DNA from: a virus
Taxonomy: Duplodnaviria > Caudoviricetes
Virus record (IMG/VR): IMGVR_UViG_3300042908_000332
Location: 1 to 60,636 of that record
DNA: 60,636 nt
Reading direction: 5' to 3' (one strand)
Part shown: one piece after another, positions 1 to 60,636 of the stretch
How positions within the stretch are numbered: the stretch's first letter is position 1
How the letters are laid out: each line of letters opens with the position of its first letter
The notes under the pieces: model-generated
The model's input: only the letters and a program-made list of their open reading frames with translations
Told to the model about the DNA's origin: nothing
Database searches by the model: none
Position numbers and translations under genes: made by a program

Positions 1-52
1 CCCCGACTAATGGATTTGGAATCCATTGTGCTACCAATTACACCAATGACGC
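1..52 (-). tRNA. trnW: tRNA-Trp(CCA), 3' part cut off by window edge
   Basis: Minus strand reads GCGTCAT-TG-GTGT AATTGGTA GCAC-A-ATGGA TTCCAAA TCCAT-TAGTC-GGGG: acceptor 5' strand, D arm, anticodon arm with CCA, start of T arm. Confidence 0.9.
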
Positions 53-56
53 ATTT

Positions 57-145
57 GCCTTTTTTCTCGGAAAGGCTAACCTATCTCCCTACGATGAGAA
101 CCTCAGGCCATTGCTAGGCAGGCTACGTTCCACTCGTCAGTGGCA
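57..145 (-). ncRNA. candidate structured RNA between ssb and tRNA-Trp
   Basis: GC-rich intergenic island with hairpins CCACT/AGTGG, TAGCCT/AGGTTA, GCCTTT/AAAGGC and possible pseudoknot TTCTC with loop GAGAA. Confidence 0.4.
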
Positions 146-182
146 TATTTCTTTTAGTTTTTGTTGCGAGGTACTATAACTC

Positions 183-599
183 TCAATTAAAAGGCAGATC
201 ATCATCCTCTTCGACAACATTGTTTTTAGGCGCTGTTACCGGAGTTGTAGGCTGATGAAAATCATTATCCGCTTTTGCTTTTACGAAAGTCTTGAAGATT
301 GTACAAGAAATCTCCTTAATCTCTTTCTTCTCACCATCCTTGGTTGTCCAGGAATTAGTGTTGATGCTTCCTTCAACATAGATTTTATCACCTTTTTGAA
401 TTGAAGCTGCTCTATCAGCAAGGGCAGGGATAGCAAAGATGCAGCGATGCCACTCTGTTTTTTCTTCCCACTTATCACCCTTTTTGTAACCGTCAGACGT
501 TGCCAATGACACCTGTACTAACTTCTTACCATTCTCGAAGCTTTTCACTTCTACTTTACCGATATTGCCTAATAGGCAAACTTTATTTAAACTGCTCAT
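183..599 (-). CDS. ssb: single-stranded DNA-binding protein
   Basis: LNKVCLLGNIG, LATS, TEWHR, KGDKIYVEG OB-fold motifs; C-terminal DDDLPF. Confidence 0.95.
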   Translation of the reverse strand: MSSLNKVCLLGNIGKVEVKSFENGKKLVQVSLATSDGYKKGDKWEEKTEWHRCIFAIPALADRAASIQKGDKIYVEGSINTNSWTTKDGEKKEIKEISCTIFKTFVKAKADNDFHQPTTPVTAPKNNVVEEDDDLPFN

Positions 600-1120
600 T
601 ATATTACTTTTTTAAAATAATCATTATAAATATCTCTAGCCTCTTCAGGAGTACTATACGTGCCAAGGTGAATCAATTTATTATTTACTCTAATCATTGA
701 TCTGAATTTACCTCTTCTTTCGTGGACTCCGGTAAATCCATTAGGCCTCATACCTTTAGAAATATTGATACGATTATGTATTACTCTTAAATTCAATAAA
801 TTATTATTTAACTTATCTCCATCAATGTGATCTATCACCATGTTGTTTCCATTTGGATTATGATTTAAAAACGACATAGCAATTAATTGATGGGTTCTAA
901 TGTTTTTGGGTTTGCCATCTTTTCTTAATACAACAAATTTATACCCATTAGATGAAATACTTTCTTTCATAATGATTTCTTTCACAATTCTATAGTAAGG
1001 CCATCCTTTGTAGTCAATTCTTCTAGATAAGCTTTTAACTCTTCCCAAACTACTTACCTGATACAATCCCTCATATCCAGGTACATCTTTCCATACTTCT
1101 TTTACTTCATAACTTTCCAT
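599..1120 (-). CDS. NUMOD4-HNH homing endonuclease with C-terminal AP2-like domain
   Basis: EVWKDVPGYEGLYQVSSLGRVKS (NUMOD4), DHIDGDKLNN (HNH), HLGTYSTPEEA (AP2-like). Confidence 0.9.
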   Translation of the reverse strand: MESYEVKEVWKDVPGYEGLYQVSSLGRVKSLSRRIDYKGWPYYRIVKEIIMKESISSNGYKFVVLRKDGKPKNIRTHQLIAMSFLNHNPNGNNMVIDHIDGDKLNNNLLNLRVIHNRINISKGMRPNGFTGVHERRGKFRSMIRVNNKLIHLGTYSTPEEARDIYNDYFKKVI

Positions 1121-1508
1121 CTTTACTTAATAAATCATTAATAAACTCTTTGACTTCTTTTTGGGAGTGTAGCCAAATCACATCAGCAGTAGAGTCTTCT
1201 CTCACGTAGAACTTTAGCATCTTGTATTTCAGTTTAGATGTCTCGGTAGCAAACCCTTTTGTGTCTATGTAAATCTTTTGTCCATCGTGATGGAGTACAA
1301 AATCTACAATCATAGTAATAGGTCGTATTGCTTTACCTCTGAATCTAAATCCTTCCTGCAAGAGTATTGTTCTTTGGAAGTCGAACTCTAGCCCCAAACT
1401 CTTAAATTGTTGGTAACAGAATAATTCCAGCTTGGAATCAAACTTGACACCATCTAATTCAATTTTTTTATTCCCGTACTTAGATGTTTTGGATCGGGAA
1501 ATCTTCAT
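1107..1508 (-). CDS. DUF1064 family PD-(D/E)XK endonuclease
   Basis: SKYGNKKIELDGVKFDSKLE ... VDF ... IDTKG motifs. Confidence 0.85.
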   Translation of the reverse strand: MKISRSKTSKYGNKKIELDGVKFDSKLELFCYQQFKSLGLEFDFQRTILLQEGFRFRGKAIRPITMIVDFVLHHDGQKIYIDTKGFATETSKLKYKMLKFYVREDSTADVIWLHSQKEVKEFINDLLSKDGKL

Positions 1509-2121
1509 CGTATATATTTACAACGACTTCACCGTAGATAGACTGAGGATACTTAATCTCAATCTTCTTCTTAAGATTGTTCTCAGTCTTGTTTAGAAGC
1601 CAATAAAGGAATTTATCCCAAAGGTTGAGGTGCTTCTTAAGCTTATCCTCTATCCTTTTGTTCAATAAATCCTTTTCCTCTTTAGCGATTGCTTCCATAA
1701 TCTCAGCTGCATCCTTCATTGCATCGCTCTTCTTATAGATATTAAAGTCACGCTCAAGGATAGGGCGAAGCTTAGGCTCTGAATATGTTTCAGGCTTTAG
1801 AATCTTACCATCCTTGCGGAAGATTGGCTTACCATCAGTTCCCATCTTACTCATGTTAGACTTATGAACCTCATCAAATAGCATCACCAATCGGTCAGCT
1901 AGTCCGTACTCGTGAGCGGTTCCGTAGGTAATGTAAAGAATATCACAAATAGCATCTGCGACATCTAGAATGTTGTTTGCTTCACGTAGTTCCTTTACCT
2001 CTTCTTCGAGTAGAGACTGGCGAAGTCTTGCCCTGCGCTTAGAAAGCATCTTGGGTTGATCAGGCATACTCACTTTAAAAGCTTTCTGAAAATCAAGTAC
2101 TTGCAAAATTTGACGTTCCAT
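1480..2121 (-). CDS. MazG-like/PRA-PH family nucleoside triphosphate pyrophosphohydrolase
   Basis: LLEEEVKEL, VADAICDILY, FDEVHKSNMSK, DGKILKP motifs. Confidence 0.85.
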   Translation of the reverse strand: MERQILQVLDFQKAFKVSMPDQPKMLSKRRARLRQSLLEEEVKELREANNILDVADAICDILYITYGTAHEYGLADRLVMLFDEVHKSNMSKMGTDGKPIFRKDGKILKPETYSEPKLRPILERDFNIYKKSDAMKDAAEIMEAIAKEEKDLLNKRIEDKLKKHLNLWDKFLYWLLNKTENNLKKKIEIKYPQSIYGEVVVNIYDEDFPIQNI

Positions 2122-2135
2122 ATTTATATTTTTAT

Positions 2136-2143
2136 CAAAGTTA
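2136..2143 (-). promoter_or_regulatory. Bacteroidota -7 promoter element TAACTTTG
   Basis: TAnnTTTG consensus 15 nt upstream of the ATG at 2121. Confidence 0.6.
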
Positions 2144-2157
2144 ATTAAATTTTTGTT

Positions 2158-2490
2158 TTAGTGCAAGTTGTAGTCAAAATGGTAGCATATGTTCGATAAA
2201 AACTTGATAGTATCGTATGATTCTATGCTAAATATGACATCATCAAAGCTACCACGATGTATATACTCATCGTATATCTTAGTAAACAATTTTGTTGACT
2301 GCTTACTTGTGGCGATACTACCGTCATGCATTAGTAGTGGTAAGTTCTTAAGCTTAAATACTCGTGTATCGTATTCCTTTTTCTTACCTCTTCTAGGTAT
2401 CCTAGCCTTAACTGTGAGGTCAACGCAATAAATCTTTGGTTGAGCCTTCTCTTCAAAAATATCAAACATATCAGAATATATCAAAATCAT
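2158..2490 (-). CDS. hypothetical protein
   Basis: ORF in operon context; start may be MFDIF at 2469. Confidence 0.65.
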   Translation of the reverse strand: MILIYSDMFDIFEEKAQPKIYCVDLTVKARIPRRGKKKEYDTRVFKLKNLPLLMHDGSIATSKQSTKLFTKIYDEYIHRGSFDDVIFSIESYDTIKFLSNICYHFDYNLH

Positions 2491-3850
2491 TATTAGGTTT
2501 TAATGCAATCTGCACATAGTCATCTTCATCGTCTCTATCGTATGGATTCTTCCAAGCAGGAATGTTGGAGTCAAACGTAAGCTGTATGTCTTCCAACTCA
2601 CCATCCCTATGCTTGGCAATGATTGCGTATCCATCGTCAGCCATAGGATTGTTTTCTCTTTCTTCTGGAGCCATGTAATAACCATTGCGATACAAGAACA
2701 TCACGATGTCAGCATCCTGTTCTATATCTCCTGACTCCCTAAGGTCAGACAGCATAGGCTTCTTATCAGTTCGATGCTCTACGGCACGAGACAACTGAGC
2801 CAAAGCAACAACAGGTATCTTCAATTCGTTAGCCATATCCTTCAGCTTCCTTGACACATCACCAACCTCATTGGTCCTGTTCTGAGCACCTGGACTCTGA
2901 ACCTTCTGAATGTAATCTATGACCACATAATCTAAGCCCTGAGAGTACTTCAGCTTGTATACAAGCGAAAGTATGTCCGTGATGGTAAAAGAGCCTGCAA
3001 CGATCTTTAAATTGGAATTAATGATACGTCTCTTGGACTTCTCGTAACGCATAATCTCACGTGTTTCAAGCTTACCACGTTTGATGTGATATCCGGGGAT
3101 ACCACTATCAACAGAGATGATTCTCTTCATAACCTGAACCTCGTCCATCTCGCAGGAAATGAATAGACCTTTGTAGTTGTTGCGTATGGATGCGTGCTTC
3201 ATCATACCGAGTGCGTACTGAGTTTTACCCATAGCCGGACGTGCAGCAATGATGATAAAGTTTGTAGGCTGCATACCTGAGGTGAGCACATCGAATCGTT
3301 TGTATCCTGTCTCTATACCGCTCACACCATCCTTAGTGGATGCATCAAGCATTTTCTTATCAAGTTCTTTAAGTAGAAACTCATTATCCATATCCTTACG
3401 TCTAAGCAATGATTTAAACTTATTGTCAGAGATGTGTGACTGAAGTACGTTAATGACTTCCTGAGGATCATATTCATCCTTGTTAGCCATTAGTTCTAGC
3501 TTCTTAGCAAGGTCTATGTGCTCGTGTCTTACGTTCTCGCCTATCAGAAAGTATATTGAACTTTCTAATTCATTTATACCTGTTGGCTTGTAGGATGTAA
3601 TCGCTGAAATTTCTAGAACTGATTCACGCTTATGCATGGTGTTCTTTTTCATTATAGACTGACTCAATGACACTGCATTGATAGGTTCTTGCGATAAGTA
3701 TAATTCGTATGCAGCTTCAAAAATGACTTTGTTAATCGTAGTAAGGAACATATCACATGACACTTTTGACATGATGTCATGGATTGTAGAGGGGTTCATA
3801 AGCATAGAGTATAGAACTACTTGCTCTGAGCGTAGCTGCATATCATTCAT
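2471..3850 (-). CDS. dnaB: replicative DNA helicase DnaB
   Basis: AARPAMGKT Walker A, VVIDYIQ, LAQLSR, LSDLRESGDIEQDAD, IAKHRDG. Confidence 0.97.
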   Translation of the reverse strand: MNDMQLRSEQVVLYSMLMNPSTIHDIMSKVSCDMFLTTINKVIFEAAYELYLSQEPINAVSLSQSIMKKNTMHKRESVLEISAITSYKPTGINELESSIYFLIGENVRHEHIDLAKKLELMANKDEYDPQEVINVLQSHISDNKFKSLLRRKDMDNEFLLKELDKKMLDASTKDGVSGIETGYKRFDVLTSGMQPTNFIIIAARPAMGKTQYALGMMKHASIRNNYKGLFISCEMDEVQVMKRIISVDSGIPGYHIKRGKLETREIMRYEKSKRRIINSNLKIVAGSFTITDILSLVYKLKYSQGLDYVVIDYIQKVQSPGAQNRTNEVGDVSRKLKDMANELKIPVVALAQLSRAVEHRTDKKPMLSDLRESGDIEQDADIVMFLYRNGYYMAPEERENNPMADDGYAIIAKHRDGELEDIQLTFDSNIPAWKNPYDRDDEDDYVQIALKPNNDFDIF

Positions 3851-3851
3851 A

Positions 3852-4271
3852 TTACCCCCTTACATTAAACTTTGGCATAACAAATCCTTCTTTCTTTTTA
3901 TCTTCCTTAGATACGTTTGTCCACTTGTCAATCTGCTCCAGTCTAGAGAAATACTCTACGGTGCAGTACTTATGATTATTCTCTGAGTGGAACTCGTCAT
4001 CCTTAGCGTTCTCCATTGCAACTTTGATGTCATCTAAGCTGAAATGCTTAAGTATTTCCTTGTACTTGTTGACAACCTTTTTGGTCATCACACGTGAACG
4101 CTTTTGGAAAACTTCGTTAAAGATATTTAATATTTTCAGAACATCATCGCCTGATGCAACGGATGTCATTGAATCAATATCTTTCTTGGCAGCATTGAGT
4201 ATTGCCGTCTTTTCTTCTGAGAACGGCCCGAATATCCTATCGAGCTCATTCTCTAAATGTTTTAGTATCAT
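3852..4271 (-). CDS. putative replication initiator/helicase loader (phage replication protein C-terminal-like domain)
   Basis: Directly upstream of dnaB; FNEVF...FSLDDIKVAMENAKDDEFH...KYCTVEYFSR resembles C-termini of phage replication proteins. Confidence 0.55.
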   Translation of the reverse strand: MILKHLENELDRIFGPFSEEKTAILNAAKKDIDSMTSVASGDDVLKILNIFNEVFQKRSRVMTKKVVNKYKEILKHFSLDDIKVAMENAKDDEFHSENNHKYCTVEYFSRLEQIDKWTNVSKEDKKKEGFVMPKFNVRG

Positions 4272-4276
4272 GGTAG

Positions 4277-4591
4277 TTAATCTAAAAAGTCCTTAATGCA
4301 TTCAGTGTTTATCTCATAATCTCTAGATTTTTTACGGTGTTTTTCGTAGTGGTTAATTGTAGCATGATCACATCCTATAAGCTTAGAGAGAGAAGTCATA
4401 GTGCTGTATGCGTTCAGATACTTATTGTTTTTCTTCCACCATAGTACAACAAAATGCTTTCTATCTATAAGTTCTTGCTTCCTGCTTTTATTTCTGATGT
4501 CATATGAACTAACCACCATTTCGAGTAGCCTATCATGTACGCTAGTACCATCTATGTGTCCATTGTTTACTAACCAATCTTCCCAACTCAT
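4277..4591 (-). CDS. DnaA C-terminal-like HTH protein
   Basis: KSRKQEL..RK...LSKLIGCDHATINH matches the DnaA domain IV DHxT(V/I)xH pattern. Confidence 0.65.
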   Translation of the reverse strand: MSWEDWLVNNGHIDGTSVHDRLLEMVVSSYDIRNKSRKQELIDRKHFVVLWWKKNNKYLNAYSTMTSLSKLIGCDHATINHYEKHRKKSRDYEINTECIKDFLD

Positions 4592-5106
4592 TTGTCGTAT
4601 GTCATTATTGTTTCGCCTAGACTATCAAAAAACTTAATAATTTCTTCTACGCCTTTATCATCTACATCTTTCATGTTGATAATGTCACCGTATTGTTTCT
4701 CCATGTGTTCGATAACAACTTTAGTATGTAGATCAATAAACACCGGATAGAATGTTCCTTTGTGCTCATCCATCTTATTGATGTCATTTATTGCACTCTT
4801 CAACTTAGCATAGAATAGAATTAACGAGGTCTTATTTTCGCCTGCGCTGATTCCAGTAGAACCATCCTCAATAGAGTTGTATATCTCTTGCAACAAGGTA
4901 TGGTCCTCTTCAAGTAGAGACTTCATCAATTCCTTTGTATGCATTTCCATTAGCACTGCCCACTTAGCTGCGTACTGCTTGAATCTGAACTTATAGTACT
5001 TCTTGCGGTATACAATCTCATCAAGGTCATTCAATGCAGATGATACTTTCATTACTGCTCTCAGCAAGTGAACGGTGTCTAGTTTTATTTGTTGTTCTTC
5101 AGCCAT
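4588..5106 (-). CDS. hypothetical protein
   Basis: ORF in operon; start MAEEQ at 5106 abuts the stop of the upstream small ORF. Confidence 0.7.
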   Translation of the reverse strand: MAEEQQIKLDTVHLLRAVMKVSSALNDLDEIVYRKKYYKFRFKQYAAKWAVLMEMHTKELMKSLLEEDHTLLQEIYNSIEDGSTGISAGENKTSLILFYAKLKSAINDINKMDEHKGTFYPVFIDLHTKVVIEHMEKQYGDIINMKDVDDKGVEEIIKFFDSLGETIMTYDK

Positions 5107-5107
5107 G

Positions 5108-5287
5108 TTATTCAATGTCTAGTTCTAATTGATTACTTAATATCAAAATGAGAGCCTTTATCTTTTCTTTCCTGGTCTCTCTCTTAGCCTGTAAATTCTT
5201 TATGTCTTTGTTGATTTGATTGATGTCATCATTCAATTCTTTGATTTGTATCAAGACATTTTCTTTAACTCCTTTGCTTACTTCCAT
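5108..5287 (-). CDS. small coiled-coil protein (59 aa, not in ORF track)
   Basis: MEVSKGVKENVLIQIKELNDDINQINKDIKNLQAKRETRKEKIKALILILSNQLELDIE; fills the gap exactly. Confidence 0.65.
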   Translation of the reverse strand: MEVSKGVKENVLIQIKELNDDINQINKDIKNLQAKRETRKEKIKALILILSNQLELDIE

Positions 5288-5391
5288 AGTTCAAATATAG
5301 CGTGAATAACTAACGCAATGCTGATTACGGTAATGAGTATCATTGTACCTAATGCAGCGTAGTATTCTCGTTCTTTGTTTCGTTTTTTCAT
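5278..5391 (-). CDS. small membrane protein (37 aa)
   Basis: MKKRNKEREYYAALGTMILITVISIALVIHAIFELWK; ATGA overlap with upstream ORF. Confidence 0.6.
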   Translation of the reverse strand: MKKRNKEREYYAALGTMILITVISIALVIHAIFELWK

Positions 5392-5465
5392 AGTGTAAAA
5401 ATTAAATAGCCAATAGTAATTCCAGCTAAAAGATGTAAGAGTCGGTAGTAGTCTTCTTGGTTCAT
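5388..5465 (-). CDS. small membrane peptide (25 aa, not in ORF track)
   Basis: MNQEDYYRLLHLLAGITIGYLIFTL; ATGA overlaps at both ends. Confidence 0.55.
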   Translation of the reverse strand: MNQEDYYRLLHLLAGITIGYLIFTL

Positions 5466-5668
5466 TGTTCTTGTTGTTTAAAGGTTTCGTTGTAGTATTG
5501 CTCTGCATCTTCATCAGAACACGGATTCAAATCTGCTTTGTAAGCCATTATAATCTGCTCCTTCTCCATTTTCTTCGCCTTATTAAACTCATTTATAAAA
5601 AGACTCATATGATGCTCACCTAAACTAATAGTAAGCATTTCTTCCAACCATTCTACTGCTGTTTTCAT
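5462..5668 (-). CDS. hypothetical phage protein
   Basis: MKTAVEWL...AKKMEKEQII...AEQYYNETF pattern typical of small Bacteroidota phage proteins. Confidence 0.75.
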   Translation of the reverse strand: MKTAVEWLEEMLTISLGEHHMSLFINEFNKAKKMEKEQIIMAYKADLNPCSDEDAEQYYNETFKQQEQ

Positions 5669-6150
5669 TACTTAGGTATTGTGATTTGTATTGTCTCTGA
5701 TCCACTCTTCTTAATCACAGCAGGCTCAACTACTACGCCATCGTTATCAATCAACTGGGCAACTGACATAGCCTGAATCATCTGCTTCTCGATTTCTTTC
5801 TGACGTTCTTTAAGCTGTGTGATTTGGTCATTTATCTCAGACCATTCATCGTTATGGGAGTAGTCATAGGTAGTAGGAGTATTCTTAACAACAACAGAGC
5901 AACCTAATACTTTTTGATCTTTATCAAACTTATACGCATCCTTGATAGCATAGTGCTTTAGTCCGTTCATGATTTGATCAGCAATTTCTGCGACACCCTT
6001 AGCTTTAACGTAAGCTTCAATTGGGTCTTCGTAGCCTCCATCAATAGAGGTCTTTACGATTTCGTTAGCTATATTAGAAAGGTTAGCCTTAGACAAATTA
6101 TCCAAGGCTATAACCATTCCTGTGCTATCTTCTTTAAAGATATCAATCAT
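5668..6150 (-). CDS. hypothetical protein of the recombination module
   Basis: TAATG coupling to neighbours; YDYS motif followed by coiled coil. Confidence 0.75.
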   Translation of the reverse strand: MIDIFKEDSTGMVIALDNLSKANLSNIANEIVKTSIDGGYEDPIEAYVKAKGVAEIADQIMNGLKHYAIKDAYKFDKDQKVLGCSVVVKNTPTTYDYSHNDEWSEINDQITQLKERQKEIEKQMIQAMSVAQLIDNDGVVVEPAVIKKSGSETIQITIPK

Positions 6151-7133
6151 TACATAATAGATTTGTAGTGAGCATTACATAGTTCTTTGAACATATCCAC
6201 GTGATCTTGTGGCGCATCAGGGAACTTAGCTACCGTATCCTTGGCCCATTGAATGAACTGCTTAGGATCAGTAATTGATTTAACCTTATCAAAGTAATCA
6301 GAGATGTTTTCCTCTTCAACTTCTTCTTCAGTCAAGCCCTCATCAAGTATCTCATCTACTTTATCCTGGATAGCTTTCTTAATTGTCTCATTCTTCATGC
6401 GTTTATCAGGATTCTTACCATATAGCTGATTGTACTCAGAAATTAATGCATCACGCTCAGTATCATTTTCTTCATCAGCTTGTGGCTTGAGTATACCCTT
6501 CACGTTAGCTTCATCGTCAACTTGTACCGGAGTAGGCTGTGGATCAGGTTGTACTTCTACAGGTGCAGCAGCAGCCTTGAACTTAGGTTCTTCTTGCTTA
6601 GGTTTCATCTCACCCCACTTAAATCTTACCTTACCATTCTCATCCTTAGCAGCAAGGAATGATACACGACCATCAGTGAACTCAGAGTACCATGTCCAAT
6701 CACGGATCTTAAGGTTATACGTTTGCTTGGGTTTACCACCATCCTTTGACCACTCATTGTCATTAAGCTTGACAGAGATTAAAGGATAGTCATACAACTC
6801 ACGTCCAATACCCCAATTGAAACAAGCACGCTTGAATGAGTCAGAAGATTCGCCCTTGGCTGCTTCAGTCATTGACTCAGTACCTACGTCAGATTTCCAA
6901 GTCCATTCACCACACGCATCGTTCCATAGGCCTACGTGGCAGAACAACTTGCCGTTAATAAACTCATGCTTGCGTTGCCATCCTAATGGTCCAACAGCAG
7001 CATCTAATCGTGCCATATCAACACGTGCATCTTTGTATGCTAAGATTGTAGCATAGCCACCGTTATTAATTGACTGTACTCTAAAGTCGATGTCACTAAT
7101 ATCTAGTGGTCTTGTTAGTTCTTGTAAGTTCAT
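6150..7133 (-). CDS. Rad52/Rad22-family single-strand annealing protein (Sak-like)
   Basis: AYKDAR...RLDAAVGPLGWQ...KSDVG...KGESSDSFKRACFNWGIGRELY. Confidence 0.9.
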   Translation of the reverse strand: MNLQELTRPLDISDIDFRVQSINNGGYATILAYKDARVDMARLDAAVGPLGWQRKHEFINGKLFCHVGLWNDACGEWTWKSDVGTESMTEAAKGESSDSFKRACFNWGIGRELYDYPLISVKLNDNEWSKDGGKPKQTYNLKIRDWTWYSEFTDGRVSFLAAKDENGKVRFKWGEMKPKQEEPKFKAAAAPVEVQPDPQPTPVQVDDEANVKGILKPQADEENDTERDALISEYNQLYGKNPDKRMKNETIKKAIQDKVDEILDEGLTEEEVEEENISDYFDKVKSITDPKQFIQWAKDTVAKFPDAPQDHVDMFKELCNAHYKSIM

Positions 7134-7196
7134 TTGTTTAATAGTATTAAGATTAATATTCCGATTGAATATCCAAGTATTTCATAGAATCTTTTA

Positions 7197-7424
7197 CTAA
7201 GCATCACCCTTTGTTTTTTGATTACTGAATTCATCTTTGTACTCTTGAGATTCGTATATAGATGATGCCATCTTCATTAATTGATACAGCCCAGGTTCTT
7301 CACCCATAGCGTACAAGAATGCAGCTAATACATCACTGTGTTTTCCTTGCAACTCCATTTGAAAGTTGTTGTCTGATACATCCATACGGAACGATACTAA
7401 TTTTTCTTTGCTCATAATTACCAA
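7197..7424 (-). CDS. hypothetical protein
   Basis: ORF in operon context. Confidence 0.6.
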   Translation of the reverse strand: MVIMSKEKLVSFRMDVSDNNFQMELQGKHSDVLAAFLYAMGEEPGLYQLMKMASSIYESQEYKDEFSNQKTKGDA

Positions 7425-7702
7425 TTAAAATCTTCTTCTAATTCTTTTCTTACATTAATCATTACATCTTCCTGTACAGTAGAGTATCTCATTAGGATGT
7501 TTCTTAAATCTTCATCAAGCATATCCGCAATTACAATGAAGGCATAAGAATCACGAGGAGTTCTACCGGACATTAAGTTGTAAACATTCTGATACGTTTC
7601 CCAATTGCCAGGAACACTACGTTCAATTAGGGCATCTTTGAGGTGCACAGCACTGTATCGCTTCGATTTCATTAGGTCTCGAATACCTTTCTTTTTGTTC
7701 AT
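7418..7702 (-). CDS. hypothetical protein, possible HTH regulator
   Basis: First gene after promoter; YQNVYNLMSGRTP resembles an XRE-type recognition helix. Confidence 0.55.
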   Translation of the reverse strand: MNKKKGIRDLMKSKRYSAVHLKDALIERSVPGNWETYQNVYNLMSGRTPRDSYAFIVIADMLDEDLRNILMRYSTVQEDVMINVRKELEEDFNW

Positions 7703-7720
7703 AAGTGATTTGATTTGCTA

Positions 7721-7728
7721 CAAATATA
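7721..7728 (-). promoter_or_regulatory. Bacteroidota -7 promoter element TATATTTG
   Basis: Consensus match 19 nt upstream of the ATG at 7702. Confidence 0.7.
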
Positions 7729-7765
7729 ACAACTTAAGTTTTATTTACCAAAAAATTTATTTAAA

Positions 7766-8098
7766 TTAAGGTAAATCATACCCTGTTCTATCTAAGATTA
7801 ATTTCATTAGATATGCGCAGCTGTCCATCTGTTCCTCTAGCAAGTGCATAAGGAAATCATCGTAGTTGTTTTCAGCTAGTGTTGTACCGTACTTACTGAT
7901 GCCTGCTTGACTACGCTCATCAAACTTTTTCTTAAGTACTTCAATTACAGGATCGGTAATGGTTTCTACATTTACAGGTTTCTCAGGTGCATTCATTCTA
8001 TCAAGGTATCCGTGACTAACATTAGTGTACAACTTTTCTACACCATCGTTAAACTTTTTTTTCATTGCTTCTTCCCAAGCTTTATTCCAATTATCCAT
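7766..8098 (-). CDS. conserved phage protein, possible all-alpha NTP pyrophosphatase
   Basis: RSQAGISKYGTTL...HLLEEQMDSCAY pattern. Confidence 0.6.
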   Translation of the reverse strand: MDNWNKAWEEAMKKKFNDGVEKLYTNVSHGYLDRMNAPEKPVNVETITDPVIEVLKKKFDERSQAGISKYGTTLAENNYDDFLMHLLEEQMDSCAYLMKLILDRTGYDLP

Positions 8099-8279
8099 CT
8101 TTTTGTTTTTTATAGTCAATAATAAATCCTACTGCTACTATGATGTTCATACCCATTGACATAATTACCTCGTGTATGTCTTGATAGACTGTAGTCATAA
8201 GGTGTATATGTCCGATAGACCAGAATGGAATAGCCAAGTTCTGACTGATCCAGGATATGGTGTACTTAATAAAGTTCAT
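8091..8279 (-). CDS. small membrane protein
   Basis: Two hydrophobic segments; overlaps neighbours; start MNFIK at 8279. Confidence 0.6.
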   Translation of the reverse strand: MNFIKYTISWISQNLAIPFWSIGHIHLMTTVYQDIHEVIMSMGMNIIVAVGFIIDYKKQKDG

Positions 8280-8523
8280 CTTCAAACAATTCATCTTTGT
8301 ATTTAGCAATTGTCTCTTCTAATCTAATGAACAACATCGCTGTAGCATCGAGATATTCTTGAGGTACTTCTAAGCCTTGTCTATGAAATGCTTCAATGAT
8401 TTGATGACCACATTCAGTTGCGCATCTATACACAGTCATAGGATGTAGGTTCTGCTTTACAAACATAAATGATAAGTTGAACACTATTTGTTCAGCACTT
8501 AATCTTTCTAATTTAGTTTCCAT
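8266..8523 (-). CDS. hypothetical protein
   Basis: ORF with A-rich start region. Confidence 0.65.
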   Translation of the reverse strand: METKLERLSAEQIVFNLSFMFVKQNLHPMTVYRCATECGHQIIEAFHRQGLEVPQEYLDATAMLFIRLEETIAKYKDELFEDELY

Positions 8524-9169
8524 TTGTTTTAGTTTTAATGATGTGTTCTGACCATTGCCTTGCCATTGCCTCAGCTATACCCGGAAATGTCTTTGACCGC
8601 ATCTTTGACCTTTCATCAGATGGCAGGTGCCAGCATTCAGCATACCAAGAAGGCATTGATTTACCACTTTCGAAGAACTTACGAGGGGCAGGCTCTACAA
8701 CACTCGTTGGTGTTAGTTCAGGCAATCCTTTTAACCATAAACACGTTTTCTTTTCGAATGGATCTCCGAATTGAAATGGGTTAATTATCTGATTAGGTTT
8801 ACGCCATTCAGTACTCATTATACCAACAGGGTTTTCTATAGCGATATAATCAGCATTGGCATTAGCAAATAACATAAAGAAGTTGATAGCATCTTTTCTA
8901 TCTTCAATTCTTTTCAGTGCTTTATCGCCATACTTTTCTACATTGAACCATCTGTTTCCAGTTACAGTCAAATAGGTGCAAGGTGGGAATGCTATGATTA
9001 AATCCCATTGTTGTTCTAATAACTTTGTTACATCTTGTTGCAGATGCCATTCAGGGTGACCACCTGATTCAGGAAGTATATCACAACTATATGCTTCGTG
9101 ACCTAACTTTCTAAATTCTTTTGTTACTGCCTGACTTTCTTCGCAGGCTAATAAGATTCTTAATTTCAT
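8513..9169 (-). CDS. DNA cytosine-C5 methyltransferase-like protein
   Basis: LLACEESQ, SCDILP, DLIIAFPPCT (catalytic PC), IENP, RSKTFPGIA. Confidence 0.8.
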   Translation of the reverse strand: MKLRILLACEESQAVTKEFRKLGHEAYSCDILPESGGHPEWHLQQDVTKLLEQQWDLIIAFPPCTYLTVTGNRWFNVEKYGDKALKRIEDRKDAINFFMLFANANADYIAIENPVGIMSTEWRKPNQIINPFQFGDPFEKKTCLWLKGLPELTPTSVVEPAPRKFFESGKSMPSWYAECWHLPSDERSKMRSKTFPGIAEAMARQWSEHIIKTKTNGN

Positions 9170-9184
9170 ACTCTTTTATTTATA

Positions 9185-9450
9185 GCTTCGCTTTTATACT
9201 GCATATACCACACAGCACTTAAATCTCTTAATTGAATAGAGATACTCCCACCAATGACACTTCCCTCTGCGACCTTAGCTATTTATTATAGGCTTCTTGG
9301 TTCACTTGTTCTTTTACCTTTCAGTATGCAGTACTCGTTGTCAAGCGTTCAGACAGAGCGAGATTTTATTTATCGAACAAGCGTTCATTGTGAGACATTG
9401 TTTTTGGTAAAGATGTTCAATGGTATACAACACCCGTATGTAATAGGGCA
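9185..9450 (-). ncRNA. candidate ~270 nt structured non-coding leader
   Basis: No credible ORF; several long-range inverted repeats (9197-9205/9325-9333, 9246-9257/9385-9395, 9303-9311/9375-9383, 9204-9210/9421-9427). Confidence 0.4.
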
Positions 9451-9451
9451 T

Positions 9452-9486
9452 AAAAAAACCCTAGCCGTCTCGTACTCAGCTAGGGT
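9452..9486 (-). terminator. intrinsic terminator
   Basis: ACCCTAGC/GCTAGGGT stem followed by T run. Confidence 0.8.
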
Positions 9487-9545
9487 CAGTATATATCTAC
9501 CATGATATAATTCTAATCTTAGATATCGAAGTACGAGTTCGACAC
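9452..9545 (-). ncRNA. small RNA/attenuator leader with kissing loops and anti-start-codon linker
   Basis: Promoter TACATTTG, hairpin GTGTCGAA-CTCGTAC-TTCGATAT, linker TATCATGGTAGATATAT, terminator CCCTAGC-(loop containing GTACGAG)-GCTAGGG-T7. Confidence 0.7.
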
Positions 9546-9547
9546 CA

Positions 9548-9555
9548 CAAATGTA
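9548..9555 (-). promoter_or_regulatory. Bacteroidota -7 promoter element TACATTTG
   Basis: Consensus match directly before the leader hairpin. Confidence 0.75.
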
Positions 9556-9596
9556 TTAAACATTTTGAAATAAAAAAATTTGACAGTGATAATTTT

Positions 9597-9983
9597 TTAA
9601 TTAAGCCATGCATAAACCTGATCACTAGCCTTCTTATTTGAGTTCTTAAGCTCAGGCATAATGATTTCGTATTTGATACTTATACCGGATCCTCCTGAAT
9701 TCATAACGTACATTCCATCTTTCATTACTAATACTGTAGATGGGCTGTATATAATATCTATGGGCAGCTGTGGTAGTTCTGATTCTCCGATTAAGTATAG
9801 ATACACATCATTCCAAAAGTCATAGCCTTCCCTGGACTGTTCCCAATCAAATAGCGTCATGAGTTCTACTGATGCAAGCGTACCTTCTTCTTGGTATGCT
9901 ACATTGAAATCATCCATGTTGCTAACGATTAAGTCAACATATTTCTCAGGTAGTCTTTGGAGTAGTATGTCTATGATTTTCAT
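9597..9983 (-). CDS. hypothetical protein
   Basis: ORF with FDWEQSREGYDFW motif. Confidence 0.7.
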   Translation of the reverse strand: MKIIDILLQRLPEKYVDLIVSNMDDFNVAYQEEGTLASVELMTLFDWEQSREGYDFWNDVYLYLIGESELPQLPIDIIYSPSTVLVMKDGMYVMNSGGSGISIKYEIIMPELKNSNKKASDQVYAWLN

Positions 9984-9991
9984 ACTCTAAT

Positions 9992-10159
9992 TTACAATAT
10001 AATTCCATATAGTATAATTTCGATTGCTCTAAATCTATCCTCTATGTAGTCTCCAATTGCGTACTCTGAATATCTTCTGAGTACCTCATTGATTATGCCT
10101 TGATCTATCTCTATTTGTAGATACTCGGCTACTTGTATTACATCTTCTGAAGTGACCAT
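9992..10159 (-). CDS. small hypothetical protein (55 aa, not in ORF track)
   Basis: MVTSEDVIQVAEYLQIEIDQG...; fills gap in tightly packed operon. Confidence 0.55.
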   Translation of the reverse strand: MVTSEDVIQVAEYLQIEIDQGIINEVLRRYSEYAIGDYIEDRFRAIEIILYGIIL

Positions 10160-10308
10160 AACGTTTCTTGTTTAGCAATGTATATTATTTCATCGTATTG
10201 ATGCTCAGAAGCAAACTTCGTTATTGCATCTATCTCATTTATTGCAGAGATATTTATACCTGTTGGTAACTTGTCTTTACGTGTGTAGAATATGTGGTAT
10301 GTACTCAT
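10138..10308 (-). CDS. small hypothetical protein (56 aa, not in ORF track)
   Basis: MSTYHIFYTRKDKLPTGINISAINEIDAI...; ATGA overlap with upstream ORF. Confidence 0.55.
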   Translation of the reverse strand: MSTYHIFYTRKDKLPTGINISAINEIDAITKFASEHQYDEIIYIAKQETLWSLQKM

Positions 10309-10541
10309 GTTGTATAGATTAATGTTTCTTTATATCCGTTTCTTTCTCGCACAAAGAATAGTGCTGCGCCACCATCATTGCATTCGTCATCTGTTACTGG
10401 AATCATAAAGTCTCCACCCTCAAATACAATTACTAATGGTTTCTTGTAGAAGCCAAAGTCATTAGCTTCTTGATCAGTCATGTATCTTACACCTGATATC
10501 TTTTTACCTACTAGGTATTCGAATTCTTTGTTGTGATTCAT
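10305..10541 (-). CDS. hypothetical early protein
   Basis: LVGKKISGVRYMT...DDECNDGGA; coupled to neighbours. Confidence 0.75.
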   Translation of the reverse strand: MNHNKEFEYLVGKKISGVRYMTDQEANDFGFYKKPLVIVFEGGDFMIPVTDDECNDGGAALFFVRERNGYKETLIYTT

Positions 10542-10747
10542 TGTTGTTGTCTTAGGTTAATTAAATCATTTAGTTTATGCGATAGGCTAAATGCTATTTC
10601 ACATATAGTGTACACTAACTCTTCATCGTCTTCGAATGATAGCTCTACAATAGTTGCTGTGTCTCCTTTCTTAATTGGTGCGAATTCACATTCAATAATT
10701 GTTTTTAATAGATACTTACGTGTATCATCGTCAAATACTCTTTTCAT
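10538..10747 (-). CDS. hypothetical early protein
   Basis: ATGA overlaps. Confidence 0.65.
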   Translation of the reverse strand: MKRVFDDDTRKYLLKTIIECEFAPIKKGDTATIVELSFEDDEELVYTICEIAFSLSHKLNDLINLRQQQ

Positions 10748-10935
10748 TTTGTTTTAATTAAGTGTTCGTAATAACCTTTTTCATAATCATTAGCGCAGTC
10801 AGTTCTGTCGCTAGTTTTTGGTATCTCTACAATACTGTAGATTCTTTCTATTTCTTTTTCATACAGCGTTGCAGCTAATAGCATACCTATTGCAGTTCCA
10901 GCGAATAGGTATAGAAGGTTCTCAAATCTCCTCAT
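10744..10935 (-). CDS. small membrane-anchored protein
   Basis: MRRFENLLYLFAGTAIGMLLAATLY N-terminal hydrophobic helix. Confidence 0.6.
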   Translation of the reverse strand: MRRFENLLYLFAGTAIGMLLAATLYEKEIERIYSIVEIPKTSDRTDCANDYEKGYYEHLIKTK

Positions 10936-11167
10936 ATTCATCTTCATCATCAAAGGTTGTGTAATAGAAGTACTCCTCTGCATAGAAGTAATCAAGCAGG
11001 TCTCGATCATCATCTAGGTGTACCTCATTACCATCAGCATCAATCCATTCAAGTGTGCGTAGATGCGCAATTAAATGTTTCTCTTCACTAAAGTGTAGCA
11101 GTGTATCAAAGTGGTCAACGACATACCCTGAGGTCATGCGCTCACCTGTTGCATCACATATTCTCAC
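10922..11167 (-). CDS. hypothetical acidic early protein
   Basis: RICDATGERMTSGY...YFYYT; overlaps neighbours. Confidence 0.7.
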   Translation of the reverse strand: MRICDATGERMTSGYVVDHFDTLLHFSEEKHLIAHLRTLEWIDADGNEVHLDDDRDLLDYFYAEEYFYYTTFDDEDEYEEI

Positions 11168-11388
11168 AAGTAATCTTCTTTAAGTTCTAACTCCATTTGA
11201 TGTCCTTCATCAAAGATTGCATCCTGTATGCGTTCACATATCCAATCACTGTTTAACGCATTGTCTAATATCTCATCTGCTTCTTCATCGGTGCAGTGAA
11301 ATTTCTCAGTGACATCATCTCGATGCCACATATTACCTACGTAGTAACCATCTCTACGTAATACCTCAATTGCTTCTTGTACTGTCAT
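11164..11388 (-). CDS. hypothetical early protein
   Basis: Coupled ORF. Confidence 0.7.
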   Translation of the reverse strand: MTVQEAIEVLRRDGYYVGNMWHRDDVTEKFHCTDEEADEILDNALNSDWICERIQDAIFDEGHQMELELKEDYL

Positions 11389-11576
11389 AACTTTTCAATT
11401 ACTCTAATTAACATTTCAGTTTCTTGTGAGTACTCAATACTCTCAGTTAACTTATCGAAGCCCATGTCCTTACATAGGCGCTCTAATGCCGGCACACAAT
11501 CTTTGTATGTGTACTCATCCATAAACACAGCGACTAACTCAGCGTAGCCACCTCTCTCAAAAAATACTCTTACCAT
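11385..11576 (-). CDS. hypothetical early protein
   Basis: Coupled ORF. Confidence 0.7.
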   Translation of the reverse strand: MVRVFFERGGYAELVAVFMDEYTYKDCVPALERLCKDMGFDKLTESIEYSQETEMLIRVIEKL

Positions 11577-11875
11577 TGGTTTAAATTTCTAGTTCTACTC
11601 TTATTGTTAGCCCATGCCTCGTTGCACTGTGCTCTTGTTAACTCATCTTGAATGTCATGTATACCTCCAATGCCATGGTATGTACCGTATCTATAACCAT
11701 ATGTGCTAACTCTTACGATTGGGTCTTCCTTTAGGTATTCAAGAGCTTCCTTAGTTCGTTCTCCAAAGACTCTGTAAACGTCCATTGTTTTGAGTTGACC
11801 GTATCCATCAGCCCACGCATTAGCTACATAGTTTACTAATGATTCTTTGATGTGTTCTTTGATTGGTTTATCCAT
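11570..11875 (-). CDS. hypothetical early protein
   Basis: Coupled ORF. Confidence 0.7.
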   Translation of the reverse strand: MDKPIKEHIKESLVNYVANAWADGYGQLKTMDVYRVFGERTKEALEYLKEDPIVRVSTYGYRYGTYHGIGGIHDIQDELTRAQCNEAWANNKSRTRNLNQW

Positions 11876-12422
11876 TGTTATTTGTATTGGTTAATACTTG
11901 ATTCCATTCATCATCAGTAAGATGTTTCTTGAACGCATCTTCTACATATTCAAGGTCATACGTCTCATCATTGATGTCTTCTATCAGTCTTTCAATGGCG
12001 TAATCTTTGTCACACAATAGATCATACTCAAAGCAGGTCATCTCGTTGTCATCTAATACACCATCGTGTGCACTGTAATCTCCAGCGAAGTCCATACCGC
12101 ATTCATAGTAATCACCATGCGCTTCTACATCAAACACCTTGGTAATCTCAGCAATCAATTGCAATGGTGGTGACCAAGCGCTGTCACCTGATACAATTAA
12201 GCCATCATGCTCTAATCGTAATTCAAAGTCCCACCACTTTGTGCCATATGCATATGTATCGAATTCACCATCTATTATTGATGATAATGGCTTACCCAAT
12301 ACCATCTCAGCAAAGTGAGTGAAGTAATCGCACTCATTGTATCGCTTAAAACGTATGTGTAATCTTTCAATGTCTTCTTTTTTACCCGTAAATGTTACGT
12401 GGTTTGAACAATAATTAGCCAT
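11868..12422 (-). CDS. DUF1281/YubB ferredoxin-like domain protein
   Basis: MANYCSNHVTFTG...YGTKWW...SAWSPP...YYECGMDFAG pattern; start preceded by ATCTACC. Confidence 0.75.
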   Translation of the reverse strand: MANYCSNHVTFTGKKEDIERLHIRFKRYNECDYFTHFAEMVLGKPLSSIIDGEFDTYAYGTKWWDFELRLEHDGLIVSGDSAWSPPLQLIAEITKVFDVEAHGDYYECGMDFAGDYSAHDGVLDDNEMTCFEYDLLCDKDYAIERLIEDINDETYDLEYVEDAFKKHLTDDEWNQVLTNTNNNG

Positions 12423-12432
12423 GGTAGATAAT

Positions 12433-13134
12433 TTATACACCTAATGCGGTGTGGTTAATAACAAATCCCGTTGTATCTTTCTTTGCTTTACCCTTTGCAA
12501 CGAGGCCTACAACAACTCCTCGCTCATCGGTGTACCTGAGGTCATCTTCGTCTCCACTTACCACATGAAATCCATTCCATGTATCGGGTAACGTATCGAA
12601 TACTACAGCTACATTTCCTCCTAATCTAAGATACTCAATACATTCTAAATCATTGGTCTCTGACCTTGAAAATGTCAAGTGATAATCAGTGCCAAGGTAT
12701 TGTATTGCACGCTTGAGATTCTTGGTGTAATCATAGAACTTAATGTTAGTCAACGTGTTGAGCGCATCTACATTAAGCTTTACTTTAAGTAATCCAAGGA
12801 AGTCGATGTCGGAAGTACCATTTAAACGCACTGCAACTTCTGCATTATTTTTGTTGACAGTGGTAAGTTCTCCCCAAAGCTGAGAGAGGAACGCTGACGT
12901 ATCCGATAGGAAGTAATCAGTCTTGCGTATCCTAGCTGATTGTACATTAGAGAATGCGCCACGACCTGCCGAGTTAAGGCAAGCCGTAGCACATCCTACT
13001 GATGCGTGACCACATACATTCTTACCATAGCTATTCTGCTTGTATGGTGAGAGATGCATGATGTAACTTTTAATGGGGTTCTTAGCAGTCTTGGTGTTGC
13101 TGCTCCCCGGACTCAGTAGCTTCATCTTCTTCAT
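12433..13134 (-). CDS. Gp88-like protein (Cys-motif, radical-SAM-like)
   Basis: NVCGHASVGCATACLNSAGRG, VRLNGTSDI, FYDYTK, YHLTFS, GDEDDLR. Confidence 0.8.
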   Translation of the reverse strand: MKKMKLLSPGSSNTKTAKNPIKSYIMHLSPYKQNSYGKNVCGHASVGCATACLNSAGRGAFSNVQSARIRKTDYFLSDTSAFLSQLWGELTTVNKNNAEVAVRLNGTSDIDFLGLLKVKLNVDALNTLTNIKFYDYTKNLKRAIQYLGTDYHLTFSRSETNDLECIEYLRLGGNVAVVFDTLPDTWNGFHVVSGDEDDLRYTDERGVVVGLVAKGKAKKDTTGFVINHTALGV

Positions 13135-13498
13135 TATTTTTTAATTCATCTAGCTCTCTGATAAGTTCATCTAAGAAGTTGTTAGCCATTCTATGTGATG
13201 AATCTAATTGATCGGCTACGATATCTTGTAGGTCGAATGTGACGTCAATGTCAATACCACCACCATATACATTCTTTTGATATGATGTGTCAAGGCTATC
13301 GAATACATTCCTGTCAATAAACCTGTCGAGTAACTGCACAATGGTTTCTTTTACTACGTCAGACAACTCATACTTACCTACTGGTTTGTTCTGCTCTTCC
13401 TTTGCGGAATTGATAGCATCTGATAAATCAATCTTGAGTGTTACTAAGTCGAATTGTAACTTCTCTAATCTCTCTGATAATTGTTCTAAATTGTTCAT
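13082..13498 (-). CDS. hypothetical early protein
   Basis: ORF; start MNNLEQ at 13498 preceded by ATATACC. Confidence 0.7.
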   Translation of the reverse strand: MNNLEQLSERLEKLQFDLVTLKIDLSDAINSAKEEQNKPVGKYELSDVVKETIVQLLDRFIDRNVFDSLDTSYQKNVYGGGIDIDVTFDLQDIVADQLDSSHRMANNFLDELIRELDELKNNEEDEATESGEQQHQDC

Positions 13499-13517
13499 GG
13501 TATATATATTTATTGGT

Positions 13518-13877
13518 TTATAATTCAGCTGTGAACTCACAGTATCCTTTTTCTTTAATACAATCTCTAATCTTTTTACCTAACCTAAGGTCAGCGTACT
13601 CACTTACTTCACCATCACTAATGCCTGCATTTGTAAGCATTTCTTCATTGTAACCTAAATTATCGGTGAAGAACTTGTCAATAACTGCAAGCTTGTCGCC
13701 AAGTTTATCCTCAATTCTTTTTATCTCATCCTCAACATGATGCAACTCATAATCACTGAAGTAGTACTCAAGATAGTTTGGCTCATGACCTGTTACACCG
13801 AAGCGGTCGGCCGCATGGCTTGGTTGTACTGCGAACCAAAACTTTCCGTTGATGTCGCCTGAATAATATCGTCCCAT
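13518..13877 (-). CDS. hypothetical early protein
   Basis: MGRYYSGDINGKFWFAVQPS...ADRFG...CEFTAEL. Confidence 0.8.
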   Translation of the reverse strand: MGRYYSGDINGKFWFAVQPSHAADRFGVTGHEPNYLEYYFSDYELHHVEDEIKRIEDKLGDKLAVIDKFFTDNLGYNEEMLTNAGISDGEVSEYADLRLGKKIRDCIKEKGYCEFTAEL

Positions 13878-13888
13878 AGTTTATTTAA

Positions 13889-14197
13889 TTAAATTGCTAA
13901 TCCTTTTACATCTATCAATTGTCCGTCCCATAGCTCACCATTGAGATACCATTGCCAATTCTTTTGGTTTATGTGTACTCCAGGAATTGCGTTGAGACGT
14001 TCTTTTGTGGTCTTGGTGAACCATCCTGTTGTCGAGATGGATAAAGTGCGCTCAGGGTCATTATATCGGTACGCAATGCGATTACCGTATAGCTTCATGA
14101 TGGTTACATTTGGCAATACTTCGATTGTCATGTTGTCTTTCTTGAATGGTCGAGCGTTCATGAATGCATCGACTGCTTGTGCTGTTATCTTTTTCAT
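13889..14197 (-). CDS. hypothetical early protein
   Basis: LYGNRIA...GWFTKTTKERLNAI...QKNWQWY; start preceded by ATCTACC. Confidence 0.8.
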   Translation of the reverse strand: MKKITAQAVDAFMNARPFKKDNMTIEVLPNVTIMKLYGNRIAYRYNDPERTLSISTTGWFTKTTKERLNAIPGVHINQKNWQWYLNGELWDGQLIDVKGLAI

Positions 14198-14209
14198 GGT
14201 AGATTGTAT

Positions 14210-14479
14210 TTAGTATTTAAGTTTGCCATCTTCATAGAACATTCTGATTCTTGCTTTGATGTCTTCAGCTGTGCCGACCCATCCTTTGATTGATACCATT
14301 GGTATCTTTCCATCAATCATCATTTGTTCTTCATTCTTAATCATCTCTTCTTTGTTTGCGATGACATGGTCGCAGAATGATTCAAGTCCTTGCATAATGA
14401 AAGATTGGCATAGCGCACCGTATGGGCTATAGTTCATCAAGTTTTTCATTAAGTCTTCGTTAGTTAATTGCTTTTTCAT
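14210..14479 (-). CDS. hypothetical early protein
   Basis: ORF with A-rich start region. Confidence 0.7.
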   Translation of the reverse strand: MKKQLTNEDLMKNLMNYSPYGALCQSFIMQGLESFCDHVIANKEEMIKNEEQMMIDGKIPMVSIKGWVGTAEDIKARIRMFYEDGKLKY

Positions 14480-14498
14480 TTTGTTTTGTGTTTAGTTA

Positions 14499-14939
14499 TT
14501 AAATATATCCTTCATCTGCCATTGATAGATAACCTGTATCCGATAGAATGATGTGGTCCAGGACTCGTATGTCTAGTATGTCTCCTCCGCTTCTTAGCTT
14601 GCGAGTTATCTCAATGTCCTGCTCACTTGGTTTTAGGTTACCACTCGGGTGGTTGTGCGCTAAGATTATGCTATGACCTACTGCATTTAGTGCAATAGTG
14701 AACACAACTTTTGCATCTACAATTACTCCTGCCGTGCCTCCGCTTGATATTTTATCTACTGAGACAACCTCATTAGCACGATTAAGTGTAATCATGGCGC
14801 ACTCTTCTGTCCATTGGATTGTATCTGCATCGAATATAGTTCGGAAGAATTTTGCAGCATCTGCACTTGTCTTCATTTGATAGGTGATGCCGTCACCTTT
14901 CTTGGTTTTTACTGTGATTTTTGTTTGTGGTAGTTTCAT
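14499..14939 (-). CDS. radC: RadC-like JAB domain protein
   Basis: EE...LNRAN...GG...ILAHNHPSGNLKPSEQD...LDHIIL. Confidence 0.92.
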   Translation of the reverse strand: MKLPQTKITVKTKKGDGITYQMKTSADAAKFFRTIFDADTIQWTEECAMITLNRANEVVSVDKISSGGTAGVIVDAKVVFTIALNAVGHSIILAHNHPSGNLKPSEQDIEITRKLRSGGDILDIRVLDHIILSDTGYLSMADEGYI

Positions 14940-15094
14940 TTGATTAGTTTTAATGTATACTTGTCTCTTATTCCCTGCCAAGACAATAGACTCTTGGCTA
15001 TCTTTACTGCTTCTGCTCTATCGTTTGCGGATATTATTGTGCTATCCACTTCACCCCCATCATGTGTGAGTACAGTTAATTTCCAGTGCTTCAT
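14936..15094 (-). CDS. small hypothetical protein (52 aa, not in ORF track)
   Basis: MKHWKLTVLTHDGGEVDSTIISANDRAEAVKIA...; ATGA overlaps on both sides. Confidence 0.6.
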   Translation of the reverse strand: MKHWKLTVLTHDGGEVDSTIISANDRAEAVKIAKSLLSWQGIRDKYTLKLIK

Positions 15095-15222
15095 TGTCTT
15101 GGTTTTTGTTGTGCTTTCTTAATTGACTTTGATACATAGTATCCCTTGGTGTGACATTGTTTTGCTGTGCCACATGATGCCGCAACTATTGCGATAATCA
15201 TAATTGTAATTAGTTTTCTCAC
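15091..15222 (-). CDS. small lipoprotein (43 aa, GTG start, not in ORF track)
   Basis: MRKLITIMIIAIVAASCGTAKQCHTKG...: basic N-terminus, hydrophobic core, lipobox AASC. Confidence 0.6.
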   Translation of the reverse strand: MRKLITIMIIAIVAASCGTAKQCHTKGYYVSKSIKKAQQKPRQ

Positions 15223-15261
15223 TTTGTTTTATTTTAAAAAGTTTGCGTTGACAGTGATGGG

Positions 15262-15294
15262 AAAAGAAATAGGCGCACCAATTACGATACGCCT
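15262..15294 (-). terminator. intrinsic terminator
   Basis: AGGCGTATC-GTAATT-GGTGCGCCT followed by ATTTCTTTT. Confidence 0.7.
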
Positions 15295-15321
15295 TTCTTC
15301 TCTATCTACCACAACAGAATG

Positions 15322-15399
15322 TTATTTCTTCGATAGTAATTTAAGTGTCAATAATATGTTGAGTACTACTGACAGGTATATAATTTCTCCTGCACTCAT
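15322..15399 (-). CDS. small membrane peptide (25 aa, not in ORF track)
   Basis: MSAGEIIYLSVVLNILLTLKLLSKK; ATGA overlap with upstream ORF. Confidence 0.5.
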   Translation of the reverse strand: MSAGEIIYLSVVLNILLTLKLLSKK

Positions 15400-15617
15400 G
15401 GTCTCTCAATTAAATAGTGAATAGTATAATCTTCTTGATCTTCGTATAGTACCTCCTGAATGTTGGTGTATTTACGCACCAATTCCTTCAGCTTGACGTA
15501 CCTATCTATGCTTATCCATTGTCCTTTGACCTCTCCCGGATTGCATAGGAACACATTTGTTTTGTTGCTTGGGCGCAGTATCTCCGCACTCCAAACCTTG
15601 TTAATTTGTACTCTCAT
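15396..15617 (-). CDS. hypothetical early protein
   Basis: ORF with A-rich start region. Confidence 0.65.
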   Translation of the reverse strand: MRVQINKVWSAEILRPSNKTNVFLCNPGEVKGQWISIDRYVKLKELVRKYTNIQEVLYEDQEDYTIHYLIERP

Positions 15618-15620
15618 TTG

Positions 15621-15851
15621 TTATCTGTTTTTGTGGTTTAAACGGTAATATTTCTTGAGTTCATCTAATTCATCGGCACTCTTATTTAAATTAATTTCAA
15701 GGTACTCGTAGAATTCATTTGTATCTCTCAAAGATTCATACAATTCTTTACTTTGTTTGTGTTGACCATTTATTTTACTCTCGTATATGTAGCAAAATAA
15801 TTCTTCCCATGTTTGGAATTCAAGGTCTTGAGGTTCTAAAAACTTTTTCAT
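15621..15851 (-). CDS. hypothetical early protein
   Basis: YIYESKINGQHKQ; start preceded by ATCTACCATA. Confidence 0.75.
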   Translation of the reverse strand: MKKFLEPQDLEFQTWEELFCYIYESKINGQHKQSKELYESLRDTNEFYEYLEINLNKSADELDELKKYYRLNHKNR

Positions 15852-15870
15852 TATGGTAGATTTTTGTGGT

Positions 15871-16125
15871 TTACTTTGTGCTTTTTATCCAAAGTTCTTT
15901 TGATAATAGACCTTTTTGTATTGATAATTCTGCGGCTTCCTTCAGTATGCCTTTGCCTGAGAAGTCAAGACCGCTTATGTATTCGCCCCATTTGCCAAAC
16001 CTTGCAATTACAGTTGGTCTCCTGCCTTGAGCGCAAAAGTACAGGTCGTAGTCAGTTCCATCCCTTGTTACTGAATCTAAATGAGTGCAGTTGTCGCAGT
16101 CGTGTTCGTGAAATACTTTTTTCAT
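15871..16125 (-). CDS. hypothetical early protein with HDCxxC motif
   Basis: MKKVFHEHDCDNCTHL...DLYFC...TVIARFG...EYISG; start preceded by ATCTACCA. Confidence 0.75.
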   Translation of the reverse strand: MKKVFHEHDCDNCTHLDSVTRDGTDYDLYFCAQGRRPTVIARFGKWGEYISGLDFSGKGILKEAAELSIQKGLLSKELWIKSTK

Positions 16126-16142
16126 TGGTAGATAAATTAATT

Positions 16143-16225
16143 GGTTAAGACTCATAAAAAAAAGGGGATGCACCAATATAGTACACCCCCTGGAGTTTCG
16201 TCCATTTAGGACTCATCAGTTAACC
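16143..16225 (-). ncRNA. type I hammerhead ribozyme
   Basis: GGTTAA-CTGATGA-GTCC TAAAT GGAC-GAAA-CTC...GAGTC-TTAACC: complete core, stems I/II/III, GUC cleavage triplet (cut between 16149 and 16148). Confidence 0.88.
16156..16191 (-). terminator. intrinsic terminator nested in hammerhead stem III loop
   Basis: GGGGGTGTAC-TATATT-GGTGCATCCCC followed by T8. Confidence 0.75.
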
Positions 16226-16654
16226 TTAGATTGCGGCAGTCTTTTTGTTTTGTGCCTCAACTTTTGTTTTCGTTACGGCTAATTTGTTGAACTTTGCAAG
16301 TACGTTGATGCCGTCCCATGTAGAATATAAAGCTTTTGGCTTCTTTGTAATTTCAGCTAGAAACTCGATGTAAGACGGCATTTTACTTTTGCCTAGCACT
16401 AGCTTGACATTATCGGCAATTTCTCCCTGTGCCTTGTTCAATCGGTTATAAACTGCGCTTGGGCTTTTGTCCTCGAGCATAATCAAGGTATTGACTAAGC
16501 TTTTGAGTTCGGCTAAGTTAAGCCCCTCAGCTTGTTGCTTAGTTTTTAGCGCATCTAAGCGCATCATTTTTTTGTCAAAAGTTGACAATTTTGTAGCCTC
16601 TACAATTTTAGTAGTTGTTACTTTTTTCGCTGTTTTGTTTTGTGTTGCTTTCAT
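16226..16654 (-). CDS. Lys-rich hypothetical protein, first gene of the leftward arm
   Basis: 142 aa ORF with strong A-rich start region. Confidence 0.75.
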   Translation of the reverse strand: MKATQNKTAKKVTTTKIVEATKLSTFDKKMMRLDALKTKQQAEGLNLAELKSLVNTLIMLEDKSPSAVYNRLNKAQGEIADNVKLVLGKSKMPSYIEFLAEITKKPKALYSTWDGINVLAKFNKLAVTKTKVEAQNKKTAAI

Positions 16655-16692
16655 TTGTTTTGTTTTTTATTGGTTATTAATTAAAGATTAGC

Positions 16693-16759
16693 GGTTCAGT
16701 AGGACTCGAACCTACAAAACAATTAGTTATTTCAAATTGTCTTAATGCCTTTTTGAACC
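16693..16759 (-). ncRNA. tRNA-like element (degenerate D arm, non-canonical anticodon loop)
   Basis: GGTTCA/TGAACC acceptor-like stem, GTAGG-TTCGAGT-CCTAC T arm, ACAATT/AATTGT stem with 10 nt loop. Confidence 0.55.
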
Positions 16760-17467
16760 TTTGCCCTGCTCCATTAATGCAGATATCTATTTATTTATCC
16801 TTTGCCCTTTTTTAATTCGGAAAAAGATTAGAGGATTTTGCTTGTTGCCCCTACAATTGCACATTGTTGCTACCTATTTGCTAATTAGGTTGTGCCTTTG
16901 TCGTTTGGTCTATATAATTGCAAATGCCTTGAAAGGATTAAGCAGCTGCCTTGTTACTGCCGTTCGGTTATGCTTTATGTTGCAATTGCAACTATTCTCA
17001 ATTGAGAGTAAGCCCGAAGCCCTTATTAACTTGCGTTATCATGTAGCCCGTATGTCAATTGTGTTGCGTTCTCGTTTGAACAAGGCTAATCTACAAACTA
17101 AATTTGAATTAACAATAAAAAAGTTTGAAAAAATTTATCGAGAACGTCTGAAACCCTTGAAAAATAAGGGATTTTTGAATTGAGTGAAATACTGGAAATC
17201 GGTAAAATTTAGGCAAAATTGAGACAAATTAACGTGAATTAAACGCAACAAATTGTAGGTATTTTTGGCACAAATTAGGTATAAAAATAGCTATGTAGTA
17301 TGTCTATATTGGACGTATATAAAGCCTAATTATAACAAAGGCGAAGCCGATGCAAAGAACGTGAAGCGAAGGTTGAATAAAAGATAGTTAACTAGCTGAG
17401 AATGAGGATGTTCAGGGCTTCGTTTTCGGTAGAGAATGGGGAGGGGTGCCGGTAAGGCGTATAAGTC

Positions 17468-17533
17468 CCTAAAAAACACAGATACTATTCTGAGTCAACC
17501 TAAAAAATAGAGATACTTTTCAGGACATAACCT
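17468..17533. repeat. imperfect direct repeat in the divergent intergenic region
   Basis: CCTAAAAAAcacAGATACTaTTCtG...AACCT versus CCTAAAAAAtagAGATACTtTTCaG...AACCT. Confidence 0.55.
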
Positions 17534-17856
17534 GATATTAAAGTAAATTAGTAAGGGTATAGCCTTATAGAAGTGGGAGGGGTAGTAGTACTATCGTGGT
17601 ACCCGATGTGGAGGCACATAAATGATTAGTATACAGGCTGATACTATCCCGGCAATAATCAATCAGGGGTACTGCGTACACCTAATTACTTATTTATGGG
17701 CATCAATGATATTCTGTTAGGACCATGTAGAGATAAACAGTATATAGAGTGTATTTGTAAGTTATTGATTAGTAATAAGTTAGTATGTGAAAAAGTATAC
17801 ACAAGTTGTTCTGACAGAAGTATATACAAAGTGCTTGTTTTCTTAAATATAATTTA

Positions 17857-17864
17857 TATATTTG
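17857..17864 (+). promoter_or_regulatory. Bacteroidota -7 promoter element TATATTTG
   Basis: Consensus match 4 nt before the ATG at 17869 (probably leaderless mRNA). Confidence 0.7.
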
Positions 17865-17868
17865 CCAT

Positions 17869-18183
17869 ATGATAAGTAAAAGTGGAGTAGACTTAAGTGT
17901 ATGTGCTTATTGTAAGTGCACGCTTGATGATTACAGTCGTACCGTAGATCATTTGATTCCGAAGAGTAGAGGGGGTAAGTTGAGTAATGCAAATAAAGTA
18001 CCTGCCTGTGGAGATTGTAATAAGATGAAGGGAGATATGAGTGTTACTGAATTCGGGAGGGCTCTAAATGGATTGATATTCTATGAGCATACCCGACATA
18101 AGCAGACGATATCGCATCTGAAGAAAATTAAACTTAATGTGGATTCACTTATTGTGGATCGTAATTTACAATCTAAAAAATGA
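17869..18183 (+). CDS. HNH endonuclease
   Basis: CAYC...TVDHLIPKSRGG...NKVPACGDCNKMKG. Confidence 0.92.
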   Translation: MISKSGVDLSVCAYCKCTLDDYSRTVDHLIPKSRGGKLSNANKVPACGDCNKMKGDMSVTEFGRALNGLIFYEHTRHKQTISHLKKIKLNVDSLIVDRNLQSKK

Positions 18184-18719
18184 ACAACATAGTATTCGAC
18201 TTAATCCTGCTGGAAGCCGACAGGGTAATCAATCAAAAAGTAAAGGGCCTAGATTTGTATTACAAGAATCAGAAGGGAGAGTTCGTTCCTATTGCTGAAG
18301 GGTACAATGCGCAGGCTGACGATGTCATTGCGAACTTATTGCGTAGAAAAAAGATGAGGTACATGATTACCTTCACTGAGTCGCTCACCATTATGAACCA
18401 AGTTAAGCCTTCGGCTAATCGTATGTTGCGCTTTATGACCCAGCAGATGGGGTACGGTAATACTTTGAAAAATTACAGTTTGCGTGATATTCAACAGCTA
18501 ACGGATATGAATATGAAGTTTGTGATGAGTAGCATCAAAGAACTTTGTGCCAAAGATATTATTAGATTTACAACCGAAAAGAATCGCCGAACCTATATGG
18601 TCAACCCTATATACTTTTACAAAGGAACAATTAAGAAGCTCTTCTACTGTGTAAAAGAATTTGATCGTATGCCTCAACGAAATGAGGAACTAGATGAGCA
18701 GTACTCAAATAACGACTAA
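18180..18719 (+). CDS. RepL-like winged-HTH protein
   Basis: HTH SLRDIQQLTDMNMKFVMSSIKEL followed by YMVNPIYFYKG. Confidence 0.7.
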   Translation: MNNIVFDLILLEADRVINQKVKGLDLYYKNQKGEFVPIAEGYNAQADDVIANLLRRKKMRYMITFTESLTIMNQVKPSANRMLRFMTQQMGYGNTLKNYSLRDIQQLTDMNMKFVMSSIKELCAKDIIRFTTEKNRRTYMVNPIYFYKGTIKKLFYCVKEFDRMPQRNEELDEQYSNND

Positions 18720-19604
18720 ATGGAATTAATCAGACACTCAAAAAACATTCACGAAATTAAAGTTGAAGGAACTAAATTTAAACTCGCTATGTTTAGCGAT
18801 ATCCACTGGGATAATCCTAAATGCGATTGGACACTACTCAAAAGAGATTTAGATTACTGCCTTAGAGAATCTATTCCGATGATGTTTAACGGAGATACCT
18901 TCTGCCTTATGCAGGGTAAATGGGATCCAAGAGGTACCAAGTCCGACATCCGCCCTGAGCATAACAACGTTCGCTACCTAGATTCAATCATAGAAACAGC
19001 CGTAGATTTCTTCACCCCATACGCACACCTAATTACTGTTGTCGGATATGGCAACCACGAAACCGCAATACTTAAACGCCATGAGACAGATGTACTTCAG
19101 CGCTTTGTTGACCTGCTTAATTACAAAAACCATACTAACGTTCAAACCGGAGGTTACGGAGGATGGATTGTAATCAATCAGACTACTAGACCTGGAACTA
19201 GAATCTCTACCAAAGTGCGATATTTCCATGGAAGTGGAGGAGGGGGAATAGTGACCCGTGGTGAAATCAATCTTACTCGTGCCCTAGAAATGTATGAGGA
19301 TTTTGAGGTATTTGCGATGGGACATATCCACGAGAATAAATGCACCAATATTGCTAGAGATACCATCGATCATTCAGTTGCAAATGGGTGGTCAAGTAAG
19401 CAAAAGCAAATTCACCTTATGATTACCGGCACCTACAAAGAAGAGTTTGGTGATGGATCTAAAGGATGGCACGTTGAACGTGGAGCACCAGTTAAACCAA
19501 TTGGAAGTAGAATACTTATCATAGACACCAGAAGGACAATAGATAAAAAAAATAATACTGATAGAACAGAAAAATCAATCGATAGTATTAAATTTCCAAT
19601 ATAA
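18720..19604 (+). CDS. calcineurin-like metallophosphoesterase
   Basis: SDIHWD, NGD, GNHE, HG, GHIH motifs. Confidence 0.9.
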   Translation: MELIRHSKNIHEIKVEGTKFKLAMFSDIHWDNPKCDWTLLKRDLDYCLRESIPMMFNGDTFCLMQGKWDPRGTKSDIRPEHNNVRYLDSIIETAVDFFTPYAHLITVVGYGNHETAILKRHETDVLQRFVDLLNYKNHTNVQTGGYGGWIVINQTTRPGTRISTKVRYFHGSGGGGIVTRGEINLTRALEMYEDFEVFAMGHIHENKCTNIARDTIDHSVANGWSSKQKQIHLMITGTYKEEFGDGSKGWHVERGAPVKPIGSRILIIDTRRTIDKKNNTDRTEKSIDSIKFPI

Positions 19605-19608
19605 TTGT

Positions 19609-19616
19609 TATATTTG
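19609..19616 (+). promoter_or_regulatory. Bacteroidota -7 promoter element TATATTTG
   Basis: Consensus match; followed only by ~40 nt and a terminator. Confidence 0.7.
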
Positions 19617-19619
19617 AAC

Positions 19620-19684
19620 TCTTGTTTTTTGTTTGTATCTGTTGTTTTGATCGGTGAGGGGGTGTAATAGCCCCCTTATTTTTT
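19620..19684 (+). ncRNA. candidate U-rich small RNA
   Basis: Promoter, then CTTGTTTTTTGTTTGTATCTGTTGTTTTG, then terminator GAGGGGG-TGTAATAG-CCCCCTT-ATTTTTT, then a new promoter at 19699. Confidence 0.55.
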
Positions 19685-19698
19685 GTTTTAATTATTTG

Positions 19699-19706
19699 TA
19701 TATTTG
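19699..19706 (+). promoter_or_regulatory. Bacteroidota -7 promoter element TATATTTG
   Basis: Consensus match upstream of the ATG at 19723. Confidence 0.7.
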
Positions 19707-19722
19707 TGACAAATACATTTAT

Positions 19723-19902
19723 ATGAAAGGAGATAAATACTGGGCATCCAACCCTAAGAAAAACGGAAGCTACCTTGGACAAGGTCGTGTAGAAGGCCGT
19801 CCGGCATCGCCTAATAGCCTTAAGGAAGATATGTCTTGTGCTTGTAAGCCTGGATTTAAGCTAATGTTCAAGAATACCAAGGACAAAAAGTATTGTGATT
19901 AA
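19723..19902 (+). CDS. small hypothetical protein
   Basis: MKGDKYWASNPKKNG...; after promoter. Confidence 0.6.
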   Translation: MKGDKYWASNPKKNGSYLGQGRVEGRPASPNSLKEDMSCACKPGFKLMFKNTKDKKYCD

Positions 19903-19916
19903 TTAAATTATTTGTT

Positions 19917-20051
19917 ATGAAATCAATGATGAAAAAGAAAATCGGAAAAGCTATTGAAAAAGCAATGGCTAAAGGCGAGGCTAAAATGGAAAAGATGCCT
20001 AAGGGTAAATCTACCAAGCCTGCAATGAAAAAAGGAATGAAGAACTATTAA
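19917..20051 (+). CDS. small Lys/Met-rich basic protein (44 aa, not in ORF track)
   Basis: MKSMMKKKIGKAIEKAMAKGEAKMEKMPKGKSTKPAMKKGMKNY, directly upstream of terL. Confidence 0.6.
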   Translation: MKSMMKKKIGKAIEKAMAKGEAKMEKMPKGKSTKPAMKKGMKNY

Positions 20052-20064
20052 TTCCACTTGCTAT

Positions 20065-22125
20065 ATGCGTCAATCACAAGACGGTATAGCTCGAAGGCCA
20101 ATACTTACCACAGACTGGAAGCCTACACACGCTGAATTTGATTATCCAAAACCATTCGTAGATTGGATTGATAGCATCAACAGCGGCTGGCAGAACAAGA
20201 TAAGTTTTAAGCCTTTCGATTTATACTGCGAACAAGCTAGGATCTGGTTACAGGATGATACCATGTTAACCGACTTCGACAACGAAGAAGATCAATACAA
20301 CTGGCTAGCCACAGAGATACAGAAATGTAACGACAACACATTATACTTCTGTAACAAGTACGGTTTTATTAAAGAAGATAAAGCCGAAAACGGTATGCTA
20401 CGCTATCAAGCGTGGGATGCACAGAAAGTACTCCTATTTTTATTTGACTGCGGATACTCCATGATGATAGGTAAAGCCCGACAAATTGGTTTTACCACTA
20501 CAATGTGTCTTGCAGGGATGAAAAGAGTAAATCTCAACAAGTCCTACTTCATTAAATTCGTTACCCATTCCAAAGATAAAGGTGTCGAGATCTTCCGAGA
20601 TAAAGTAAAGTGGACCTACACTAAGATTCCTGACTACATTGCTCAGGACGTAAAGAACTGGACAGACCAAGTAATGTCATTCGATAAGAAGGGTGAGAAG
20701 AAAGGTCGTGACGAAGGTGGTGCATCTCGCTTTCAGGTAGATAGTCCGCAGGTAGATGCAATCAACGGGGGTTCGCCATCGGCAGTATTCATCGATGAAA
20801 TCGGTCTATTTGACATATTCGGTGAGATGATGCGTGAAGGTCGACCTGCTTTATTTAAGTACAACCCGGAAACTGGCAAGATGACCATGCAACAGCAGTT
20901 CTTAGCATGGGGTACAGGAGGTGAAATGGACAAAGGGGGCTCGGTATTCGAGGCAGAATTTAAGATGTGTCTAAGTCAGTGGAAGGAAAAAAACTACGAG
21001 TATGGAATCATACCATTATTCTTCAACGCCTATGCACGAAGAGGTGTCACAGACGAACACATCAACAACGAACGTAAAGCATACCTTGCATTGGAAGGAA
21101 CCAAAAAAGGAGAAGTTGCCAAAGTTCAGTTCCACCAGCATTATCCTATCACAATTGACGATATGTTCCTGCGAAAAGCAAGAACGCTCGTTCCGATTCA
21201 TTATTGTAATCAAAGATTAAGCGAGATATACGGTAAAGATACACCCATAGAGTACGGTTACTTCGAGCCTATTATGGATATGTCACAGCCAACACCCGAC
21301 CTAATCACCGAATATCGCATTACAGGCGCTAGATGGATCAATACATCAGGTAGAGAAGACGTATCCACCACGGCAATGATTGTACATCACCCACCAAACG
21401 GTGAAATATGGAAGAATCGTTGGTATCAAGGGACTGACCCCATCAATTCAGAGACAGGTCACTCAATGATGTGTAGTGCCATATGGGATTCACTTACTAA
21501 TTCCGTTTCTTCTGTAGTATTCCATAGGGATCGCAAGTTTAAGTACACTTACCTACAGGTACTTTTGCAAAGTCTGTACTATGATCAGCAGAAAAGAGGT
21601 GGCGTAAAGGAACTAGTGGAGAATAACATTGGTGATATGCACGTAGACTTCCAAGAGATACACGGATTTAAGACAAAATTTACCGCTAACGCACAACTTC
21701 CTGAATACTTTCAAACTTATGGTGGGAAATGGTTCGGCATTTCCAACAAAGCTAACACAGCACCAAGGATTATTGCAAAAGTGGAGGAAATGATTGATGC
21801 CTACGGCATCAACATAGACGTTCCGTGGATCTGGGAGCAGCTGAAGACCTTCGTGGAGAAAGATTTGAAGAGCTCAACTAGCCATCGTCAAACTAGATAC
21901 CAAGCTGCGGATACCAGGTATGATTATGATGATGCCATCTTTGCTATTGGTTTTGCATATATCAATGCGCAGGCACACGCAAGGTACGAACCTGAAAACA
22001 TCAAGTCACAGGACAAAGAAACACACGTAATTACCAAATATGTACAGTCAAAAGAAACAAATTATCGTATGAAGTTGGCTAAGGTAGATAAGCGCACGGG
22101 TCGTATCCTAAAAATATTGAACTAA
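20065..22125 (+). CDS. terL: terminase large subunit
   Basis: GKARQIGFTT Walker A, VFIDEIG Walker B, WGTGG coupling motif, GTDP and YDDAIFA nuclease aspartates. Confidence 0.92.
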   Translation: MRQSQDGIARRPILTTDWKPTHAEFDYPKPFVDWIDSINSGWQNKISFKPFDLYCEQARIWLQDDTMLTDFDNEEDQYNWLATEIQKCNDNTLYFCNKYGFIKEDKAENGMLRYQAWDAQKVLLFLFDCGYSMMIGKARQIGFTTTMCLAGMKRVNLNKSYFIKFVTHSKDKGVEIFRDKVKWTYTKIPDYIAQDVKNWTDQVMSFDKKGEKKGRDEGGASRFQVDSPQVDAINGGSPSAVFIDEIGLFDIFGEMMREGRPALFKYNPETGKMTMQQQFLAWGTGGEMDKGGSVFEAEFKMCLSQWKEKNYEYGIIPLFFNAYARRGVTDEHINNERKAYLALEGTKKGEVAKVQFHQHYPITIDDMFLRKARTLVPIHYCNQRLSEIYGKDTPIEYGYFEPIMDMSQPTPDLITEYRITGARWINTSGREDVSTTAMIVHHPPNGEIWKNRWYQGTDPINSETGHSMMCSAIWDSLTNSVSSVVFHRDRKFKYTYLQVLLQSLYYDQQKRGGVKELVENNIGDMHVDFQEIHGFKTKFTANAQLPEYFQTYGGKWFGISNKANTAPRIIAKVEEMIDAYGINIDVPWIWEQLKTFVEKDLKSSTSHRQTRYQAADTRYDYDDAIFAIGFAYINAQAHARYEPENIKSQDKETHVITKYVQSKETNYRMKLAKVDKRTGRILKILN

Positions 22126-22132
22126 AAACAAG

Positions 22133-22140
22133 TATCTTTG
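22133..22140 (+). promoter_or_regulatory. Bacteroidota -7 promoter element TATCTTTG
   Basis: Consensus match upstream of 22158. Confidence 0.65.
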
Positions 22141-22157
22141 CTATAAATTAATTAGTT

Positions 22158-22433
22158 ATGCCAATTCAACAAAGATCACAGCTTAAAGGATTTGGACAAA
22201 GTTCAAACGAAAGATACATTGTAGAAGATATCAATGATATCATTACTGAACTTAATGAAGGAGGAGGTCAAGAAGTTTTAGGTTCAAGTATTTGGGCTAA
22301 TGGCTTTACAATCGTAGGGGCTATTACAGAAGACATTACTCTTCCTGCTGGTGCTACAATTAATTACACAGGTCCATTATTAATGGGTGCAAATTTAACT
22401 ATTCCAACAGGAACAACTTTAAATATTTTATAA
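22158..22433 (+). CDS. small structural/fibre-associated protein
   Basis: Shares N-terminal MPIQQRSQLKGFGQS..E.YIVEDIND with 23267; beta-rich C-terminus. Confidence 0.7.
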   Translation: MPIQQRSQLKGFGQSSNERYIVEDINDIITELNEGGGQEVLGSSIWANGFTIVGAITEDITLPAGATINYTGPLLMGANLTIPTGTTLNIL

Positions 22434-22451
22434 TTTTATAAAAAAATAATC

Positions 22452-23264
22452 ATGAGTCAGATTAACGTAGATATTATTGAACCATTTACAGGTGGTTCCG
22501 ATTTAGTTACAGTAAATGGAATTATTTGTTCTACTCCATCAAGCGGAACAATTCAATTAACTAGTGGTTTTGCTGTTGCAAATGCTGCAACTATTTCCAC
22601 ATTGGTTGGAGATAGAGCTGGAGAAGGAAATACAAATACAGCCAATACATTTATTGGATATAGAGCAGGTAGATATGCTACAAATGGCTTAGGTGTATTT
22701 GTTGGTAATAGCTCAGGTGTTAACTGTACGGGATTAGCAAATACATTTGTAGGAAATTTAGCTGGTCAATCTGTTACAGGTGATTTGAATGTTTATATTG
22801 GTAATAGCGCAGGTAACAATGCTGGTTCAGGTTCAAATAACGTTGCTATTGGTAATCAATCTCTTCCTGCAACCACATCAACTTCAAACTCTATTACTTT
22901 AGGAAATGTAAGTCACAATGTTCTTCGTTGTGCCGTAACATCAATCACATCATTGTCTGATGCTCGTGATAAAAAAGATGTTGCTGACCTTAGCGTTGGT
23001 CTTGAGTTCGTAAAAGGTCTACGTCCAGTTGAATTTGTATGGGATGACCGTGATGAAAACGGGAAACACAATGTTGCTGACTTTGGATTTATTGCACAAG
23101 ATTTAAAAGCTGCTCAAGAAGATGCTGAAATGGCTGATGTATTAAAACTTGTTTATGATGAGAATCCTGAAAAACTTGAAGCTTCTTACGGTAAACTTCT
23201 TCCTATCTTAGTAAAAGCTATCCAAGAGTTAGCTGCTGAAGTAGAAACATTAAAAAATAAGTAA
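22452..23264 (+). CDS. fibre/spike protein with C-terminal intramolecular chaperone (peptidase S74)
   Basis: NTF(I/V)G..AG beta-helix repeats; SDARDKKDV...LRPVEFVW...GFIAQDL...LVKAIQEL. Confidence 0.88.
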   Translation: MSQINVDIIEPFTGGSDLVTVNGIICSTPSSGTIQLTSGFAVANAATISTLVGDRAGEGNTNTANTFIGYRAGRYATNGLGVFVGNSSGVNCTGLANTFVGNLAGQSVTGDLNVYIGNSAGNNAGSGSNNVAIGNQSLPATTSTSNSITLGNVSHNVLRCAVTSITSLSDARDKKDVADLSVGLEFVKGLRPVEFVWDDRDENGKHNVADFGFIAQDLKAAQEDAEMADVLKLVYDENPEKLEASYGKLLPILVKAIQELAAEVETLKNK

Positions 23265-23266
23265 TC

Positions 23267-23854
23267 ATGCCTATTCAACAACGTTCTCAATTAAAAGGAT
23301 TTGGTCAAAGCACCAATGAAAAATATATCGTAGAGGATATTAACGACTTAGTTACTGCTGCAAATAATGTTACTCCATCTGGACCATTTTATTTAAATGC
23401 GACAGGAGGAACAAGTATAGTAAACGTCAATACAATTGAAATATCTAACTCTATATTGATTCCCGCAAATACAATTACAACAAGTGCCGTAATGGAGCTT
23501 TTATTTAGAGCTGTAAAAAATGATGCAAACACAACATTATTTTATTGCTATATTTATAAAAATACTGTAAATTCAATTTCAGGCGCATCATTATTGGGTA
23601 CTATAACAGCTGGAACATCGTCAAAATCATACAAAACAAATGCTCAGAGATTTATAAATTATAAATCATCAAATTTAGAAATTATTGATCCTTCATTTGC
23701 GTCTACTACTGATTTAGAATCATCCACTAGTGGATCTATATCATTGGTATCCTTTAATCCATCAGTAGACAATTATATTTTATTAGCAGTTGGAGCCGCA
23801 TCTACTACAGCTACCTGTCAAGTTTCATTTTCAAAACTAGAAATCCATGATTAA
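23267..23854 (+). CDS. fibre/decoration protein
   Basis: Shared N-terminal tag with 22158; Ser/Thr-rich beta-sandwich-like body. Confidence 0.7.
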   Translation: MPIQQRSQLKGFGQSTNEKYIVEDINDLVTAANNVTPSGPFYLNATGGTSIVNVNTIEISNSILIPANTITTSAVMELLFRAVKNDANTTLFYCYIYKNTVNSISGASLLGTITAGTSSKSYKTNAQRFINYKSSNLEIIDPSFASTTDLESSTSGSISLVSFNPSVDNYILLAVGAASTTATCQVSFSKLEIHD

Positions 23855-24047
23855 TATAGAAAAAATTAGTGGAGGATTCGAGATGAATTCAAAACAATAT
23901 GAATTAAAAACTAAAGTAGATGTATACAATGACACTCAATGTGTTGTTGAGACCGATCAAGGTTATATATTTATAGATACTAGCATTACTATTGGCGGTA
24001 ACTCATACGAGAATGTCAATGATATGATTGATTATTTAAAATCTTAA
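23847..24047 (+). CDS. small hypothetical protein (possible fibre chaperone)
   Basis: Overlaps upstream fibre gene. Confidence 0.6.
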   Translation: MINIEKISGGFEMNSKQYELKTKVDVYNDTQCVVETDQGYIFIDTSITIGGNSYENVNDMIDYLKS

Positions 24048-24054
24048 TAGTATA

Positions 24055-24399
24055 CTAATGATTTTTAATATGAACTAGGTCTTTATCGAGGCCTAGTTTT
24101 TTATTTTCCCAAACTATTCCGTATTTATTATTTACGGCTTGATGGTAATCATCTAAAATAGAAAGAAACAATTTCATTTCTTTTTTGTTTAACATCTTGC
24201 AGGACATATTCTTGTACTTAGGATACTCTTCGAATACTCCTTTATTCATGTTAATCCAGTATAGATGATATTCTGATTTCTTTCGATGATATTCAAATGC
24301 AGGATATACGAAAGATTTGAGGATAAAGTGCTGAGTCTTATTTTCTAAAACTTGTTTAAGTTTGTTGCTTGAATAGGCACTAGATGTGCTCATAGGCAT
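24055..24399 (-). CDS. hypothetical protein
   Basis: Last gene of inverted cassette. Confidence 0.65.
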   Translation of the reverse strand: MPMSTSSAYSSNKLKQVLENKTQHFILKSFVYPAFEYHRKKSEYHLYWINMNKGVFEEYPKYKNMSCKMLNKKEMKLFLSILDDYHQAVNNKYGIVWENKKLGLDKDLVHIKNH

Positions 24400-25120
24400 T
24401 CCAAATTAGGTCTACTTCATTACTTAAATCAAGTGTTTCAATGACCTTAAAGCTCTCATTCACTTCATTTAACCAACAAATATAGGAATTACCTAATTTA
24501 ATTTGACAATTTTTCTCAATTATTTTTTTATACACGCCTAACTGAAGACTATATTTGACGAGCTCACATGATTCTAGATGCGTAATTGGCCCTGACATCT
24601 TCTTGTTGTAAATTGATTTTGAATCAATCTTCTTGCTAGTCTTGTAGTCCCATATCTGAAGCTCTTTAGCTCTGACGTTATAGAATAACTTGTCAATCAT
24701 TCCACAAATACCTCTTTCTTTATCTCCTACAACCCATTCCATTTTTACAGGAATAAGTCTACCCTTAGCCATAGAGTAAAAATCTTCCACCATTCCCATT
24801 AAATTTACGGGGATTAGATGAGTATGATCAGGCGTATAGCATTTCTGATTGAACCGCATCTCTGCGTACTTGTGTATCTCTGTTCCTACTAATGCGGATC
24901 GATCTCTGACGTTTTCCCAGCTCTTAAGGACCTCGAACATCTCTAAGCCATGCTTCTTTGCGTATAGGCTTGCCATGAGCTCCTGATTGAATATAGGCTC
25001 AAAGTTTTTAATCATGGTGGTTACAGACATACACTCAACACCATCATACAGGTACTTATGCTCGTCCTCATGGAATACAATCCCATTGAACTTATCTAAT
25101 TTTTCAAATATCTCAAACAT
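24380..25120 (-). CDS. PD-(D/E)XK exonuclease (Cas4/RecB-like)
   Basis: FHEDEHKY, SVTT, GTEIHKYAE, ICGMIDKLF, IWDYKT, YSLQLGVY. Confidence 0.88.
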   Translation of the reverse strand: MFEIFEKLDKFNGIVFHEDEHKYLYDGVECMSVTTMIKNFEPIFNQELMASLYAKKHGLEMFEVLKSWENVRDRSALVGTEIHKYAEMRFNQKCYTPDHTHLIPVNLMGMVEDFYSMAKGRLIPVKMEWVVGDKERGICGMIDKLFYNVRAKELQIWDYKTSKKIDSKSIYNKKMSGPITHLESCELVKYSLQLGVYKKIIEKNCQIKLGNSYICWLNEVNESFKVIETLDLSNEVDLIWNAYEHI

Positions 25121-25397
25121 TCTGTAACTCTAATTCTTCAATTAATTCCTCAACTAATTTCTCAGCAATAGCATCATCTTCAGAATACGGACGAAATCTA
25201 TTGGCTAGAAAATATTCATACGGAGAGTTTGATGGCATTTCTATCTCAGCAAGTTTATACCCAAGAACCATATGCTGTCTTGCCAACTTTGCCGCATCTA
25301 CAACTGTGTAAACTGAACCCTTCTTAATCCAAGATGATTTAGGAAATGTACTTGGCATTCCTGAATCGTTAACGCAAATTACTTTGAAATTATTCAT
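25113..25397 (-). CDS. hypothetical protein
   Basis: MNNFKVICVND...WIKKGSVYTV...YFLANRFRP; ORF-track extension to 25517 overlaps the RNA leader. Confidence 0.75.
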   Translation of the reverse strand: MNNFKVICVNDSGMPSTFPKSSWIKKGSVYTVVDAAKLARQHMVLGYKLAEIEMPSNSPYEYFLANRFRPYSEDDAIAEKLVEELIEELELQNV

Positions 25398-25401
25398 GTC
25401 T

Positions 25402-25484
25402 AAAAAATAACCCCCCGTAAGACTAGCAGGAAAACAGGGGGTAGAAAAACCTTTATGAAGAAAATGCTGAGGTGCTAGTCTCGG
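25402..25484 (-). ncRNA. attenuator leader/small RNA with complementary loops
   Basis: Promoter TAGGTTTG (25487-25494); 5' AGACTAGCA complementary to TGCTAGTCT in the loop of terminator ACCCCCTGT/ACGGGGGGT-TATTTTTT. Confidence 0.65.
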
Positions 25485-25525
25485 TACAAACCTACGAACC
25501 TTTTTTCTATCCACCAAATTTTAAG

Positions 25526-25682
25526 TGAAAAAAAATAAAGAAAGAAAAAGAAAAATAAGAAAAGAGAAAAAGAAAAAAAGAAGCAAAAAAAGAAAAAGAG
25601 AAAAGAAAAGATTAACTATATATTCGTATATACTACGTATATACTCACATATACTTAATCAAAAAGAAAAAGAAAGAAACCC
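25526..25682 (+). repeat. polypurine A/G tract and TATAC repeats
   Basis: ~85 nt almost only A/G, then tatatattcgtatatactacgtatatactcacatatac, then a second A/G tract. Confidence 0.7.
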
Positions 25683-25712
25683 AAACCCAAAATTTTTTAT
25701 AAATTTTTTGCA

Positions 25713-25720
25713 TATATTTG
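25713..25720 (+). promoter_or_regulatory. Bacteroidota -7 promoter element TATATTTG
   Basis: Consensus match upstream of structural gene at 25793. Confidence 0.7.
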
Positions 25721-25792
25721 CCGAGTACTATGCACGGTGCATGGTTATTTTTTAACCACACAGACTTAGGTCGGTGTATAATTTTATTTAAA

Positions 25793-26599
25793 ATGGCAAT
25801 TACTTTTAAACTTCCGGTAATCAATGCTGATTCTGCATTGTTACTAAACACTCCAGTTGCTGCTACAGATGTAGTTTTGGCTTCTGGTCGTTTGACAATC
25901 AAAGACGAATCAGGCGCTAACGCTTTGATCGTTAAAGCTTCTGACCTTCTTGGTTTCCGCTACACTGCTGGTACTGTTGGTACTGCAAACGTAGTTGATG
26001 TTCAGTTGTCTGCTGCTGCTTTGGTTCCAAACGGTCTTTATTCATTGACTGTTTCTGCTCCTTACGCTCAAGCTTTCTTCAGTGGTGGTGTTGAAACTAA
26101 CGCTACATTCCAAGCTCGTACTTACACTGCTGGTGTAGATGCTACTCCAACTGCTGCTGAATTGGCTACATTATTTGCTGCTGAAATCAACGCTGACGTT
26201 AACGCTTATTTTACTGCTGTTGTAACTGGTAGTACAACTGTTCGTATCACAGCTGACAATGCAGGTTTTGGTGGATTGAACGTAGTTGCTCCTGTTGGTG
26301 CTACTGTAACTGATTCTACTGCATGGGTATCTCCTGCTGGAACTCCATCACAAGTTCTTGCTCAGATCAACAATGCTTCTTTGGTTACTGCTGCTCTTTA
26401 CCAAACTTACCAAATCATTTACCGAAAAGAAATCCGCACAAACCTAGTTAATGGTCTTGAGGTTTCTAAGCCAGTTACTGCTTTGGTATACTTGAATGCT
26501 GCTGACGCTGGTACTGCTGCAACTGTTACAAAATTGACTTCAATCTTGAACGGTTCTTATACACCTGTTGCTGACTTCTTGGGTTGTCCAGCTGTATAA
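25793..26599 (+). CDS. virion structural protein (auxiliary capsid/decoration-like)
   Basis: Ala/Thr/Val-rich, strongly biased codons like the capsid gene; start MAITFKLP. Confidence 0.7.
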   Translation: MAITFKLPVINADSALLLNTPVAATDVVLASGRLTIKDESGANALIVKASDLLGFRYTAGTVGTANVVDVQLSAAALVPNGLYSLTVSAPYAQAFFSGGVETNATFQARTYTAGVDATPTAAELATLFAAEINADVNAYFTAVVTGSTTVRITADNAGFGGLNVVAPVGATVTDSTAWVSPAGTPSQVLAQINNASLVTAALYQTYQIIYRKEIRTNLVNGLEVSKPVTALVYLNAADAGTAATVTKLTSILNGSYTPVADFLGCPAV

Positions 26600-26619
26600 T
26601 TAAATTTTAATTACCTTTG

Positions 26620-26654
26620 TAGGGTAGGCATTAAATTGTCTACCCTATTTTTTT
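26620..26654 (+). terminator. intrinsic terminator next to promoter element TACCTTTG (26612-26619)
   Basis: TAGGGTAGGCA-TTAAAT-TGTCTACCCTA followed by T run. Confidence 0.75.
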
Positions 26655-26663
26655 ATTACTTTT

Positions 26664-27227
26664 ATGGCTGAAAAAGAAGTTGAATTAGTTCTATTCGGGC
26701 TAGAAACAGAAAACGATCTGAGGTTAGAGTACCCTGAGTTAGCTGAGATAGACGAGTTTAAAGGACTTAAAGCAAAAGAGGTAAGACTTAGTTGGTTACT
26801 TGGAAATAGAACAAGTCCAATTTACAGACTAAGCAAAAAGGAAAGGTTGTCAAAAGCCCTAGAGTTAACTTACGGCAGGGATTACCATATCCGAAAAGAC
26901 CTTGGCGAGATTATCAGAGGGGAACTTCCTGACTATATCGTCAATGCCGTCAGAAAAATGGAGTCATTCAATCCTGAGTACAGGTTGAGGGCAAAGTTGA
27001 TGACGCAGTATATGTTTGAAATATTGAACGAAATGATTGTCCTTGACTCTCAAACACTTGCGGCCATGGACATTGATGAAAAGAAAAAGTACACTGACTT
27101 AGTTGTTAAGGTTAATGATGAGCTACCGGGTATGATTAAAAACTTAGAATCAGCATACGGAGCTAAGACTGTAGATAAGAAAACTAGGAAGCAAGTGCTT
27201 GTTAAAATTAATGATGTATTGAAGTGA
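26664..27227 (+). CDS. hypothetical protein upstream of portal
   Basis: Helical 187 aa ORF; function not recognisable. Confidence 0.75.
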   Translation: MAEKEVELVLFGLETENDLRLEYPELAEIDEFKGLKAKEVRLSWLLGNRTSPIYRLSKKERLSKALELTYGRDYHIRKDLGEIIRGELPDYIVNAVRKMESFNPEYRLRAKLMTQYMFEILNEMIVLDSQTLAAMDIDEKKKYTDLVVKVNDELPGMIKNLESAYGAKTVDKKTRKQVLVKINDVLK

Positions 27228-27228
27228 T

Positions 27229-29433
27229 ATGAGTTATATGTTCAGCACAGGTAGACTTAGACCTAATAAGCTACAAGGAAAAAAGGATAAGGACTACCAC
27301 AAAGAATATGCGAAGTATTGTCTTGCTATTATGAGCAACTATATTTATCGCAGATATATCAATAAGTGCTTGATCAACTGGTCATTCTTTAAAGGTCAGG
27401 ATGGTCAATGGATCTTCGAAGAAGACATCGAAGCATTCTTTTTGGATGAGTCAGGAGATGTCCGTAACCGACTCAAATGGACAAAAAACGTTATCAAGCC
27501 AATGGTACAGCAGTATGTTGGTAATGCTATTCGTTTATCATACGATGCTCGTGCCAACTGCGTATCTGATTTTGTAATCAACAAGCGTGAGCAGGAACTT
27601 AAAAGACTTAAATCCTTACAAAAGGTTGCTGAGTCAATGCCTTTCTTAAAAGAAATTATTCAAGAAAATAATCCTGTTCTTGATACTGAAATGGAAACAG
27701 AAGAGCTGTTCTACAATACTTTTGTTGAGAATTACGAAAAGGACATTAATAATCTCATTGAGTTCATTGCAAATGAAGTTAACATTGATGAGTTAAAAAC
27801 ACAAATTACTCGTAACCTAGCTCTTTGTGGATTAGGTATCTATAAAGGTTATGAAGCAGGTGAAAATTATATGGCAGAAGCTATTAACCCACTATTCTTT
27901 TTGTGGGATATGTCTGCTAAGAAGCCTGATTTAACTGATGCTGAGTTTATGGGTGAATGGTACTACATGGATAGCCCATCTATCTTTGAGAAGTATCCAC
28001 ACCTAACAAATGATGAGCGTGAGGCAATTGAGAACTACTCAAATCACACGAATCAAAACAATATGCACAAAATTGTAAACGGAATCTATACCATCCCAGG
28101 CGGAAAGGTTCCTACTTACGAAGTATATTGGAAAGATGTAGAGAAGAAAGAATACGGGTGGGTTATGGATGAGTATGGTTATCCTTACTACACCATGGTT
28201 AACGATCCAACTTCTAAGTATACTGATAAAGACCTAATTGAGCCTCAGACTGAAAAGCACAAAGAGGAAATGGGTAACAAGAAGAAACAAACTATCTATG
28301 TAGATATTCTTCGCTACTGCATTATGATTCCTCAAGAGGAGATTGGCTATGGAGATATTGTACTTGAGTACGGAATTATGCCTTACCAAGAGAAAAATCT
28401 TTATGATCCTGCAAATGTTCGTTTCCCTTATAAGTGTTACACTTGGGTATATGACCGCGGAGAGGTTTTAACGCCATTAGATGACGTTATTGATCCACAA
28501 AGGTTCCTTAACCGTACCATATCAGTTATCGAGTCTCAGATGGCAAATATGCGTGGTAGCGGCACTGTTATCTCTAAGTCTGCTGTTGACGATAGAGATG
28601 GAGAGGCTGATATTACAAGAAACATTAATTCATCTAAACCAATCTTCGTAGATACTGACCGTGTTGGATCAGTGCAGAATGCTATTGGTACTTATGGTAC
28701 AAACATTGGTCCTGGAACGCTACAGATGTTCCAAGTTATTCAGGCTGTACAGCAATCTATTCAGGATGTTACAGGTGTGAATGAGGCTATGACGGGTACT
28801 CAAGGTGGTGGAGATGTATTAGTTGGTGTAGTTGAAGCTCAGATTCAACGTGGTTCATTAGTGCAAGAGCCGTTCTATTGGGCATTAACATCTATCTTGC
28901 GTCAGGCATACGAGCATATGGCTACAGTTGGTAAGGCTATCTATCACGACAATCCACGTAAACTTGCTATGATGGTTGGAGATGATGGTCTAGGTAGAAT
29001 TGAAATTACAAAAGACCATTTACTACAGGACTACAGAATCTTTATTAAGCGTTCAGAAACACCTGAGCAAGGAATCAATGCAGCAAATCAGTTATTGTTC
29101 ACATTGCTTCAAGCAGGTATGATTGATCAGATTACTTTTGCTAATTTGTTTAATCGTGCTACACCTGAATTAGTTGCAGATGCATTAAGAAGATTCCAAA
29201 GAGATAAATTGATGGCTCAACAACAAGCAGATAAGGCTTCGAATGAAGGAATGATTCAAGGTCGTGCCGCACAGGCGGATATGATTAGTCAGTTACAACA
29301 AGCTGAACAGGATCAAGAGCAGAAGCAACTTGAGATGCAAGACTTAGCTCATCAGCAAGAAATGGAAAAGGTAGCTTTAAAAGAAGGAGCTAAAACAGAA
29401 AGAGATATAATTAAAATGCAAGGTTTGCAATAA
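27229..29433 (+). CDS. portal protein
   Basis: 734 aa, position before scaffold and capsid, QSIQDVTGVNEAMTG motif, Gln-rich coiled-coil C-terminal barrel as in P22-like portals. Confidence 0.88.
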   Translation: MSYMFSTGRLRPNKLQGKKDKDYHKEYAKYCLAIMSNYIYRRYINKCLINWSFFKGQDGQWIFEEDIEAFFLDESGDVRNRLKWTKNVIKPMVQQYVGNAIRLSYDARANCVSDFVINKREQELKRLKSLQKVAESMPFLKEIIQENNPVLDTEMETEELFYNTFVENYEKDINNLIEFIANEVNIDELKTQITRNLALCGLGIYKGYEAGENYMAEAINPLFFLWDMSAKKPDLTDAEFMGEWYYMDSPSIFEKYPHLTNDEREAIENYSNHTNQNNMHKIVNGIYTIPGGKVPTYEVYWKDVEKKEYGWVMDEYGYPYYTMVNDPTSKYTDKDLIEPQTEKHKEEMGNKKKQTIYVDILRYCIMIPQEEIGYGDIVLEYGIMPYQEKNLYDPANVRFPYKCYTWVYDRGEVLTPLDDVIDPQRFLNRTISVIESQMANMRGSGTVISKSAVDDRDGEADITRNINSSKPIFVDTDRVGSVQNAIGTYGTNIGPGTLQMFQVIQAVQQSIQDVTGVNEAMTGTQGGGDVLVGVVEAQIQRGSLVQEPFYWALTSILRQAYEHMATVGKAIYHDNPRKLAMMVGDDGLGRIEITKDHLLQDYRIFIKRSETPEQGINAANQLLFTLLQAGMIDQITFANLFNRATPELVADALRRFQRDKLMAQQQADKASNEGMIQGRAAQADMISQLQQAEQDQEQKQLEMQDLAHQQEMEKVALKEGAKTERDIIKMQGLQ

Positions 29434-29463
29434 ATGATTATTTTTGAACAAATAAAGTAAAGT

Positions 29464-30636
29464 ATGAGCGATACCAACTTCGAAAAAGAAGTTCAGAATG
29501 TCTCTCAGGATATCTTTGACAGCCCAGCTGTTGCGGAACTAGATCCAGGGATGCAGGAACAACTTCGACAAATTGAAGCTTTGGCCGGAATGGACCCAGG
29601 CTTCGCAAACTCTCAGGAGTATAAAGACTTGATGTCTAGCTTACAGGCAAGTAGTCAAGCACCTCAAAACGATGAGGAAGATGAGGACGAAGAGGAAGAA
29701 GATGATAGTGAAGAGCCACAGGGTTCTGACGATGACATCTTCGGAATTATGTCAACTCCAAAAAAGGCAAAAGAAATTAAACTTAATTTTGAGCCACCGA
29801 AGGAGATGATTGACCTTATCTCTAGTCGTTATGGCGTGAATGATGCGTCTAAGTTCTTTTCATCTGTTGAAACGTGGAGAAGTCAAGCCCAAGAAGGGTC
29901 TGAATTGAAACGTGAGTATGAAGCATTAACTGCTGACTTGCAGGCTTTGCCAATGGATTTGCGTTCATCTATTGAGATGTGGGCATCAGGTGAGGACTAC
30001 ACGAAAGCTTTGACTATGACTCAAAGACTGGACTTTTCGGGTGATTTTAAAAATCAAGATCCTGAAAGCCTTGTCCAGCATTATTTTGATGAGCAGTACG
30101 ATGAGATAAATTCCGAACTTGAGAACGGAGATATTTCTGAGTCTGAGTATGAAAATAGGATAAAGCTTCTAGCGAATTCAGCAAAAAGGTTATTTGTCGA
30201 TGACAAAAAAGCATTAGAGAAAGAGCGTGAGGACTTCCTAAATCGTCAGAGGAACGAACAAGAGAATCTGAAGAAGACGGCACTCCTTTCCGTTGAAAAT
30301 CTAAGTAAGGCTTACCCTAACTTCAGTAAGTCCGAGGTCTCTAAGATCCGGAGCATATTGGTTGAGGGGAAAGCAGATAATCTTTTCATGAATGCCGATG
30401 GTACATACAAAGAAGACGCAGCTGAATTAGTTGCTTATGCTATGTACGGCAAGAAGATGCTCGAATCCGTCAAGAAGATTGCCCAGCGTCAAGGTGAAAG
30501 TATGGCTAACCAAAAGATAGTCGATTCAAGTCCGAAGCAATTGCGTAAGCAGAAAGCTTCAGGTCCGAACCAAGGACAAGTTCCTCAGGCGGCACAGCAC
30601 TTGAGTGGTTTATTTAAAGGAGATCCATACGCATAG
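29464..30636 (+). CDS. capsid scaffolding protein
   Basis: Acidic N-terminal region plus coiled coil, between portal and capsid; promoter element TATTTTTG at 29439-29446. Confidence 0.75.
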   Translation: MSDTNFEKEVQNVSQDIFDSPAVAELDPGMQEQLRQIEALAGMDPGFANSQEYKDLMSSLQASSQAPQNDEEDEDEEEEDDSEEPQGSDDDIFGIMSTPKKAKEIKLNFEPPKEMIDLISSRYGVNDASKFFSSVETWRSQAQEGSELKREYEALTADLQALPMDLRSSIEMWASGEDYTKALTMTQRLDFSGDFKNQDPESLVQHYFDEQYDEINSELENGDISESEYENRIKLLANSAKRLFVDDKKALEKEREDFLNRQRNEQENLKKTALLSVENLSKAYPNFSKSEVSKIRSILVEGKADNLFMNADGTYKEDAAELVAYAMYGKKMLESVKKIAQRQGESMANQKIVDSSPKQLRKQKASGPNQGQVPQAAQHLSGLFKGDPYA

Positions 30637-30669
30637 TAAATTAATTGTAAATTTTTAAACTGAAGCAAA

Positions 30670-31908
30670 ATGGCTTTGTATAATGAACCGAACGTTAAGT
30701 TCACCAACCAGAACTACAACTCCGTAGGATCTGAGTATGCAGCTTTGTATGGTCACGATATCTCGTTACTCGTACAAAAGTTGACTAACCGTGCAATCTT
30801 TGATGCTGCTCCTCAGCAGTTCATGGATCTTAAATTGTTGAACATGGTAGCGGCAGAGCAAGTAAACTCTGACGAATTCTTCTACCAAGAGATGGGTTAC
30901 CAGCGTGAGCCGCTTGTAGCTACAGCTTCTTCTGCTGCTGTTTCTTGGCCTACAACTCAAACAATTTCTGTTACCTCTACAGACAACATTTCAAGCAATA
31001 CAATTATCTCTTATCCTAACGGACAAAAAGGTAGTGTGATTTCTGTTGACACTTCTTTGTTGACTGTAACTGTATCTCCTTACAATGGCGATACTCTTCC
31101 TGCTGTTTCAGCGGATGACATCCTTGCTAACGTATCTTCTGTTGACCACGATGGTTCTGACGGTTTCGCTCAGTACTTCCGTGCTTCTACAATTGAGCGT
31201 GTAAACTACGTTCAGTTGTTCAACAAAGCTATCCGTTACTCTGAAGTTGAGCTTCACAAGTTGAAGACTATGGGTACTACCTCTAACTTCCTTGAAATGG
31301 AACGTAATGCGATGTTCAACCAACACCGTATCGACCTTTCTAACGCATTCTGGACTGGTCAAAAAGGTGAAATCATCACTGCTGACGGTACTCCTGCTAA
31401 AACTACAGGTGGTGTATTCTCTGCTATGGTAGAAGCTGGTGCTCCTAACGCTGTTGCAACTACTGCAACTTTGGTAGATGCATTCGAAGATATCGTATTG
31501 TCTTCTGAATATGGTGACTACGGTCAAGCTCGTATGGCGTTTATGACTCCACGTATGCACCGTGCACTTTCTTTGGCTTACAAAGAAGAACTTACTCGTT
31601 ACGCTCCTAACGATGAGATCGCATTGTTGAACTTGAAAGAAATCAATCTTGGTTCTTCACGTATCGTTCTCGTTCCATTCAAGCGTTTCGAAGATAAGGC
31701 ATCATTCCCAGGTTCTTTCGAGAATCGTATTGTACTTCTTGATATGAAAAACATCAAGCGTACTCAACTTTGGGGTGAGCGTTCAGGTGACACCCTCAAA
31801 TTAGAGGATGGTGTTCCTAAGCGTTACGGTGACGTATGGGTAGACTGCAACATGGGTGTGAAATTCCACAACCCACTTGCTTGTGCATACCTTGACGTTA
31901 ATATGTAA
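30670..31908 (+). CDS. major capsid protein
   Basis: 412 aa after scaffold, highly biased codons, NAFWTGQKG...TTGGVFS pattern, followed by terminator. Confidence 0.88.
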   Translation: MALYNEPNVKFTNQNYNSVGSEYAALYGHDISLLVQKLTNRAIFDAAPQQFMDLKLLNMVAAEQVNSDEFFYQEMGYQREPLVATASSAAVSWPTTQTISVTSTDNISSNTIISYPNGQKGSVISVDTSLLTVTVSPYNGDTLPAVSADDILANVSSVDHDGSDGFAQYFRASTIERVNYVQLFNKAIRYSEVELHKLKTMGTTSNFLEMERNAMFNQHRIDLSNAFWTGQKGEIITADGTPAKTTGGVFSAMVEAGAPNAVATTATLVDAFEDIVLSSEYGDYGQARMAFMTPRMHRALSLAYKEELTRYAPNDEIALLNLKEINLGSSRIVLVPFKRFEDKASFPGSFENRIVLLDMKNIKRTQLWGERSGDTLKLEDGVPKRYGDVWVDCNMGVKFHNPLACAYLDVNM

Positions 31909-31930
31909 TATCTGTTAACTACTACTAGAT

Positions 31931-31956
31931 GGGGAGGCTTCGGTCTCCCCTCTTTT
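31931..31956 (+). terminator. intrinsic terminator after capsid gene
   Basis: GGGGAGGC-TTCG-GTCTCCCC-TCTTTT. Confidence 0.85.
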
Positions 31957-31976
31957 AAAACTTTAATTTTTTAATT

Positions 31977-32768
31977 ATGCCAGTAAAAAAAGTAAAAGAC
32001 GTTACTCCTGAAACTGAAACTACAGTATTTGAGGAGCTTAACGCACAAGAGATGAAAGAGGAGCAAGTTGTTGTAGAGAAGAAAGAAGAAGCACTTCCTG
32101 TTTCCTTGGTTGAAAAAATGATGAAAGAGCTTGAGGAGAAATTACTCAATAAGTTCACAAGTCAAATCAATAAACTTAAGACAGCAGAAGCTCAAAAAAC
32201 AATTGACTCTGACTTACAATATGTTGAGGAACTTAAAGAGGATTGGTTAGAGCAACCTGTTGTATTCTTTGCGTTCTCTATGAACTTCTCTATTCACGGT
32301 GATAAGAAACGTGGTGTAGAAAGCCTGCCTCCGCATGGTGCAATCAAATTCAAGCCATTGGTTCGTACAAAGCGAAAGCGTAACCGTGACGTTCAAGTTA
32401 TTTCTGTATCATCTATCAAGGTGAATTCTGCATCAGAAGTTGAATACCTACGTAACCACAGCCAATATGGTATCGCATTCTTTGAGAATATGACATCAGC
32501 TATGGCGGTAGACTCTACTTGGGCACAAAAAATGATGGAGGCTCAACAGTCTATTTCACGTCTTTCTGATATGCAAATTATTGCTCGTATCCAACAAGAA
32601 GGTTTATCTGTTACTCAAAGCCCTGAGGCTATGCGTAGACAGCTTGTTGAGTTAACGGCAGAGCGTGCTAAAAAGCAGCAAGACCAATTATTGTACGGTA
32701 GCTTGAAGCAATCTAGCTTGGAGCGTGGTACAAACCGAGTTATTACTGAAAAAACAATTATTAATTAA
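31977..32768 (+). CDS. hypothetical protein (head assembly region)
   Basis: ORF directly after capsid gene. Confidence 0.75.
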   Translation: MPVKKVKDVTPETETTVFEELNAQEMKEEQVVVEKKEEALPVSLVEKMMKELEEKLLNKFTSQINKLKTAEAQKTIDSDLQYVEELKEDWLEQPVVFFAFSMNFSIHGDKKRGVESLPPHGAIKFKPLVRTKRKRNRDVQVISVSSIKVNSASEVEYLRNHSQYGIAFFENMTSAMAVDSTWAQKMMEAQQSISRLSDMQIIARIQQEGLSVTQSPEAMRRQLVELTAERAKKQQDQLLYGSLKQSSLERGTNRVITEKTIIN

Positions 32769-32770
32769 CC

Positions 32771-33529
32771 ATGATACTAGCACAGGATCTACGTAACCAA
32801 ATGGCTTTCGCACTAGATGCGGAGAACTCTGATCATTATCTTGATGATTTAGATTATATTCCTGCCATTAATGCATCTGTCAAATGGTTGACAAACGTAG
32901 TGAATGCTGCTTATGGTGAAGATAAATTAGGGGAAGAGTTCTTTAGGGACTTAGCATACTCAGGGGTGTTCCAAACAACGAACACCTCTAGAGTTTCCCT
33001 AAACGTATTCCCTAGTGAAGTATGGACAATTTTAGGCGTCTATGCTAATCCAACAACATCTGTTATTGCAGGGTATCCACCTGTTCCTACTCCAGATGTG
33101 ACGAAAAGTTACTTTTTAAGCAATCTTCGTCATTTAGCATCTTCTGATTCTTGCAAAAGATTGAATGTAGAGGAATGGTCAACTAATACAAATAACCCAT
33201 TTGAAGCAGGTTACGATGGAGATCAGATATGTGATGCTCTAAAACTATATGCTTATATGTCTCCTTTTAATTATGAAGGAGTTAACTCAGGAGTTAATTC
33301 TGCTGAATTAGAGGTAAGACCTTCTATAGTCAATGGTAAGATTACTGTGTTCTGGGCTAAAAAACCATCACCAATTACTTCTTTGTCTGAAAACATAGAA
33401 TTCCCTAACAGTGTATTCCAATTGTTATTTGATAAAGCTTTAAACTATATTGCCTATAAACAAGGTGATCAGACTAACATCTATGGTGTTACATCTCAAG
33501 ATATTCAACAACTATTAAGCGTAATGTAA
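32771..33529 (+). CDS. putative head-tail adaptor/tail ring protein
   Basis: ~250 aa; N-terminal helices and C-terminal KKP...IEFP..VFQLL pattern; synteny. Confidence 0.65.
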   Translation: MILAQDLRNQMAFALDAENSDHYLDDLDYIPAINASVKWLTNVVNAAYGEDKLGEEFFRDLAYSGVFQTTNTSRVSLNVFPSEVWTILGVYANPTTSVIAGYPPVPTPDVTKSYFLSNLRHLASSDSCKRLNVEEWSTNTNNPFEAGYDGDQICDALKLYAYMSPFNYEGVNSGVNSAELEVRPSIVNGKITVFWAKKPSPITSLSENIEFPNSVFQLLFDKALNYIAYKQGDQTNIYGVTSQDIQQLLSVM

Positions 33530-33530
33530 G

Positions 33531-34259
33531 ATGACGTATAGATATGTAATATATGACCTAGATAAGAGCTTTAATGCTGCTTTTGATGATGCTGATTTTA
33601 CATTAAATCAAATCCTATATTGGGTTATGGTTGTGGCTAATAGAATGCGTTTACAGCAAACTATGGCTACTAATACGGACTTGTTTACTTCTACTTTTAA
33701 CAATGTAGAGGTTAAGACCGATTCTAAAGGAAGAAAATACATTGATTTACCGGTGCAGATTATGGATTTGCCTAATAACTCCGGTGTAATCTATATCACA
33801 TATAATGAGGAAACTTGCAAATGCGAGGGTCCTTCTTTTGCTCAAGTATGGTTTCAGGGCGTAAACTTGGGTAGTGTTCAGCACTTGTACTTAGATGAGT
33901 ATACTAAGCCTAGCGCTAAAAATCCTTACTTCTATCGTATTGGAGATCACATTGATGGTGTTAAAGTAAACAGAATCTATCTACTTGGATTAGAGTGTGT
34001 TCCTGTTAAGGATGTTGAGATTGCAGTAAAAGCAACTCTTGACCCAAAAACACTATGTAATTTAGATGAGGATATTCCATTGCCAGAAGAAATGATTCAG
34101 GAATTAATGATGCAAGTACTACAGCTTGGTAGATTTGTTATGTTGATGCCGAAAGAGAATATTAATGATGGAGAGGATGATGCAGAAATTGATCCAAGGT
34201 TATACGCTAACAGATCTATCCCTACCCCTGATACAACCACTCAACAAACCGCACAATAA
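33531..34259 (+). CDS. putative tail ring protein
   Basis: YIDLP...LDEDIPLPEEMIQELM pattern; synteny. Confidence 0.65.
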   Translation: MTYRYVIYDLDKSFNAAFDDADFTLNQILYWVMVVANRMRLQQTMATNTDLFTSTFNNVEVKTDSKGRKYIDLPVQIMDLPNNSGVIYITYNEETCKCEGPSFAQVWFQGVNLGSVQHLYLDEYTKPSAKNPYFYRIGDHIDGVKVNRIYLLGLECVPVKDVEIAVKATLDPKTLCNLDEDIPLPEEMIQELMMQVLQLGRFVMLMPKENINDGEDDAEIDPRLYANRSIPTPDTTTQQTAQ

Positions 34260-35029
34260 TGACTTCTAACGACTACGTATCCATAGAGCACTTATTAGCA
34301 GAAGTTACTGCTACAGTGAACGACACAGATTACAAGAAGGGCTTTCCTAAGGGATGGTACATTTCTCGTATTCAAGATGCTATGCAGGAGTTGTCATTTG
34401 ATACCTTTTGGTTAAAGGTTCAGCAGGACGTTGAATTTCCTGAGAACTGTCAGCTTGAAATGCCTAAGAATACGTTTAACATTCGTGAAATATACCTATA
34501 CAATGGTTCTTTATGTAACCCACAGAAGACTCAGATGGTATATTGGAAGCGTTTGTTTAATAATACAGCTAGTGGCGATGGCTATACAGCACAGGTAAAA
34601 GATGATGGCAGTAATGGTTCTGATATCTATCAGCCTAATCAGCGTGTTTACACGGGTAATATGCAGGGTTTTTATGGACCTAAATACTACTATAACGTAT
34701 TAAATGGATTGGTTATGTTCAGTAGAGAATGTAAAGGATATTCATTTGTTCGTATTGTGTACAATGGTATGGGCGTGGAGAATGGTGATTTACCTGTTAT
34801 TCCTAGATTCTTTGAGCGTGCTGTAGTTGACTACGTTGAAGAGAAGTTCTACAATGCTATGAAAGCTCGTGACGTTAGAATGTATCGCCCTTTATGGACA
34901 GATGCATATCAGAAACTCAATGACCTTGTAAACGGAAGCTGGAATAAAGCTAAAAAACGTATCAAGGCTATGGATTCCAAAGAGAAAGCCTCTATGGAAG
35001 AATACATCTCATCAATGTACCATAAGTAA
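34259..35029 (+). CDS. putative tail ring protein
   Basis: YVSIEHLL...VRIVYNG...NGDLPVIP...AVVDY pattern; synteny. Confidence 0.65.
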   Translation: MTSNDYVSIEHLLAEVTATVNDTDYKKGFPKGWYISRIQDAMQELSFDTFWLKVQQDVEFPENCQLEMPKNTFNIREIYLYNGSLCNPQKTQMVYWKRLFNNTASGDGYTAQVKDDGSNGSDIYQPNQRVYTGNMQGFYGPKYYYNVLNGLVMFSRECKGYSFVRIVYNGMGVENGDLPVIPRFFERAVVDYVEEKFYNAMKARDVRMYRPLWTDAYQKLNDLVNGSWNKAKKRIKAMDSKEKASMEEYISSMYHK

Positions 35030-35035
35030 TTAGCT

Positions 35036-35446
35036 ATGCCAGGGGAAGATAAATTAATAACTAGAAAAAGAAAAGCAATAGCTAAGGCTATCAGAAGTGA
35101 GGTTACACCATTGCAAAATGAAGATGGATCCGTTTCAACTCACGTTATGTCTAGTGGAGAGGGAGGAAGTGGTAAATATAAATACACTGTAAACCCAACC
35201 GTATTTCCGAATGATGGAGGGAAAACATGGACTGATTTAAGAGATAATCCTAGAGCAGCGTATGAAGAAGCTCAAAAAAGAGGAGAGGTATTTGGGTTTA
35301 AATCAGCAAAACGTGCTGAAAAATTTAGCTATGGATCATGGAAACCAGGTGATGATAGACGTGAAGCAATGTCAAATTACAGAGCTGATAAAAGATCTGG
35401 AAACCTATACACTCAATCTGAGGATTTTAAAAATAGAAAAAAATAA
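35036..35446 (+). CDS. hypothetical protein
   Basis: ORF with STHVM...PTVFP...GSWK. Confidence 0.75.
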   Translation: MPGEDKLITRKRKAIAKAIRSEVTPLQNEDGSVSTHVMSSGEGGSGKYKYTVNPTVFPNDGGKTWTDLRDNPRAAYEEAQKRGEVFGFKSAKRAEKFSYGSWKPGDDRREAMSNYRADKRSGNLYTQSEDFKNRKK

Positions 35447-35452
35447 TTAGTA

Positions 35453-35725
35453 ATGCCACAGACACTCAAGAAAGAGTTGATGAAGTGCAATTCGCCTAAG
35501 TCAACACCTAGTCACCCAAAAAAGTCTCACGTTGTCAAGGCGTGCTCAGGTGGTGTAGAGAAAATTATTCGCTTTGGACAGCAAGGCGTAAAGGGTTCAC
35601 CTAAGAAAGCAGGTGAGTCTGAGGCATATGCTAACCGTAGAAAAAGATTTAAGGCTCGTCACTCTAAGAATATTGCTAAGGGTAAAATGAGTGCTGCATA
35701 CTGGTCGAATGTCGTAAAATGGTGA
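35453..35725 (+). CDS. small basic conserved viral protein
   Basis: KIIRFGQQG...RRKRFKARH...SAAYWS..VKW. Confidence 0.8.
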   Translation: MPQTLKKELMKCNSPKSTPSHPKKSHVVKACSGGVEKIIRFGQQGVKGSPKKAGESEAYANRRKRFKARHSKNIAKGKMSAAYWSNVVKW

Positions 35726-35727
35726 TT

Positions 35728-36213
35728 ATGGTTTACAAAAAAGAAGACGGTAGATTTTATAAGTTGTGCCCAAATTGCAATGAAGAGCAAAGTTATTTAA
35801 GAAAAAATTATGCTGAAGAATCATTAAGATTAGGTAAATTTTGTAAAAAATGCAGCAATAAAGATTCCGAAAGCAATGGTCACCAAGGGCACTATAAAAA
35901 TGTTCTTAGAAAATCTTTTGCTCATAAGTATCGATCTAATGCTTTGCTTAGGGGTATAATTTGGGATGTTTCTTTTGATTATCTTGCAGACTTATTAATA
36001 GAGCAAGATTTTAAATGCGCTTTAACTGGATGGGATATTCACGCAATGGAAGTTAATAGCCCGGCATCACTAGATAGGATTGATAGTTCTATAGGTTACG
36101 TTGAAGGAAATGTTCAATGGGTGGCAATTAAAGTAAATATGATGAAGCAAAGATACACTCAACAAGATTTTATAGATGTGTGTATTGCGGTATCTAATAA
36201 AGTAAAATGGTGA
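35728..36213 (+). CDS. HNH-type homing endonuclease with N-terminal Zn ribbon
   Basis: CPNC/CKKC, QDFKCALTG, SLDRIDSSIGYVEGNVQWV...N.MK. Confidence 0.88.
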   Translation: MVYKKEDGRFYKLCPNCNEEQSYLRKNYAEESLRLGKFCKKCSNKDSESNGHQGHYKNVLRKSFAHKYRSNALLRGIIWDVSFDYLADLLIEQDFKCALTGWDIHAMEVNSPASLDRIDSSIGYVEGNVQWVAIKVNMMKQRYTQQDFIDVCIAVSNKVKW

Positions 36214-36227
36214 GAAACATATTTGAT

Positions 36228-36398
36228 ATGGCTGAAGTTAAAGGTCTTGGCGATGTAGTAGAAAAGGTCGCTAGAATTACTCAAATGGATAAAGTTGCTA
36301 AATTTGTTGCTAAAGCATCTGGTGATAAGTCAGGCGGCTGTAGTAGCTGCCAACAAAGAAAAGATACTTTAAATAAGCGTTTCCCATTTAAGAAATAA
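36228..36398 (+). CDS. small conserved phage protein
   Basis: KGLGDVVEKV...GCSSCQQRKDTLN. Confidence 0.7.
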   Translation: MAEVKGLGDVVEKVARITQMDKVAKFVAKASGDKSGGCSSCQQRKDTLNKRFPFKK

Positions 36399-36399
36399 T

Positions 36400-39300
36400 A
36401 TGAAGCAGCAACACCATCCTCAAGATATTAAAACTTACCAAAAAGGTATTAATTCCGATACCAATAATGAGTTCTTAGGATCTAGTGAACAAGGAGAGCA
36501 CGTAGATGCGCTTAATATGCGTAGTATCTCCATGGACGGGAATAACTTCGCTAAGAAAAAGATTAAAGGTGAATCTATATTGTTCCCCTTAATTGATAAT
36601 AGATGTAATCCTGTAGGTACAATTACATTTGTTGGTTATCAGTGCATGATGGCTCAGGAAATAAATGGTCACATTGTAGAAATATGGGCATCAACAAAAG
36701 AGGATGAATATCCTATTATTCGTGTTGATGGTGTCATTGTAGCATATAGTCAAAATTTACCATTTGATTTAGCTCATCCATTACAGTACGATAAGAACGA
36801 AAGCTGTGTAGGCGGTGAATTTTATGTAACAAACAACAATACACCTCCGTTAGTTTTCAATGTAAAAGACCTACTTGATAATTCGGGTGATGTAGATTGT
36901 ACTGAAAAGTATTTCTCTGAATTTCAGTTAGAAGCATACGAGATTCAAGTCTCAGCTATATTATACAAACCTGCCTTCATTAAACAAGATCCAAGCTCCT
37001 CAGGTTATGATTATGTCGTTGGTGGAACAGGGTTGAATGTTGGCAGTTACTCTTACGCATATAGATTTGTTGATTCAGAAGGTGAAACAACTGAGTTCTC
37101 TCCAATTACCGAGTTGATTCCGGTAGTTAGAAATGCTAGTCCTGCAAATGGACCGCAGTATCCATTCTCTAGAACGTTCTCTAGCGAGCCTAATGTCAGC
37201 GCTCCTACATCTTATGGTAATCACCTAAGGATTAGGTATCAGAACGATAATATGTTCGCTTATATCGAATTAAGAAGAGATTCATGGTATGCAGGAGATC
37301 CAATTGGTACACCGCCTGTATCTCAGGTTATCGCAAGTATTCCTGTTACTACGGGAATGAACGTTATAAATATATTAGATAAGGCTGATGCTTTATTTGA
37401 TGGCGCAACTGAATTAGATCCTGAAGAGCAATCATCTAATGGTGCCAACATAAGAAGGGCGAAAGCTATTCGATACTTCAATAGTCGACTATATTTAATG
37501 AATGTAGGCTATGAGTCAAGAGATATAGAAAATCAAGTTGAATTTGTTGACGATACTGCGACAGGAGTATTTCCTACTATCGAAAACTTAGGAACAGCAG
37601 GGCATAAACACGTGTATAATGCGGCTATGCATAAAAGTAATATGCGTGGTGAGAAAACAGGATTTGGAGTTGTTTTATTTGATAAGAGCAACAATCCGAC
37701 ATTTGCACTACCCATTCCTTCAGCATCAAACTTTGAATTCCCCAATAGAAGGGATGAGGTTTCAACTGACACATTAAATACGTCATATAAAGGTACTGTT
37801 CGTGCAGCTGATACCAATGGTGTTGTATCTGAAACTCATGAGGTATTTGACTTAGTAGATGCAGTAAACAAAACAGGCCAAGATGATACAGAAGATGAAG
37901 ATGGCTTGATGTATAACTATCGTTCTGATGCTGCGTTGCTTCCTGATTGGTGGGAGTATACTAAGGCTCAAATGAATCCTGTATCTCAATTTGACACTAA
38001 AAGCAAACTAAATAAAGCGGTAAATAAACAAGTTGCACTTGATTCAGGGAATACTTGGATTGATTATTTTCCTAAAGGATTTGGTGCTAATTATTACGCA
38101 CAGGGATTTGCATTTAAGGGTATTCAATCTTATCCTGATTGGGCTGATGGTTTTTCAGTTGTACAAACAGAACCTGCTAAACGTGTAGTTGCTCAAGGAT
38201 TGGGATTCTACTCTTTGATTCCTGCTGGTGCTACTGCTGGGTCAGATACTCAAAAAGAAACAAATGCATTTTGGTCTTATTTTCCTGACCTTGATGTATT
38301 AAATCCTGAGATTGCTGAAGATCTTATTAACAATCCATCAACATATAGCTTGCAATTAGTTTCTCCATTGGGATATTTTTCAGAAGTCTACAATACAGAT
38401 AAGGCAGAGCTAGACAATAGAAGAAAAGGAGCTGATATTATCACTTACGCTAGAATCATTCGTGATTACAATAGCGCAACTGATTCAGATCAAATTAACC
38501 CTGGTCTTGGTCAAGATTCAGGAATATTAGATGCTTCTGATCCATCGAATACTTATAAATATGTAGCTTACGGAAGATATACTAATAATATATCAGGTGA
38601 TTCTCCAGCATTCCCTTCAAACGGAAACGGTAATGAAACATTTCCAATCATTGAAGCAGGTGATGTGACTACAAACTCAACTCGACAATCTTATTTTAGA
38701 ATTGTTGTTGATGACTCTATTACTGGAGCAATTTACAACGAGGCAGGAATGAATGGAGCTACTAACACTAATAACAATGCAGATGCTCCAGGTGTTATGG
38801 AGTGGAGGGAGCCAATGTATGTGATCAACCTTGTTAAAAATGTAGACATACCATCAGGTGTAACTACTGAATATAAATACGGTTCTTCATATGTTAAATT
38901 CAAGTCTTTAGTTCTTGAGTCGAGCGGAGCTGCAAATCAAAGTGCTATTTTAGTTTCTGAGCGTTGGGAAGATTGTATTCCTCAAATTGATGGACAAGTC
39001 AACAATGCATATACATCTGAAAAAAGATTTGTGTATTTAGATAATGGAAATGGAGTTGTTAAAAGATGGATGAATATTGAGTTTGAATCTGCACTTAATA
39101 AATCTATCATCTTAAGTAACTTAGCTGCTGCCGCTCCAGGACCATACAATGATCCTGTTCTCACTAGTGGATATGATATTTATGGAGTATACGGAAGCAC
39201 TGAATCAGCAGGTGATGGGGACAATATATGCCGTGTATTTACATTAAACTTTAATGAGATATTTGGATATGCTCCTTTTTCTGTAGTTCCTGCTGACTAT

Positions 39301-40986
39301 AAAGTATATGTGTACTATGACAATAGATTCCCTGTTCGGGTATTTGGAGGTGATACATATATCAATGAATCTATTTGGGCTCCAATTGACAACAACTATG
39401 GAAACAATGGCGAGCCTTCAAATGTAGAAGGCGGATGGATATTCCCTAGTAATGAGTTTAAGATGAACGCACCGTTCCCACTTAAAGCTTATGAGTTTGT
39501 GGATAACTATCCTATATGGCAAAATTCATCGCCTTGGAATTATGATTTTGGTTTTCACTTCCAATTCTGTGATAGCATAAAAGCTAATTCTGCATTCATT
39601 CGTCAAATGGTCACTGTATGGCCTGCGGAAACACGTGTGAATTTATCTTTTGCATTTAATGTAGAGCAACCTGATAAAGCAGTAAGCGATCAATACTATC
39701 CGTTAATTAATTACATACCAAGACCTTACAAGTGGGACTTGAGTGATCCAACGGATGCTGTTCAATTTGCTGATGACAACAATTTAATTCCTGATTACTT
39801 TGATGACTATGGTTATGAATGGAATCTATGGAATAATGGTGGGTTTAGATTCTTAATGAATGATTTGCAGACTAACATTGATTATTCAAAAAGTCAGACA
39901 AACAAAAGTTTCTTTACTAAACCTGTTGTAGGATTCGAAGAGCAGTTAGATTTCTGTACACGTATTCTATGGTCATTAAGAAGACCTGCTAATGCTCAAA
40001 ATGCACCATCTGTTAAAACATTCCCACTAGCTAATTACTTTGATATTTCTGATGATACAGGTGAAATTAAGTTTGGCTGGAGTGCTATGTCTGGAGATAA
40101 AGGAAATAATCTTTATGCATTTACAGATAGCGGCATATGCTTATTAGTTATAGATAAAAGAGTTATTCACGAAATTAACGCTAATGAACTTGCTACTATT
40201 GGCTCTGATGTTGGTGGTATTCTTAATCAGTTATGGATTGACAGGAGTATTGGAATGCATGATGAGACTTGGAGATCTTGGGCTGAATATTCTAATGCTC
40301 TCTTCTTTACTAATGGCATATCTGCTTACGCTTTTTCTGACAATCAGCTAAATGATATTGCTAGAACAGGATTCTTTGAATTACTTAACCGCAAATACAA
40401 TCAATTAATTGCTAATGGTTATGAGTCTAAGATGTCAGGTGGATTCAATGTACTTACAAAAGAGTACATAATGAATGTTGGTAATGAAGAAGAGTTTAGC
40501 ACTTTAATATATGGAACTCAACAAGCTTCATTGCAATGCCAAAGTTCTTATAACTACGATAAATACCTGTACTACAAAAACAGATTATTTGGAATGAAAA
40601 GCTCAGGAACATATGAGTTAGGCTTTGGAAACCAAATTAACGGTGAAGATATGCCTTGCTACTTGACAAATGTATCTGATGCTGTAATCATTGCAGATAA
40701 AGAATTTATTCGCATTCGTGTAAACTCAAATAGCAAGCCTGAGCAGATTTACTTCTACAAATCATATGATGACTATAAGACTGATACGTATGACTCTGTA
40801 GTGGATGCAAACGCTGTTCCATTAAGCATTAAGAACTATTTTGGTTACGAATGCTACATTCCTAGATCGATATATGCACCGTATGAGCGCAATCAGGGAA
40901 GAATGGTAATATTCAAGATTGTAAGCAGTGCTGACGAAGACTTCTTGGTCACAAGTACAGCGGTTCAGTACAAGGCTTTGAAATAA
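36400..40986 (+). CDS. tail stabilisation/nozzle protein (P22 gp10-like or crAss muzzle-like)
   Basis: 1528 aa beta-rich; KGINSD...DALNMR N-terminus, GGDTYI, DTGEIK motifs; position after ring proteins. Confidence 0.72.
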   Translation: MKQQHHPQDIKTYQKGINSDTNNEFLGSSEQGEHVDALNMRSISMDGNNFAKKKIKGESILFPLIDNRCNPVGTITFVGYQCMMAQEINGHIVEIWASTKEDEYPIIRVDGVIVAYSQNLPFDLAHPLQYDKNESCVGGEFYVTNNNTPPLVFNVKDLLDNSGDVDCTEKYFSEFQLEAYEIQVSAILYKPAFIKQDPSSSGYDYVVGGTGLNVGSYSYAYRFVDSEGETTEFSPITELIPVVRNASPANGPQYPFSRTFSSEPNVSAPTSYGNHLRIRYQNDNMFAYIELRRDSWYAGDPIGTPPVSQVIASIPVTTGMNVINILDKADALFDGATELDPEEQSSNGANIRRAKAIRYFNSRLYLMNVGYESRDIENQVEFVDDTATGVFPTIENLGTAGHKHVYNAAMHKSNMRGEKTGFGVVLFDKSNNPTFALPIPSASNFEFPNRRDEVSTDTLNTSYKGTVRAADTNGVVSETHEVFDLVDAVNKTGQDDTEDEDGLMYNYRSDAALLPDWWEYTKAQMNPVSQFDTKSKLNKAVNKQVALDSGNTWIDYFPKGFGANYYAQGFAFKGIQSYPDWADGFSVVQTEPAKRVVAQGLGFYSLIPAGATAGSDTQKETNAFWSYFPDLDVLNPEIAEDLINNPSTYSLQLVSPLGYFSEVYNTDKAELDNRRKGADIITYARIIRDYNSATDSDQINPGLGQDSGILDASDPSNTYKYVAYGRYTNNISGDSPAFPSNGNGNETFPIIEAGDVTTNSTRQSYFRIVVDDSITGAIYNEAGMNGATNTNNNADAPGVMEWREPMYVINLVKNVDIPSGVTTEYKYGSSYVKFKSLVLESSGAANQSAILVSERWEDCIPQIDGQVNNAYTSEKRFVYLDNGNGVVKRWMNIEFESALNKSIILSNLAAAAPGPYNDPVLTSGYDIYGVYGSTESAGDGDNICRVFTLNFNEIFGYAPFSVVPADYKVYVYYDNRFPVRVFGGDTYINESIWAPIDNNYGNNGEPSNVEGGWIFPSNEFKMNAPFPLKAYEFVDNYPIWQNSSPWNYDFGFHFQFCDSIKANSAFIRQMVTVWPAETRVNLSFAFNVEQPDKAVSDQYYPLINYIPRPYKWDLSDPTDAVQFADDNNLIPDYFDDYGYEWNLWNNGGFRFLMNDLQTNIDYSKSQTNKSFFTKPVVGFEEQLDFCTRILWSLRRPANAQNAPSVKTFPLANYFDISDDTGEIKFGWSAMSGDKGNNLYAFTDSGICLLVIDKRVIHEINANELATIGSDVGGILNQLWIDRSIGMHDETWRSWAEYSNALFFTNGISAYAFSDNQLNDIARTGFFELLNRKYNQLIANGYESKMSGGFNVLTKEYIMNVGNEEEFSTLIYGTQQASLQCQSSYNYDKYLYYKNRLFGMKSSGTYELGFGNQINGEDMPCYLTNVSDAVIIADKEFIRIRVNSNSKPEQIYFYKSYDDYKTDTYDSVVDANAVPLSIKNYFGYECYIPRSIYAPYERNQGRMVIFKIVSSADEDFLVTSTAVQYKALK

Positions 40987-41012
40987 TTATTAAATTTGAA
41001 AAAATATAGATT

Positions 41013-41672
41013 ATGGCTAATATATTAGGCGCATTAGGAAAAGTAGGAAGTGCTATTGCAGCTCCAGGAGTTGGTGAGGCAGCTCAATTAGCATTTTCAG
41101 GTGGCCAAGCCTTAATGGGCGCAATGAAAAATAAGCAAGCTAATGCTATGACTCCTCCGGCAGAAAGCGCTATGGAGCGCCAAATGCTAAATACTATCCG
41201 TAGACGTAGAAGAGCTATTGAGACAGGAACCGCCAATGCAGCACAGACCGCATCAGCTCGTCAGCTAGGTAAAACCATGATGACAAATGCGGCTAGAGCA
41301 GGAGGTCAAGTTAACTACGGTCAATACAATCAATTGATTGGAAATGCCATGGGTAACATTGCTGCTCAAACAGCACAACAGCTTAATCCTTTACTTGGCT
41401 TAGAGCAACAACAAACTACAGGTATGGTTAACCGTGCTACAGACCTTAGTTTACTACGTAGAAACGAAATGAAAGCTGATGCAGCTAGAATGCAACAGGC
41501 AGGCTCACAAAACTTACTTGCTACCATGGGTGCAGGTAAACTTAATTCAGAAAATAAAGGTCTTAAAGCACAAGCTGATAATCAAAATACTCAGATTAGT
41601 TCTTTGATGGCAATTATAAAAGATTTACAAGGCAAACTAGCTGCTCAACCAGCTGCAACAACAGGAAGTTAA
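41013..41672 (+). CDS. putative ejection/DNA pilot protein
   Basis: Gly/Ala-rich hydrophobic N-terminus, Gln/Ala-rich helices; promoter element TAAATTTG at 40991-40998. Confidence 0.65.
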   Translation: MANILGALGKVGSAIAAPGVGEAAQLAFSGGQALMGAMKNKQANAMTPPAESAMERQMLNTIRRRRRAIETGTANAAQTASARQLGKTMMTNAARAGGQVNYGQYNQLIGNAMGNIAAQTAQQLNPLLGLEQQQTTGMVNRATDLSLLRRNEMKADAARMQQAGSQNLLATMGAGKLNSENKGLKAQADNQNTQISSLMAIIKDLQGKLAAQPAATTGS

Positions 41673-41673
41673 G

Positions 41674-44481
41674 ATGGCAAAACAGAGAAAAGGAATATCT
41701 AAAGCCTTAAAAAAAGGTAAAGTAGAATCAGGATTTACGATTAATGAATCTCCTGATGATGACTTAGGATTTGGTACTCCAAAAACAAAAGAAAAAAACT
41801 TAAGCCAAGCTGCTAAAGAGCAGAATGAATTTAATAAAAGATGGGCAAGTCCTTCAAGTGTTAGCTCTAAAAATTATGATAATTCTCCAGGTGAAGTTCC
41901 TGAAGAATATGATGGCAGCACTAATTCTTTTTCTGATTATAGAATTGTTGAAAATTGGAAGAAAGAAGATAAAGCTAGACAATTAGAGCCTGGCGCAGGT
42001 AATCCATCTGTACCAGGCTATACTAATTATACAGATCGTGATGCGAGAAAAATGGACCCTGTTTATGCTGATGCAGCTGGACTTGGTATTAATCAAATGA
42101 TGAGAAGAAAAGATGCAGGAACTCCCGTTTACGCAACTAAAGATCAGCCAACTTTAAATAATCCAAATGGAAAAGGTTTAGATCCTAAAATGGATTCAAT
42201 GCCAACTAAGGAAGCAGGAAGCATAGCCCCTACTCAAGGTAAATCATTAGTTGCCGCAGTACAACAAAACCCTGTTGCTCAAGTAACTCAGAATGAAATA
42301 CTTAATACAGGTGTTAAAGATGCATCTAGCCCATCTCAATTACAGCAGGCTGTACAGATATCTTCCGAAGCAAAAAAAGAAGCTGAGAAAATAGAAGGAA
42401 GTGTTGATGCAGCACTTGCAGACGCAGCAAAGGTAACTACTGCTCCTTATGGTTCATTTGATGAAGAGGACGCAGCATCAATGGCTACTGCACAAGCAGG
42501 AAATACAGCTCCTACTGGAAGTGTTCCAACTATAAATATTCAAGAACAAGCTACAGCAATACCTGGTGATGGAAGAACTGTTTCAAGCGTTGTATCCACT
42601 CAAGGACAAACTCCTACGCCTAGCTATCAACAAACTGCATCGACTCAAGATGTTCAGAATGGAGTTATTGATATGTATGCTAAAATTAATGAAGGCATTC
42701 CAAAGGCTGTGGTTGAGAAATTAGGCATTCAAGACTACTATCCTAATGTAGGTAGAGATATTGCAGTAGGGACGTTCTCAGGTAGCCGTATCGGTAGTCA
42801 GACTATCTATTCAGGTGCAGGCGCATTACTTCCCATGGGATTATATGATGCTAGAAAGAGAGCATTGTCTGAAGCAGCTAAAGAAAAGAAAAAGCAATTA
42901 GATAAATTCTTTGATGTTATTGAAACAGCTCCTCAATACTCTAAAGCAGTAAATGAGAGTTGGAACAATTGGTTAAATGAAAATTTAGCTAAATATAATT
43001 TCGATGCTGATAGGTTCTTGTCCGATCCTAATATGCGCAAAGAGTACGCTAAGAGGCTCTCTAACGCAAAAGATATTACTTATTGGACTACTTGGGCTGA
43101 TGGATATCTAAAAGACGCTGAAAAGAAAGAAAACTACGGTACTGCTGAAGGTATAAGAATTGCAGGAGAAATCAAAATGGCAGTAATTGATCACATGGAT
43201 GAGATTGCATCAGGCCAAAAAAGCTTGAAGGATTTCATTGATATTGACAAAGCCAAGCTATATCAGAACATTATTCCTCAAATGGATCTTATTGTCAAAG
43301 AAGCACTTGATCCAAATAGGATGGGTAAATCACCTATTAACATGAGAACAGGTGATGTTGAAGGTAAAATGGATCCTGAAGAATTTAAGCAACAGCGTGA
43401 TGAATTTGTCATAAAAGTAAAATCAGGAACTCTTGGAAAAGACGAGTATTTATCTGGATTTAAGAAGTTCTTTACTGGTGACTATGAGCAAATTATAGAT
43501 GGATTGATTGAAAGTGGTAAGTTTAGCGCAGAACAAAGAGATGCTGCTATTGATTACTTTGCAGGTCAAATGCAAGAGCAAATAGAAGTTAATCCTCAAT
43601 TTGTGGATAACGATGCTCTTGAGTATGCTAGATTAGCTGAAGATAGAAGACAGTTTGACGCTGAATTTGAAAGAAAGAAAGAGGAAGGCAAAACCCCTTG
43701 GACCGTAGCTAATGAGTTAATGAATAGAACTAATGGCAATACAGGTAAAACTATGCAACAAGAACTACTTGAGGCTAGAAGACAAGGATATACAGGGGAT
43801 AAACTTAAAACTTATATGCTTAGAAAAGCTAGAGAATTAGGATTCCCTAATGCTGAGTGGGACCCTAACTTAGGTACTGTTGTAATGAAGTCACCTGCTA
43901 GTCAGTATGAGGCAAACAATTACTTTCCTGTAAGTACAACTAATAAGGAAGCTTTCATTAAATTAATTGAGGTAAAAACAGTAAATGGCAAAAAAATAAA
44001 AACACCTGTTTCTATTGCAATTGATGAATTTGTTAATGACAAAAATGCTGCTAAAAAATATATGTTTACAGACGGAAGCAATGTAACCGATGAAGATTTA
44101 ACATCTTGGAAAGATGCTTACGGAAATAACAGGGTAGCCATTAAGCCATCTTCTTATGAAAGTTATTATGGTATTGCAGGAAGTCAAACTGGAAAACAAC
44201 GCCCTGTAAATAGCACAACTATTGTAGATTACGATCCACGCAGAGCTGTAAACATTAGAAACTCTACAGGTCAAGCATATGCAACTATTCCTGTTGAAGG
44301 AAAACCAGGTGAAAACAGAGCTGTAGCTTTAAAAGGTACTATTTTTGTTCCTGCTGATATTAATGACCCTACTCAAAGAAGGGTAGCTGATGGTATGTTT
44401 GGTAATGATGCTAAACAATTCCAATACACTCAGCAAGGTGAAACAAGCAGTTCTTCTAGTGGATCAATGAGTTCTCAATAG
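41674..44481 (+). CDS. large putative internal virion (ejection) protein
   Basis: 935 aa, low-complexity N-half, helical C-half, synteny. Confidence 0.6.
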   Translation: MAKQRKGISKALKKGKVESGFTINESPDDDLGFGTPKTKEKNLSQAAKEQNEFNKRWASPSSVSSKNYDNSPGEVPEEYDGSTNSFSDYRIVENWKKEDKARQLEPGAGNPSVPGYTNYTDRDARKMDPVYADAAGLGINQMMRRKDAGTPVYATKDQPTLNNPNGKGLDPKMDSMPTKEAGSIAPTQGKSLVAAVQQNPVAQVTQNEILNTGVKDASSPSQLQQAVQISSEAKKEAEKIEGSVDAALADAAKVTTAPYGSFDEEDAASMATAQAGNTAPTGSVPTINIQEQATAIPGDGRTVSSVVSTQGQTPTPSYQQTASTQDVQNGVIDMYAKINEGIPKAVVEKLGIQDYYPNVGRDIAVGTFSGSRIGSQTIYSGAGALLPMGLYDARKRALSEAAKEKKKQLDKFFDVIETAPQYSKAVNESWNNWLNENLAKYNFDADRFLSDPNMRKEYAKRLSNAKDITYWTTWADGYLKDAEKKENYGTAEGIRIAGEIKMAVIDHMDEIASGQKSLKDFIDIDKAKLYQNIIPQMDLIVKEALDPNRMGKSPINMRTGDVEGKMDPEEFKQQRDEFVIKVKSGTLGKDEYLSGFKKFFTGDYEQIIDGLIESGKFSAEQRDAAIDYFAGQMQEQIEVNPQFVDNDALEYARLAEDRRQFDAEFERKKEEGKTPWTVANELMNRTNGNTGKTMQQELLEARRQGYTGDKLKTYMLRKARELGFPNAEWDPNLGTVVMKSPASQYEANNYFPVSTTNKEAFIKLIEVKTVNGKKIKTPVSIAIDEFVNDKNAAKKYMFTDGSNVTDEDLTSWKDAYGNNRVAIKPSSYESYYGIAGSQTGKQRPVNSTTIVDYDPRRAVNIRNSTGQAYATIPVEGKPGENRAVALKGTIFVPADINDPTQRRVADGMFGNDAKQFQYTQQGETSSSSSGSMSSQ

Positions 44482-44522
44482 AAATAAAGCCTCATTGGCT
44501 ATCTTTGTATAAAATATAGATA

Positions 44523-47500
44523 ATGGAAGAAAACTTAATGCAGACTCAAACGGGTGGAACTGGAGAAACAATTCAACTTCAGACTCAAGAAACACCCTCT
44601 GCTGAACAATTTGATGTAAAGATAAATCCTCAAGTTGATAGTGAGCCACCTGCTCCTACGCAGCCAATAGAGCCTGTAAAACCAGTAACAGTTCCTACAC
44701 AACAAGAAGCACAACAACAAGCTATATTACCTACGGCACCAGTAGAGGAACCAACTCCTGCGCAACCCGTAGATGACTTGGATGCTATATTCAATGATGA
44801 TGAAATAGTAAAACCTAGACCATTATCTATTCCTAATCAACCTCCTAATCCTGAAACACCTAAGCTTGGTGAGATTACTGAAGTTGACACATCGTTTGTA
44901 AAGCCATTAAATATTGTTGAGGACGTAGAAATTCCCGAGCAAAAAGTAGAGCCTGAAAAACCTGTCGAGATTCCTGTTCCATTAGTTGAGGATCCCAATA
45001 ATCCAGGCATTCTTATTCAAGCTACTACTCCTAAACAAACTAGCACTGAGTACAATAACAAACCTGTTACAGTAACTAATCAGGGTCATGTTGTAAAGAA
45101 TACTGAAGTTAAAACAGCAGAAGCTAAACCCGATGGATTCTATAAGTACGGAGACAATATATATCAAAAGAAAGATGATCAGTGGTACAAGGATGTTACC
45201 GGACAAGGTGGATTTAAACTAATTGAAAAAGACGCTGAGGAACGTACCAAAGAATTAAACTTAAACGCTAGAACTCTTAACTATGATCCAAAAGGGGATT
45301 ATTATGTATACGACAAGCACCTTTATAAAAAGAAAGGTGATAATTGGTACAAAGAAGTAAAGGGTGAGTTTGTTAAGCTTAAGGAAGGTAACGTAGCTCA
45401 ACGCCAAGCTGAGTTGAATAGAAATGCTATTCCATATAGACCAGGAGGAAAGTCTTACGCTGTGAATATGGCTGAGAATATAATCACTCCTAAGTACGGT
45501 AGAATAGGTGACTTCAACTCATACAACTTATTAACATCGGGTGGTGATAAAACGGTTGCAGCAGGTATGTCATTTAGCTCTCTTACTGCACCTAAGATTG
45601 CAGCAAAAGACAGAATGTACAATGATGATGGTACGTATAATTTTAATTACGATGCTAATTATGCTAAGTCAACTCCTGAAAATAGAGCTGTCATAGATGC
45701 AGCTAATAAGCCTGTTTCACAACCTGTTGTTCCAATTTCATATTTGTTACCTTCTGTAAAGCTAGTCACAGGTCTTGATTTAAATGCTGTTAAGAATAGC
45801 GCAGAAGAACTTCAAGACCCTAAGTATCAACAAGCATTTTACAACGCATCTAACTTTGCTGAAAAAGACTTGATGACTATGTTTGCTGAAAACAATAAGT
45901 TATCTAAAGATCAGTTTACTCAGTTGGTAAAATACCAAGATCAAGTTAAGAAAATTGTTGGTGACGGAACGTACACTGCTGATAAGGCTAAGGCTTTGGC
46001 AGGTGTTATGGCTAGTACTGAAAATTTCTTTAATCAAGCAAGAGACGTAAACACATTTGTTAACGAGGCTTACTCTAAAGATATGAGCCTTGGTCAGTAT
46101 TCACTTGATCAGAAAAAGCAGGATTATATGGAGCAATTGAATCTCCGTGACAATTCTGATTTTCAAGATGCTGCTAAAGAATCATTTGAATCTACAGTTG
46201 CTATTGCTGACTTTATTCAGGAGAACATTGACTCAGGTAAAATGATGTATGACCGTGTTAATGGCGGATACAAATTCTCAAATAACATTAGCGAAACAGA
46301 AAAGAGATACATTGAAACTCAGTTGTCTAAGATGACATCTGACTACAACAAGCTAGAACAGGAAAATTATGCTTCTGTTCGTGGTGAAATCAGCGAGTTT
46401 AAAGGTGAACTATCGGGTATCAACGCTCAGATTAACTCACTTAAAAAACAGGCTCAAGGATTAAGTTCTGATGACCCTAGATTAAAAGAAATTAACGGTC
46501 AATTGTTTGGTCTTAATAAGCAAAAAGAGTTGCTTGAGAAAAAGATTGACAACAAAGAATCGTTGCTATCTACTGTATTCAAAACCGAACCACAAAAGTT
46601 TGCTAAGGAAACAGCTAAGAATCTTACTGAAACATCTCAGACTATTCTCTCTGCTATTCCTAAAGAGTTCAGTCCTAAGGAAAGATTTGACTTCTTTTAT
46701 CGCCAACTATCTACTGCTAATGATGGATTGGCTAAAGCAAATCAAATTGATGAGGAATATCTAACTAGACTTTCTAGAAGATTTAGAGATATGCTTGATT
46801 GGGGTGGATACTTCTCTCTTAGTGAAGCTGAGAAAGAGTATTTGCACAACAAGGCTATGCTCAATCAATTAGCACCATTATACTACAATAACGACTTTGG
46901 GATTACTAAATCTAGTGGTGACTTCTTTGAATCATTCATGAATGGATTCTCTAAAGCGTTGTTGCCTAATACATCAGCATCTGATGGTTACTTTGCTCAA
47001 TCTGAGGCAGCTAACACAATGAAAAGCTTCTTAGAGGAAAAAGGATTCACCGAAGAAGATATGCTTGATGAGGACGCTTTTAAAGAACTTGAGGATGCTA
47101 CACGTGTTGATTTCTTAAGTAGAGAGAATTGGGGTAATATGGTTGGTACAACAGCAGGAATTATTGTTCCTCTTATTGTTACCGAAATGGTTCCAGGATC
47201 AGCAGTTAAAGTAGGTAATTCCGTAGAAAAACTAGTAGCAGGAACTAACAATGTTCAAAAAGCAGCTCAGTATGTAAATAGAGCAACTGATGCTTTTGAT
47301 GCTGCTATGTCCACAACTAAATTAGGTAGATTCTTATTGCCTGCTGTAAAAGAAGGTGTTAAGTTCGAGGCTACAGGTAGATTGTTTGGATCTACAGAAG
47401 ATGAGATGTACTTCATGTCAGGTTTAATAGGTGGAGCTGCATCTAACGCATTTACTAAAGTACTTGCTAAAATGACACCGCCTCAAGCCGCTAAATACAT

Positions 47501-49190
47501 TGAATCAATGTTTGGTTCATCTGCTAATTTAGCAATGAAAGCCATTAAGAAAGGTGGCGAAGCATCAGTTCGTGGTGTTGTTGAAACAGTAGAGGAAGCA
47601 TCACAGGAACTTACAAACATATATACTGACGAGTTACGTAACCGTGGTTTCTTTGATGAGGTACAATCAAGATTCGGAACACTTGATGAGGTTCAGAAAT
47701 TCTTAGTTTCCTCATTTGTTATGGGTGCTGGCTTCGGTCTTGTATCAGGAAGCACTGCTGATGATGCTTACGAATCATTAAGTGAAGAAAAGAAAAAGCA
47801 GGTAAACGATGTAATCAATGCTGTAAAGGCTGATTATAACTATGCAGAGAATAAAACTGAGGACTACGTTGAAGCTCAGGAACGTCAGAATAAACGTCAA
47901 GAAAACGTAGAGAAAGACCCTGAAATTAAACAGGAAGTAACCGAAACAGGTGATATAGAATTTGACGTAGAGGGAATAGAAAAAACGGCAGAAGGTAAAC
48001 CATCCTCAGTTGAAGTTGAGGAGTCAACATTTACTGAACCTGTAGAATTATTTAATATTGAAGGAAATGATCAAGAAAACCAGCAAGGGGTACCAAGTAA
48101 AGTCGGAGAAGGGGAAAAACCTGTCGAAGAACAACCTGTCACTAAACCAAGCGAAGAAGCGCCTAGCCCTAGTGGAGTGGTTCAAGGAGAACAAGGGCAA
48201 ACTCAAGAAAAAATAACTGATGCAAGTAAATTTAATTGGGAGCAAGCTAAAGATTTTAGTGACGATGTTTTAAATGAAAAAATCGAAGAAGCTAAGATAG
48301 ATTTACAAAATGCAACTAATGAAATTGAACGAGAAAGATTACAAGATAAAATAGGTTTTGCTGAAAGCATACTTGAAGAAAGATCAGCTCAAGAAGTAGC
48401 ACCTGAAACAACTACTGAAAAAGAAAAAGGCAGAAGACCTAGAACAACTAAGATTGCTGGAGCTAAAGAGCGAGAAGTAACTACTGAACCTGTCGGAAAA
48501 ACCGAAGAGTTGCCAGTTGATGAAAAAAAAGAATCAAATCTTAAAGGCGTAAAGTATTCAGATATAGTAGTTGGCGGTAAATTCTTAGAGAAAATTTTAG
48601 ATGAAAATAATCTAAATGAAGAAGATAAAAAAATCGTAAGACAATTATTTGACAGGAATATAGGGTATTTTGATTTTGATAAAAACTCAGAGGCAAAATG
48701 GCAAATGAGCGCAGCAAATCCAGAAGATATTAATGATATATCAGATGCTTTAACTGGGTTGTCTGCTGCTGAGTTTTCTGCATATAATGATTATAACATT
48801 GGAAATTACAATGCTATCAAGCCTGCGTTAAAATATGTACTTGAAGCAAGTGAGAAAGGTGAGTACTCTGATGCTGTTATAAAAGCAGTCAAAGAAATAA
48901 AAAACCTAGCTGAAAATGCAAAATCATCAAATCAGATGATGTATGCAATAAATTCAGATAAACTAATTGGAGACTTAGGAATAGAAAAAGCACAACCAAC
49001 TCCTACCAATCCATTCGAAGAAATATCAGATGCTAATAAGCTAAAAGGTACAGCTAAGACAAACGCTATTAAAGACCTTAAAAAGAAGTATGGCGCTGAC
49101 TATAATAGAATTTCAAAAATAGATACTAACTTTGCTAGTATAGTGAAAACGCTAGAAAAGAATAATTTAATCAATAAAGATTGCGGATAA
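44523..49190 (+). CDS. giant putative internal virion (ejection) protein
   Basis: 1555 aa; Pro/Glu-rich N-terminus, coiled coil, Gly/Ala-rich segment with ETVEEASQE; promoter element TATCTTTG at 44500-44507. Confidence 0.65.
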   Translation: MEENLMQTQTGGTGETIQLQTQETPSAEQFDVKINPQVDSEPPAPTQPIEPVKPVTVPTQQEAQQQAILPTAPVEEPTPAQPVDDLDAIFNDDEIVKPRPLSIPNQPPNPETPKLGEITEVDTSFVKPLNIVEDVEIPEQKVEPEKPVEIPVPLVEDPNNPGILIQATTPKQTSTEYNNKPVTVTNQGHVVKNTEVKTAEAKPDGFYKYGDNIYQKKDDQWYKDVTGQGGFKLIEKDAEERTKELNLNARTLNYDPKGDYYVYDKHLYKKKGDNWYKEVKGEFVKLKEGNVAQRQAELNRNAIPYRPGGKSYAVNMAENIITPKYGRIGDFNSYNLLTSGGDKTVAAGMSFSSLTAPKIAAKDRMYNDDGTYNFNYDANYAKSTPENRAVIDAANKPVSQPVVPISYLLPSVKLVTGLDLNAVKNSAEELQDPKYQQAFYNASNFAEKDLMTMFAENNKLSKDQFTQLVKYQDQVKKIVGDGTYTADKAKALAGVMASTENFFNQARDVNTFVNEAYSKDMSLGQYSLDQKKQDYMEQLNLRDNSDFQDAAKESFESTVAIADFIQENIDSGKMMYDRVNGGYKFSNNISETEKRYIETQLSKMTSDYNKLEQENYASVRGEISEFKGELSGINAQINSLKKQAQGLSSDDPRLKEINGQLFGLNKQKELLEKKIDNKESLLSTVFKTEPQKFAKETAKNLTETSQTILSAIPKEFSPKERFDFFYRQLSTANDGLAKANQIDEEYLTRLSRRFRDMLDWGGYFSLSEAEKEYLHNKAMLNQLAPLYYNNDFGITKSSGDFFESFMNGFSKALLPNTSASDGYFAQSEAANTMKSFLEEKGFTEEDMLDEDAFKELEDATRVDFLSRENWGNMVGTTAGIIVPLIVTEMVPGSAVKVGNSVEKLVAGTNNVQKAAQYVNRATDAFDAAMSTTKLGRFLLPAVKEGVKFEATGRLFGSTEDEMYFMSGLIGGAASNAFTKVLAKMTPPQAAKYIESMFGSSANLAMKAIKKGGEASVRGVVETVEEASQELTNIYTDELRNRGFFDEVQSRFGTLDEVQKFLVSSFVMGAGFGLVSGSTADDAYESLSEEKKKQVNDVINAVKADYNYAENKTEDYVEAQERQNKRQENVEKDPEIKQEVTETGDIEFDVEGIEKTAEGKPSSVEVEESTFTEPVELFNIEGNDQENQQGVPSKVGEGEKPVEEQPVTKPSEEAPSPSGVVQGEQGQTQEKITDASKFNWEQAKDFSDDVLNEKIEEAKIDLQNATNEIERERLQDKIGFAESILEERSAQEVAPETTTEKEKGRRPRTTKIAGAKEREVTTEPVGKTEELPVDEKKESNLKGVKYSDIVVGGKFLEKILDENNLNEEDKKIVRQLFDRNIGYFDFDKNSEAKWQMSAANPEDINDISDALTGLSAAEFSAYNDYNIGNYNAIKPALKYVLEASEKGEYSDAVIKAVKEIKNLAENAKSSNQMMYAINSDKLIGDLGIEKAQPTPTNPFEEISDANKLKGTAKTNAIKDLKKKYGADYNRISKIDTNFASIVKTLEKNNLINKDCG

Positions 49191-49657
49191 TGAAAAGACT
49201 ATTGACAAATCAGGAAGTAGAGATGATTAACTCTTTGGGGCATGAAGAGCTTAAAGCTAGTCAGACGTACCTTCACCTGTCTAATACAATGAAAACTATT
49301 GGGTTCTTTGGTGCTGAAAAGTTCTTTATGAATGAGTCAAATAGTGAGCGTGAGCATTTTAACGGATTAGAGACGTTCATGAATGATATGAATGAGCAGA
49401 TTGAAGTTCGTGCATTAGAAGCTGTAGATTTAGACGTAGATGACCTTATGGAAGCATTTGAGGTTGCTATGGAAATGGAAGCTGACCTTCTTGCTAAATA
49501 CGAAGAAGCTTGGGACAAATGCAGTCCTAAAATTAAACCACTTATCCACCATTACATCGAGAAGCAAGTAGAAAGCGTTGGAGAGTATGGTGATTTAATC
49601 GCTCGTTTAAGCAGAACTAGCGAACCTATTTTGATTGATCAAGAACTAGGAAAGTAA
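49190..49657 (+). CDS. ftnA: ferritin-family protein
   Basis: E-x6-Y (ELKASQTY), GAEKFF, EREH, MEAD, KQVE ferroxidase-centre pattern; ~155 aa. Confidence 0.82.
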   Translation: MKRLLTNQEVEMINSLGHEELKASQTYLHLSNTMKTIGFFGAEKFFMNESNSEREHFNGLETFMNDMNEQIEVRALEAVDLDVDDLMEAFEVAMEMEADLLAKYEEAWDKCSPKIKPLIHHYIEKQVESVGEYGDLIARLSRTSEPILIDQELGK

Positions 49658-49658
49658 T

Positions 49659-52600
49659 ATGGCAAAGCCTTGCAGATACCAATTGCCAGGTGAAGACACA
49701 TGGATGTCTGAATCTGAATTTAAGAAAGCACTCAACGATGGGCTTATTGATAAGTACATTGGAGAAGGCACAATTGCCATTCGTAATTTCAAGCCTAGAG
49801 CTCAAGCAGCTCCTGTTGTAGAAACACCTGCCGTAGAAGCACCTGTAGCTCCTGTTGTAGAAGCCAAGACAGAAGCACCTGTACAAACTGAAAAAACAGA
49901 AGAACAAATTGCTAACGACATTTCATTAAATACTGAAAGAAGAAAAAGAGAAATAAGTAATGAATCTAATGAGGAATTTCCTATTCTTCAATATGATGGA
50001 AATAATGAAAAAGTTAAAGCAGAGGTAGATTACCACAATAATGAAACATCTAGAGTAAATAAAGATGGATCATGGTCAAATAGATATGCGAATAAAATAA
50101 TACAGAAATTAATATTTTCTGTTGGAAATAAGTCAACAAGAACTATTTCTACAGCGTTAAGGAATGCAGGATTTTTCATACCCGCTTCGAATGATTTAGG
50201 TTCTAGCACTAAATCATCAGGTGGATTAAGTTTGTATTTATCAGATTCATCTGAATTTATAGCTGATGAGTATTCATCTTTAGATGATAAAGTTAAGGCA
50301 ACAGAAATACTTACCAAGTTAGCCAATAAATTAGGTATAGAAGTAGCTACTTTAGAAACAGAAGCTAAAAGGCCTGTAGAAGTAATTAAAACAGAAGCTG
50401 AATCTAAAACAGAAGCGCCTAAAGCTGAACCTACTCAAGCAAAAGAATCTGAGGCTGAATACCAAAAAGAAGAGCCTACTGAACAACCTAAAACACAAGA
50501 AGACTACATCAAGGCTGCTAGAGAAAGCAATGGTGATTATGCTATTGTATTAGGTAGAACAGGAAATCAGGTTGTCTACAAAAAGAACAGACGTACAGGA
50601 AGATGGCAAGGGCTTACCGGTAAAGGTGAATTCGTTGACGTTAATGACGAAATGAATAGAAAGGCTAACGATGCTGTTAACTATACTCGTAAAGACAAAA
50701 AAGTTGTCATGATGAGCACGGTTAAAAACGGTATTACTAGCACTGATGAGTTCGTTTATGATTACAATACTAACGAATGGAAGAAAAGGTCTGAGGATGG
50801 ATATCTATACGGTATAGGTCCAGAATTAGCCGCTAAAGCTGAACAAAGATTTTTAGTTGAGAATCCTAAGCGAGCCCCTAAAACAAAAGAAGAAGTTAAG
50901 CAAAGAATAAGCGATGCAATTGACGGACTCAAAGCCGATGAAGGTATTGCTATGTCATCTCTTATTCCTATTCCACCTAAATACTGGAACAAAATACTCG
51001 ATTTAGTTAAAGAGGCAATGTTTAAGGGTGTAGACTTTAGCTTTGCTGTTAATGATGCTGCTAGAAAAGTATTTAATGAAGCAATTAAAAACAAAGAGAT
51101 TACTCGCTCTGAAGCTGATGAGTACATTAGAAATATCAATGATGACAAAAATGAATCTATTCCAGAGTTAACATCTATTAAAAAAGCGTTTACTAGTGAC
51201 CTTGCTCAACAGGTTGCAGAAAAAGGAATTGATAGAATGTCATACTCAGAGGCGTTTAAAATTGCTGAAGAAGCTATAAATTCAGGTAAAATAAACCCTG
51301 ATAATTTAGTCGATCAAGTTATAGATAATCCAAGACCATTAGATGCTATTGAAACAGCTGTGTTTACTTATAGCAAAACCAAATTATCTAATGACCTAAA
51401 AGAACTTTACGATAAGTTAGACTCATCTAGTAATCCTAGCGCTGAAACAGAAATAAATCAGCAAATCAAGATATTAACTGATAAAATGCTTAAATACGAT
51501 ATTGCTTCAAATATCGTTGGTTACATACAAGGTTTGTCTTTATCTATCCGTAGAGTAATGCTTAATGCTGATTATGATTTAGTTTTGCCTCAGATTAAAA
51601 AACTTTATTCTGATGCAGGAAAAGAGATGCCTGAAGGCTTAGAGCAAAAAATAAAAGATGCTCAAAAGGAATTCAGAAGATTAAATCGTGAAATAGAAAA
51701 ATTAAGAAACGAAGCTCAAAAAGCAAAAGAAGAAGACGCTGTAGAAAGCATTGCTGAGTCAACTAAAAGACCTTCTAAAAAATCAAAAGGCACTCCTAAG
51801 ATGTCTATGTCATCTGATGGTAAAATAGCTGTTAGTAACGAATCTATAAGAAATGCCGTATTGAATGGCGCAAAAGAAATAGAGGATGTTATTGAAGCTG
51901 TACGTGATGAGGTTAAATCGAAGTTTCCTGACGCTACAGACCGTCAAATTAGAGATGCAATATCTAATTACGGTAAAGAAATTAATAAGACAAAAGACGA
52001 AATAACTGAAGAAATAGAAAGAATTAGAAGGATTGGTAAGATTTTATCAAAACTCGAAGATGTTCAGAATCAGATTAAGAACAAAACATCTAAGATTAAA
52101 AATCCAGAAATCAAGACTAAAGCTATAAAAATTCTAAGTCTTCGTGAGTCAGAATTAAAAAGAGCACTAAAGCAAGCTATGTCTGAAATACCTGTAACAG
52201 AGCAGGAAATGAAAGACTTCCAAAAATATAAACTAGAGGCATACAAAAAAAGTATGACTGATAGAATTACTGAACTAAAAAGAAGAATTGACGAAGGTGA
52301 TTTCTCCACCAAGAAAAGAACTCGTGCATTTGAATTAGATGCTGAAGCTAAAAAACTAGAGGCCGAAAGACAAGCTATTATAGAAGACTTTGAGTATGCT
52401 AAAACAAAAGCAGAAATGGAGGTTGAGCCTCAGCTTAAGACACTTAATAGAGCTATGCTTAGCGCATTTAACCTTCCTAAAGGATTGATTGCATCTATTG
52501 ACGTTTCCGCTCCATTCCGTCAGGGAATCATATTTATGATGACTCAGAATCCGCTAAAATCAGCTCAACAATTAAAGCAGATGTTTGGATTTTGGGGTAA

Positions 52601-53804
52601 TACTAAAAATTATGACAAATGGCTTGCTGAACTCAAAGCTTCGGATGAGTATGCTTTAATTAAAGCGAGTGGAGTTTATATATCAGAGCAAAACGGAAAG
52701 CTATCTGCTATGGAGGAAGTTTTTGCTAACAACCTAGGTAATAAAATACCATTACTTGGTCAGTCATATAAAATAAAGGGGGCTAAATTACCGGGTCTTG
52801 ATTTATACAAGAGATCTGAAGCTGCTTATTCCGGATTCTTAAATAATTTAAGAGTTCAATCTTTTATGGATGGAGCTCAATTACTTAAGGAAAATGGATA
52901 TACAATTCAGAATAATCCTGAAGTATTTAAGGATTGGGCAAATTATGTGAATTCAGCAACAGGAAGGGGTAATATGAATCCACAATTAGCTGTTAAATTA
53001 GGACCTATATTTTTCTCTCCTAGGTTAATTAAAGCGAGACTTGAGCAAATTGGAGTAAGCGATGCGCTTGCTTTATTTGGATTGTCTGACGGATTCTACA
53101 TGAAAATGTCTCCTCCTGCTAGAGCTATGGCTTTAAAAAGAATGGGTGCTTTCATGGGGGTTATGGGTACTATAATAGGATTAGCTGCATTATACTACAA
53201 TAATGATGATGATGATAAAACATCTGTTGAGTTAGACCCTAGAAGTTCTGATTTTGGTAAACTTAAATTTGGAAACACTAGAGTTGACCTTACAGGTGGT
53301 TTCGCTACATACTATAGAGCATTTGGTCAATTCCTTTCTGGAAAAAGAAAGGACATCAATACAGGTGAAATTCAAAAATTAAATCAAGGATTTGGTAAGA
53401 AGACTAGATTTGAAGTGCTGCAAGATTTTTATGGCAATAAATTATCTCCATTTGCTCAAAAAGTTTATCAATACACTGCTGTATCAGATGAAGAAAGAGA
53501 AAGAAGAGCTCTTGAAGAATCATCTCAAGAAACTGTATTTAACAAAGCTGGATTGCCAGTATGGTTTCAAGATATAACCATACCACTTTGGATGCGTGAC
53601 GTTGAACCCATTATGAAGGATCAAGGAAATGGAACAGGATTATTCTTGATTGGATTAAGTTTACTTGGTGAAGGTGTACAATACTATGAAGCAAAAGGCG
53701 GCTCATCAAGTCCAAGTAATCAATCATTTGAGTTTAAAGATCAATTCCAAGAATTTAAAGATATTGATAGTGAATTCGAAACATCCGACCCATTCAAAAA
53801 CTAA
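49659..53804 (+). CDS. giant putative internal virion (ejection) protein
   Basis: 1381 aa, long coiled coils, C-terminal hydrophobic segments and ELDPRSSDFGKLKFGNTRVD motif. Confidence 0.65.
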   Translation: MAKPCRYQLPGEDTWMSESEFKKALNDGLIDKYIGEGTIAIRNFKPRAQAAPVVETPAVEAPVAPVVEAKTEAPVQTEKTEEQIANDISLNTERRKREISNESNEEFPILQYDGNNEKVKAEVDYHNNETSRVNKDGSWSNRYANKIIQKLIFSVGNKSTRTISTALRNAGFFIPASNDLGSSTKSSGGLSLYLSDSSEFIADEYSSLDDKVKATEILTKLANKLGIEVATLETEAKRPVEVIKTEAESKTEAPKAEPTQAKESEAEYQKEEPTEQPKTQEDYIKAARESNGDYAIVLGRTGNQVVYKKNRRTGRWQGLTGKGEFVDVNDEMNRKANDAVNYTRKDKKVVMMSTVKNGITSTDEFVYDYNTNEWKKRSEDGYLYGIGPELAAKAEQRFLVENPKRAPKTKEEVKQRISDAIDGLKADEGIAMSSLIPIPPKYWNKILDLVKEAMFKGVDFSFAVNDAARKVFNEAIKNKEITRSEADEYIRNINDDKNESIPELTSIKKAFTSDLAQQVAEKGIDRMSYSEAFKIAEEAINSGKINPDNLVDQVIDNPRPLDAIETAVFTYSKTKLSNDLKELYDKLDSSSNPSAETEINQQIKILTDKMLKYDIASNIVGYIQGLSLSIRRVMLNADYDLVLPQIKKLYSDAGKEMPEGLEQKIKDAQKEFRRLNREIEKLRNEAQKAKEEDAVESIAESTKRPSKKSKGTPKMSMSSDGKIAVSNESIRNAVLNGAKEIEDVIEAVRDEVKSKFPDATDRQIRDAISNYGKEINKTKDEITEEIERIRRIGKILSKLEDVQNQIKNKTSKIKNPEIKTKAIKILSLRESELKRALKQAMSEIPVTEQEMKDFQKYKLEAYKKSMTDRITELKRRIDEGDFSTKKRTRAFELDAEAKKLEAERQAIIEDFEYAKTKAEMEVEPQLKTLNRAMLSAFNLPKGLIASIDVSAPFRQGIIFMMTQNPLKSAQQLKQMFGFWGNTKNYDKWLAELKASDEYALIKASGVYISEQNGKLSAMEEVFANNLGNKIPLLGQSYKIKGAKLPGLDLYKRSEAAYSGFLNNLRVQSFMDGAQLLKENGYTIQNNPEVFKDWANYVNSATGRGNMNPQLAVKLGPIFFSPRLIKARLEQIGVSDALALFGLSDGFYMKMSPPARAMALKRMGAFMGVMGTIIGLAALYYNNDDDDKTSVELDPRSSDFGKLKFGNTRVDLTGGFATYYRAFGQFLSGKRKDINTGEIQKLNQGFGKKTRFEVLQDFYGNKLSPFAQKVYQYTAVSDEERERRALEESSQETVFNKAGLPVWFQDITIPLWMRDVEPIMKDQGNGTGLFLIGLSLLGEGVQYYEAKGGSSSPSNQSFEFKDQFQEFKDIDSEFETSDPFKN

Positions 53805-53855
53805 CCTAAAAAGTTGACAATTAAATAAAACTTAAATTTGTAACAATAACAAAAA

Positions 53856-54605
53856 ATGGCAACACCTATTAACAATCCATTCAAAGCTTCGTTACTCGTT
53901 GACGGATGTAGTTCATTAGAGGTATCTTGCGACTGCAAAAAGATTACTTTCAAGGACACATCTAACTACACGACTAACGATTTGCCTGGTCATGAGTCTA
54001 GTGATTTTACTAGCCGTACTATTACCATAACTCGTGGTGACGGCAGTTCGTACATCATGGCTACGTCTGATATTGCTAATAGGGATTTTACTATACCACC
54101 TCACAATATTTCTAATAACACGTTTTCGTATTCATTTACGAACACTGATGAGGATGGTCTATGGAAAGTTGAATTATGTACTTATCCTAATTGGCGAGAT
54201 GATGTATTCTATCAAGCGTTTCTTAAGCCTATTGTACTCCGGAATGGTGTCCTTTATCAGGCTGTTGGCTCTTCCACCGCTATTGATCCTGCTCTTGATA
54301 CGAGCCACACTTATTGGTCTGTTTATACTGATACTAGCGATTGCAGCGACACTCGTTACTGTACTTCGCAAACCATTGTAATTACCTGCATTTCTATTGA
54401 GAACTGTTATCGTCAAGCTGTTGCTGATGCGTTCTGTGGTATGCAAACTAACCCTTGTAAAGATATGTGTGGAAACGCTTCCTTTATGAAGGCTATGAAG
54501 ATGAGAATTACTTTAGACGGATTAGAATTCGCTGCTTGTGCTTTTGACTGGGTTAACGCTCAGAAGCATATGGATATACTTAAATCACTTTGTTGCTGTA
54601 ACTAA
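53856..54605 (+). CDS. Cys-rich structural protein
   Basis: Promoter element TAAATTTG at 53833-53840; Ig-like beta N-half, Cys-rich C-terminus. Confidence 0.7.
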   Translation: MATPINNPFKASLLVDGCSSLEVSCDCKKITFKDTSNYTTNDLPGHESSDFTSRTITITRGDGSSYIMATSDIANRDFTIPPHNISNNTFSYSFTNTDEDGLWKVELCTYPNWRDDVFYQAFLKPIVLRNGVLYQAVGSSTAIDPALDTSHTYWSVYTDTSDCSDTRYCTSQTIVITCISIENCYRQAVADAFCGMQTNPCKDMCGNASFMKAMKMRITLDGLEFAACAFDWVNAQKHMDILKSLCCCN

Positions 54606-55537
54606 TGGCCTGTAACTGTAATCAAACACCTAACTGCGCAGAGGTTTCAACTTGCCTCTGTGGAGTCGTAATGGATATTTACGACAGCGGAGTTTTTGTT
54701 GAGTCTATTGTATTCAATACGTATACTGACGGTGTCAATACGTTCTTTGAGACTACTGAAGATACGGCATTTAATCCACCTGTAACATCACCTATTACTA
54801 TTTCCTATAATGCTGATGCTTGGGAAATGTCATATGGATCAGGAGATGAAACTGTTGTGTTTGGTACATTTACTACCACATCTATTTGTCCTATTACTGA
54901 TTGTGATTGGGTATTAGATCCTATTATTTTAAGTCCTACATTTACTATTAGTGTTTCTAGTGTTGACTGCGGATGCTGTGATGAATCATTGAATGTTGAA
55001 TTAACTTACTTAGGTGATGATTACACTGCTACTGCTTCAATTGTAAAAGATGAGTACGGTAATACATTGGCGTACAATGGTTATCCCTATTATTCGTTTA
55101 CCATTTATACGGGTGACGAACCATTCACTTACTACATATGGTTTAATGTAGATGAGTGGTATGTTTCTGAGGGACTTGGAATTGTAGATGATTTTGGTTC
55201 TAAATTAGATTCTACTTCTGAATGTCCATTTGGGCCATATGACATATCAGGATTATTCACAAGATTCTCTGTAACAGGAGCTGAGTGTTTTGATTGCTGT
55301 AATTATTATACGCCAAGATTTAGTAATTTTATCAAGAAAAAGAAATATCAGTTAGTTGACGGTATTTCTGCTATTCGTAGCAAAGAGCTGTTTGGCTTTA
55401 AATGTGGACCTGAATGGACTGATTTAGCGAAACAACACTTGATACTGAATGTATTGCATTGTTTGCCTTATGGCGTTTTATGCGAAGAGACCGAGCAATG
55501 TTTAATGAATAATTTGAATGAAAACTGTAACTGTTAA
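54605..55537 (+). CDS. Cys-rich acidic structural protein
   Basis: Two similar beta domains between Cys clusters; TAATG coupling. Confidence 0.7.
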   Translation: MACNCNQTPNCAEVSTCLCGVVMDIYDSGVFVESIVFNTYTDGVNTFFETTEDTAFNPPVTSPITISYNADAWEMSYGSGDETVVFGTFTTTSICPITDCDWVLDPIILSPTFTISVSSVDCGCCDESLNVELTYLGDDYTATASIVKDEYGNTLAYNGYPYYSFTIYTGDEPFTYYIWFNVDEWYVSEGLGIVDDFGSKLDSTSECPFGPYDISGLFTRFSVTGAECFDCCNYYTPRFSNFIKKKKYQLVDGISAIRSKELFGFKCGPEWTDLAKQHLILNVLHCLPYGVLCEETEQCLMNNLNENCNC

Positions 55538-55540
55538 GAT

Positions 55541-56119
55541 ATGAGCTGTACTAACTGCGGAAGCAATAACTGTTCTTGTTCTGATAACTGTCCTAATAAG
55601 ACATCAGACATCACGGTATTTGATGGACAACTGAATGTATTGGAGGTTCCTTGTGGGGCTTCCTTAAACGATATTCTAGCCTTGCTTGAGGCGTATACTA
55701 CCAACATGGTCAATGAACTAAGTGGAATGGTTAGTGTTGTAATCACTACACCTAATCCAATTGGTCTTGCTGCTGGTACGTATTCTATTCAGCAGGTAAT
55801 TAATGCTATCCTTACTGCATTAACCAACATCGAAGGAGACATCACTACTTTAAGTCAGCAACAAGTTTATGTTGACGTAACTAAGACAGGTGCAAATACA
55901 TTGTTGGCTACACCATCAGGAGGCATTGCCCCATATACTTATCAGTGGTTTATTCAGGATTCTAGAGCTCAAATTACTATTTCTGGATCATCTACTAGTT
56001 CATCTGTCAGTCTTTTAGGTACTAATCCTGACATCAGTGATGCTTTGATTAAAGTTAGAGTTACTGATGCTAATGGAAGAAGAGCAAACGACTGCTATTA
56101 TTTACGAATTACTACTTAA
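55541..56119 (+). CDS. Cys-rich structural protein with C-terminal Ig/SprB-like repeat
   Basis: N-terminal Cys cluster; SGGIAPYTYQW. Confidence 0.7.
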   Translation: MSCTNCGSNNCSCSDNCPNKTSDITVFDGQLNVLEVPCGASLNDILALLEAYTTNMVNELSGMVSVVITTPNPIGLAAGTYSIQQVINAILTALTNIEGDITTLSQQQVYVDVTKTGANTLLATPSGGIAPYTYQWFIQDSRAQITISGSSTSSSVSLLGTNPDISDALIKVRVTDANGRRANDCYYLRITT

Positions 56120-56129
56120 AAATTAAAAA

Positions 56130-56681
56130 ATGTATACTGTTGAAAATTCAAATGGTCAGCTTAAATTAAGTTACTCAAACTTAATTGAGGTTTATCAATT
56201 TCCGACTTTTAAAAGTGTTTCTTATGCTTTTGATACCGTCAGAAGTAATTACTATGTTTCTATTAACTTCATAGCTAACGATAAGAATAACTCTTTACGT
56301 TTATATTTAGTTGATATTACCAATCAACCTACTTGGACTGACGATGCTGCTGGAGCAAAGAATGCTGTTGGAGATATTTCTGCTTGGATCTCTAGTTCTA
56401 TCATTCCGTCAGGAGCAGGGGTTGCTGTAAAGTCTGATTTGCTAAGAGTTTCTGCAAGCACAGGAACAATCGTTCAGGCACCTAGAAGCATTTCTTTTGC
56501 TAGCGTGGGAACTGGTAATGCAACTGTATCTGCTGATGCTGGAGTTACATTTGTTACTTTAAAGCCAGGAGAAACTATTTCATATGATGCTGCTGGATTA
56601 AATAATTTCTTTGCTGCATCTACTTTCCGCTACAATACAACTACAGCTGGCGCTGAATTATTGATTATCTACACATATTAA
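56130..56681 (+). CDS. putative tail-associated protein
   Basis: Beta-rich, TLKPGETISYDA. Confidence 0.65.
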   Translation: MYTVENSNGQLKLSYSNLIEVYQFPTFKSVSYAFDTVRSNYYVSINFIANDKNNSLRLYLVDITNQPTWTDDAAGAKNAVGDISAWISSSIIPSGAGVAVKSDLLRVSASTGTIVQAPRSISFASVGTGNATVSADAGVTFVTLKPGETISYDAAGLNNFFAASTFRYNTTTAGAELLIIYTY

Positions 56682-56684
56682 TTT

Positions 56685-58043
56685 ATGGGTACTGATATTA
56701 ATTTTAAAAATCACTTAGGCAGGACTTATGGCACTCGCATAGGTCTTCCTGCTTTTGACCCTGCTGCTCAAGCATACTTTGCGGCAACGGGCATCACAGG
56801 AGCAACACAACAGGCAGCGATTGACAACCTTGTCAAAGGCCTCAAGACCGATGGCATTTGGACTAAAATGAAAGCGGTTTATCCGTTTGTTACTGACAAT
56901 AGGAATTTGTTTAGCTATACTGAAAATTTTACAAATGGGGTGTGGACTAACACTGGTTCTATAGTAACCGTAAATACAACGACTGCTCCTAACGGAACTT
57001 TAACTGCTGATACCATTAAAGAAGACTCAAGCACAGCACAGCATAGAACCTATCAATTTTTTAATGCAACATCTGGTACATCATATACAGCATCAATTTT
57101 CTGCAAACCTGGAGTAGGAACTCGCAATATTGCTATATTATTTGGTTGTGGATTTGGTTCTGATAATCGTATAGTTTTCAATGTAAATAATGGAACAATT
57201 GTATTATCAGCTGGTGCATCTGGAACAATTACAGACGCAGGTAATGGGTGGTATCGTTGTACAGCAAGCGCAACAGCAAGCGCAACAGTTTCTTCTTGCT
57301 TACAATATCAATTAAGAGACGGTACAACTGAAATATATACAGGGGATAATACAAGTAGTTTAATTATTTGGGGAGCTCAAGTAGAGCAATCATCAACTCC
57401 TACAACCTACCAACCAATCGCAACTACACAGCAAGCATACATCGCATCACAATTCAAATACAACCTTGTCAATCCTGTTGACTCAGACGCTGCTTTCCGA
57501 TTAGTATTCAACGGAGGATGGACACATTCAAGTAATGGTGCTACTCCTAATGGAACTAATGGATATGCTGATACGAAGTTCATTCCCACAACAAATTTTA
57601 ATTCTTTAAATGATAAATGTTTTGGACTATATGTCGGAACAAATACAAATAACGGAGTTGAAATGGGTGCTTTATCAGGTGGTTACGTTGGCGACCAAAT
57701 TGTAGCAAGAAATACAAATTTAGCTGCTTCTTCTAATTCTAATTTAGACCCTTCAACATCTGCGAGCACAGATAGTAGAGGATTTTGGTTATCAACTCGT
57801 TCATCTTCATTAAGTGGAAAATATTATAAAAACTCAACAAGTATAATAACTCTTGGCGCATCTGTTTCTCAATATAACAATTCAATGTTTTTAGGAGCAA
57901 GAAGATTAACAACTTCCGCTGAAGTATTTAGCGACAAAAGATTTCAATTGGCTTTAATGGGAGATGGCCTTACCGACACCGAAGCAGCTAACCTATACAC
58001 AAGAGTTCAAGCATACCAAACCGCACTTGCTCGCCAAATTTAG
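56685..58043 (+). CDS. tail/head fibre or receptor-binding protein with inserted carbohydrate-binding-like domain
   Basis: DPAAQAYFAATGI...KMKAVYPFV, insert NLFSYTENF...GNGWYRC...WGAQVE, then LamG-like C-terminal part. Confidence 0.75.
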   Translation: MGTDINFKNHLGRTYGTRIGLPAFDPAAQAYFAATGITGATQQAAIDNLVKGLKTDGIWTKMKAVYPFVTDNRNLFSYTENFTNGVWTNTGSIVTVNTTTAPNGTLTADTIKEDSSTAQHRTYQFFNATSGTSYTASIFCKPGVGTRNIAILFGCGFGSDNRIVFNVNNGTIVLSAGASGTITDAGNGWYRCTASATASATVSSCLQYQLRDGTTEIYTGDNTSSLIIWGAQVEQSSTPTTYQPIATTQQAYIASQFKYNLVNPVDSDAAFRLVFNGGWTHSSNGATPNGTNGYADTKFIPTTNFNSLNDKCFGLYVGTNTNNGVEMGALSGGYVGDQIVARNTNLAASSNSNLDPSTSASTDSRGFWLSTRSSSLSGKYYKNSTSIITLGASVSQYNNSMFLGARRLTTSAEVFSDKRFQLALMGDGLTDTEAANLYTRVQAYQTALARQI

Positions 58044-58075
58044 GATATATGCTTACATTGTTGTATATTTGTCTT

Positions 58076-58810
58076 ATGGGAAGATGGAACAATTTAAAGC
58101 CATTGGATGCTGAATATATAGTAGGCAACTATGGTAAGAAGACAGTACAACAAATTGCAACTGATTTAAATGCAACTACTGACAGGGTTAGGAAAGTATT
58201 GAAAATGCAGGGAGTTCAAATGATGGGTAAATCTGCATTGTATGCAAGTATCAAAGAACTTAAGTTTGATTATGAAGATGCATTGTGTGAAGACTACAAA
58301 AATGGAGCAACACAAACTGAACTAGCAAAGAAGTACAAAATAGGAGCGGAGAAAGTTAGACTATTAATTGAGAGAAACAATATTAAAAGACTTGAAGGTA
58401 AGAGCGCAATGATGTCAAAAGTATGGGCATCTGGTAAGCGTCAACCAAGAAATTGCAATAAAGGTGGCACTAAAGATATTCATAATTCACTATTTGGAAG
58501 ATGGAAAGCAGGTGCTAAATCAAGAGATTATCCATTTACAGTAAGCATTGGATATTTGCAAACATTATTGGAGGAGCAAGATTTTAAATGCTCATACACA
58601 AACACTCAAATGTTATGTCCAAAAACTTACAATGAGAAGCGTGAAATGACCTCAAGTCCTTATTTAGTATCTTTGGATAGAATTGATAATGAATTAGGTT
58701 ATGTTGAAGGAAACGTACAATTTGTGTGCGTATGGGCAAACAAAGCAAGAGGAGCTTACAAAGATGAGCTATTTAGAGATATATTAAAGAAATTTAAAGA
58801 ACAAGTATAA
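58076..58810 (+). CDS. HNH-type homing endonuclease with N-terminal HTH repeats
   Basis: QDFKCSYT, SLDRIDNELGYVEGNVQFV...ANKA; own promoter element TATATTTG at 58064-58071. Confidence 0.88.
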   Translation: MGRWNNLKPLDAEYIVGNYGKKTVQQIATDLNATTDRVRKVLKMQGVQMMGKSALYASIKELKFDYEDALCEDYKNGATQTELAKKYKIGAEKVRLLIERNNIKRLEGKSAMMSKVWASGKRQPRNCNKGGTKDIHNSLFGRWKAGAKSRDYPFTVSIGYLQTLLEEQDFKCSYTNTQMLCPKTYNEKREMTSSPYLVSLDRIDNELGYVEGNVQFVCVWANKARGAYKDELFRDILKKFKEQV

Positions 58811-59058
58811 TGAAATTATCAGACATCACAACCGAAGATATCACCACCTTGGTCGGACTATTGACTGAGGTGCAAAAAGACGAATTAGTCGGAGTATACT
58901 ACTCAGATGATTCTATCTACAACCCTATAACCGATATAGACGAAAATTGGGTCATCTCAACTGAGGAAATGATTTACACAACAAATCCTGATACGTTGTG
59001 GGTTAAAGACCTTGAGTTGATTCCGTATATTGCTAAACCAACACCATCTCCATTCTAA
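58810..59058 (+). CDS. small tail fibre assembly-type protein
   Basis: GLLTEVQKDELVG...YNPI.D...WVIS.EE...WVKDL.LIPY; follows fibre gene. Confidence 0.7.
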   Translation: MKLSDITTEDITTLVGLLTEVQKDELVGVYYSDDSIYNPITDIDENWVISTEEMIYTTNPDTLWVKDLELIPYIAKPTPSPF

Positions 59059-59396
59059 TGAATACACTTAACCTAACCACCAAAAGAGGAGATACATTTG
59101 CTGAAGTTCCATTTCAGATCAATGTAAACACTGTTCCACTAAATCTAGCAGGAGCATTAATTCGTATGCAGTTACGTACTGACTATGGTGGACAGGTATA
59201 CTTAGAATTCACTTCTGTAGATAACAATGGTATCACTATTACCAATCCTGCTAACGGTGAATTCAAGATTAATCAAACCATCATTGATCTAGAGGCTAAA
59301 TCTTACAAATACGATATTGAGATAACTTTGTCAAACGGGGAAGTAAATACCTGGATACAAGGTACGTTTAATGTGGTAAATGATGTTACAAGATGA
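59058..59396 (+). CDS. BppU N-terminal-like/baseplate-type small structural protein
   Basis: KRGDTF...PLNLAGALIRMQLR...YKYDIEIT...TWIQG. Confidence 0.72.
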   Translation: MNTLNLTTKRGDTFAEVPFQINVNTVPLNLAGALIRMQLRTDYGGQVYLEFTSVDNNGITITNPANGEFKINQTIIDLEAKSYKYDIEITLSNGEVNTWIQGTFNVVNDVTR

Positions 59397-60636
59397 GTGT
59401 AGATATTAGTGTTTCAATTACAGAGGATCAGGTAGACATCATTGCTACTCCTACGGTAAACATTGTCAATGTAACTAACTCGGCTTCTATTGATCCGGGT
59501 CTATATGACTTATCAGAGTTTACCAATACTAGTGGTAACCCATTTGTTAGAACAAGTGGTTTATCTTCTTATGTACCATCTACTCGATCAATATTAACAA
59601 CTTCTCCATTAGTTGGTGGAGGGGATTTATCAGCAAATAGAACAATTAGCATTCCTCAGGCTACATCGTCTGTAAATGGATTTCTAAGTTCTACTGACTG
59701 GACTACTTTTAACAATAAGCAAAACGCTTTAGGATTCACTCCGGTTCCCGAAACACGAACTCTTACTATTAACGGACTTGCTCAAGACTTGTCGACAGAC
59801 AGATCTTGGACGATAAGCACAGGCTTAACAGTCGGCACTACACCGATAGCCTCGGGTACAATAGGACGTGTATTGTTTGAGGGTACGGGGAACGTGTTGC
59901 AGCAGTCGGCAAACCTTTTTTGGGATAACACCAATTTGAGGTTGGGTATTAATGGCACACCGACAAGTCCGTTGGAGATTTTTTACAATCCTACGGGAAT
60001 TAGCAACACTATTGGTTTAACATTAAACTCAGGAAGCACAGGCAGTACGTTAAAAGCTATAAGATTTACCGCAGGGACTTTTGGTGAATTGGGTACATTT
60101 GGTGTAAACACGGGTTCAGGTGAATTTAGATGGGCAACAAGTGCCTCATACTTTCCCACTATTTACTCAAATGGTGCGGAGCGTTTACGAATACCTACAA
60201 CAGGCAACGTCCTAATAAACACAACAACCGATGCTGGCTTCAAGTTAGATGTCAATGGTACTGCGAGGGTGAGTGGTACAGCAAGAATAGAAAGTAGCTT
60301 AACTGCTTTATCATCTGCAACTATTGGGGGTACAACTTTAGCAGCAAACGCAATTTTTCAAGTTAATGGCTCAGGAAAATACGTCAACTATAATTCGTCT
60401 TTTTCTTCAGGAAGTTTTTTAACTTACCAAGCATATGGAACTTGGGATGCTATCGGAGCAGATTCTCCTGCTGGGACAATATTAGCATTCGGTGGTTATC
60501 GTGCTTCACAATGGACAGGAATGACTTTCCACTCGAATGGCTCTGAACGGATGCGCATTTTCTCCACAGGTAACGTAGGCATCAACACCACCACAGACGC
60601 AGGCTTTAGACTTGACGTTAACGGGACTGCGATTGT
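59393..60636 (+). CDS. long tail fibre protein, truncated by window edge (not in ORF track)
   Basis: Frame from MSVDISVS appears open to the end; GFLSSTDWTTFNNKQ, LFWDNTNLRLGI, repeated ER(L/M)RI..TGNV.INTTTDAGF.LDVNGTA. Confidence 0.85.
   Translation, partial: MSVDISVSITEDQVDIIATPTVNIVNVTNSASIDPGLYDLSEFTNTSGNPFVRTSGLSSYVPSTRSILTTSPLVGGGDLSANRTISIPQATSSVNGFLSSTDWTTFNNKQNALGFTPVPETRTLTINGLAQDLSTDRSWTISTGLTVGTTPIASGTIGRVLFEGTGNVLQQSANLFWDNTNLRLGINGTPTSPLEIFYNPTGISNTIGLTLNSGSTGSTLKAIRFTAGTFGELGTFGVNTGSGEFRWATSASYFPTIYSNGAERLRIPTTGNVLINTTTDAGFKLDVNGTARVSGTARIESSLTALSSATIGGTTLAANAIFQVNGSGKYVNYNSSFSSGSFLTYQAYGTWDAIGADSPAGTILAFGGYRASQWTGMTFHSNGSERMRIFSTGNVGINTTTDAGFRLDVNGTAI

Follow-up and report, generated by a model that had tools for sequence, protein, structure and literature searches.

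The window examined here, 60,636 nt of a tailed phage record and the whole stretch of DNA that was analysed, carries on its minus strand a short conserved unit that probably encodes a trans-acting antisense small RNA blocking translation initiation on a small regulon of early genes. The initial annotation had proposed a trans-acting RNA directed at the phage's own early starts. The part of that proposal that stands is the pairing with start regions, which is supported by the conservation of the unit, by the boxes that are kept, and by the joint change of seed and box.

The initial annotation had described a minus-strand unit of about 95 nt running from a promoter to a T7 terminator, and every element was found in its place. 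The unit and its predicted fold comprise the following features:

9452..9547, minus strand: predicted small RNA of about 95 nt, the 5' end inferred from the promoter box and the 3' end from the T-run
9548..9555, minus strand: -7 promoter box TACATTTG of the TAnnTTTG type, kept in homologues
9524..9544, minus strand: 5' hairpin H1, stem 9544-9538 with 9530-9524 and a 7-nt loop CUCGUAC at 9531-9537
9531..9537, minus strand: first kissing-loop strand, CUCGUAC, pairing with 9469-9475
9490..9510, minus strand: invariant centre UUAUAUCAUGGUAGAUAUAUA, hairpin H3, the proposed seed
9459..9485, minus strand: terminator hairpin with a 9-bp stem, a loop with GUACGAG at 9469-9475, and U7 at 9452-9458

On the minus strand, TACATTTG at 9555-9548 is followed by GTGTCGAA, and the unit closes with CCCTAGC-N13-GCTAGGG and seven T ending at 9452. 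A promoter and an intrinsic terminator of its own thus surround a short non-coding unit. TAnnTTTG is the -7 consensus of the Bacteroidota. Homologues were reached by three routes, namely through a neighbouring protein, through the centre, and through promoter and terminator with the centre left free, and both elements are kept in homologues from all three. The -7 box is conserved in the homologues reached through the neighbouring protein, where 4/4 loci long enough to span the place have both promoter box and terminator, and also in L046, which was reached through the centre only. The framing by a TACATTTG-type box and a hairpin with U7 is kept in all 21 distinct homologues, among which no conserved ORF was found within the unit. 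One strong copy of the unit per genome is detected by a covariance model (R1). A weak match to the same model was observed at 15267-15361.

No Rfam family matched the unit when positions 9100-9700 were searched with cmscan against all 4227 families at E values up to 10; the best match was NsiR1 at 21.8 bits, below its gathering score of 39. The type B cassette downstream of the unit likewise matched no Rfam family, and a blastn search of the intergenic region against named phages gave no match. Contigs from four metatranscriptome runs cover 9196-9467 and 9763-9949 and none covers 9478-9547, although such contigs can reveal neither a 95-nt RNA nor its ends. A search of sequencing runs returned 23 runs, none with half of the query words. 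From its sequence features, we infer that the unit is a phage-encoded, independently transcribed small RNA that exists as a discrete molecule.

Four hairpins are predicted, in the order 5' hairpin, small variable hairpin, central hairpin and terminator hairpin; an intramolecular kissing contact would close them into a compact scaffold on which the central one is presented. Across the 21 distinct homologues, all seven pairs of the 7-bp kissing helix co-vary on both sides (91.2% of cells paired), with at least ten loop-pair variants of the contact between the H1 loop and the terminator loop. In one homologue, L013, the kissing loop pairs at just 5/6 positions in a shifted register. Three of the four pairs of the H1 inner stem are changed on both sides (CGAA/UUCG to CUAA/UUAG), and terminator helices 6 and 7 show G-U, U-A and A-U exchanges. 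Overall, 93.9% of 654 alignment cells pair, as compared to 24-48% when the partners are slid. Since the G-U pairs (columns 5-28, 82-104 and 86-103) are valid only for the minus-strand transcript, this covariation argues that the unit acts as an RNA read from the minus strand.

Conservation is concentrated in one contiguous block of 21 nt, and the other joining segments differ in length and sequence. The centre is identical in 18 of the 21 distinct homologues, and the other three differ by one base (AUGGUA to UUGGUA). What had been taken for an unpaired linker is contradicted by the prediction of a 6-bp A/U hairpin, UAUAUC-AUGGUA-GAUAUA, with its stem at 9509-9504 and 9497-9492 and its loop at 9498-9503. 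The seed is partly sequestered in this predicted hairpin, which counts against the antisense reading. In L072/L074, the loop AUGGUA is retained on a different stem, GGUUC/GAACU.

Complementarity of the centre to the starts at 4271, 12422, 14197, 13498, 15851 and 16125 had been noted previously and was recovered over 8-11 nt at each. The boxes are listed below, together with one possible extra target on the other strand:

4266..4276, minus strand: box CTACCATGATA, 11 nt, across the ATG at 4271 of a 139-aa ORF upstream of a DnaB-like helicase
12420..12430, minus strand: box TATCTACCATG, 11 nt, across the ATG at 12422 of a 184-aa ORF
13495..13502, minus strand: weaker box TACCATGA, exact (14/15 when extended), across the ATG at 13498 of a 138-aa ORF
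14194..14204, minus strand: box ATCTACCATGA, 11 nt, across the ATG at 14197 of a 102-aa ORF with Pfam Kyano_Gp96
15853..15861, minus strand: box ATCTACCAT, 1 nt before the ATG (aATG) at 15851 of a 76-aa ORF
16126..16134, minus strand: box TATCTACCA, directly before the ATG at 16125 of an 84-aa ORF, kept in L012
32768..32776, plus strand: possible extra target ACCATGATA at the start of late gene 32771 (252 aa), ranked 4/86 by cofolding

The weaker matches named earlier, ACCATGA at 15399 and ACCATGATA at the plus-strand gene 32771, are both present. The conserved seed is complementary to the initiation regions of several unlinked mRNAs, and the boxes are asymmetric half-matches that always lie in sense orientation. 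The description of the targets as a class of replication genes is not supported, most of them being small proteins of unknown function. Relatives retain several of the boxes at the orthologous starts: that at 14197 in L012 and L016, that at 13498 in L007, L012 and L015, and CTACCATG at the 4271 orthologue in L006/L011/L014 despite differing flanks. The box at 12422, which has the best cofolding gain (-16.1 kcal/mol), belongs to a conserved module, ACACC-loop-GGTGT followed by ATAAATTATCTACCATG, and this module precedes at least four different genes in relatives. A strong terminator is present at 16163-16191, just upstream of the 16125 box.

The placement of the boxes at start codons was compared with chance. 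All four copies of TCTACC on the early region's sense strand immediately precede the ATG of an ORF at least 35 aa long, as do 5/8 copies of CTACCA; no box was found at the called starts of about 41 late genes. Exact complements of at least 9 nt are found in 5 of 85 start windows; the sense strand as a whole has six, the additional one being at 16125, an internal ATG that is unused by the first-ATG gene caller. A comparison with shuffled centres favours the targets at 9 nt and is weak at 8 nt. Shuffled centres reached five start windows at 9 nt in 2/1000 trials when shuffled freely and in 5/1000 with CAT fixed, and the 8-nt version was not significant (34/1000 and 73/1000, respectively). Duplex energies of -14 kcal/mol or lower were obtained for 5/85 start windows versus 7/1368 internal windows. 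The start at 4271 is absent from the best 14 of 86 start windows by cofolding energy, and scores as good as those of the weaker claimed starts are obtained for several unclaimed A/U-rich starts (29464, 10308, 59058, 6150 and others) because the centre is A/U-rich and partly self-complementary. The duplex and cofolding energies thus enrich the claimed targets without a clean separation. In three whole relatives, CTACCA lies at most 14 nt upstream of a called start in 3/9, 3/6 and 4/8 of its sense-context copies, and in the window in 4/8.

The start regions of the phage are poor in Shine-Dalgarno motifs (4/85, versus 123/951 internal windows) and A-rich at -3, -11 and -12. Both features agree with the initial annotation of a host that does without Shine-Dalgarno pairing, and they fit the account of Bacteroidetes in the abstract of PMC6847099, in which translation starts without such pairing. 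The host presumably belongs to the Bacteroidota. In tblastn searches, the terminase and the DnaB-like helicase gave distant matches only, at 23-35% identity and to phages of many hosts, so neither protein names the host. A tRNA-like fragment is present at 16690-16720. One contig bearing a homologue of the unit sits in a metagenome-assembled genome labelled Polynucleobacter.

In the proposed mechanism, the loop AUGGUA, extended into either A/U arm, would pair with the box (U)AUCUACC(AUG); in five or six early genes of the same strand, this box lies on the start codon or at most 3 nt from it. Such a duplex would cover the initiation region in a host whose ribosomes are expected to pick starts by an unstructured, A-rich context with no Shine-Dalgarno site. 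With the initiation region covered, 30S subunits would be kept off and the box genes would be turned down as the RNA accumulates. The pairing presumably represses rather than activates, and it may act as the early-to-middle switch proposed in the initial annotation.

The joint behaviour of seed and box was followed in related phages at an orthologous gene of about 490 aa (44-54% identity). The seed CAUGGUAG accompanies the box CTACCATG in L006, L023, L059-L062 and L079. The seed CUUGGUAG accompanies CTACCAAGATG in L040, a 12-nt match in a locus that was read over 5.7 kb, and CTACCAAAATG in L046, where three start-proximal CTACCAA and no CTACCAT are found. In L072/L074 the seed UUCAUGGUA is paired with the box TACCATGAA, and in L076 UUGUGCUGUA with TACAGCACAATG, with TACAGCACAA overlapping the ATG. 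Four seed and box pairs are thus seen on this gene, in line with the co-variation between linker and target that was to be looked for in homologues, although they come from few independent lineages. Seed and target do change together, with the caveats that the variant lineages number two or three only and that three of six distant relatives have no visible target. Nor is the co-variation strict at the A/U position, as CTACCAA also occurs in canonical phages (16125; G001 28971; G003 48864).

The box is present on the 490-aa gene in 9 of 45 orthologue loci, counts that are not independent events because the loci are phylogenetically related. Seven of the nine have an RNA with a GGUAG seed downstream, and the other two stop short of where it would be expected. 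The 36 loci that lack the box, 19 of which have at least 7 kb downstream, contain the 9-mer once, inside coding sequence. Over the 45 loci, the box is seen only with a GGUAG-seed RNA or where the position expected for that RNA is not covered. Since related phages alter loop and boxes jointly, the RNA most likely shuts off the translation of the box genes.

The unit is part of a wider family in which the scaffold is alike and the centres are different. In L070, a distant member, the centre has matches of at least 9 nt in 7 of 31 start windows, a count reached by 0/1000 shuffles. The one start-region match of L076 is equalled by 143/1000 shuffles. Three of the six distant scaffold relatives (L066, L071 and L075) have no start-region complementarity in the DNA examined; the whole L066 record (G004) contains no clear start-site target, only scattered matches with one or two mismatches. 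No start-site complements were found for L022/L042, which are other units of the kissing design, and L064 and L068 contain no unit with filters off. A tentative reading of the family, to which we give slightly less than an even chance, is that of a modular RNA regulator in which a kissing-clamped scaffold carries an exchangeable seed that is matched, lineage by lineage, to boxes on early start codons. The kissing contact would then drift fast and always compensate, the boxes may travel with mobile regulatory modules before different genes, and the whole would be an RNA counterpart of T4 RegA that operates without Shine-Dalgarno sites or Hfq.

The same RNA and the same pairing could lead to another outcome, namely activation or stabilisation, cleavage of the mRNAs, or action mainly on host mRNAs, which we consider unlikely. 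The sign of the effect is fixed by none of the data, and CTACC, with its C-rich positions -1, -2 and -5, is at odds with the A-rich context usual at the starts of this phage, so that the box starts may be intrinsically weak and need help. However, a duplex over -8 to +3 of the start codon leaves the 30S subunit no room, and there is no inhibitory hairpin over the box starts for the RNA to open; the hairpin that precedes 12422 lies upstream of the box. It is also on phage genes that the boxes co-vary with the seed.

Quite unlikely is a cis-acting leader or attenuator, in which the invariant hairpin would sense a factor and control terminator read-through into a non-coding cassette of about 280 nt and a methyltransferase gene. 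One of two conserved non-coding cassettes always follows the unit, in a relative a metatranscriptome contig (X5) reaches from the cassette into the terminator by 16 nt, and loop-loop contacts are common in riboswitch folds. Against this, the single contiguous conserved stretch of 21 nt between variable linkers is not the pattern of a ligand pocket, and close relatives have swapped the downstream cassette but kept the unit. Being located in the loop of the terminator and not in its stem, the kissing 7-mer cannot compete with terminator formation. A leader would also leave the start-codon boxes and their joint change unexplained. The unit was accordingly not classed as a riboswitch or attenuator leader, its invariant columns forming one block and its long-range pairing using the terminator loop.

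The near-invariance of hairpin stem and loop in 18/21 homologues would also suit a protein site, with the centre serving as a decoy, sponge or scaffold, the box being read by the protein, and the complementarity a by-product. That proteins can read start regions is illustrated by T4 RegA in parts of PMC3014915. We regard this as very unlikely, as a box-reading protein should bind the same sequence in its decoy and not the complement, L072/L074 alter the stem while loop and target match are kept, and start-region matches recur with the very different seeds of L070 and L076.

More improbable still is that translation of a mini-ORF in the centre, AUG GUA GAU AUA UAC UGA (MVDIY), is the function. 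Its AUG has an A at -3, and the sole change in the centre, from A to U in the loop, turns AUG into UUG and so keeps a start codon, an exchange that this reading also allows. Yet synonymous variation is absent from every codon in the 21 distinct sequences, whose flanks do vary, and the 7 nt preceding the AUG are just as invariant. The point at which the frame closes after codon 5 also differs widely: the frame has five codons in the window and seven in L001, and in L002/L005 it continues into the terminator.

Conservation of the near-palindrome TATATC-N6-GATATA as DNA (an attachment-site core, operator, origin or packaging signal) has only the faintest likelihood: invariant 21-bp cores are typical of attP sites, but among about 185,000 species genomes the exact 21-mer is present in only 2 (once on a phage-like contig that is the same as L009/L035, once in an unrelated context), the record (88% complete) gave no Phage_integrase or Resolvase match and thus no tyrosine or serine recombinase, and the asymmetric, always sense boxes and the G-U covariation mark an RNA. 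On the same counts of 21-mer and recombinase, an attP or prophage assignment was rejected.

Recognition that begins at hairpin loops has well-known precedents. In ColE1 RNA I/RNA II and R1 CopA/CopT, fully paired 7-nt loop-loop helices occur, and there the kissing takes place between two molecules as the regulatory step; in the antisense reading of the present unit the contact is intramolecular, and a third hairpin provides the seed. The c4 RNA of P1/P7 also pairs through its loops, and the CI RNA of satellite P4 is of the same kind. C4, the Rfam family for c4-type RNA, gave no match in 9100-9700 (cmscan, E up to 10). The earlier statement that no system of this form has been described is too strong, as antisense RNAs with which phages block ribosome sites of their own genes are exemplified by the c4 RNA of P1/P7 (PMC8198154), and the T4 RegA protein (PMC3014915) offers a parallel. 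According to passages of PMC8198154, ant is fully repressed only with the C4 antisense RNA, for which a binding site is named. Like c4, the RNA proposed here would be encoded by a phage and would use loop sequences to pair with short complementary stretches of that phage's mRNA, with a block of expression as the result. Unlike c4, whose sites lie in its own operon and serve the immunity of a temperate phage, it would act on five to six gene starts over 12 kb, and it differs in fold by the intramolecular kissing contact and the lack of an Rfam match. A c4-type immunity RNA was set aside on this context, with five to six starts from 4271 to 16125 as targets and no recombinase in the 88% complete record.

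As described in parts of PMC3014915, T4 RegA occludes initiation regions that overlap the AUG or lie just 5' of it in about 30 early mRNAs. The likeness is that of one phage factor occluding many early start regions; in contrast to RegA, a 122-aa protein acting on loosely defined A/U-rich sites, the RNA would read a defined box by base pairing. VpdS of vibriophage VP882 and PreS of lambda are phage base-pairing RNAs with several targets, according to the review PMC12197685 and bioRxiv 10.1101/2024.10.31.621285. They are described as Hfq-linked and as acting largely on host mRNAs in Proteobacteria, whereas the boxes here lie on the starts of the phage itself, whose signals suggest a host that makes no use of Shine-Dalgarno sites. 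No paper on a small RNA of a phage of Bacteroidota was found in the literature search, and the review PMC12197685 contains the terms 'Bacteroid', 'Flavobacter' and 'kissing' zero times.

Post-transcriptional control in the Bacteroidota and their phages is poorly known. If the antisense reading is true, the unit would provide a compact regulon of one RNA, one box of 7-11 nt and five or six genes that is simple to mutate, and it would reveal how individual start codons can be singled out in a host with no ribosome-binding motif. The small kissing-loop scaffold with its swappable seed may also serve as a knock-down tool for Bacteroidota. The boxes mark a set of early proteins of unknown function, including the conserved protein of about 490 aa, as putatively co-regulated.

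A leftward arm of ~44 small genes (16654 to 183) and a rightward arm of structural genes beginning at ~17.9 kb make up this 60,636 bp virus record (G+C 37%, estimated completeness 88%). Among the leftward genes are those for a DnaB-like helicase, an annealing protein of the Erf type and a DNA methyltransferase. The early and late arms diverge from a 1.2-kb non-coding region (16655–17868), where a minus-strand stretch at ~16690–16720 resembles a tRNA T-arm and 3' acceptor strand (GTAGGTTCGAGTCCTACTGAACCGC). ARAGORN called no tRNA gene in the window, and no integrase, either a tyrosine or a serine recombinase, was found in the 88% complete record.

Several early genes are preceded by intergenic TAnnTTTG boxes, a sequence that is the −7 consensus of the Bacteroidota. 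With gene starts assigned by a first-ATG rule, Shine-Dalgarno-like tetramers are rare upstream of called starts (4/85, versus 123/951 internal windows) and the start context is dominated by A (−3 in 49 of 85; −11 and −12 in 54 and 57). Bacteroidetes are described, in the abstract of PMC6847099, as being without Shine-Dalgarno sequences and preferring A at −3. From the start context and the TAnnTTTG boxes, we therefore infer a Bacteroidota host. Neither the terminase nor the helicase named a host by tblastn, and a Polynucleobacter label on a metagenome-assembled genome (MAG) with one related contig was taken as a binning artefact.

The predicted small RNA (sRNA; ~95 nt, 9452–9547, minus strand) is delimited as follows.

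Between a 128-aa ORF (9597–9983) and the methyltransferase gene (8513–9169): non-coding gap, 427 bases
9555–9548, minus strand: promoter box TACATTTG, directly 5' of the sRNA unit
Ending at 9452, minus strand: terminator CCCTAGC-N13-GCTAGGG with seven T, closing the unit

The minimum-energy fold (−26.6 kcal/mol, z = −2.6) runs from a 5' hairpin through a small hairpin and then UAUAUC-AUGGUA-GAUAUA, also a hairpin, to the terminator. The third of these is predicted where the initial annotation had an unpaired linker. The unit matches nothing in Rfam, and a search with its covariance model found one copy per genome.

Other non-coding elements lie nearby. Immediately 3' of the sRNA terminator, a ~280-nt non-coding stretch (9170–9451, minus strand) takes either of two alternative cassette forms in close relatives. 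Type A, that of the window, is nearly invariant and is covered at 9196–9467 by metatranscriptome contigs of three studies; type B (e.g., L002:3534–3850) has G-run loops and 53 predicted pairs, 11 with compensatory changes. Neither type matches Rfam, and the cassette probably represents another structured phage RNA, larger than the sRNA. At 15267–15361 (minus strand), a 25-codon hydrophobic ORF (15399–15322) is followed by GUUGUGGUAGAUAGAG and a terminator-like hairpin (15294–15271). This segment scores 19.8 bits with the covariance model, has a corresponding weak match in the relative L054, and might represent a second 3' end that bears a seed, or a degenerate one. The sequence TCACTGTCAA (9580–9589 and 15248–15257, minus strand) follows a gene or a terminator at both places and precedes the next unit, also lies before the sRNA promoter in relatives, and matches four times in the window, where 0.45 matches would be expected; it may be a transcription factor site.

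All eight start-codon sites proposed as complementary to the RNA are present at the positions given for them. On the early-region sense strand TCTACC occurs four times, always immediately 5' of a gene start, and CTACCA eight times, five at starts. No box was found at called late gene starts, the three late matches being internal ATGs of long ORFs. Five of the 85 start windows contain an exact complement of at least 9 nt to the 21-nt centre (9490–9510); over the entire sense strand there are only six such places, 16125 being the sixth. Enrichment over shuffled controls was obtained at 9 nt, where shuffled centres attained five start windows in 2 of 1000 cases (5 of 1000 with CAT fixed), but was weak at 8 nt (34 and 73 of 1000), since shuffles rich in A/U match A/U-rich leaders. 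A duplex energy at or below −14 kcal/mol was obtained for 5/85 start windows versus 7/1368 internal windows. When cofolding was charged for opening the sRNA's own structure, 12422 and 14197 ranked first and second of 86 start windows, and ranks 4 to 11 took in 32771, 13498, 17869, 15851 and 16125; 4271 fell outside the top 14 and several unclaimed starts ranked among the claimed ones. The complementarity is real and non-random, with moderate statistics within this one genome.

Two of these starts have further features. At 17847–17866 (plus strand), in the leader of the HNH endonuclease gene at 17869, the first of the rightward arm, 14 contiguous pairs with the centre can form, two of them G-U; as a TATATTTG promoter box overlaps this site, it may be absent from the mRNA. 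Just upstream of the box-bearing start 16125 is a strong intrinsic terminator (16163–16191, minus strand; 13-bp stem, U8), so that transcription of this gene would depend on read-through or on a separate promoter.

Orthologous starts in relatives retain boxes, those of L012 being TATCTACCAatg, ATCTACCATGA, TACCATGA and TATCTACCATGA. At a 139-aa gene upstream of the helicase, CTACCATG is retained in L006, L011 and L014 with differing flanks. Sense-context copies of CTACCA stand at most 14 nt before a called start in 3/9, 3/6 and 4/8 cases in three whole relatives and 4/8 in the window; ~4% would be expected by the analyst's estimate from the share of sequence there. A CTACCAC box was seen at one start in L006 and in the whole record G003. 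A module, ACACC-loop-GGTGT-ATAAA(A)TTATCTACCATG, precedes at least four different, mutually unrelated genes (183–186, 101, 86 and 63 aa) in different relatives, and is represented in the window by the following.

12423–12455, minus strand: ACACC-GCATTA-GGTGT-ATAAATTATCTACC, immediately before the ATG

The box therefore travels with a regulatory cassette, one that resembles mobile cassettes found in other phages where genes are shuffled.

Homologues were collected by the neighboring protein (five loci, four long enough to span the place), by the exact centre (ten viral loci and two species-genome contigs), and by the promoter-gap-terminator pattern with the centre left free. The last returned the same nine viral loci and 26 metagenome loci, of which 13 had the canonical centre, two a one-base variant and 11 unrelated centres. 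With L046 added through a degenerate centre pattern, 21 distinct sequences were aligned. Of 654 cells, 93.9% are paired under the proposed structure, versus 24–48% with the 3' partners slid by one to three columns, and three columns contain G-U pairs compatible with a minus-strand RNA only. The 5' hairpin has a 7-nt loop whose complement, also 7 nt, is in the loop of the terminator; all seven pairs are altered on both sides and 91% of cells are paired. Variants include CTCGTAC/GTACGAG, TCCACAC/GTGTGGA, CTCCACC/GGTGGAG, CTCCACT/AGTGGAG, TTCGTCC/GGACGAA, CTCGACC/GGTCGAG, CTCCAAC/GTTGGAG, CTGCTCC/GGAGCAG and CTCGTCC/GGACGAG, with L013 a partial exception (CCTCACC versus GTGTGGA, 5/6 pairs in a shifted register). 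Since the stems of both hairpins are also compensated, this is a loop-loop (kissing) contact and not one long helix, although nested folding of some members does depict the latter. The centre is invariant, so the central hairpin is without covariation within the 21. The distant L072/L074 retain the AUGGUA loop and closing C-G on another stem (GGUUC/GAACU), which supports a predicted hairpin presenting AUGGUA. An exact 21-mer centre at L017:4632–4652, in a contig of a MAG labeled Nitrosomonadales, is without promoter, hairpins or terminator; it scores 26 bits with the covariance model and may be a chance copy.

In three homologues (L034, L040, L046) UUGGUA replaces AUGGUA. These variant phages share with canonical ones a ~490-aa early protein missing from the window, with 44–45% identity over the full length and aligned start codons. 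Directly before the ATG, canonical L006 and L023 have CTACC, L040 has CTACCAAG, giving an exact 12-nt complement of the variant centre, and L046 has CTACCAAA. L046 has two further start-proximal CTACCAA and no CTACCAT. The co-variation of linker and target proposed as a check thus holds where the ~490-aa start follows the variant seed, but canonical phages also carry a few CTACCAA with ATG 1–5 nt downstream, and the correspondence is not strict in the reverse direction. Anchoring on the ~490-aa protein gave 45 viral loci, nine with a box (CTACC or TACCATG within 40 nt) at its start. In seven of the nine, an sRNA unit 4.6–6.5 kb downstream contains a C[AU]UGGUAGA seed, and the other two loci end short of that distance; among the 36 box-less loci, 19 of which extend at least 7 kb downstream, the 9-mer is found in one only, within coding sequence. 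As the loci are interrelated, these counts perhaps reflect three or four independent box lineages.

A trans-acting antisense RNA is the most economical reading. The loop of the central hairpin would first pair with UACCAU at the start codon, the helix would then extend into the 3' arm at 12422, 14197, 15851 and 16125 and into the 5' arm at 4271, and the duplex would occlude the initiation region. Repression, its timing and expression of the sRNA are what we infer. The same pairing might have an outcome other than repression, or the unit might be a cis leader governing read-through, a protein-binding decoy, a five-codon mini-ORF or a DNA site; sense-oriented boxes at starts that change with the seed are explained by none of these five. 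The kissing contact, which drifts rapidly yet is compensated, would hold the fold in place and might also protect the ends.

Units of the same design (TAnnTTTG box, 5' segment, terminator loop, U-run) with other centres occupy the same relative place in L066, L070, L071, L072/L074, L075 and L076. Their 5' segments, from positions 9–13 onward, are complementary to 7–9 nt of the terminator loop, which shuffles of the 5' part attain in 3–109 of 1000 cases, depending on the unit. Each centre was tested against the start windows of its own locus. That of L070 (UUUCCUUUUUU and UUUUUCAUGUU) matched 7/31 starts at 9 nt or more (0/1000 shuffles), one match being partial at the ~490-aa orthologue, and its complement resembles a generic A-rich leader. 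The L072 centre matched 2/21 starts (15/1000 shuffles), with TACCATGAA at the ~490-aa orthologue, where the base differing from the canonical flank is also matched; that of L076 matched 1/20 (143/1000), with TACAGCACAA overlapping the ATG of this orthologue. The centres of L066, L071 and L075 matched none of their own start windows, and when the entire L066 record was scanned no clear start-site target emerged. The family-level picture is suggestive but mixed. In unrelated phage contigs (L022:2003–2110; L042, minus strand), the same promoter box precedes a hairpin GCAT-TGGTGG-ATGC and a terminator whose loop contains CCACCA. The kissing design recurs here with a different centre; a start-site complement was looked for and none was seen.

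In kind, the unit would be a base-pairing sRNA. Its nearest phage relative in logic is the c4 RNA of P1/P7 (PMC8198154), from which it is set apart by model match, operon arrangement and lifestyle. No pertinent small RNA of a Bacteroidota phage was found in the literature searched, which included the review PMC12197685, nor anything pertinent on an intramolecular 5'-loop/terminator-loop design. What the sRNA would accomplish is paralleled by the T4 RegA protein, as described in PMC3014915. The sRNA is compact, the comparative evidence is already strong and the decisive tests are simple.

What the first reader, a model, noticed from the sequence alone, without database searches (positions are those of the whole stretch)
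9452..9555. Kissing-loop architecture: 5' hairpin loop complementary to terminator loop (copy 1)
Seen: the first hairpin loop CUCGUAC (9537-9531) is the exact complement of GUACGAG (9475-9469) in the 13 nt terminator loop. Inference: loop-loop pairing either tunes termination into the downstream methyltransferase/replication operon or clamps the RNA so the anti-AUG linker is displayed. Binding of target mRNA could in turn switch termination, making it an mRNA-sensing attenuator.
Basis: partly seen in the sequence, partly recalled or inferred. Interest (0 to 1): 0.7.

Follow-up and report, generated by a model that had tools for sequence, protein, structure and literature searches.

The report
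Hairpin-kisses-terminator RNA of a phage
A short phage RNA has a first hairpin whose tip pairs with the tip of its own transcription-stop hairpin, and related phages keep this pairing with many different sequences, so it is a real and apparently undescribed RNA device, probably a gate in front of the phage's replication-side genes.

Summary
Observation confirmed. On the minus strand, a Bacteroidota-type -7 promoter box (9555-9548) is followed by hairpin 1 (loop CUCGUAC, 9537-9531), a small middle hairpin, and an intrinsic terminator whose loop holds GUACGAG (9475-9469).

In this window alone the 7-mer match is unremarkable. Relatives decide it:
- 29 of 30 complete related loci keep an exact 7-nt complement, across 13 loop-1 sequences.
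- All 7 kissing pairs change on both sides.
- Ten more distant versions keep the same design with unrelated sequences (6-10 nt).
- Within near-identical cassettes the loops differ far more than the linkers.

The element lies in front of a ~280-nt covarying structured leader and then early genes (methyltransferase, Erf, helicase). A second, unrelated copy of the design leads a gene at about 25500-25395.

Best reading: a kissing-loop attenuator, working like the guanidine-IV riboswitch but without a conserved ligand pocket. The loop diversity suggests allele-specific action in trans (P4 CI-like or ColE1-like), which is untested. The "anti-AUG linker" idea has only weak support. No transcript ends were seen.

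The element has no Rfam match, and my literature searches found no description of it. This scan had already noted the same design in other phage genomes.

The parts
9548..9555 (-). Promoter -7 box TACATTTG (Bacteroidota TAnnTTTG type). The inferred transcript start is near 9543.
   Evidence: Listed. Where the upstream sequence is held, the family loci I inspected keep TAnnTTTG (TACATTTG, TATATTTG or TATCTTTG) although the two middle letters vary. All 18 loci and the four keep it too. The consensus comes from passages of PMC7366714. No -33 TTTG is found here.
9522..9546 (-). Hairpin 1. The core stem is 9543-9538 with 9530-9525, and the 7-nt loop CUCGUAC is 9537-9531 (kissing partner 1).
   Evidence: In one search the six core pairs are kept, and pair 8/20 switches GC to UA in 3 sequences. 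The three outer pairs are unpaired in 13-14 of 24 sequences, so they probably lie before the transcript start.
9492..9509 (-). Middle hairpin UAUAUC-AUGGUA-GAUAUA. It is invariant in the close family, and its strand is complementary to AUCUACCAUGAU.
   Evidence: Invariant in 24 of 24 distinct sequences. It is also present in all 9 loci found with a promoter-plus-terminator pattern that did not include it. The sequence is not kept in distant relatives.
9459..9485 (-). Intrinsic terminator hairpin. The loop is 9476-9468 (AGUACGAGA), with the kissing core GUACGAG at 9475-9469 (kissing partner 2).
   Evidence: In one search the stem is 99.5% paired, with one pair changed on both sides and four changed on one side.
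9452..9458 (-). U7 tract of the terminator.
   Evidence: Relatives carry T5-T7.
9170..9451 (-). Conserved ~280-nt non-coding structured leader between the terminator and the methyltransferase start codon.
   Evidence: It is close to 100% conserved in close relatives. In 16 sequences RNAalifold predicts 45 pairs, 15 of them with compensatory changes. Metatranscriptome contigs lie on 9234-9444 and 9196-9461. The plus-strand ORF 9254-9505 has no family match, and in relatives it is split or differs in length.
9597..9983 (-). Upstream gene F0 (128 aa, function unknown). It lies directly before the element in the F0-linked sub-families.
   Evidence: There is no Pfam match. The AlphaFold model is poor (pLDDT 54).
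8513..9169 (-). Downstream DNA methyltransferase gene, the first gene after the leader in this phage.
   Evidence: phrog_757, E = 5e-69. In relatives other genes take this place.
25395..25518 (-). Second, unrelated element of the same design. It has a promoter TTTG..TAGGTTTG (25518-25487), a 5' segment AGACUAGCA (25481-25473), a terminator-like hairpin (25442-25410) with UGCUAGUCU in its loop (25428-25420), and a gene ATG at 25397.
   Evidence: A relative (L152) has a different leader at the same place with GUGUUGGCA / UGCCAACAC.

Best explanation
The element is a promoter-proximal RNA of about 90 nt. Its first hairpin loop forms a 7-bp kissing helix with the loop of its own intrinsic terminator. 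It sits where the long early operon ends. Behind it comes a structured ~280-nt leader, followed by the methyltransferase, recombination and replication genes.

I read it as a kissing-loop attenuator. The loop-loop helix, formed while the terminator is being made, decides how much transcription stops at U7 and how much reads on. By analogy with the guanidine-IV riboswitch, the kiss most likely hinders completion of the terminator and favours read-through.

Unlike that riboswitch, the loops are perfectly Watson-Crick and differ from phage to phage. The kiss therefore does not form a conserved ligand pocket and acts as a specificity code. I infer that the terminated ~90-nt RNA, which carries both loops, competes in trans for the loops of nascent leaders of the same allele. 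That would be a self-specific feedback or immunity-like control.

Shown: the pairing, its conservation, its fast change, and the anatomy. Inferred: that the promoter is used, the effect on termination, the direction of that effect, and the trans action.
For: Pairing:
- 29 of 30 complete loci of the close family have the exact 7-nt complement, across 13 loop-1 sequences.
- On 24 distinct sequences all 7 kissing pairs change on both sides (48 of 168 cells) and 94.6% of cells are paired. For the whole structure, sliding the partners by 1-3 columns gives 26-40% paired, against 93%.
- The 9 unpaired cells come from only two rows. L124 is shifted by one column in the alignment and is exactly complementary. 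L094 is a true exception.
- Ten further versions with unrelated sequences keep a 6-10 nt complement between a 5' hairpin or segment and the terminator loop.
- Cognate loop duplexes are -9.5 to -12.6 kcal/mol. Non-cognate ones average -3.6.

Specificity:
- In near-identical cassettes the 14 loop columns differ far more than the roughly 80 others. L118/L122 differ at 6/14 against 2/82, L085/L118 at 8/14 against 3/83, and L085/L122 at 12/14 against 4/81.
- Loop type is almost independent of the backbone.
- Loci with identical F0 protein carry different loops.

Gate:
- The element has a strong hairpin plus U7.
- There is no TAnnTTTG box on the minus strand between 9548 and 8467, nor between 16034 and 9555.
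- The second copy puts its terminator about 12 nt before a start codon.
- For guanidine-IV, a kissing loop hinders the complete terminator stem and gives read-through (passages of PMC11611296).
Against: - No transcript ends or levels were seen. The four metatranscriptome runs gave contigs only, and none lies on 9452-9547.
- The direction of the effect (kiss giving read-through) rests on analogy alone.
- If the kiss can form within a finished molecule, its loops would not be free for trans action.
- One sub-family of 9 loci shows no loop variation at all.
- Across the whole family, loop columns are no more variable than the unpaired linkers (entropy 1.01-1.04 against 1.01-1.06).
- The whole cassette is also exchanged by recombination. 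Between L112 and L130 the 600 nt upstream differ by 0.5%, while their cassettes differ at many positions (sequences, compared by eye).
- L094 has a non-matching loop 1 on a backbone identical to L086. It could be a real mismatch or a chimeric assembly.
- The host is unknown. The only named genome contig with the element is binned as a Polynucleobacter MAG, which does not fit a Bacteroidota-type promoter.
- No integrase or repressor was found among the ORFs scanned, so an 'immunity' setting is unproven.
Confidence: 0.55

Rival explanations
1. The element is a stand-alone trans-acting small RNA. The kiss is only a structural clamp, or a stabiliser that closes the molecule and protects its ends. 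It presents the invariant middle hairpin as a seed against the start-codon regions of early phage mRNAs.
For: - The element has its own promoter box and a strong terminator.
- The middle hairpin is invariant in 24 of 24 close relatives.
- Its complement AUCUACCAUGA(U) lies at the start codons of ORFs 13889-14197 and 3852-4271, and 2 nt before that of 15621-15851.
- In the family loci, 10 of 11 hits with at most one mismatch are on the sense strand, in front of open frames of 63 to 490 codons.
- Bacteroides sRNAs are known to pair across start codons (passages of PMC7366714).
Against: - In the window the count is within chance: 4 hits including the element itself against 1.54 expected, and 8 of 100 shuffles reach it.
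- The linker sequence is not kept in distant relatives, which still keep the kiss.
- The different linker of L141 has no sense-strand target in its 64-kb record, where the one forward hit has 3 mismatches and no ATG and the controls look similar.
- A purely structural clamp does not explain why the loops change faster than the linkers.
Confidence: 0.2
2. The element is a self-assembling RNA. The two complementary loops join separate molecules hand in hand into dimers or rings, as in phi29 pRNA or the large RNA-only assemblies. The assembly, not termination, is the function.
For: - Two mutually complementary loops in one RNA is the defining trait of pRNA self-association (passages of PMC4201828).
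- The loops co-vary, as expected for such contacts.
Against: - There is no match to any Rfam model, pRNA included.
- The element lies among early genes, far from the terminase and portal genes.
- One partner is always the loop of a terminator hairpin, and the second copy sits directly before a gene. Both point to transcription control.
- Self-assembly was not tested.
Confidence: 0.08
3. The feature is at the DNA level. The two 7-bp sequences would be inverted half-sites for a dimeric DNA-binding protein whose specificity differs between phages.
For: An inverted repeat that changes in parallel on both arms would also arise if a protein's specificity changed (an inference, not a tool result).
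Against: - Each half-site lies exactly in the loop of its own conserved, covarying hairpin, between a promoter box and a U-tract.
- The spacing varies continuously from 59 to 65 bp, so the sites are not in helical phase (offsets).
- Complement length varies from 6 to 10 nt, and in some relatives the 5' partner is unstructured at the transcript start.
- The neighbouring protein F0 can be identical while the loops differ.
Confidence: 0.03

Closest known systems
Guanidine-IV riboswitch (mepA motif)
   Same: A 5' hairpin loop kisses the loop of the hairpin that is part of an intrinsic terminator. The kiss hinders the complete terminator stem and gives read-through (passages of PMC11611296).
   Different: - The element has no model match.
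- Its loops are hypervariable and fully Watson-Crick, not a conserved guanidine pocket.
- It has no link to guanidine exporter genes.
- It lies in phage early regions and is followed by a long structured leader.
Satellite phage P4 CI RNA with seqA/seqC, and P1/P7 c4 RNA (recalled; no text read)
   Same: A small sense RNA made from the leader of the operon it controls pairs with complementary stretches of the same leader and causes premature termination or blocks expression. The complementary stretches differ between related phages and set heteroimmunity.
   Different: - Here the partners are two hairpin loops, one of them the terminator's own loop.
- There is no match to the Rfam C4 or IsrK models at the thresholds used.
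- Processing, trans action and a lysogenic setting are not shown.
ColE1 RNA I/RNA II and pT181-type countertranscript attenuation
   Same: Loop-loop kissing sets the specificity of a small RNA that controls a replication-linked transcript. In pT181 the output is an intrinsic terminator, and mutations of the loop and upper stem give orthogonal pairs (passages of PMC3753616; the ColE1 facts are recalled).
   Different: - Those regulators are antisense RNAs from the opposite strand, so both partners change with a single mutation.
- Here both loops lie on one strand and need matched double changes.
- No opposite-strand promoter box lies inside the element.
phi29-family packaging RNA (pRNA)
   Same: One RNA carries two loops complementary to each other. 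The pairing is essential and differs between related phages (passages of PMC4201828).
   Different: pRNA loops pair between molecules, around a three-way junction, on the packaging motor. Here one partner is a terminator loop in an early-gene leader, and there is no model match.

Membership tests
Guanidine-IV riboswitch (mepA motif) | Match to the curated covariance model | tested here: not met
   There is no Rfam hit at gathering score in the whole window. The family is not among the 7 weak hits at E up to 10 on 9100-9650.
Guanidine-IV riboswitch (mepA motif) | The loop of a 5' hairpin pairs with the loop of the terminator hairpin | tested here: met
Guanidine-IV riboswitch (mepA motif) | Conserved loop nucleotides that form the ligand site, and ligand-dependent kissing | tested here: not met
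   The close family has 13 loop-1 sequences, and all 7 pairs vary. Ligand binding itself cannot be tested here.
Guanidine-IV riboswitch (mepA motif) | Lies upstream of guanidine export or detoxification genes | tested here: not met
   The downstream genes are a DNA methyltransferase or small phage ORFs.
P4 CI / P1-P7 c4 type immunity RNA | Match to the Rfam C4 or IsrK models | tested here: not met
P4 CI / P1-P7 c4 type immunity RNA | A small RNA encoded in the leader of the controlled operon, with its complementary target in the same leader | tested here: met
   This holds as anatomy only. Both partners lie within about 90 nt of the leader, and no third site was found in the genome.
P4 CI / P1-P7 c4 type immunity RNA | Acts in trans in an immune (lysogenic) cell, and the RNA is processed from the leader | not testable with these tools
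   No expression data cover the element. No integrase or repressor was found among the ORFs scanned.
Countertranscript (antisense) control, ColE1 / pT181 type | The regulator is transcribed from the opposite strand of its target | tested here: not met
   There is no TAnnTTTG box on the plus strand inside 9440-9560. The sigma-70-like plus-strand site at 9565-9593 points away from the element.
phi29 pRNA | Match to the model, and a packaging-motor context | tested here: not met
   The terminase-like and portal genes lie at 20065-22125 and 27229-29433.
phi29 pRNA | Intermolecular multimer formed through the two loops | not testable with these tools
   This needs native gels or ultracentrifugation.
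Intrinsic (Rho-independent) terminator | A G+C-rich hairpin directly followed by a U tract | tested here: met
   The hairpin has a 9-bp stem with 6 G-C pairs, followed by U7. The consensus scan missed it, probably because it admits only loops of 3-8 nt and this loop is 9 nt with the 9-bp stem.
Bacteroidota primary-sigma promoter | -7 box TAnnTTTG | tested here: met
   The box lies at 9555-9548 and is kept in relatives.
Bacteroidota primary-sigma promoter | -33 TTTG about 17-21 nt upstream | tested here: not met
   This site is not among the 6 full matches, whereas the second element at 25518-25487 is. [quoted passage not shown]

The most novel reading that the evidence does not exclude
The element is a sense-strand, self-addressed regulatory RNA. 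The terminated ~90-nt product carries two mutually complementary 'address' loops. It recognises only nascent leaders of the same allele and switches their terminator. Each phage lineage thereby controls its own replication-side genes and ignores, or is ignored by, co-infecting relatives. This would be an RNA-only counterpart of heteroimmunity or plasmid incompatibility, kept diverse by selection. It would also amount to a natural library of more than 20 orthogonal kissing pairs.
Probability: 0.3. Interest if true: 0.85.

Novelty: new variant of a known kind. Interest (0 to 1): 0.7.

Why it matters
It would add a ligand-free, sequence-coded form of the kissing-loop terminator switch, so far known from one riboswitch class, and place it at the early/replication junction of uncultured freshwater phages.

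The pairing is kept through more than twenty different sequences on a nearly fixed scaffold. That makes an unusually clean natural example of a covarying tertiary contact. It also hints at self/non-self discrimination by RNA among competing phages.

The natural sets of matched loops could serve as orthogonal parts for RNA circuit design.

This scan had already met the same design in other phage genomes, so it may be widespread.

Tried and rejected
- **Coding reading.** The plus-strand ORF 9254-9505 has no family match, and in relatives it is split or differs in length. A mini-ORF starting at the linker AUG has no conserved length (by eye).
- **Third pairing site.** No further copy of the loop 7-mers sits at a consistent place in the loci held. 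Extended complements in the window are within chance: 41 against 34.6 expected, and 20 against 13.2. A downstream CGAGTAC that seemed to follow the loop type in 3 sequences does not do so in 13.
- **Anticodon-loop mimicry of hairpin 1.** By eye, most loop variants lack a purine at the position that would correspond to 37.
- **F0 as the specificity partner or an RNA-binding protein.** Identical F0 proteins go with different loops. F0 has no Pfam match and only hypothetical relatives. Its AlphaFold model is too poor to search with (pLDDT 54).
- **Expression.** Of the six RNA runs that hold 5-11% of the sampled words, four were laid. They are contigs. None lies on 9452-9547, and two lie on the leader just downstream. 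Contigs show no ends, so nothing follows for the small RNA.
- **Host and cultured relatives.** The phage collection gave no DNA match to the region and no protein match to the portal.
- **Chance hits of the pattern scans.** 9 of 19, 9 of 10 and 1 of 10 stretches were unrelated and were dropped after inspection.
- **Search for the linker's target in L141.** Nothing was found beyond the controls.
- **Published catalogue of phage structured RNAs.** PMC10690425 does not mention a kissing design in its main text. Its supplementary tables were not seen and could list this motif.

Full report
**What is there.**
The minus strand of 9555-9445 reads as follows:
- a TACATTTG box at 9555-9548;
- hairpin 1, with core stem GUCGAA/UUCGAU and 7-nt loop CUCGUAC at 9537-9531;
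- a 12-13 nt linker;
- a small hairpin UAUAUC-AUGGUA-GAUAUA at 9509-9492;
- a short linker;
- the hairpin CCCUAGCUG-AGUACGAGA-CGGCUAGGG at 9485-9459;
- U7 at 9458-9452.

The MFE fold gives these three hairpins (-31.4 kcal/mol, z = -2.52). Taken alone the 7-mer match is not remarkable: it has 4 occurrences in the window against 2.58 expected, and 28 of 100 shuffles reach 4. The plus-strand ORF 9254-9505 that overlaps the element has no family match. In relatives it is split or differs in length, so the stretch is non-coding.

**Relatives.**
The window is a 60.6-kb virus record. It has no DNA match in the phage collection, and its portal protein has no match there either. Of 80 loci that encode relatives of the downstream methyltransferase, only two contigs share the intergenic DNA. 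One of them already shows loop 1 UCCACAC with GUGUGGA in the terminator loop, which is four matched changes.

Pattern scans then gave more members:
- 10 real members among 19 viral stretches;
- the same set from a promoter-plus-terminator pattern that did not include the linker (9 of 9);
- 1 of 10 genome stretches, a 10-kb contig binned as an uncultured Polynucleobacter MAG;
- 19 of 19 metagenome stretches.

With the window this makes 31 loci, some from the same contigs, and 24 distinct element sequences.

**Covariation.**
- Loop 1 has 13 different sequences. In 29 of the 30 loci with a complete terminator loop, the exact reverse complement lies in that loop. L115 is cut by its contig end, and L094 is the one exception.
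- On the 24-sequence alignment all 7 kissing pairs change on both sides (48 of 168 cells) and 94.6% of cells are paired.
- The 9 unpaired cells belong to two rows. One is L124, shifted by one column although exactly complementary. The other is L094.
- Sliding the partners by 1-3 columns drops pairing of the whole structure from 93% to 26-40%.
- The stems of hairpin 1 and of the terminator are also supported: they have pairs changed on both sides, and the terminator stem is 99.5% paired. The middle hairpin never varies.
- Cognate loop duplexes are -9.5 to -12.6 kcal/mol (L094 is -5.7). Non-cognate ones average -3.6, and 4% come within 2 kcal/mol of the cognate value.

**The loops change faster than their surroundings.**
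- Over all pairs the 14 loop columns differ at 0.451 and the other columns at 0.171.
- In nearly identical cassettes the contrast is sharp: L118/L122 differ at 6/14 against 2/82, L085/L118 at 8/14 against 3/83, and L085/L122 at 12/14 against 4/81.
- The same loop pair occurs on backbones up to 25% apart, and different pairs occur on backbones 0-5% apart. Same-loop pairs average 0.151 and different-loop pairs 0.174, with 325 of 5000 permutations as low.

Against a simple reading:
- Over the whole family the loop columns have the same entropy as the unpaired linkers.
- Whole cassettes are also swapped by recombination. Between L112 and L130 the upstream 600 nt differ by 0.5%, while their cassettes differ at many positions (sequences, compared by eye).
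- One sub-family of 9 loci shows a single loop pair.
- L094 is identical to L086 outside loop 1 (0 of 81 differences) but has 5 changes in loop 1 and none in the terminator loop. It may be a real mismatch or a chimeric assembly of co-occurring variants.
- Three loci whose contig names share one prefix (L115, L116, L119) carry three different loop pairs.

**Distant versions.**
More distant homologues of the upstream gene F0 (37-49% identity) are followed by unrelated sequences of the same design:
- L141 has CCUCAAC / GUUGAGG.
- L142 has UACGGAAGGA / UCCUUCCGUA.
- L144 has GUCGCAA / UUGCGAC.
- L145 has CACGCUACCA / UGGUAGCGUG.

A pattern for the conserved leader downstream found 24 viral stretches. 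Of the 19 new loci, 18 have enough upstream DNA. All 18 have a TAnnTTTG box, a 5' partner that starts 7-10 nt after the box, and a 6-10 nt exact complement in the terminator loop. They carry eight distinct pairs, two of which are the L142 and L145 pairs again.

In all I count 23 different 5' partners, 22 of them with an exact complement. In these distant versions the linker sequence, and in some the upstream gene, are different. Four things are kept: the promoter box, the early 5' partner, the terminator with an oversized loop, and the complementarity.

**Context.**
- Genes on the minus strand run from about 17200 down to 1.
- On that strand TAnnTTTG boxes lie at 16034 and 9548, and then at 8460 and 7721. 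The element therefore ends a long early operon and starts the next unit.
- F0 (128 aa) has no known family, and its model is unusable.
- Downstream come a DNA methyltransferase, small ORFs, an Erf/Rad52-like protein, a DnaB-like helicase, a MazG-like protein, an HNH endonuclease and an SSB. No integrase or repressor was recognised among the ORFs scanned.
- Between the terminator and the methyltransferase lies a ~280-nt non-coding stretch that is better conserved than the element itself. In 16 sequences, 15 of 45 predicted pairs show compensatory changes.
- In relatives other genes follow this leader.
- The host is probably a Bacteroidota member. Only 4 of 72 ORFs have a Shine-Dalgarno-like motif, and TAnnTTTG boxes sit 22-25 nt before 7 start codons. 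Both fit the passages of PMC7366714. The Polynucleobacter label of one 10-kb contig speaks against this.

**A second copy of the design.**
A scan of the window found 9 terminator-like hairpins with loops of 7-21 nt. Two of them have a complement of 7 nt or more within the 130 nt upstream: the element itself and one at 25442-25410. That second one has the following features:
- a full promoter, TTTG..TAGGTTTG, at 25518-25487;
- a 5' segment AGACUAGCA;
- UGCUAGUCU in a 15-nt terminator loop;
- a gene start at 25397, about 12 nt after the U tract.

Two relatives have the same sequence. A third has a different leader at that place with GUGUUGGCA / UGCCAACAC. There the gene can only be expressed by reading through the terminator.

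**How it most likely works.**
The pairing is shown. That it acts on the terminator is inferred from three observations. One partner is always the terminator loop. No promoter box follows before the next genes. The second copy abuts a start codon.

The direction is taken from the guanidine-IV riboswitch. There a kissing loop between the first hairpin and the terminator hairpin hinders the complete terminator stem and gives read-through, and a lengthening terminator stem sterically disfavours the kiss (passages of PMC11611296). If the same holds here, terminated molecules would have free loops.

Perfect Watson-Crick loops that differ between close relatives do not fit a conserved ligand pocket. 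They are what one sees in specificity determinants of trans-acting RNAs. I therefore propose that the terminated ~90-nt RNA competes for the loops of nascent leaders of the same allele. This trans step is the least supported part.

**The anti-AUG linker.**
- The complement of the middle hairpin strand, AUCUACCAUGA(U), lies at the start codons of ORFs 13889-14197 and 3852-4271, and 2 nt before that of 15621-15851.
- In the family loci, 10 of 11 hits with at most one mismatch are on the sense strand, in front of open frames of 63 to 490 codons.
- The window count is within chance. The linker is not kept in distant relatives. The different linker of L141 finds no target.

I treat this as a weak lead.

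**Comparison with what is known.**
No Rfam family matches. Only a tRNA fragment at 1-52 is found at gathering score, and nothing relevant appears at E up to 10 on 9100-9650. Three full-text searches found no paper describing this design. The main text of the catalogue of phage structured RNAs (PMC10690425) has no such motif, and its supplements were not seen.

The closest known systems are these:
- guanidine-IV, for the mechanism in cis;
- P4 CI and P1/P7 c4, for a sense RNA acting on its own leader (recalled);
- ColE1 and pT181, for loop-coded specificity and a terminator output (passages of PMC3753616; the ColE1 facts are recalled);
- phi29 pRNA, for two mutually complementary loops (passages of PMC4201828).

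RNA-only assemblies joined by kissing loops are known to me only from a search listing (10.1101/2024.12.08.627333).

Earlier notes of this scan describe the same hairpin-kisses-terminator design in other phage genomes, and they named guanidine-IV and P4 CI as closest. I took the guanidine-IV lead from them and checked it in the paper.

**Limits.**
- No transcript ends were seen. Four metatranscriptome runs gave contigs on the leader (9234-9444 and 9196-9461) but none on the element, and contigs cannot show ends.
- No host and no bench data are available.
- All function statements are inferences.

Noticed in passing
window 9170-9451 (minus strand): A ~280-nt non-coding region is more conserved than the kissing element itself and shows clear covariation (15 of 45 predicted pairs). 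It has a GAAA-capped helix and the invariant blocks CAGAGGGAAGUG and UAUGCAGUAUAAAAGCGAAGCUAUAA. There is no Rfam match. Metatranscriptome contigs lie on it. It looks like an undescribed structured RNA or leader. Some relatives carry a second, different conserved region in the same place (types II-IV).
   Followed up: partly
window 25395-25518 (minus strand): A second leader of the same design. It has a full Bacteroidota-type promoter, a 9-nt 5' segment complementary to the 15-nt loop of a terminator-like hairpin, and a gene start about 12 nt after the U tract. A relative has a different sequence with the same property.
   Followed up: partly
window 14193-14203, 4267-4277, 15850-15860 (minus strand): Three early genes share the start context (A/U)CUACCAU(G/A)A, which is complementary to the invariant middle hairpin of the element. 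Relatives show the same context at other ORF starts.
   Followed up: partly
L094:946-1040: This is the one family member whose loop 1 (CCUCACC) does not match its own terminator loop (GUGUGGA). It is identical to L086 at all 81 other compared columns. It could be a natural mismatched variant or an assembly chimera.
   Followed up: no
window 9597-9983 (minus strand): F0 is a 128-aa protein found only in this group of uncultured phages (28 relatives, all hypothetical). It lies directly upstream of the element in the F0-linked sub-families, and its invariant residues include an F-D-W...E-G-Y-x-F-W stretch.
   Followed up: partly
window 25524-25620: On the plus strand this is a purine-rich low-complexity tract with an approximately 8-nt period (pyrimidine-rich on the minus strand). 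It lies just upstream of the promoter of the second element.
   Followed up: no
window 1-52 (minus strand): Rfam reports a tRNA fragment cut by the end of the record (32.9 bits). ARAGORN finds no tRNA. It may mark the edge of the assembled record.
   Followed up: no
upstream of the promoter, window about 9575-9590, and the same place in relatives: A motif TCACT(A/G)TCAA recurs at variable distance upstream of the element's promoter in several sub-families. I saw it by eye. It may be a regulator site.
   Followed up: no

Follow-up and report, generated by a model that had tools for sequence, protein, structure and literature searches.

The viral record under study comprises 60,636 bases and is an estimated 88% complete; this whole stretch is called the window here. 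Its genes are laid out in two divergent blocks, and an intergenic element follows the first sizeable open reading frame (ORF) of the leftward operon:

~16654 down to 183, minus strand: replication/recombination block, with a DnaB-like helicase, an Erf/Rad52-like protein and RadC among its members
from ~17869, plus strand: packaging/structural block, with a terminase and a P22-like portal among its members
16226..16654, minus strand: P0001, 142 amino acids, Lys-rich, the ORF just mentioned
16228-16226, minus strand: TAA stop of P0001, adjoining stem I of the hammerhead with a gap of 0
16143..16225, minus strand: complete type I hammerhead motif, 83 nt including the stem III insert, recognized from the sequence and with the same exact ends by model R1 (see below)
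16126..16148, minus strand: leader of P0002, 23 nt, its last letters being AUCUACCA just before the ATG
15871..16125, minus strand: P0002, 84 amino acids, the next ORF downstream of the hammerhead

Neither Pfam nor NCBIfam gave a match for P0001, which had only one weak match in PHROG, of unknown function; P0002 had no family match in PHROG, Pfam or NCBIfam searches. Kinship between P0001 and the first early protein of L004 was not detectable (E 0.4). L004 is a related phage with a copy of P0002 that is 98% identical, and its hammerhead precedes a small membrane-protein gene. In the phage GenBank collection, nothing matched positions 15000-18000 of the window. Upstream of P0001 sits a tRNA-like element (16760-16691) scoring 17.1 bits against the tRNA cut-off of 29; in the related locus L003, a compensatory change is present in each of its acceptor-like, anticodon-like and T stems.

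On the minus strand, the intergenic element runs in the order GGUUAA, CUGAUGA, GUCC-UAAAU-GGAC, GAAA, CUC, a 39-nt insert, GAG, UC and UUAACC. These parts can be assigned as follows (A1 being the family alignment described below):

16220..16225, minus strand: stem I 5' strand GGUUAA, directly 3' of the P0001 TAA stop
16213..16219, minus strand: catalytic core strand CUGAUGA (C3-A9), its columns invariant in A1 except N7
16200..16212, minus strand: stem II GUCC/GGAC with the 5-nt loop UAAAU, loop positions 1, 3 and 5 being conserved family-wide
16196..16199, minus strand: core GAA plus A15.1 (GAAA), invariant in A1
16193..16195, minus strand: stem III 5' strand CUC, which pairs with GAG at 16151-16153 and is the same in L002 and L003
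16149..16153, minus strand: stem III 3' strand GAG, U16.1 (16150) and C17 (16149), from the sequence
16143..16148, minus strand: stem I 3' strand UUAACC, the predicted 5'-OH end of the downstream RNA, from the sequence and R1

The core consensus and position numbering of hammerheads are well established for the class. The core of this element was canonical throughout, comprising CUGANGA, GAA, the A15.1-U16.1 pair, H17 and the G10.1-C11.1 pair. The order of the elements and the R1 alignment both gave the type I topology, with an open stem I and loop-closed stems II and III. Hence, the complete type I hammerhead that the original prediction had placed right after the stop of the first early gene was recovered with every listed part in its position. 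From the hammerhead consensus, we take the cut to fall between 16149 and 16148, after C17; cleavage in this class depends on Mg and leaves 2',3'-cyclic phosphate and 5'-OH termini. The ATG of P0002 (16125) lies 23 nt after this predicted cut, and the leader ending in AUCUACCA-AUG is present in the sequence as had been claimed. The loose pattern CTGATGA-N8-30-GAAA matched 7 times in the window, versus 1.9 matches expected, and a stem II was found only in the match at 16143-16225. Fast hammerhead cleavage at low Mg depends on a tertiary contact between elements of stems I and II; pairing of loop II with the stem I flanks, as in a pseudoknot, did not exceed shuffled pairings (upstream 4-mers 24 vs 19.8, downstream 17 vs 23.6).

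Viral contigs were scanned for the family pattern GGTTAACTGANGAG-N10-16-CGAAAC, which returned at least 119 stretches. Among the 155 pattern occurrences listed, 146 had T[ACT]TTAACC downstream, which completes the type I hammerhead; this count covers duplicate loci and the window as well. When a G-U pair was allowed in stem I, there were at least 152 closed copies with at least 132 unique sequences, the window's own being one of them. One locus that matched the first search pattern, L008, was rejected as an unrelated type III hammerhead.

We aligned 26 other phage copies with a 14-nt stem III without gaps, leaving out the window (alignment A1). In A1, 99.3% of the cells were paired, and 7 of the 16 pairs had changed on both sides, all of them in stems II and III; the covariation score was 0.468, compared with 0.102 in shuffles. 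The covariance model built from A1 (R1) matched exactly 16143-16225 from end to end, with 55.1 bits and an E value of 2.5e-12, and found no second copy in the window (next match 12.4 bits, E 0.7). The default run aligned the element in full; an alternative run with the filters off produced a truncated 33.6-bit alignment that forced a short false stem III, and was discarded. Over 100 other loci, R1 detected 150 copies. Stem I was GGUUAA/UUAACC in 127 of these 150 matches and showed compensatory variants in others, including the pairing-preserving forms GAUUAA/UUAAUC (seven matches) and GGUCUA/UAGAUC (two matches). An alignment of 137 distinct sequences fitted to the structure of R1 (A2) had 98.7% of its cells paired, with 12 of 16 pairs changed on both sides, four of them in stem I. 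Its covariation score was 0.561; shuffles gave 0.115, and slid partners no more than 0.073.

At gathering scores, Rfam 15 called no hammerhead in the window. The window copy reached 19.7 bits for RF00163 (cut-off 34), 22.5 bits for RF00008 (cut-off 48.5) and 14.3 bits for RF03152 (cut-off 56.3). Typical family members from six loci likewise had 0 Rfam matches at gathering scores, their best values being 26-29 bits for RF03152 (cut-off 56.3) and 19.9 bits for RF00163 (cut-off 34). Because typical members also fall below the cut-offs, the miss reflects the Rfam models rather than the sequence. The search with Rfam hammerhead models that had been proposed as a check thus gave scores below gathering, whereas the model of the family itself recognized the element at high significance. 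These comparisons confirm, as far as sequence can do so, that the hammerhead at 16143..16225 is a genuine ribozyme motif rather than a chance match. By its full-length match to R1, the A on either flank of stem I, the upstream stop and the spacing to the ATG, the stretch 16143..16225 is a member of the GGUUAA/UUAACC type I phage family.

This family has regular habits. The distance from the cut to the ATG had a median of 22 nt and was 10-35 nt in 108 of 113 listed copies; an ATG was counted if it opened at least 40 codons, and 19 of the 132 listed unique copies had none within 120 nt. In 39 of the 132 listed unique copies, the upstream ORF terminates at the UAA inside GGUUAA. In a further 12 of the listed copies the upstream stop overlapped the first G of stem I, and in 7, including the window, it adjoined the element. 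The stop was therefore within, overlapping or adjoining stem I in 58 of 132 listed unique copies. An A flanked stem I in 111 of 112 listed copies on one side and in 110 of 112 on the other. The number of copies per locus was five in L057, two in L004, and one each in L002, L003 and L005. The window conforms to these habits, with a stop adjoining stem I and 23 nt from cut to ATG compared with the median of 22 nt. In L004, hammerheads flank the analogous first early gene on either side, and in the window the tRNA-like element occupies the upstream position, which backs a role of the hammerheads in RNA processing.

The stem III insert of the window copy contains two further features:

16163..16191, minus strand: GC-rich hairpin of 13 pairs (6 GC) with a 3-nt loop, from the terminator scan and folding
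16156..16163, minus strand: U8 tract after the hairpin, of which the first U can close the hairpin, from the sequence

The 39-nt insert folds at -20.0 kcal/mol with a z score of -4.9, and 0 of 200 shuffles were as stable. In a consensus terminator scan of positions 14000-19000, the stem III hairpin was the first of 8 terminator-like sites, versus 2.7 sites expected, and with a cruder script it ranked first of 35 terminator-like candidates in the whole 60.6-kb window. These results bear out the claim that the stem III loop consists of a GC-rich hairpin plus U8. Similar hairpin-plus-U sites occur in other intergenic gaps, for instance at 26648 and 19679 on the plus strand and at 15269 and 9458 on the minus strand, so the phage apparently uses hairpin-plus-U terminators. 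The insert carries all sequence features of an intrinsic terminator, namely a GC-rich hairpin and an adjoining U tract on the transcribed strand, and termination is predicted at ~16157-16154 on the minus strand. An RNA ending in the U tract would be unable to cut, because the 3' halves of stems III and I would be missing from it. The earlier claim that U-tract-terminated RNA lacks the cleavage strand and that only read-through RNA can cut itself would hold by this geometry. Cutting of other sites in trans by the terminated RNA was considered and rejected: GAGTHTTAACC, with at most one mismatch, had 3 matches versus 3.15 expected, and the sole exact match was the element itself.

Folding also yielded a competing structure. 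The hammerhead-compatible fold had -28.5 kcal/mol, versus -31.9 kcal/mol for a fold in which CUGAUGA pairs with a UUAUGAG segment, making the latter 3.4 kcal/mol more stable. These are nearest-neighbour energies that ignore tertiary contacts, and the difference is a caveat rather than a refutation. Moreover, stem III of the window copy has only 4 pairs, which close a large asymmetric internal loop.

Stem III varies widely within the family. It was at most 22 nt long in 109 of the 132 listed unique copies, a short GC hairpin being the family norm, and it is 45 nt long in the clade of the window. A run of at least five T in stem III occurred in 6 listed unique copies; together with L002 and L003, which have 7 T of 8, this gives 8 of 132, while the other 124 of 132 listed unique copies had no U-rich run in stem III. 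The 8 copies with a U run form three clades that are unrelated in sequence:

clade 1: the window, L002 and L003
clade 2: L036/L083, L085 and L105, located between a gene of ~200 codons and a 49-codon gene; the hairpin sequences differ and U5 is kept
clade 3: L021/L059 and L084, located at a gene end with no downstream ORF and with non-coding tandem repeats thereafter, a position at which one would expect a terminator

In clades 2 and 3, the U run gives U/U mismatches instead of a longer helix, which argues that U-richness itself has been selected. Viral contigs, with the window's own record excluded, contained 0 further copies combining an 11-nt stem II region with T6 in stem III, a pattern that clades with a 10-nt stem II cannot match. 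A metagenome scan for more clade 1 alleles gave three stretches, all of them L002 or L003 alleles. Counting against such selection, relatives also have long stem III regions without a U tract. The homologous hairpin of L004 forms a fully paired 36-nt stem III that has UUU only and no U tract, and in L005 stem III spans 56 nt and is free of U runs.

Comparison with the two close alleles indicates how the element has been maintained. In L002, the element differs from the window at 1 of 83 nt, in the U tract, and the DNA of the P0001 gene is 91.8% identical. In L003, there are 7 differences per 83 nt, and the P0001 gene is 84.4% identical. The L003 differences affect N7, both sides of the fourth pair of stem II, two variable positions of loop II, the hairpin tip and the U tract; stem II there reads GUCU/AGAC, a compensatory double change relative to GUCC/GGAC in the window. 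Within the hairpin, there were 0 differences in L002 and 1 in L003. The U tract stays U-rich, as U8 in the window, U3CU4 in L002 and U4CU3 in L003, yet is the sole part altered in both close alleles. The element is thus better conserved than the adjoining gene, and constraint acts on the ribozyme as well as on the hairpin.

The leader downstream of the cut shares its last letters with other genes. Exact copies of AUCUACCA occur six times on the minus strand, and four of these adjoin early-gene ATGs, at 16133, 15861, 14204 and 12429. Its complement, UGGUAGAU, has three minus-strand copies, and those at 15311 and 9502 are followed within ~10-12 nt by a terminator-like hairpin. The UGGUAGAU-hairpin unit at 15311 is conserved in L002-L004. 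Such a unit is plausibly an anti-leader element targeting the AUCUACCA leaders.

Taken together, we lean slightly towards a reading in which leaky termination and self-cleavage of the read-through RNA would both take place at this one element. The long stem III hairpin of an active intercistronic hammerhead would have gained a U tract in the lineage of the window, and would thereby double as an intrinsic terminator of the leaky kind. If polymerase halts within the U tract, the first-gene message would end in the hairpin, carry the catalytic half only and be unable to cut itself. Read-through would add GAG-UC-UUAACC, upon which the three-way junction could close and the RNA would cut itself after C17. 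The cleaved upstream product would end ~7-8 nt past the terminated one, behind the same hairpin, and the downstream product would start with a 5'-OH and an A/U-rich leader of 23 nt before the ATG of P0002. The expected net effect is more message of the first gene than of the downstream genes, and separate stability and translation of each. In favour of leaky termination with self-cleavage are the canonical core, the match to R1, the covariation, the conservation, the placement, the terminator features, the recurrence of U runs in two further clades and the precedent of the prophage and halovirus hammerheads described below. Against it are the altered U tract in both alleles, the lack of a U tract in L004, the competing fold and the shortness of stem III. 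With no TAnnTTTG-type promoter found between the element and the many downstream early genes, a strong terminator at this site would be costly to them unless it were leaky or overridden.

Alternatively, the hammerhead may be active and the hairpin with its U run may simply decorate stem III, in which case termination would be negligible and the polycistronic RNA would just be cut between genes 1 and 2. We regard this as rather unlikely, though a serious alternative. Relatives do have a long stem III without a U tract (L004 and L005), the tract is interrupted in L002 and L003, most listed family members lack a U-rich run in stem III, and the downstream early genes need read-through. However, the eight U residues (seven of eight in the relatives) follow the hairpin directly and are unpaired, so that they weaken stem III instead of extending it. 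Moreover, the hairpin is the top terminator-like site of the window, and the U runs of the two other clades produce U/U mismatches rather than pairs.

Another alternative extends the control to three layers, with termination, cleavage and an antisense RNA on the AUCUACCA-AUG leader jointly governing the second early gene. It would account for the recurrence of AUCUACCA at the ATGs of four minus-strand early genes and for the same-strand UGGUAGAU copies followed by terminator-like hairpins, the one at 15311 being kept in the relatives. We nevertheless consider it improbable: the match to the P0002 leader extends over only 8-9 nt, the motif is common to several genes without a ribozyme, and like motifs in the leaders of unrelated family members may represent a translation signal. 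Furthermore, nothing links the pairing to cleavage or termination. The original prediction had stacked termination, cleavage and antisense control at one site; the three are indeed co-located, but a mechanistic tie of the antisense component to the ribozyme was not found.

It is similarly improbable, and if anything more so, that the terminator works and the hammerhead is a decaying relic that cuts poorly since insertion of the U tract broke its stem III. The 4 remaining pairs around a large internal loop and the more stable competing fold would suit a relic, but the core nucleotides are all intact, the element is conserved better than the adjacent coding sequence, and L003 combines a compensatory stem II change with unaltered conserved positions in loop II. 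A chance match to the consensus with no ribozyme at all can be dismissed as vanishingly unlikely: Rfam 15 is silent at gathering scores, but equally so on typical family members, and R1 found the exact ends with a very low E value in a family of more than 130 homologous copies with covariation.

Two known systems share parts of the arrangement that we favour, leaky termination with cleavage of the read-through RNA. In the 3' UTR of mammalian Clec2 genes, a discontinuous hammerhead has its enzyme and substrate strands split by a long insertion, so that its assembly requires transcription of the distal strand; the strands are hundreds of nucleotides apart, and the arrangement is linked to alternative polyadenylation in eukaryotes. 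The strands of the window element are also separated, but by 39 nt holding a bacterial-type terminator-like hairpin. In phage lambda, the terminator tL1 follows N, the first early gene, and polymerase has to pass it before the remaining early operon can be expressed. The window likewise has a terminator-like site after its first early gene. P0001, however, belongs to no known family and an antiterminator is not in evidence, and lambda is not known to have a ribozyme.

Among the Rfam families, RF03152 (RAGATH-1 hammerhead) and RF00163 (Hammerhead_1) have the type I topology in common with the window element. RF03152 aligns end to end with the window copy, with a similar stem I and core, at scores far below its cut-off; it also models an upstream hairpin, and none was seen in the window element.

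Hammerheads in phages have been described before. According to the main text of Perreault et al. (2011; PMC3088659), several hammerheads flank genes in prophages, such clustered hammerheads cleave in vitro and in vivo, cleavage was shown for three arrangements, and the proposed role is the processing of long phage transcripts into gene-length mRNAs. The present element resembles the prophage and phage hammerheads reported there in its canonical core, its intergenic position between phage genes and the frequent presence of several copies per locus, here up to five (L057), with two flanking the first early gene in L004. Unlike those hammerheads as presented in PMC3088659, members of the present family hardly vary in their stem I sequence and keep a set spacing of ~22 nt to the ATG, and stem III of the window copy contains an insert resembling an intrinsic terminator; the word 'terminator' occurs 0 times in that main text. 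The same source describes HHphage of haloviruses HF1/HF2, a hammerhead located 13 nt before a start codon, for which a 5' end was mapped within 3 nt of the cleavage site. Like the window element, HHphage is part of an early polycistronic transcript and precedes a start codon (PMC3088659). It differs, in the account given there, in being a variant hammerhead of an archaeal virus and in having no nested terminator (PMC3088659).

Type I hammerheads in the 5' UTRs of RNA viruses were recently described as promoting translation (PMC13725137; 2026). As far as that description goes, they share with the window element the type I topology, a longer helix III, a position just upstream of an ORF, and a cleavage that sets the 5' end of the translated RNA. 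By the same description, they belong to eukaryotic RNA viruses and involve no terminator (PMC13725137). Among the publications that our literature search covered, natural hammerheads containing a terminator were not encountered; the matches were synthetic-biology papers or unrelated ones.

Reviews still treat the function of hammerheads in phages and bacteria as an open question (PMC6765202; PMC6155905). The present family is an unusually regular and testable case, with well over 100 copies, a stop codon often in stem I and a predicted cut ~22 nt before the ATG, and Rfam 15 misses the whole family at gathering scores. Judged by sequence, its members are a large and common kind of phage hammerhead, of which the terminator-like stem III is a rare but recurrent variant. 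The window element is unusual only in this terminator-like arm and appears otherwise to belong to a very common phage hammerhead type. With a nested terminator, a single 83-nt element would set the ratio of first-gene to downstream message as well as both RNA ends, and, if true, the composite element could serve as a compact part for the design of synthetic operons. More tentatively, and with clearly less confidence than we place in the leaky terminator itself, a 'terminator inside a ribozyme' might make stop and read-through converge on the same hairpin-protected 3' end, with read-through alone giving the remaining operon a 5'-OH mRNA with a short leader. Such a device may have arisen at least three times within a more general, phage-wide RNA punctuation, in which hammerheads stand ~22 nt ahead of start codons and may be exchanged for tRNA-like elements; the leaders produced in this phage may also be targets of anti-leader RNA.

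The Bacteroidota-type promoter motif TAnnTTTG had 0 matches on the minus strand between 18000 and 16042, where it missed the operon's own promoter as well, and 0 in the intergenic regions from the hammerhead down to ~9555. Matches to a sigma-70-like motif were close to background (22 vs 17.3 expected). DNA of the window is present in freshwater and lake metagenomes (22 sequencing runs listed). One of the 22 listed runs is an RNA run, which contains 0.06 of the sampled words; its contigs at 16204-16395 and 16518-16776 represent a relative with ~93% similarity and show neither ends, strand nor level, so that they do not bear on cleavage or termination. Four of the 22 runs, this one included, were compared with the window at the level of contigs.

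A scan of prokaryote genomes, with one genome per species, returned 21 stretches of the family, mostly in Bacteroidota or related metagenome-assembled genomes. These matches suggest that the host range of the family lies in the Bacteroidota, hosts that presumably initiate translation without Shine-Dalgarno pairing. The isolates among the matches were Gelidibacter pelagius DF109 and Paraflavitalea speifideaquila BL16E.

Contigs from lake and freshwater metagenomes covered two short stretches at and near the ribozyme with a summed depth several-fold above that of the surroundings:

16631-16669, start region of P0001 (the first early gene)
16172-16259, 5' half of the hammerhead

On either side of both stretches, many of these contigs diverged from the window. 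The combination of high summed depth and divergence on both sides suggests that the two stretches are short elements common to many other phages. The gene immediately downstream of the ribozyme is a swap point, because one metagenome contig of sequencing run X10 had 182 different letters in the place of positions 15641-16135 (P0002 and P0003), and the closest relatives, L002 and L003, carried a small membrane-protein gene 3' of the hammerhead where the window has P0002.

Among the matches listed, the family of phage type I hammerheads with a GGUUAA/UUAACC stem I shared several features. In 39 of the 132 unique copies, which come from loci L001-L125, the UAA within stem I (GGUUAA) doubled as the codon that ends the upstream ORF. 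Stem I was flanked by an A on each side in ~99% of the copies, and positions 1, 3 and 5 of loop II were a conserved U, A and U, respectively. Gene-end hammerheads with a terminator-like stem III were also found in the viral contigs L021 (at about 4136-4240) and L084 (upstream of position 98, minus strand); both were followed by tandem non-coding repeats of ~30 nt each, with no ORF there. A type III hammerhead with a stem I hairpin and a CUGAAGA core, unrelated to the family, lies at 638-790 (-) of L008, a viral contig of 305,890 bases; it was an accidental match to the first search pattern.

The related phage L004 has a hammerhead of the same family on either side of its first early gene (1739-1807 and 2216-2289). 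This gene encodes a Lys/Thr-rich protein of 129 aa with no detectable homology to P0001. One of these hammerheads fills a slot that is occupied in the window by a different structured element:

16691-16760, minus strand, tRNA-like element, ~35 nt upstream of the start codon (ATG) of P0001

The element combines a canonical T arm with an acceptor-like stem and an anticodon-like arm whose loop is oversized, and L003 has compensatory changes in all three stems. Its score of 17.1 bits is below the tRNA model's cut-off of 29, and no tRNA was called at this position by ARAGORN. Since its slot is taken by a hammerhead in L004, the element may be a processing signal for RNase P or RNase Z.

At the left contig end, positions 1-52 (-) hold a partial tRNA that is broken off by the window edge. 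It was not called by ARAGORN; it covers model positions 1-51 of 71 with 32.9 bits, and CCA is read in its anticodon loop.

Four early genes carry AUCUACCA immediately 5' of their ATG (16133, 15861, 14204 and 12429; all on the minus strand). The complementary sequence, UGGUAGAU, is present at two sites on this strand, and at both a terminator-like hairpin comes after it:

15311-15262, minus strand, first unit of UGGUAGAU plus terminator-like hairpin
9502-9450, minus strand, second unit of UGGUAGAU plus terminator-like hairpin

These two units are candidate anti-leader RNA elements. The copy of UGGUAGAU at 9502 matches two of the leaders over 11 nt, AUG included, and the unit at 15311 is kept in L002, L003 and L004.
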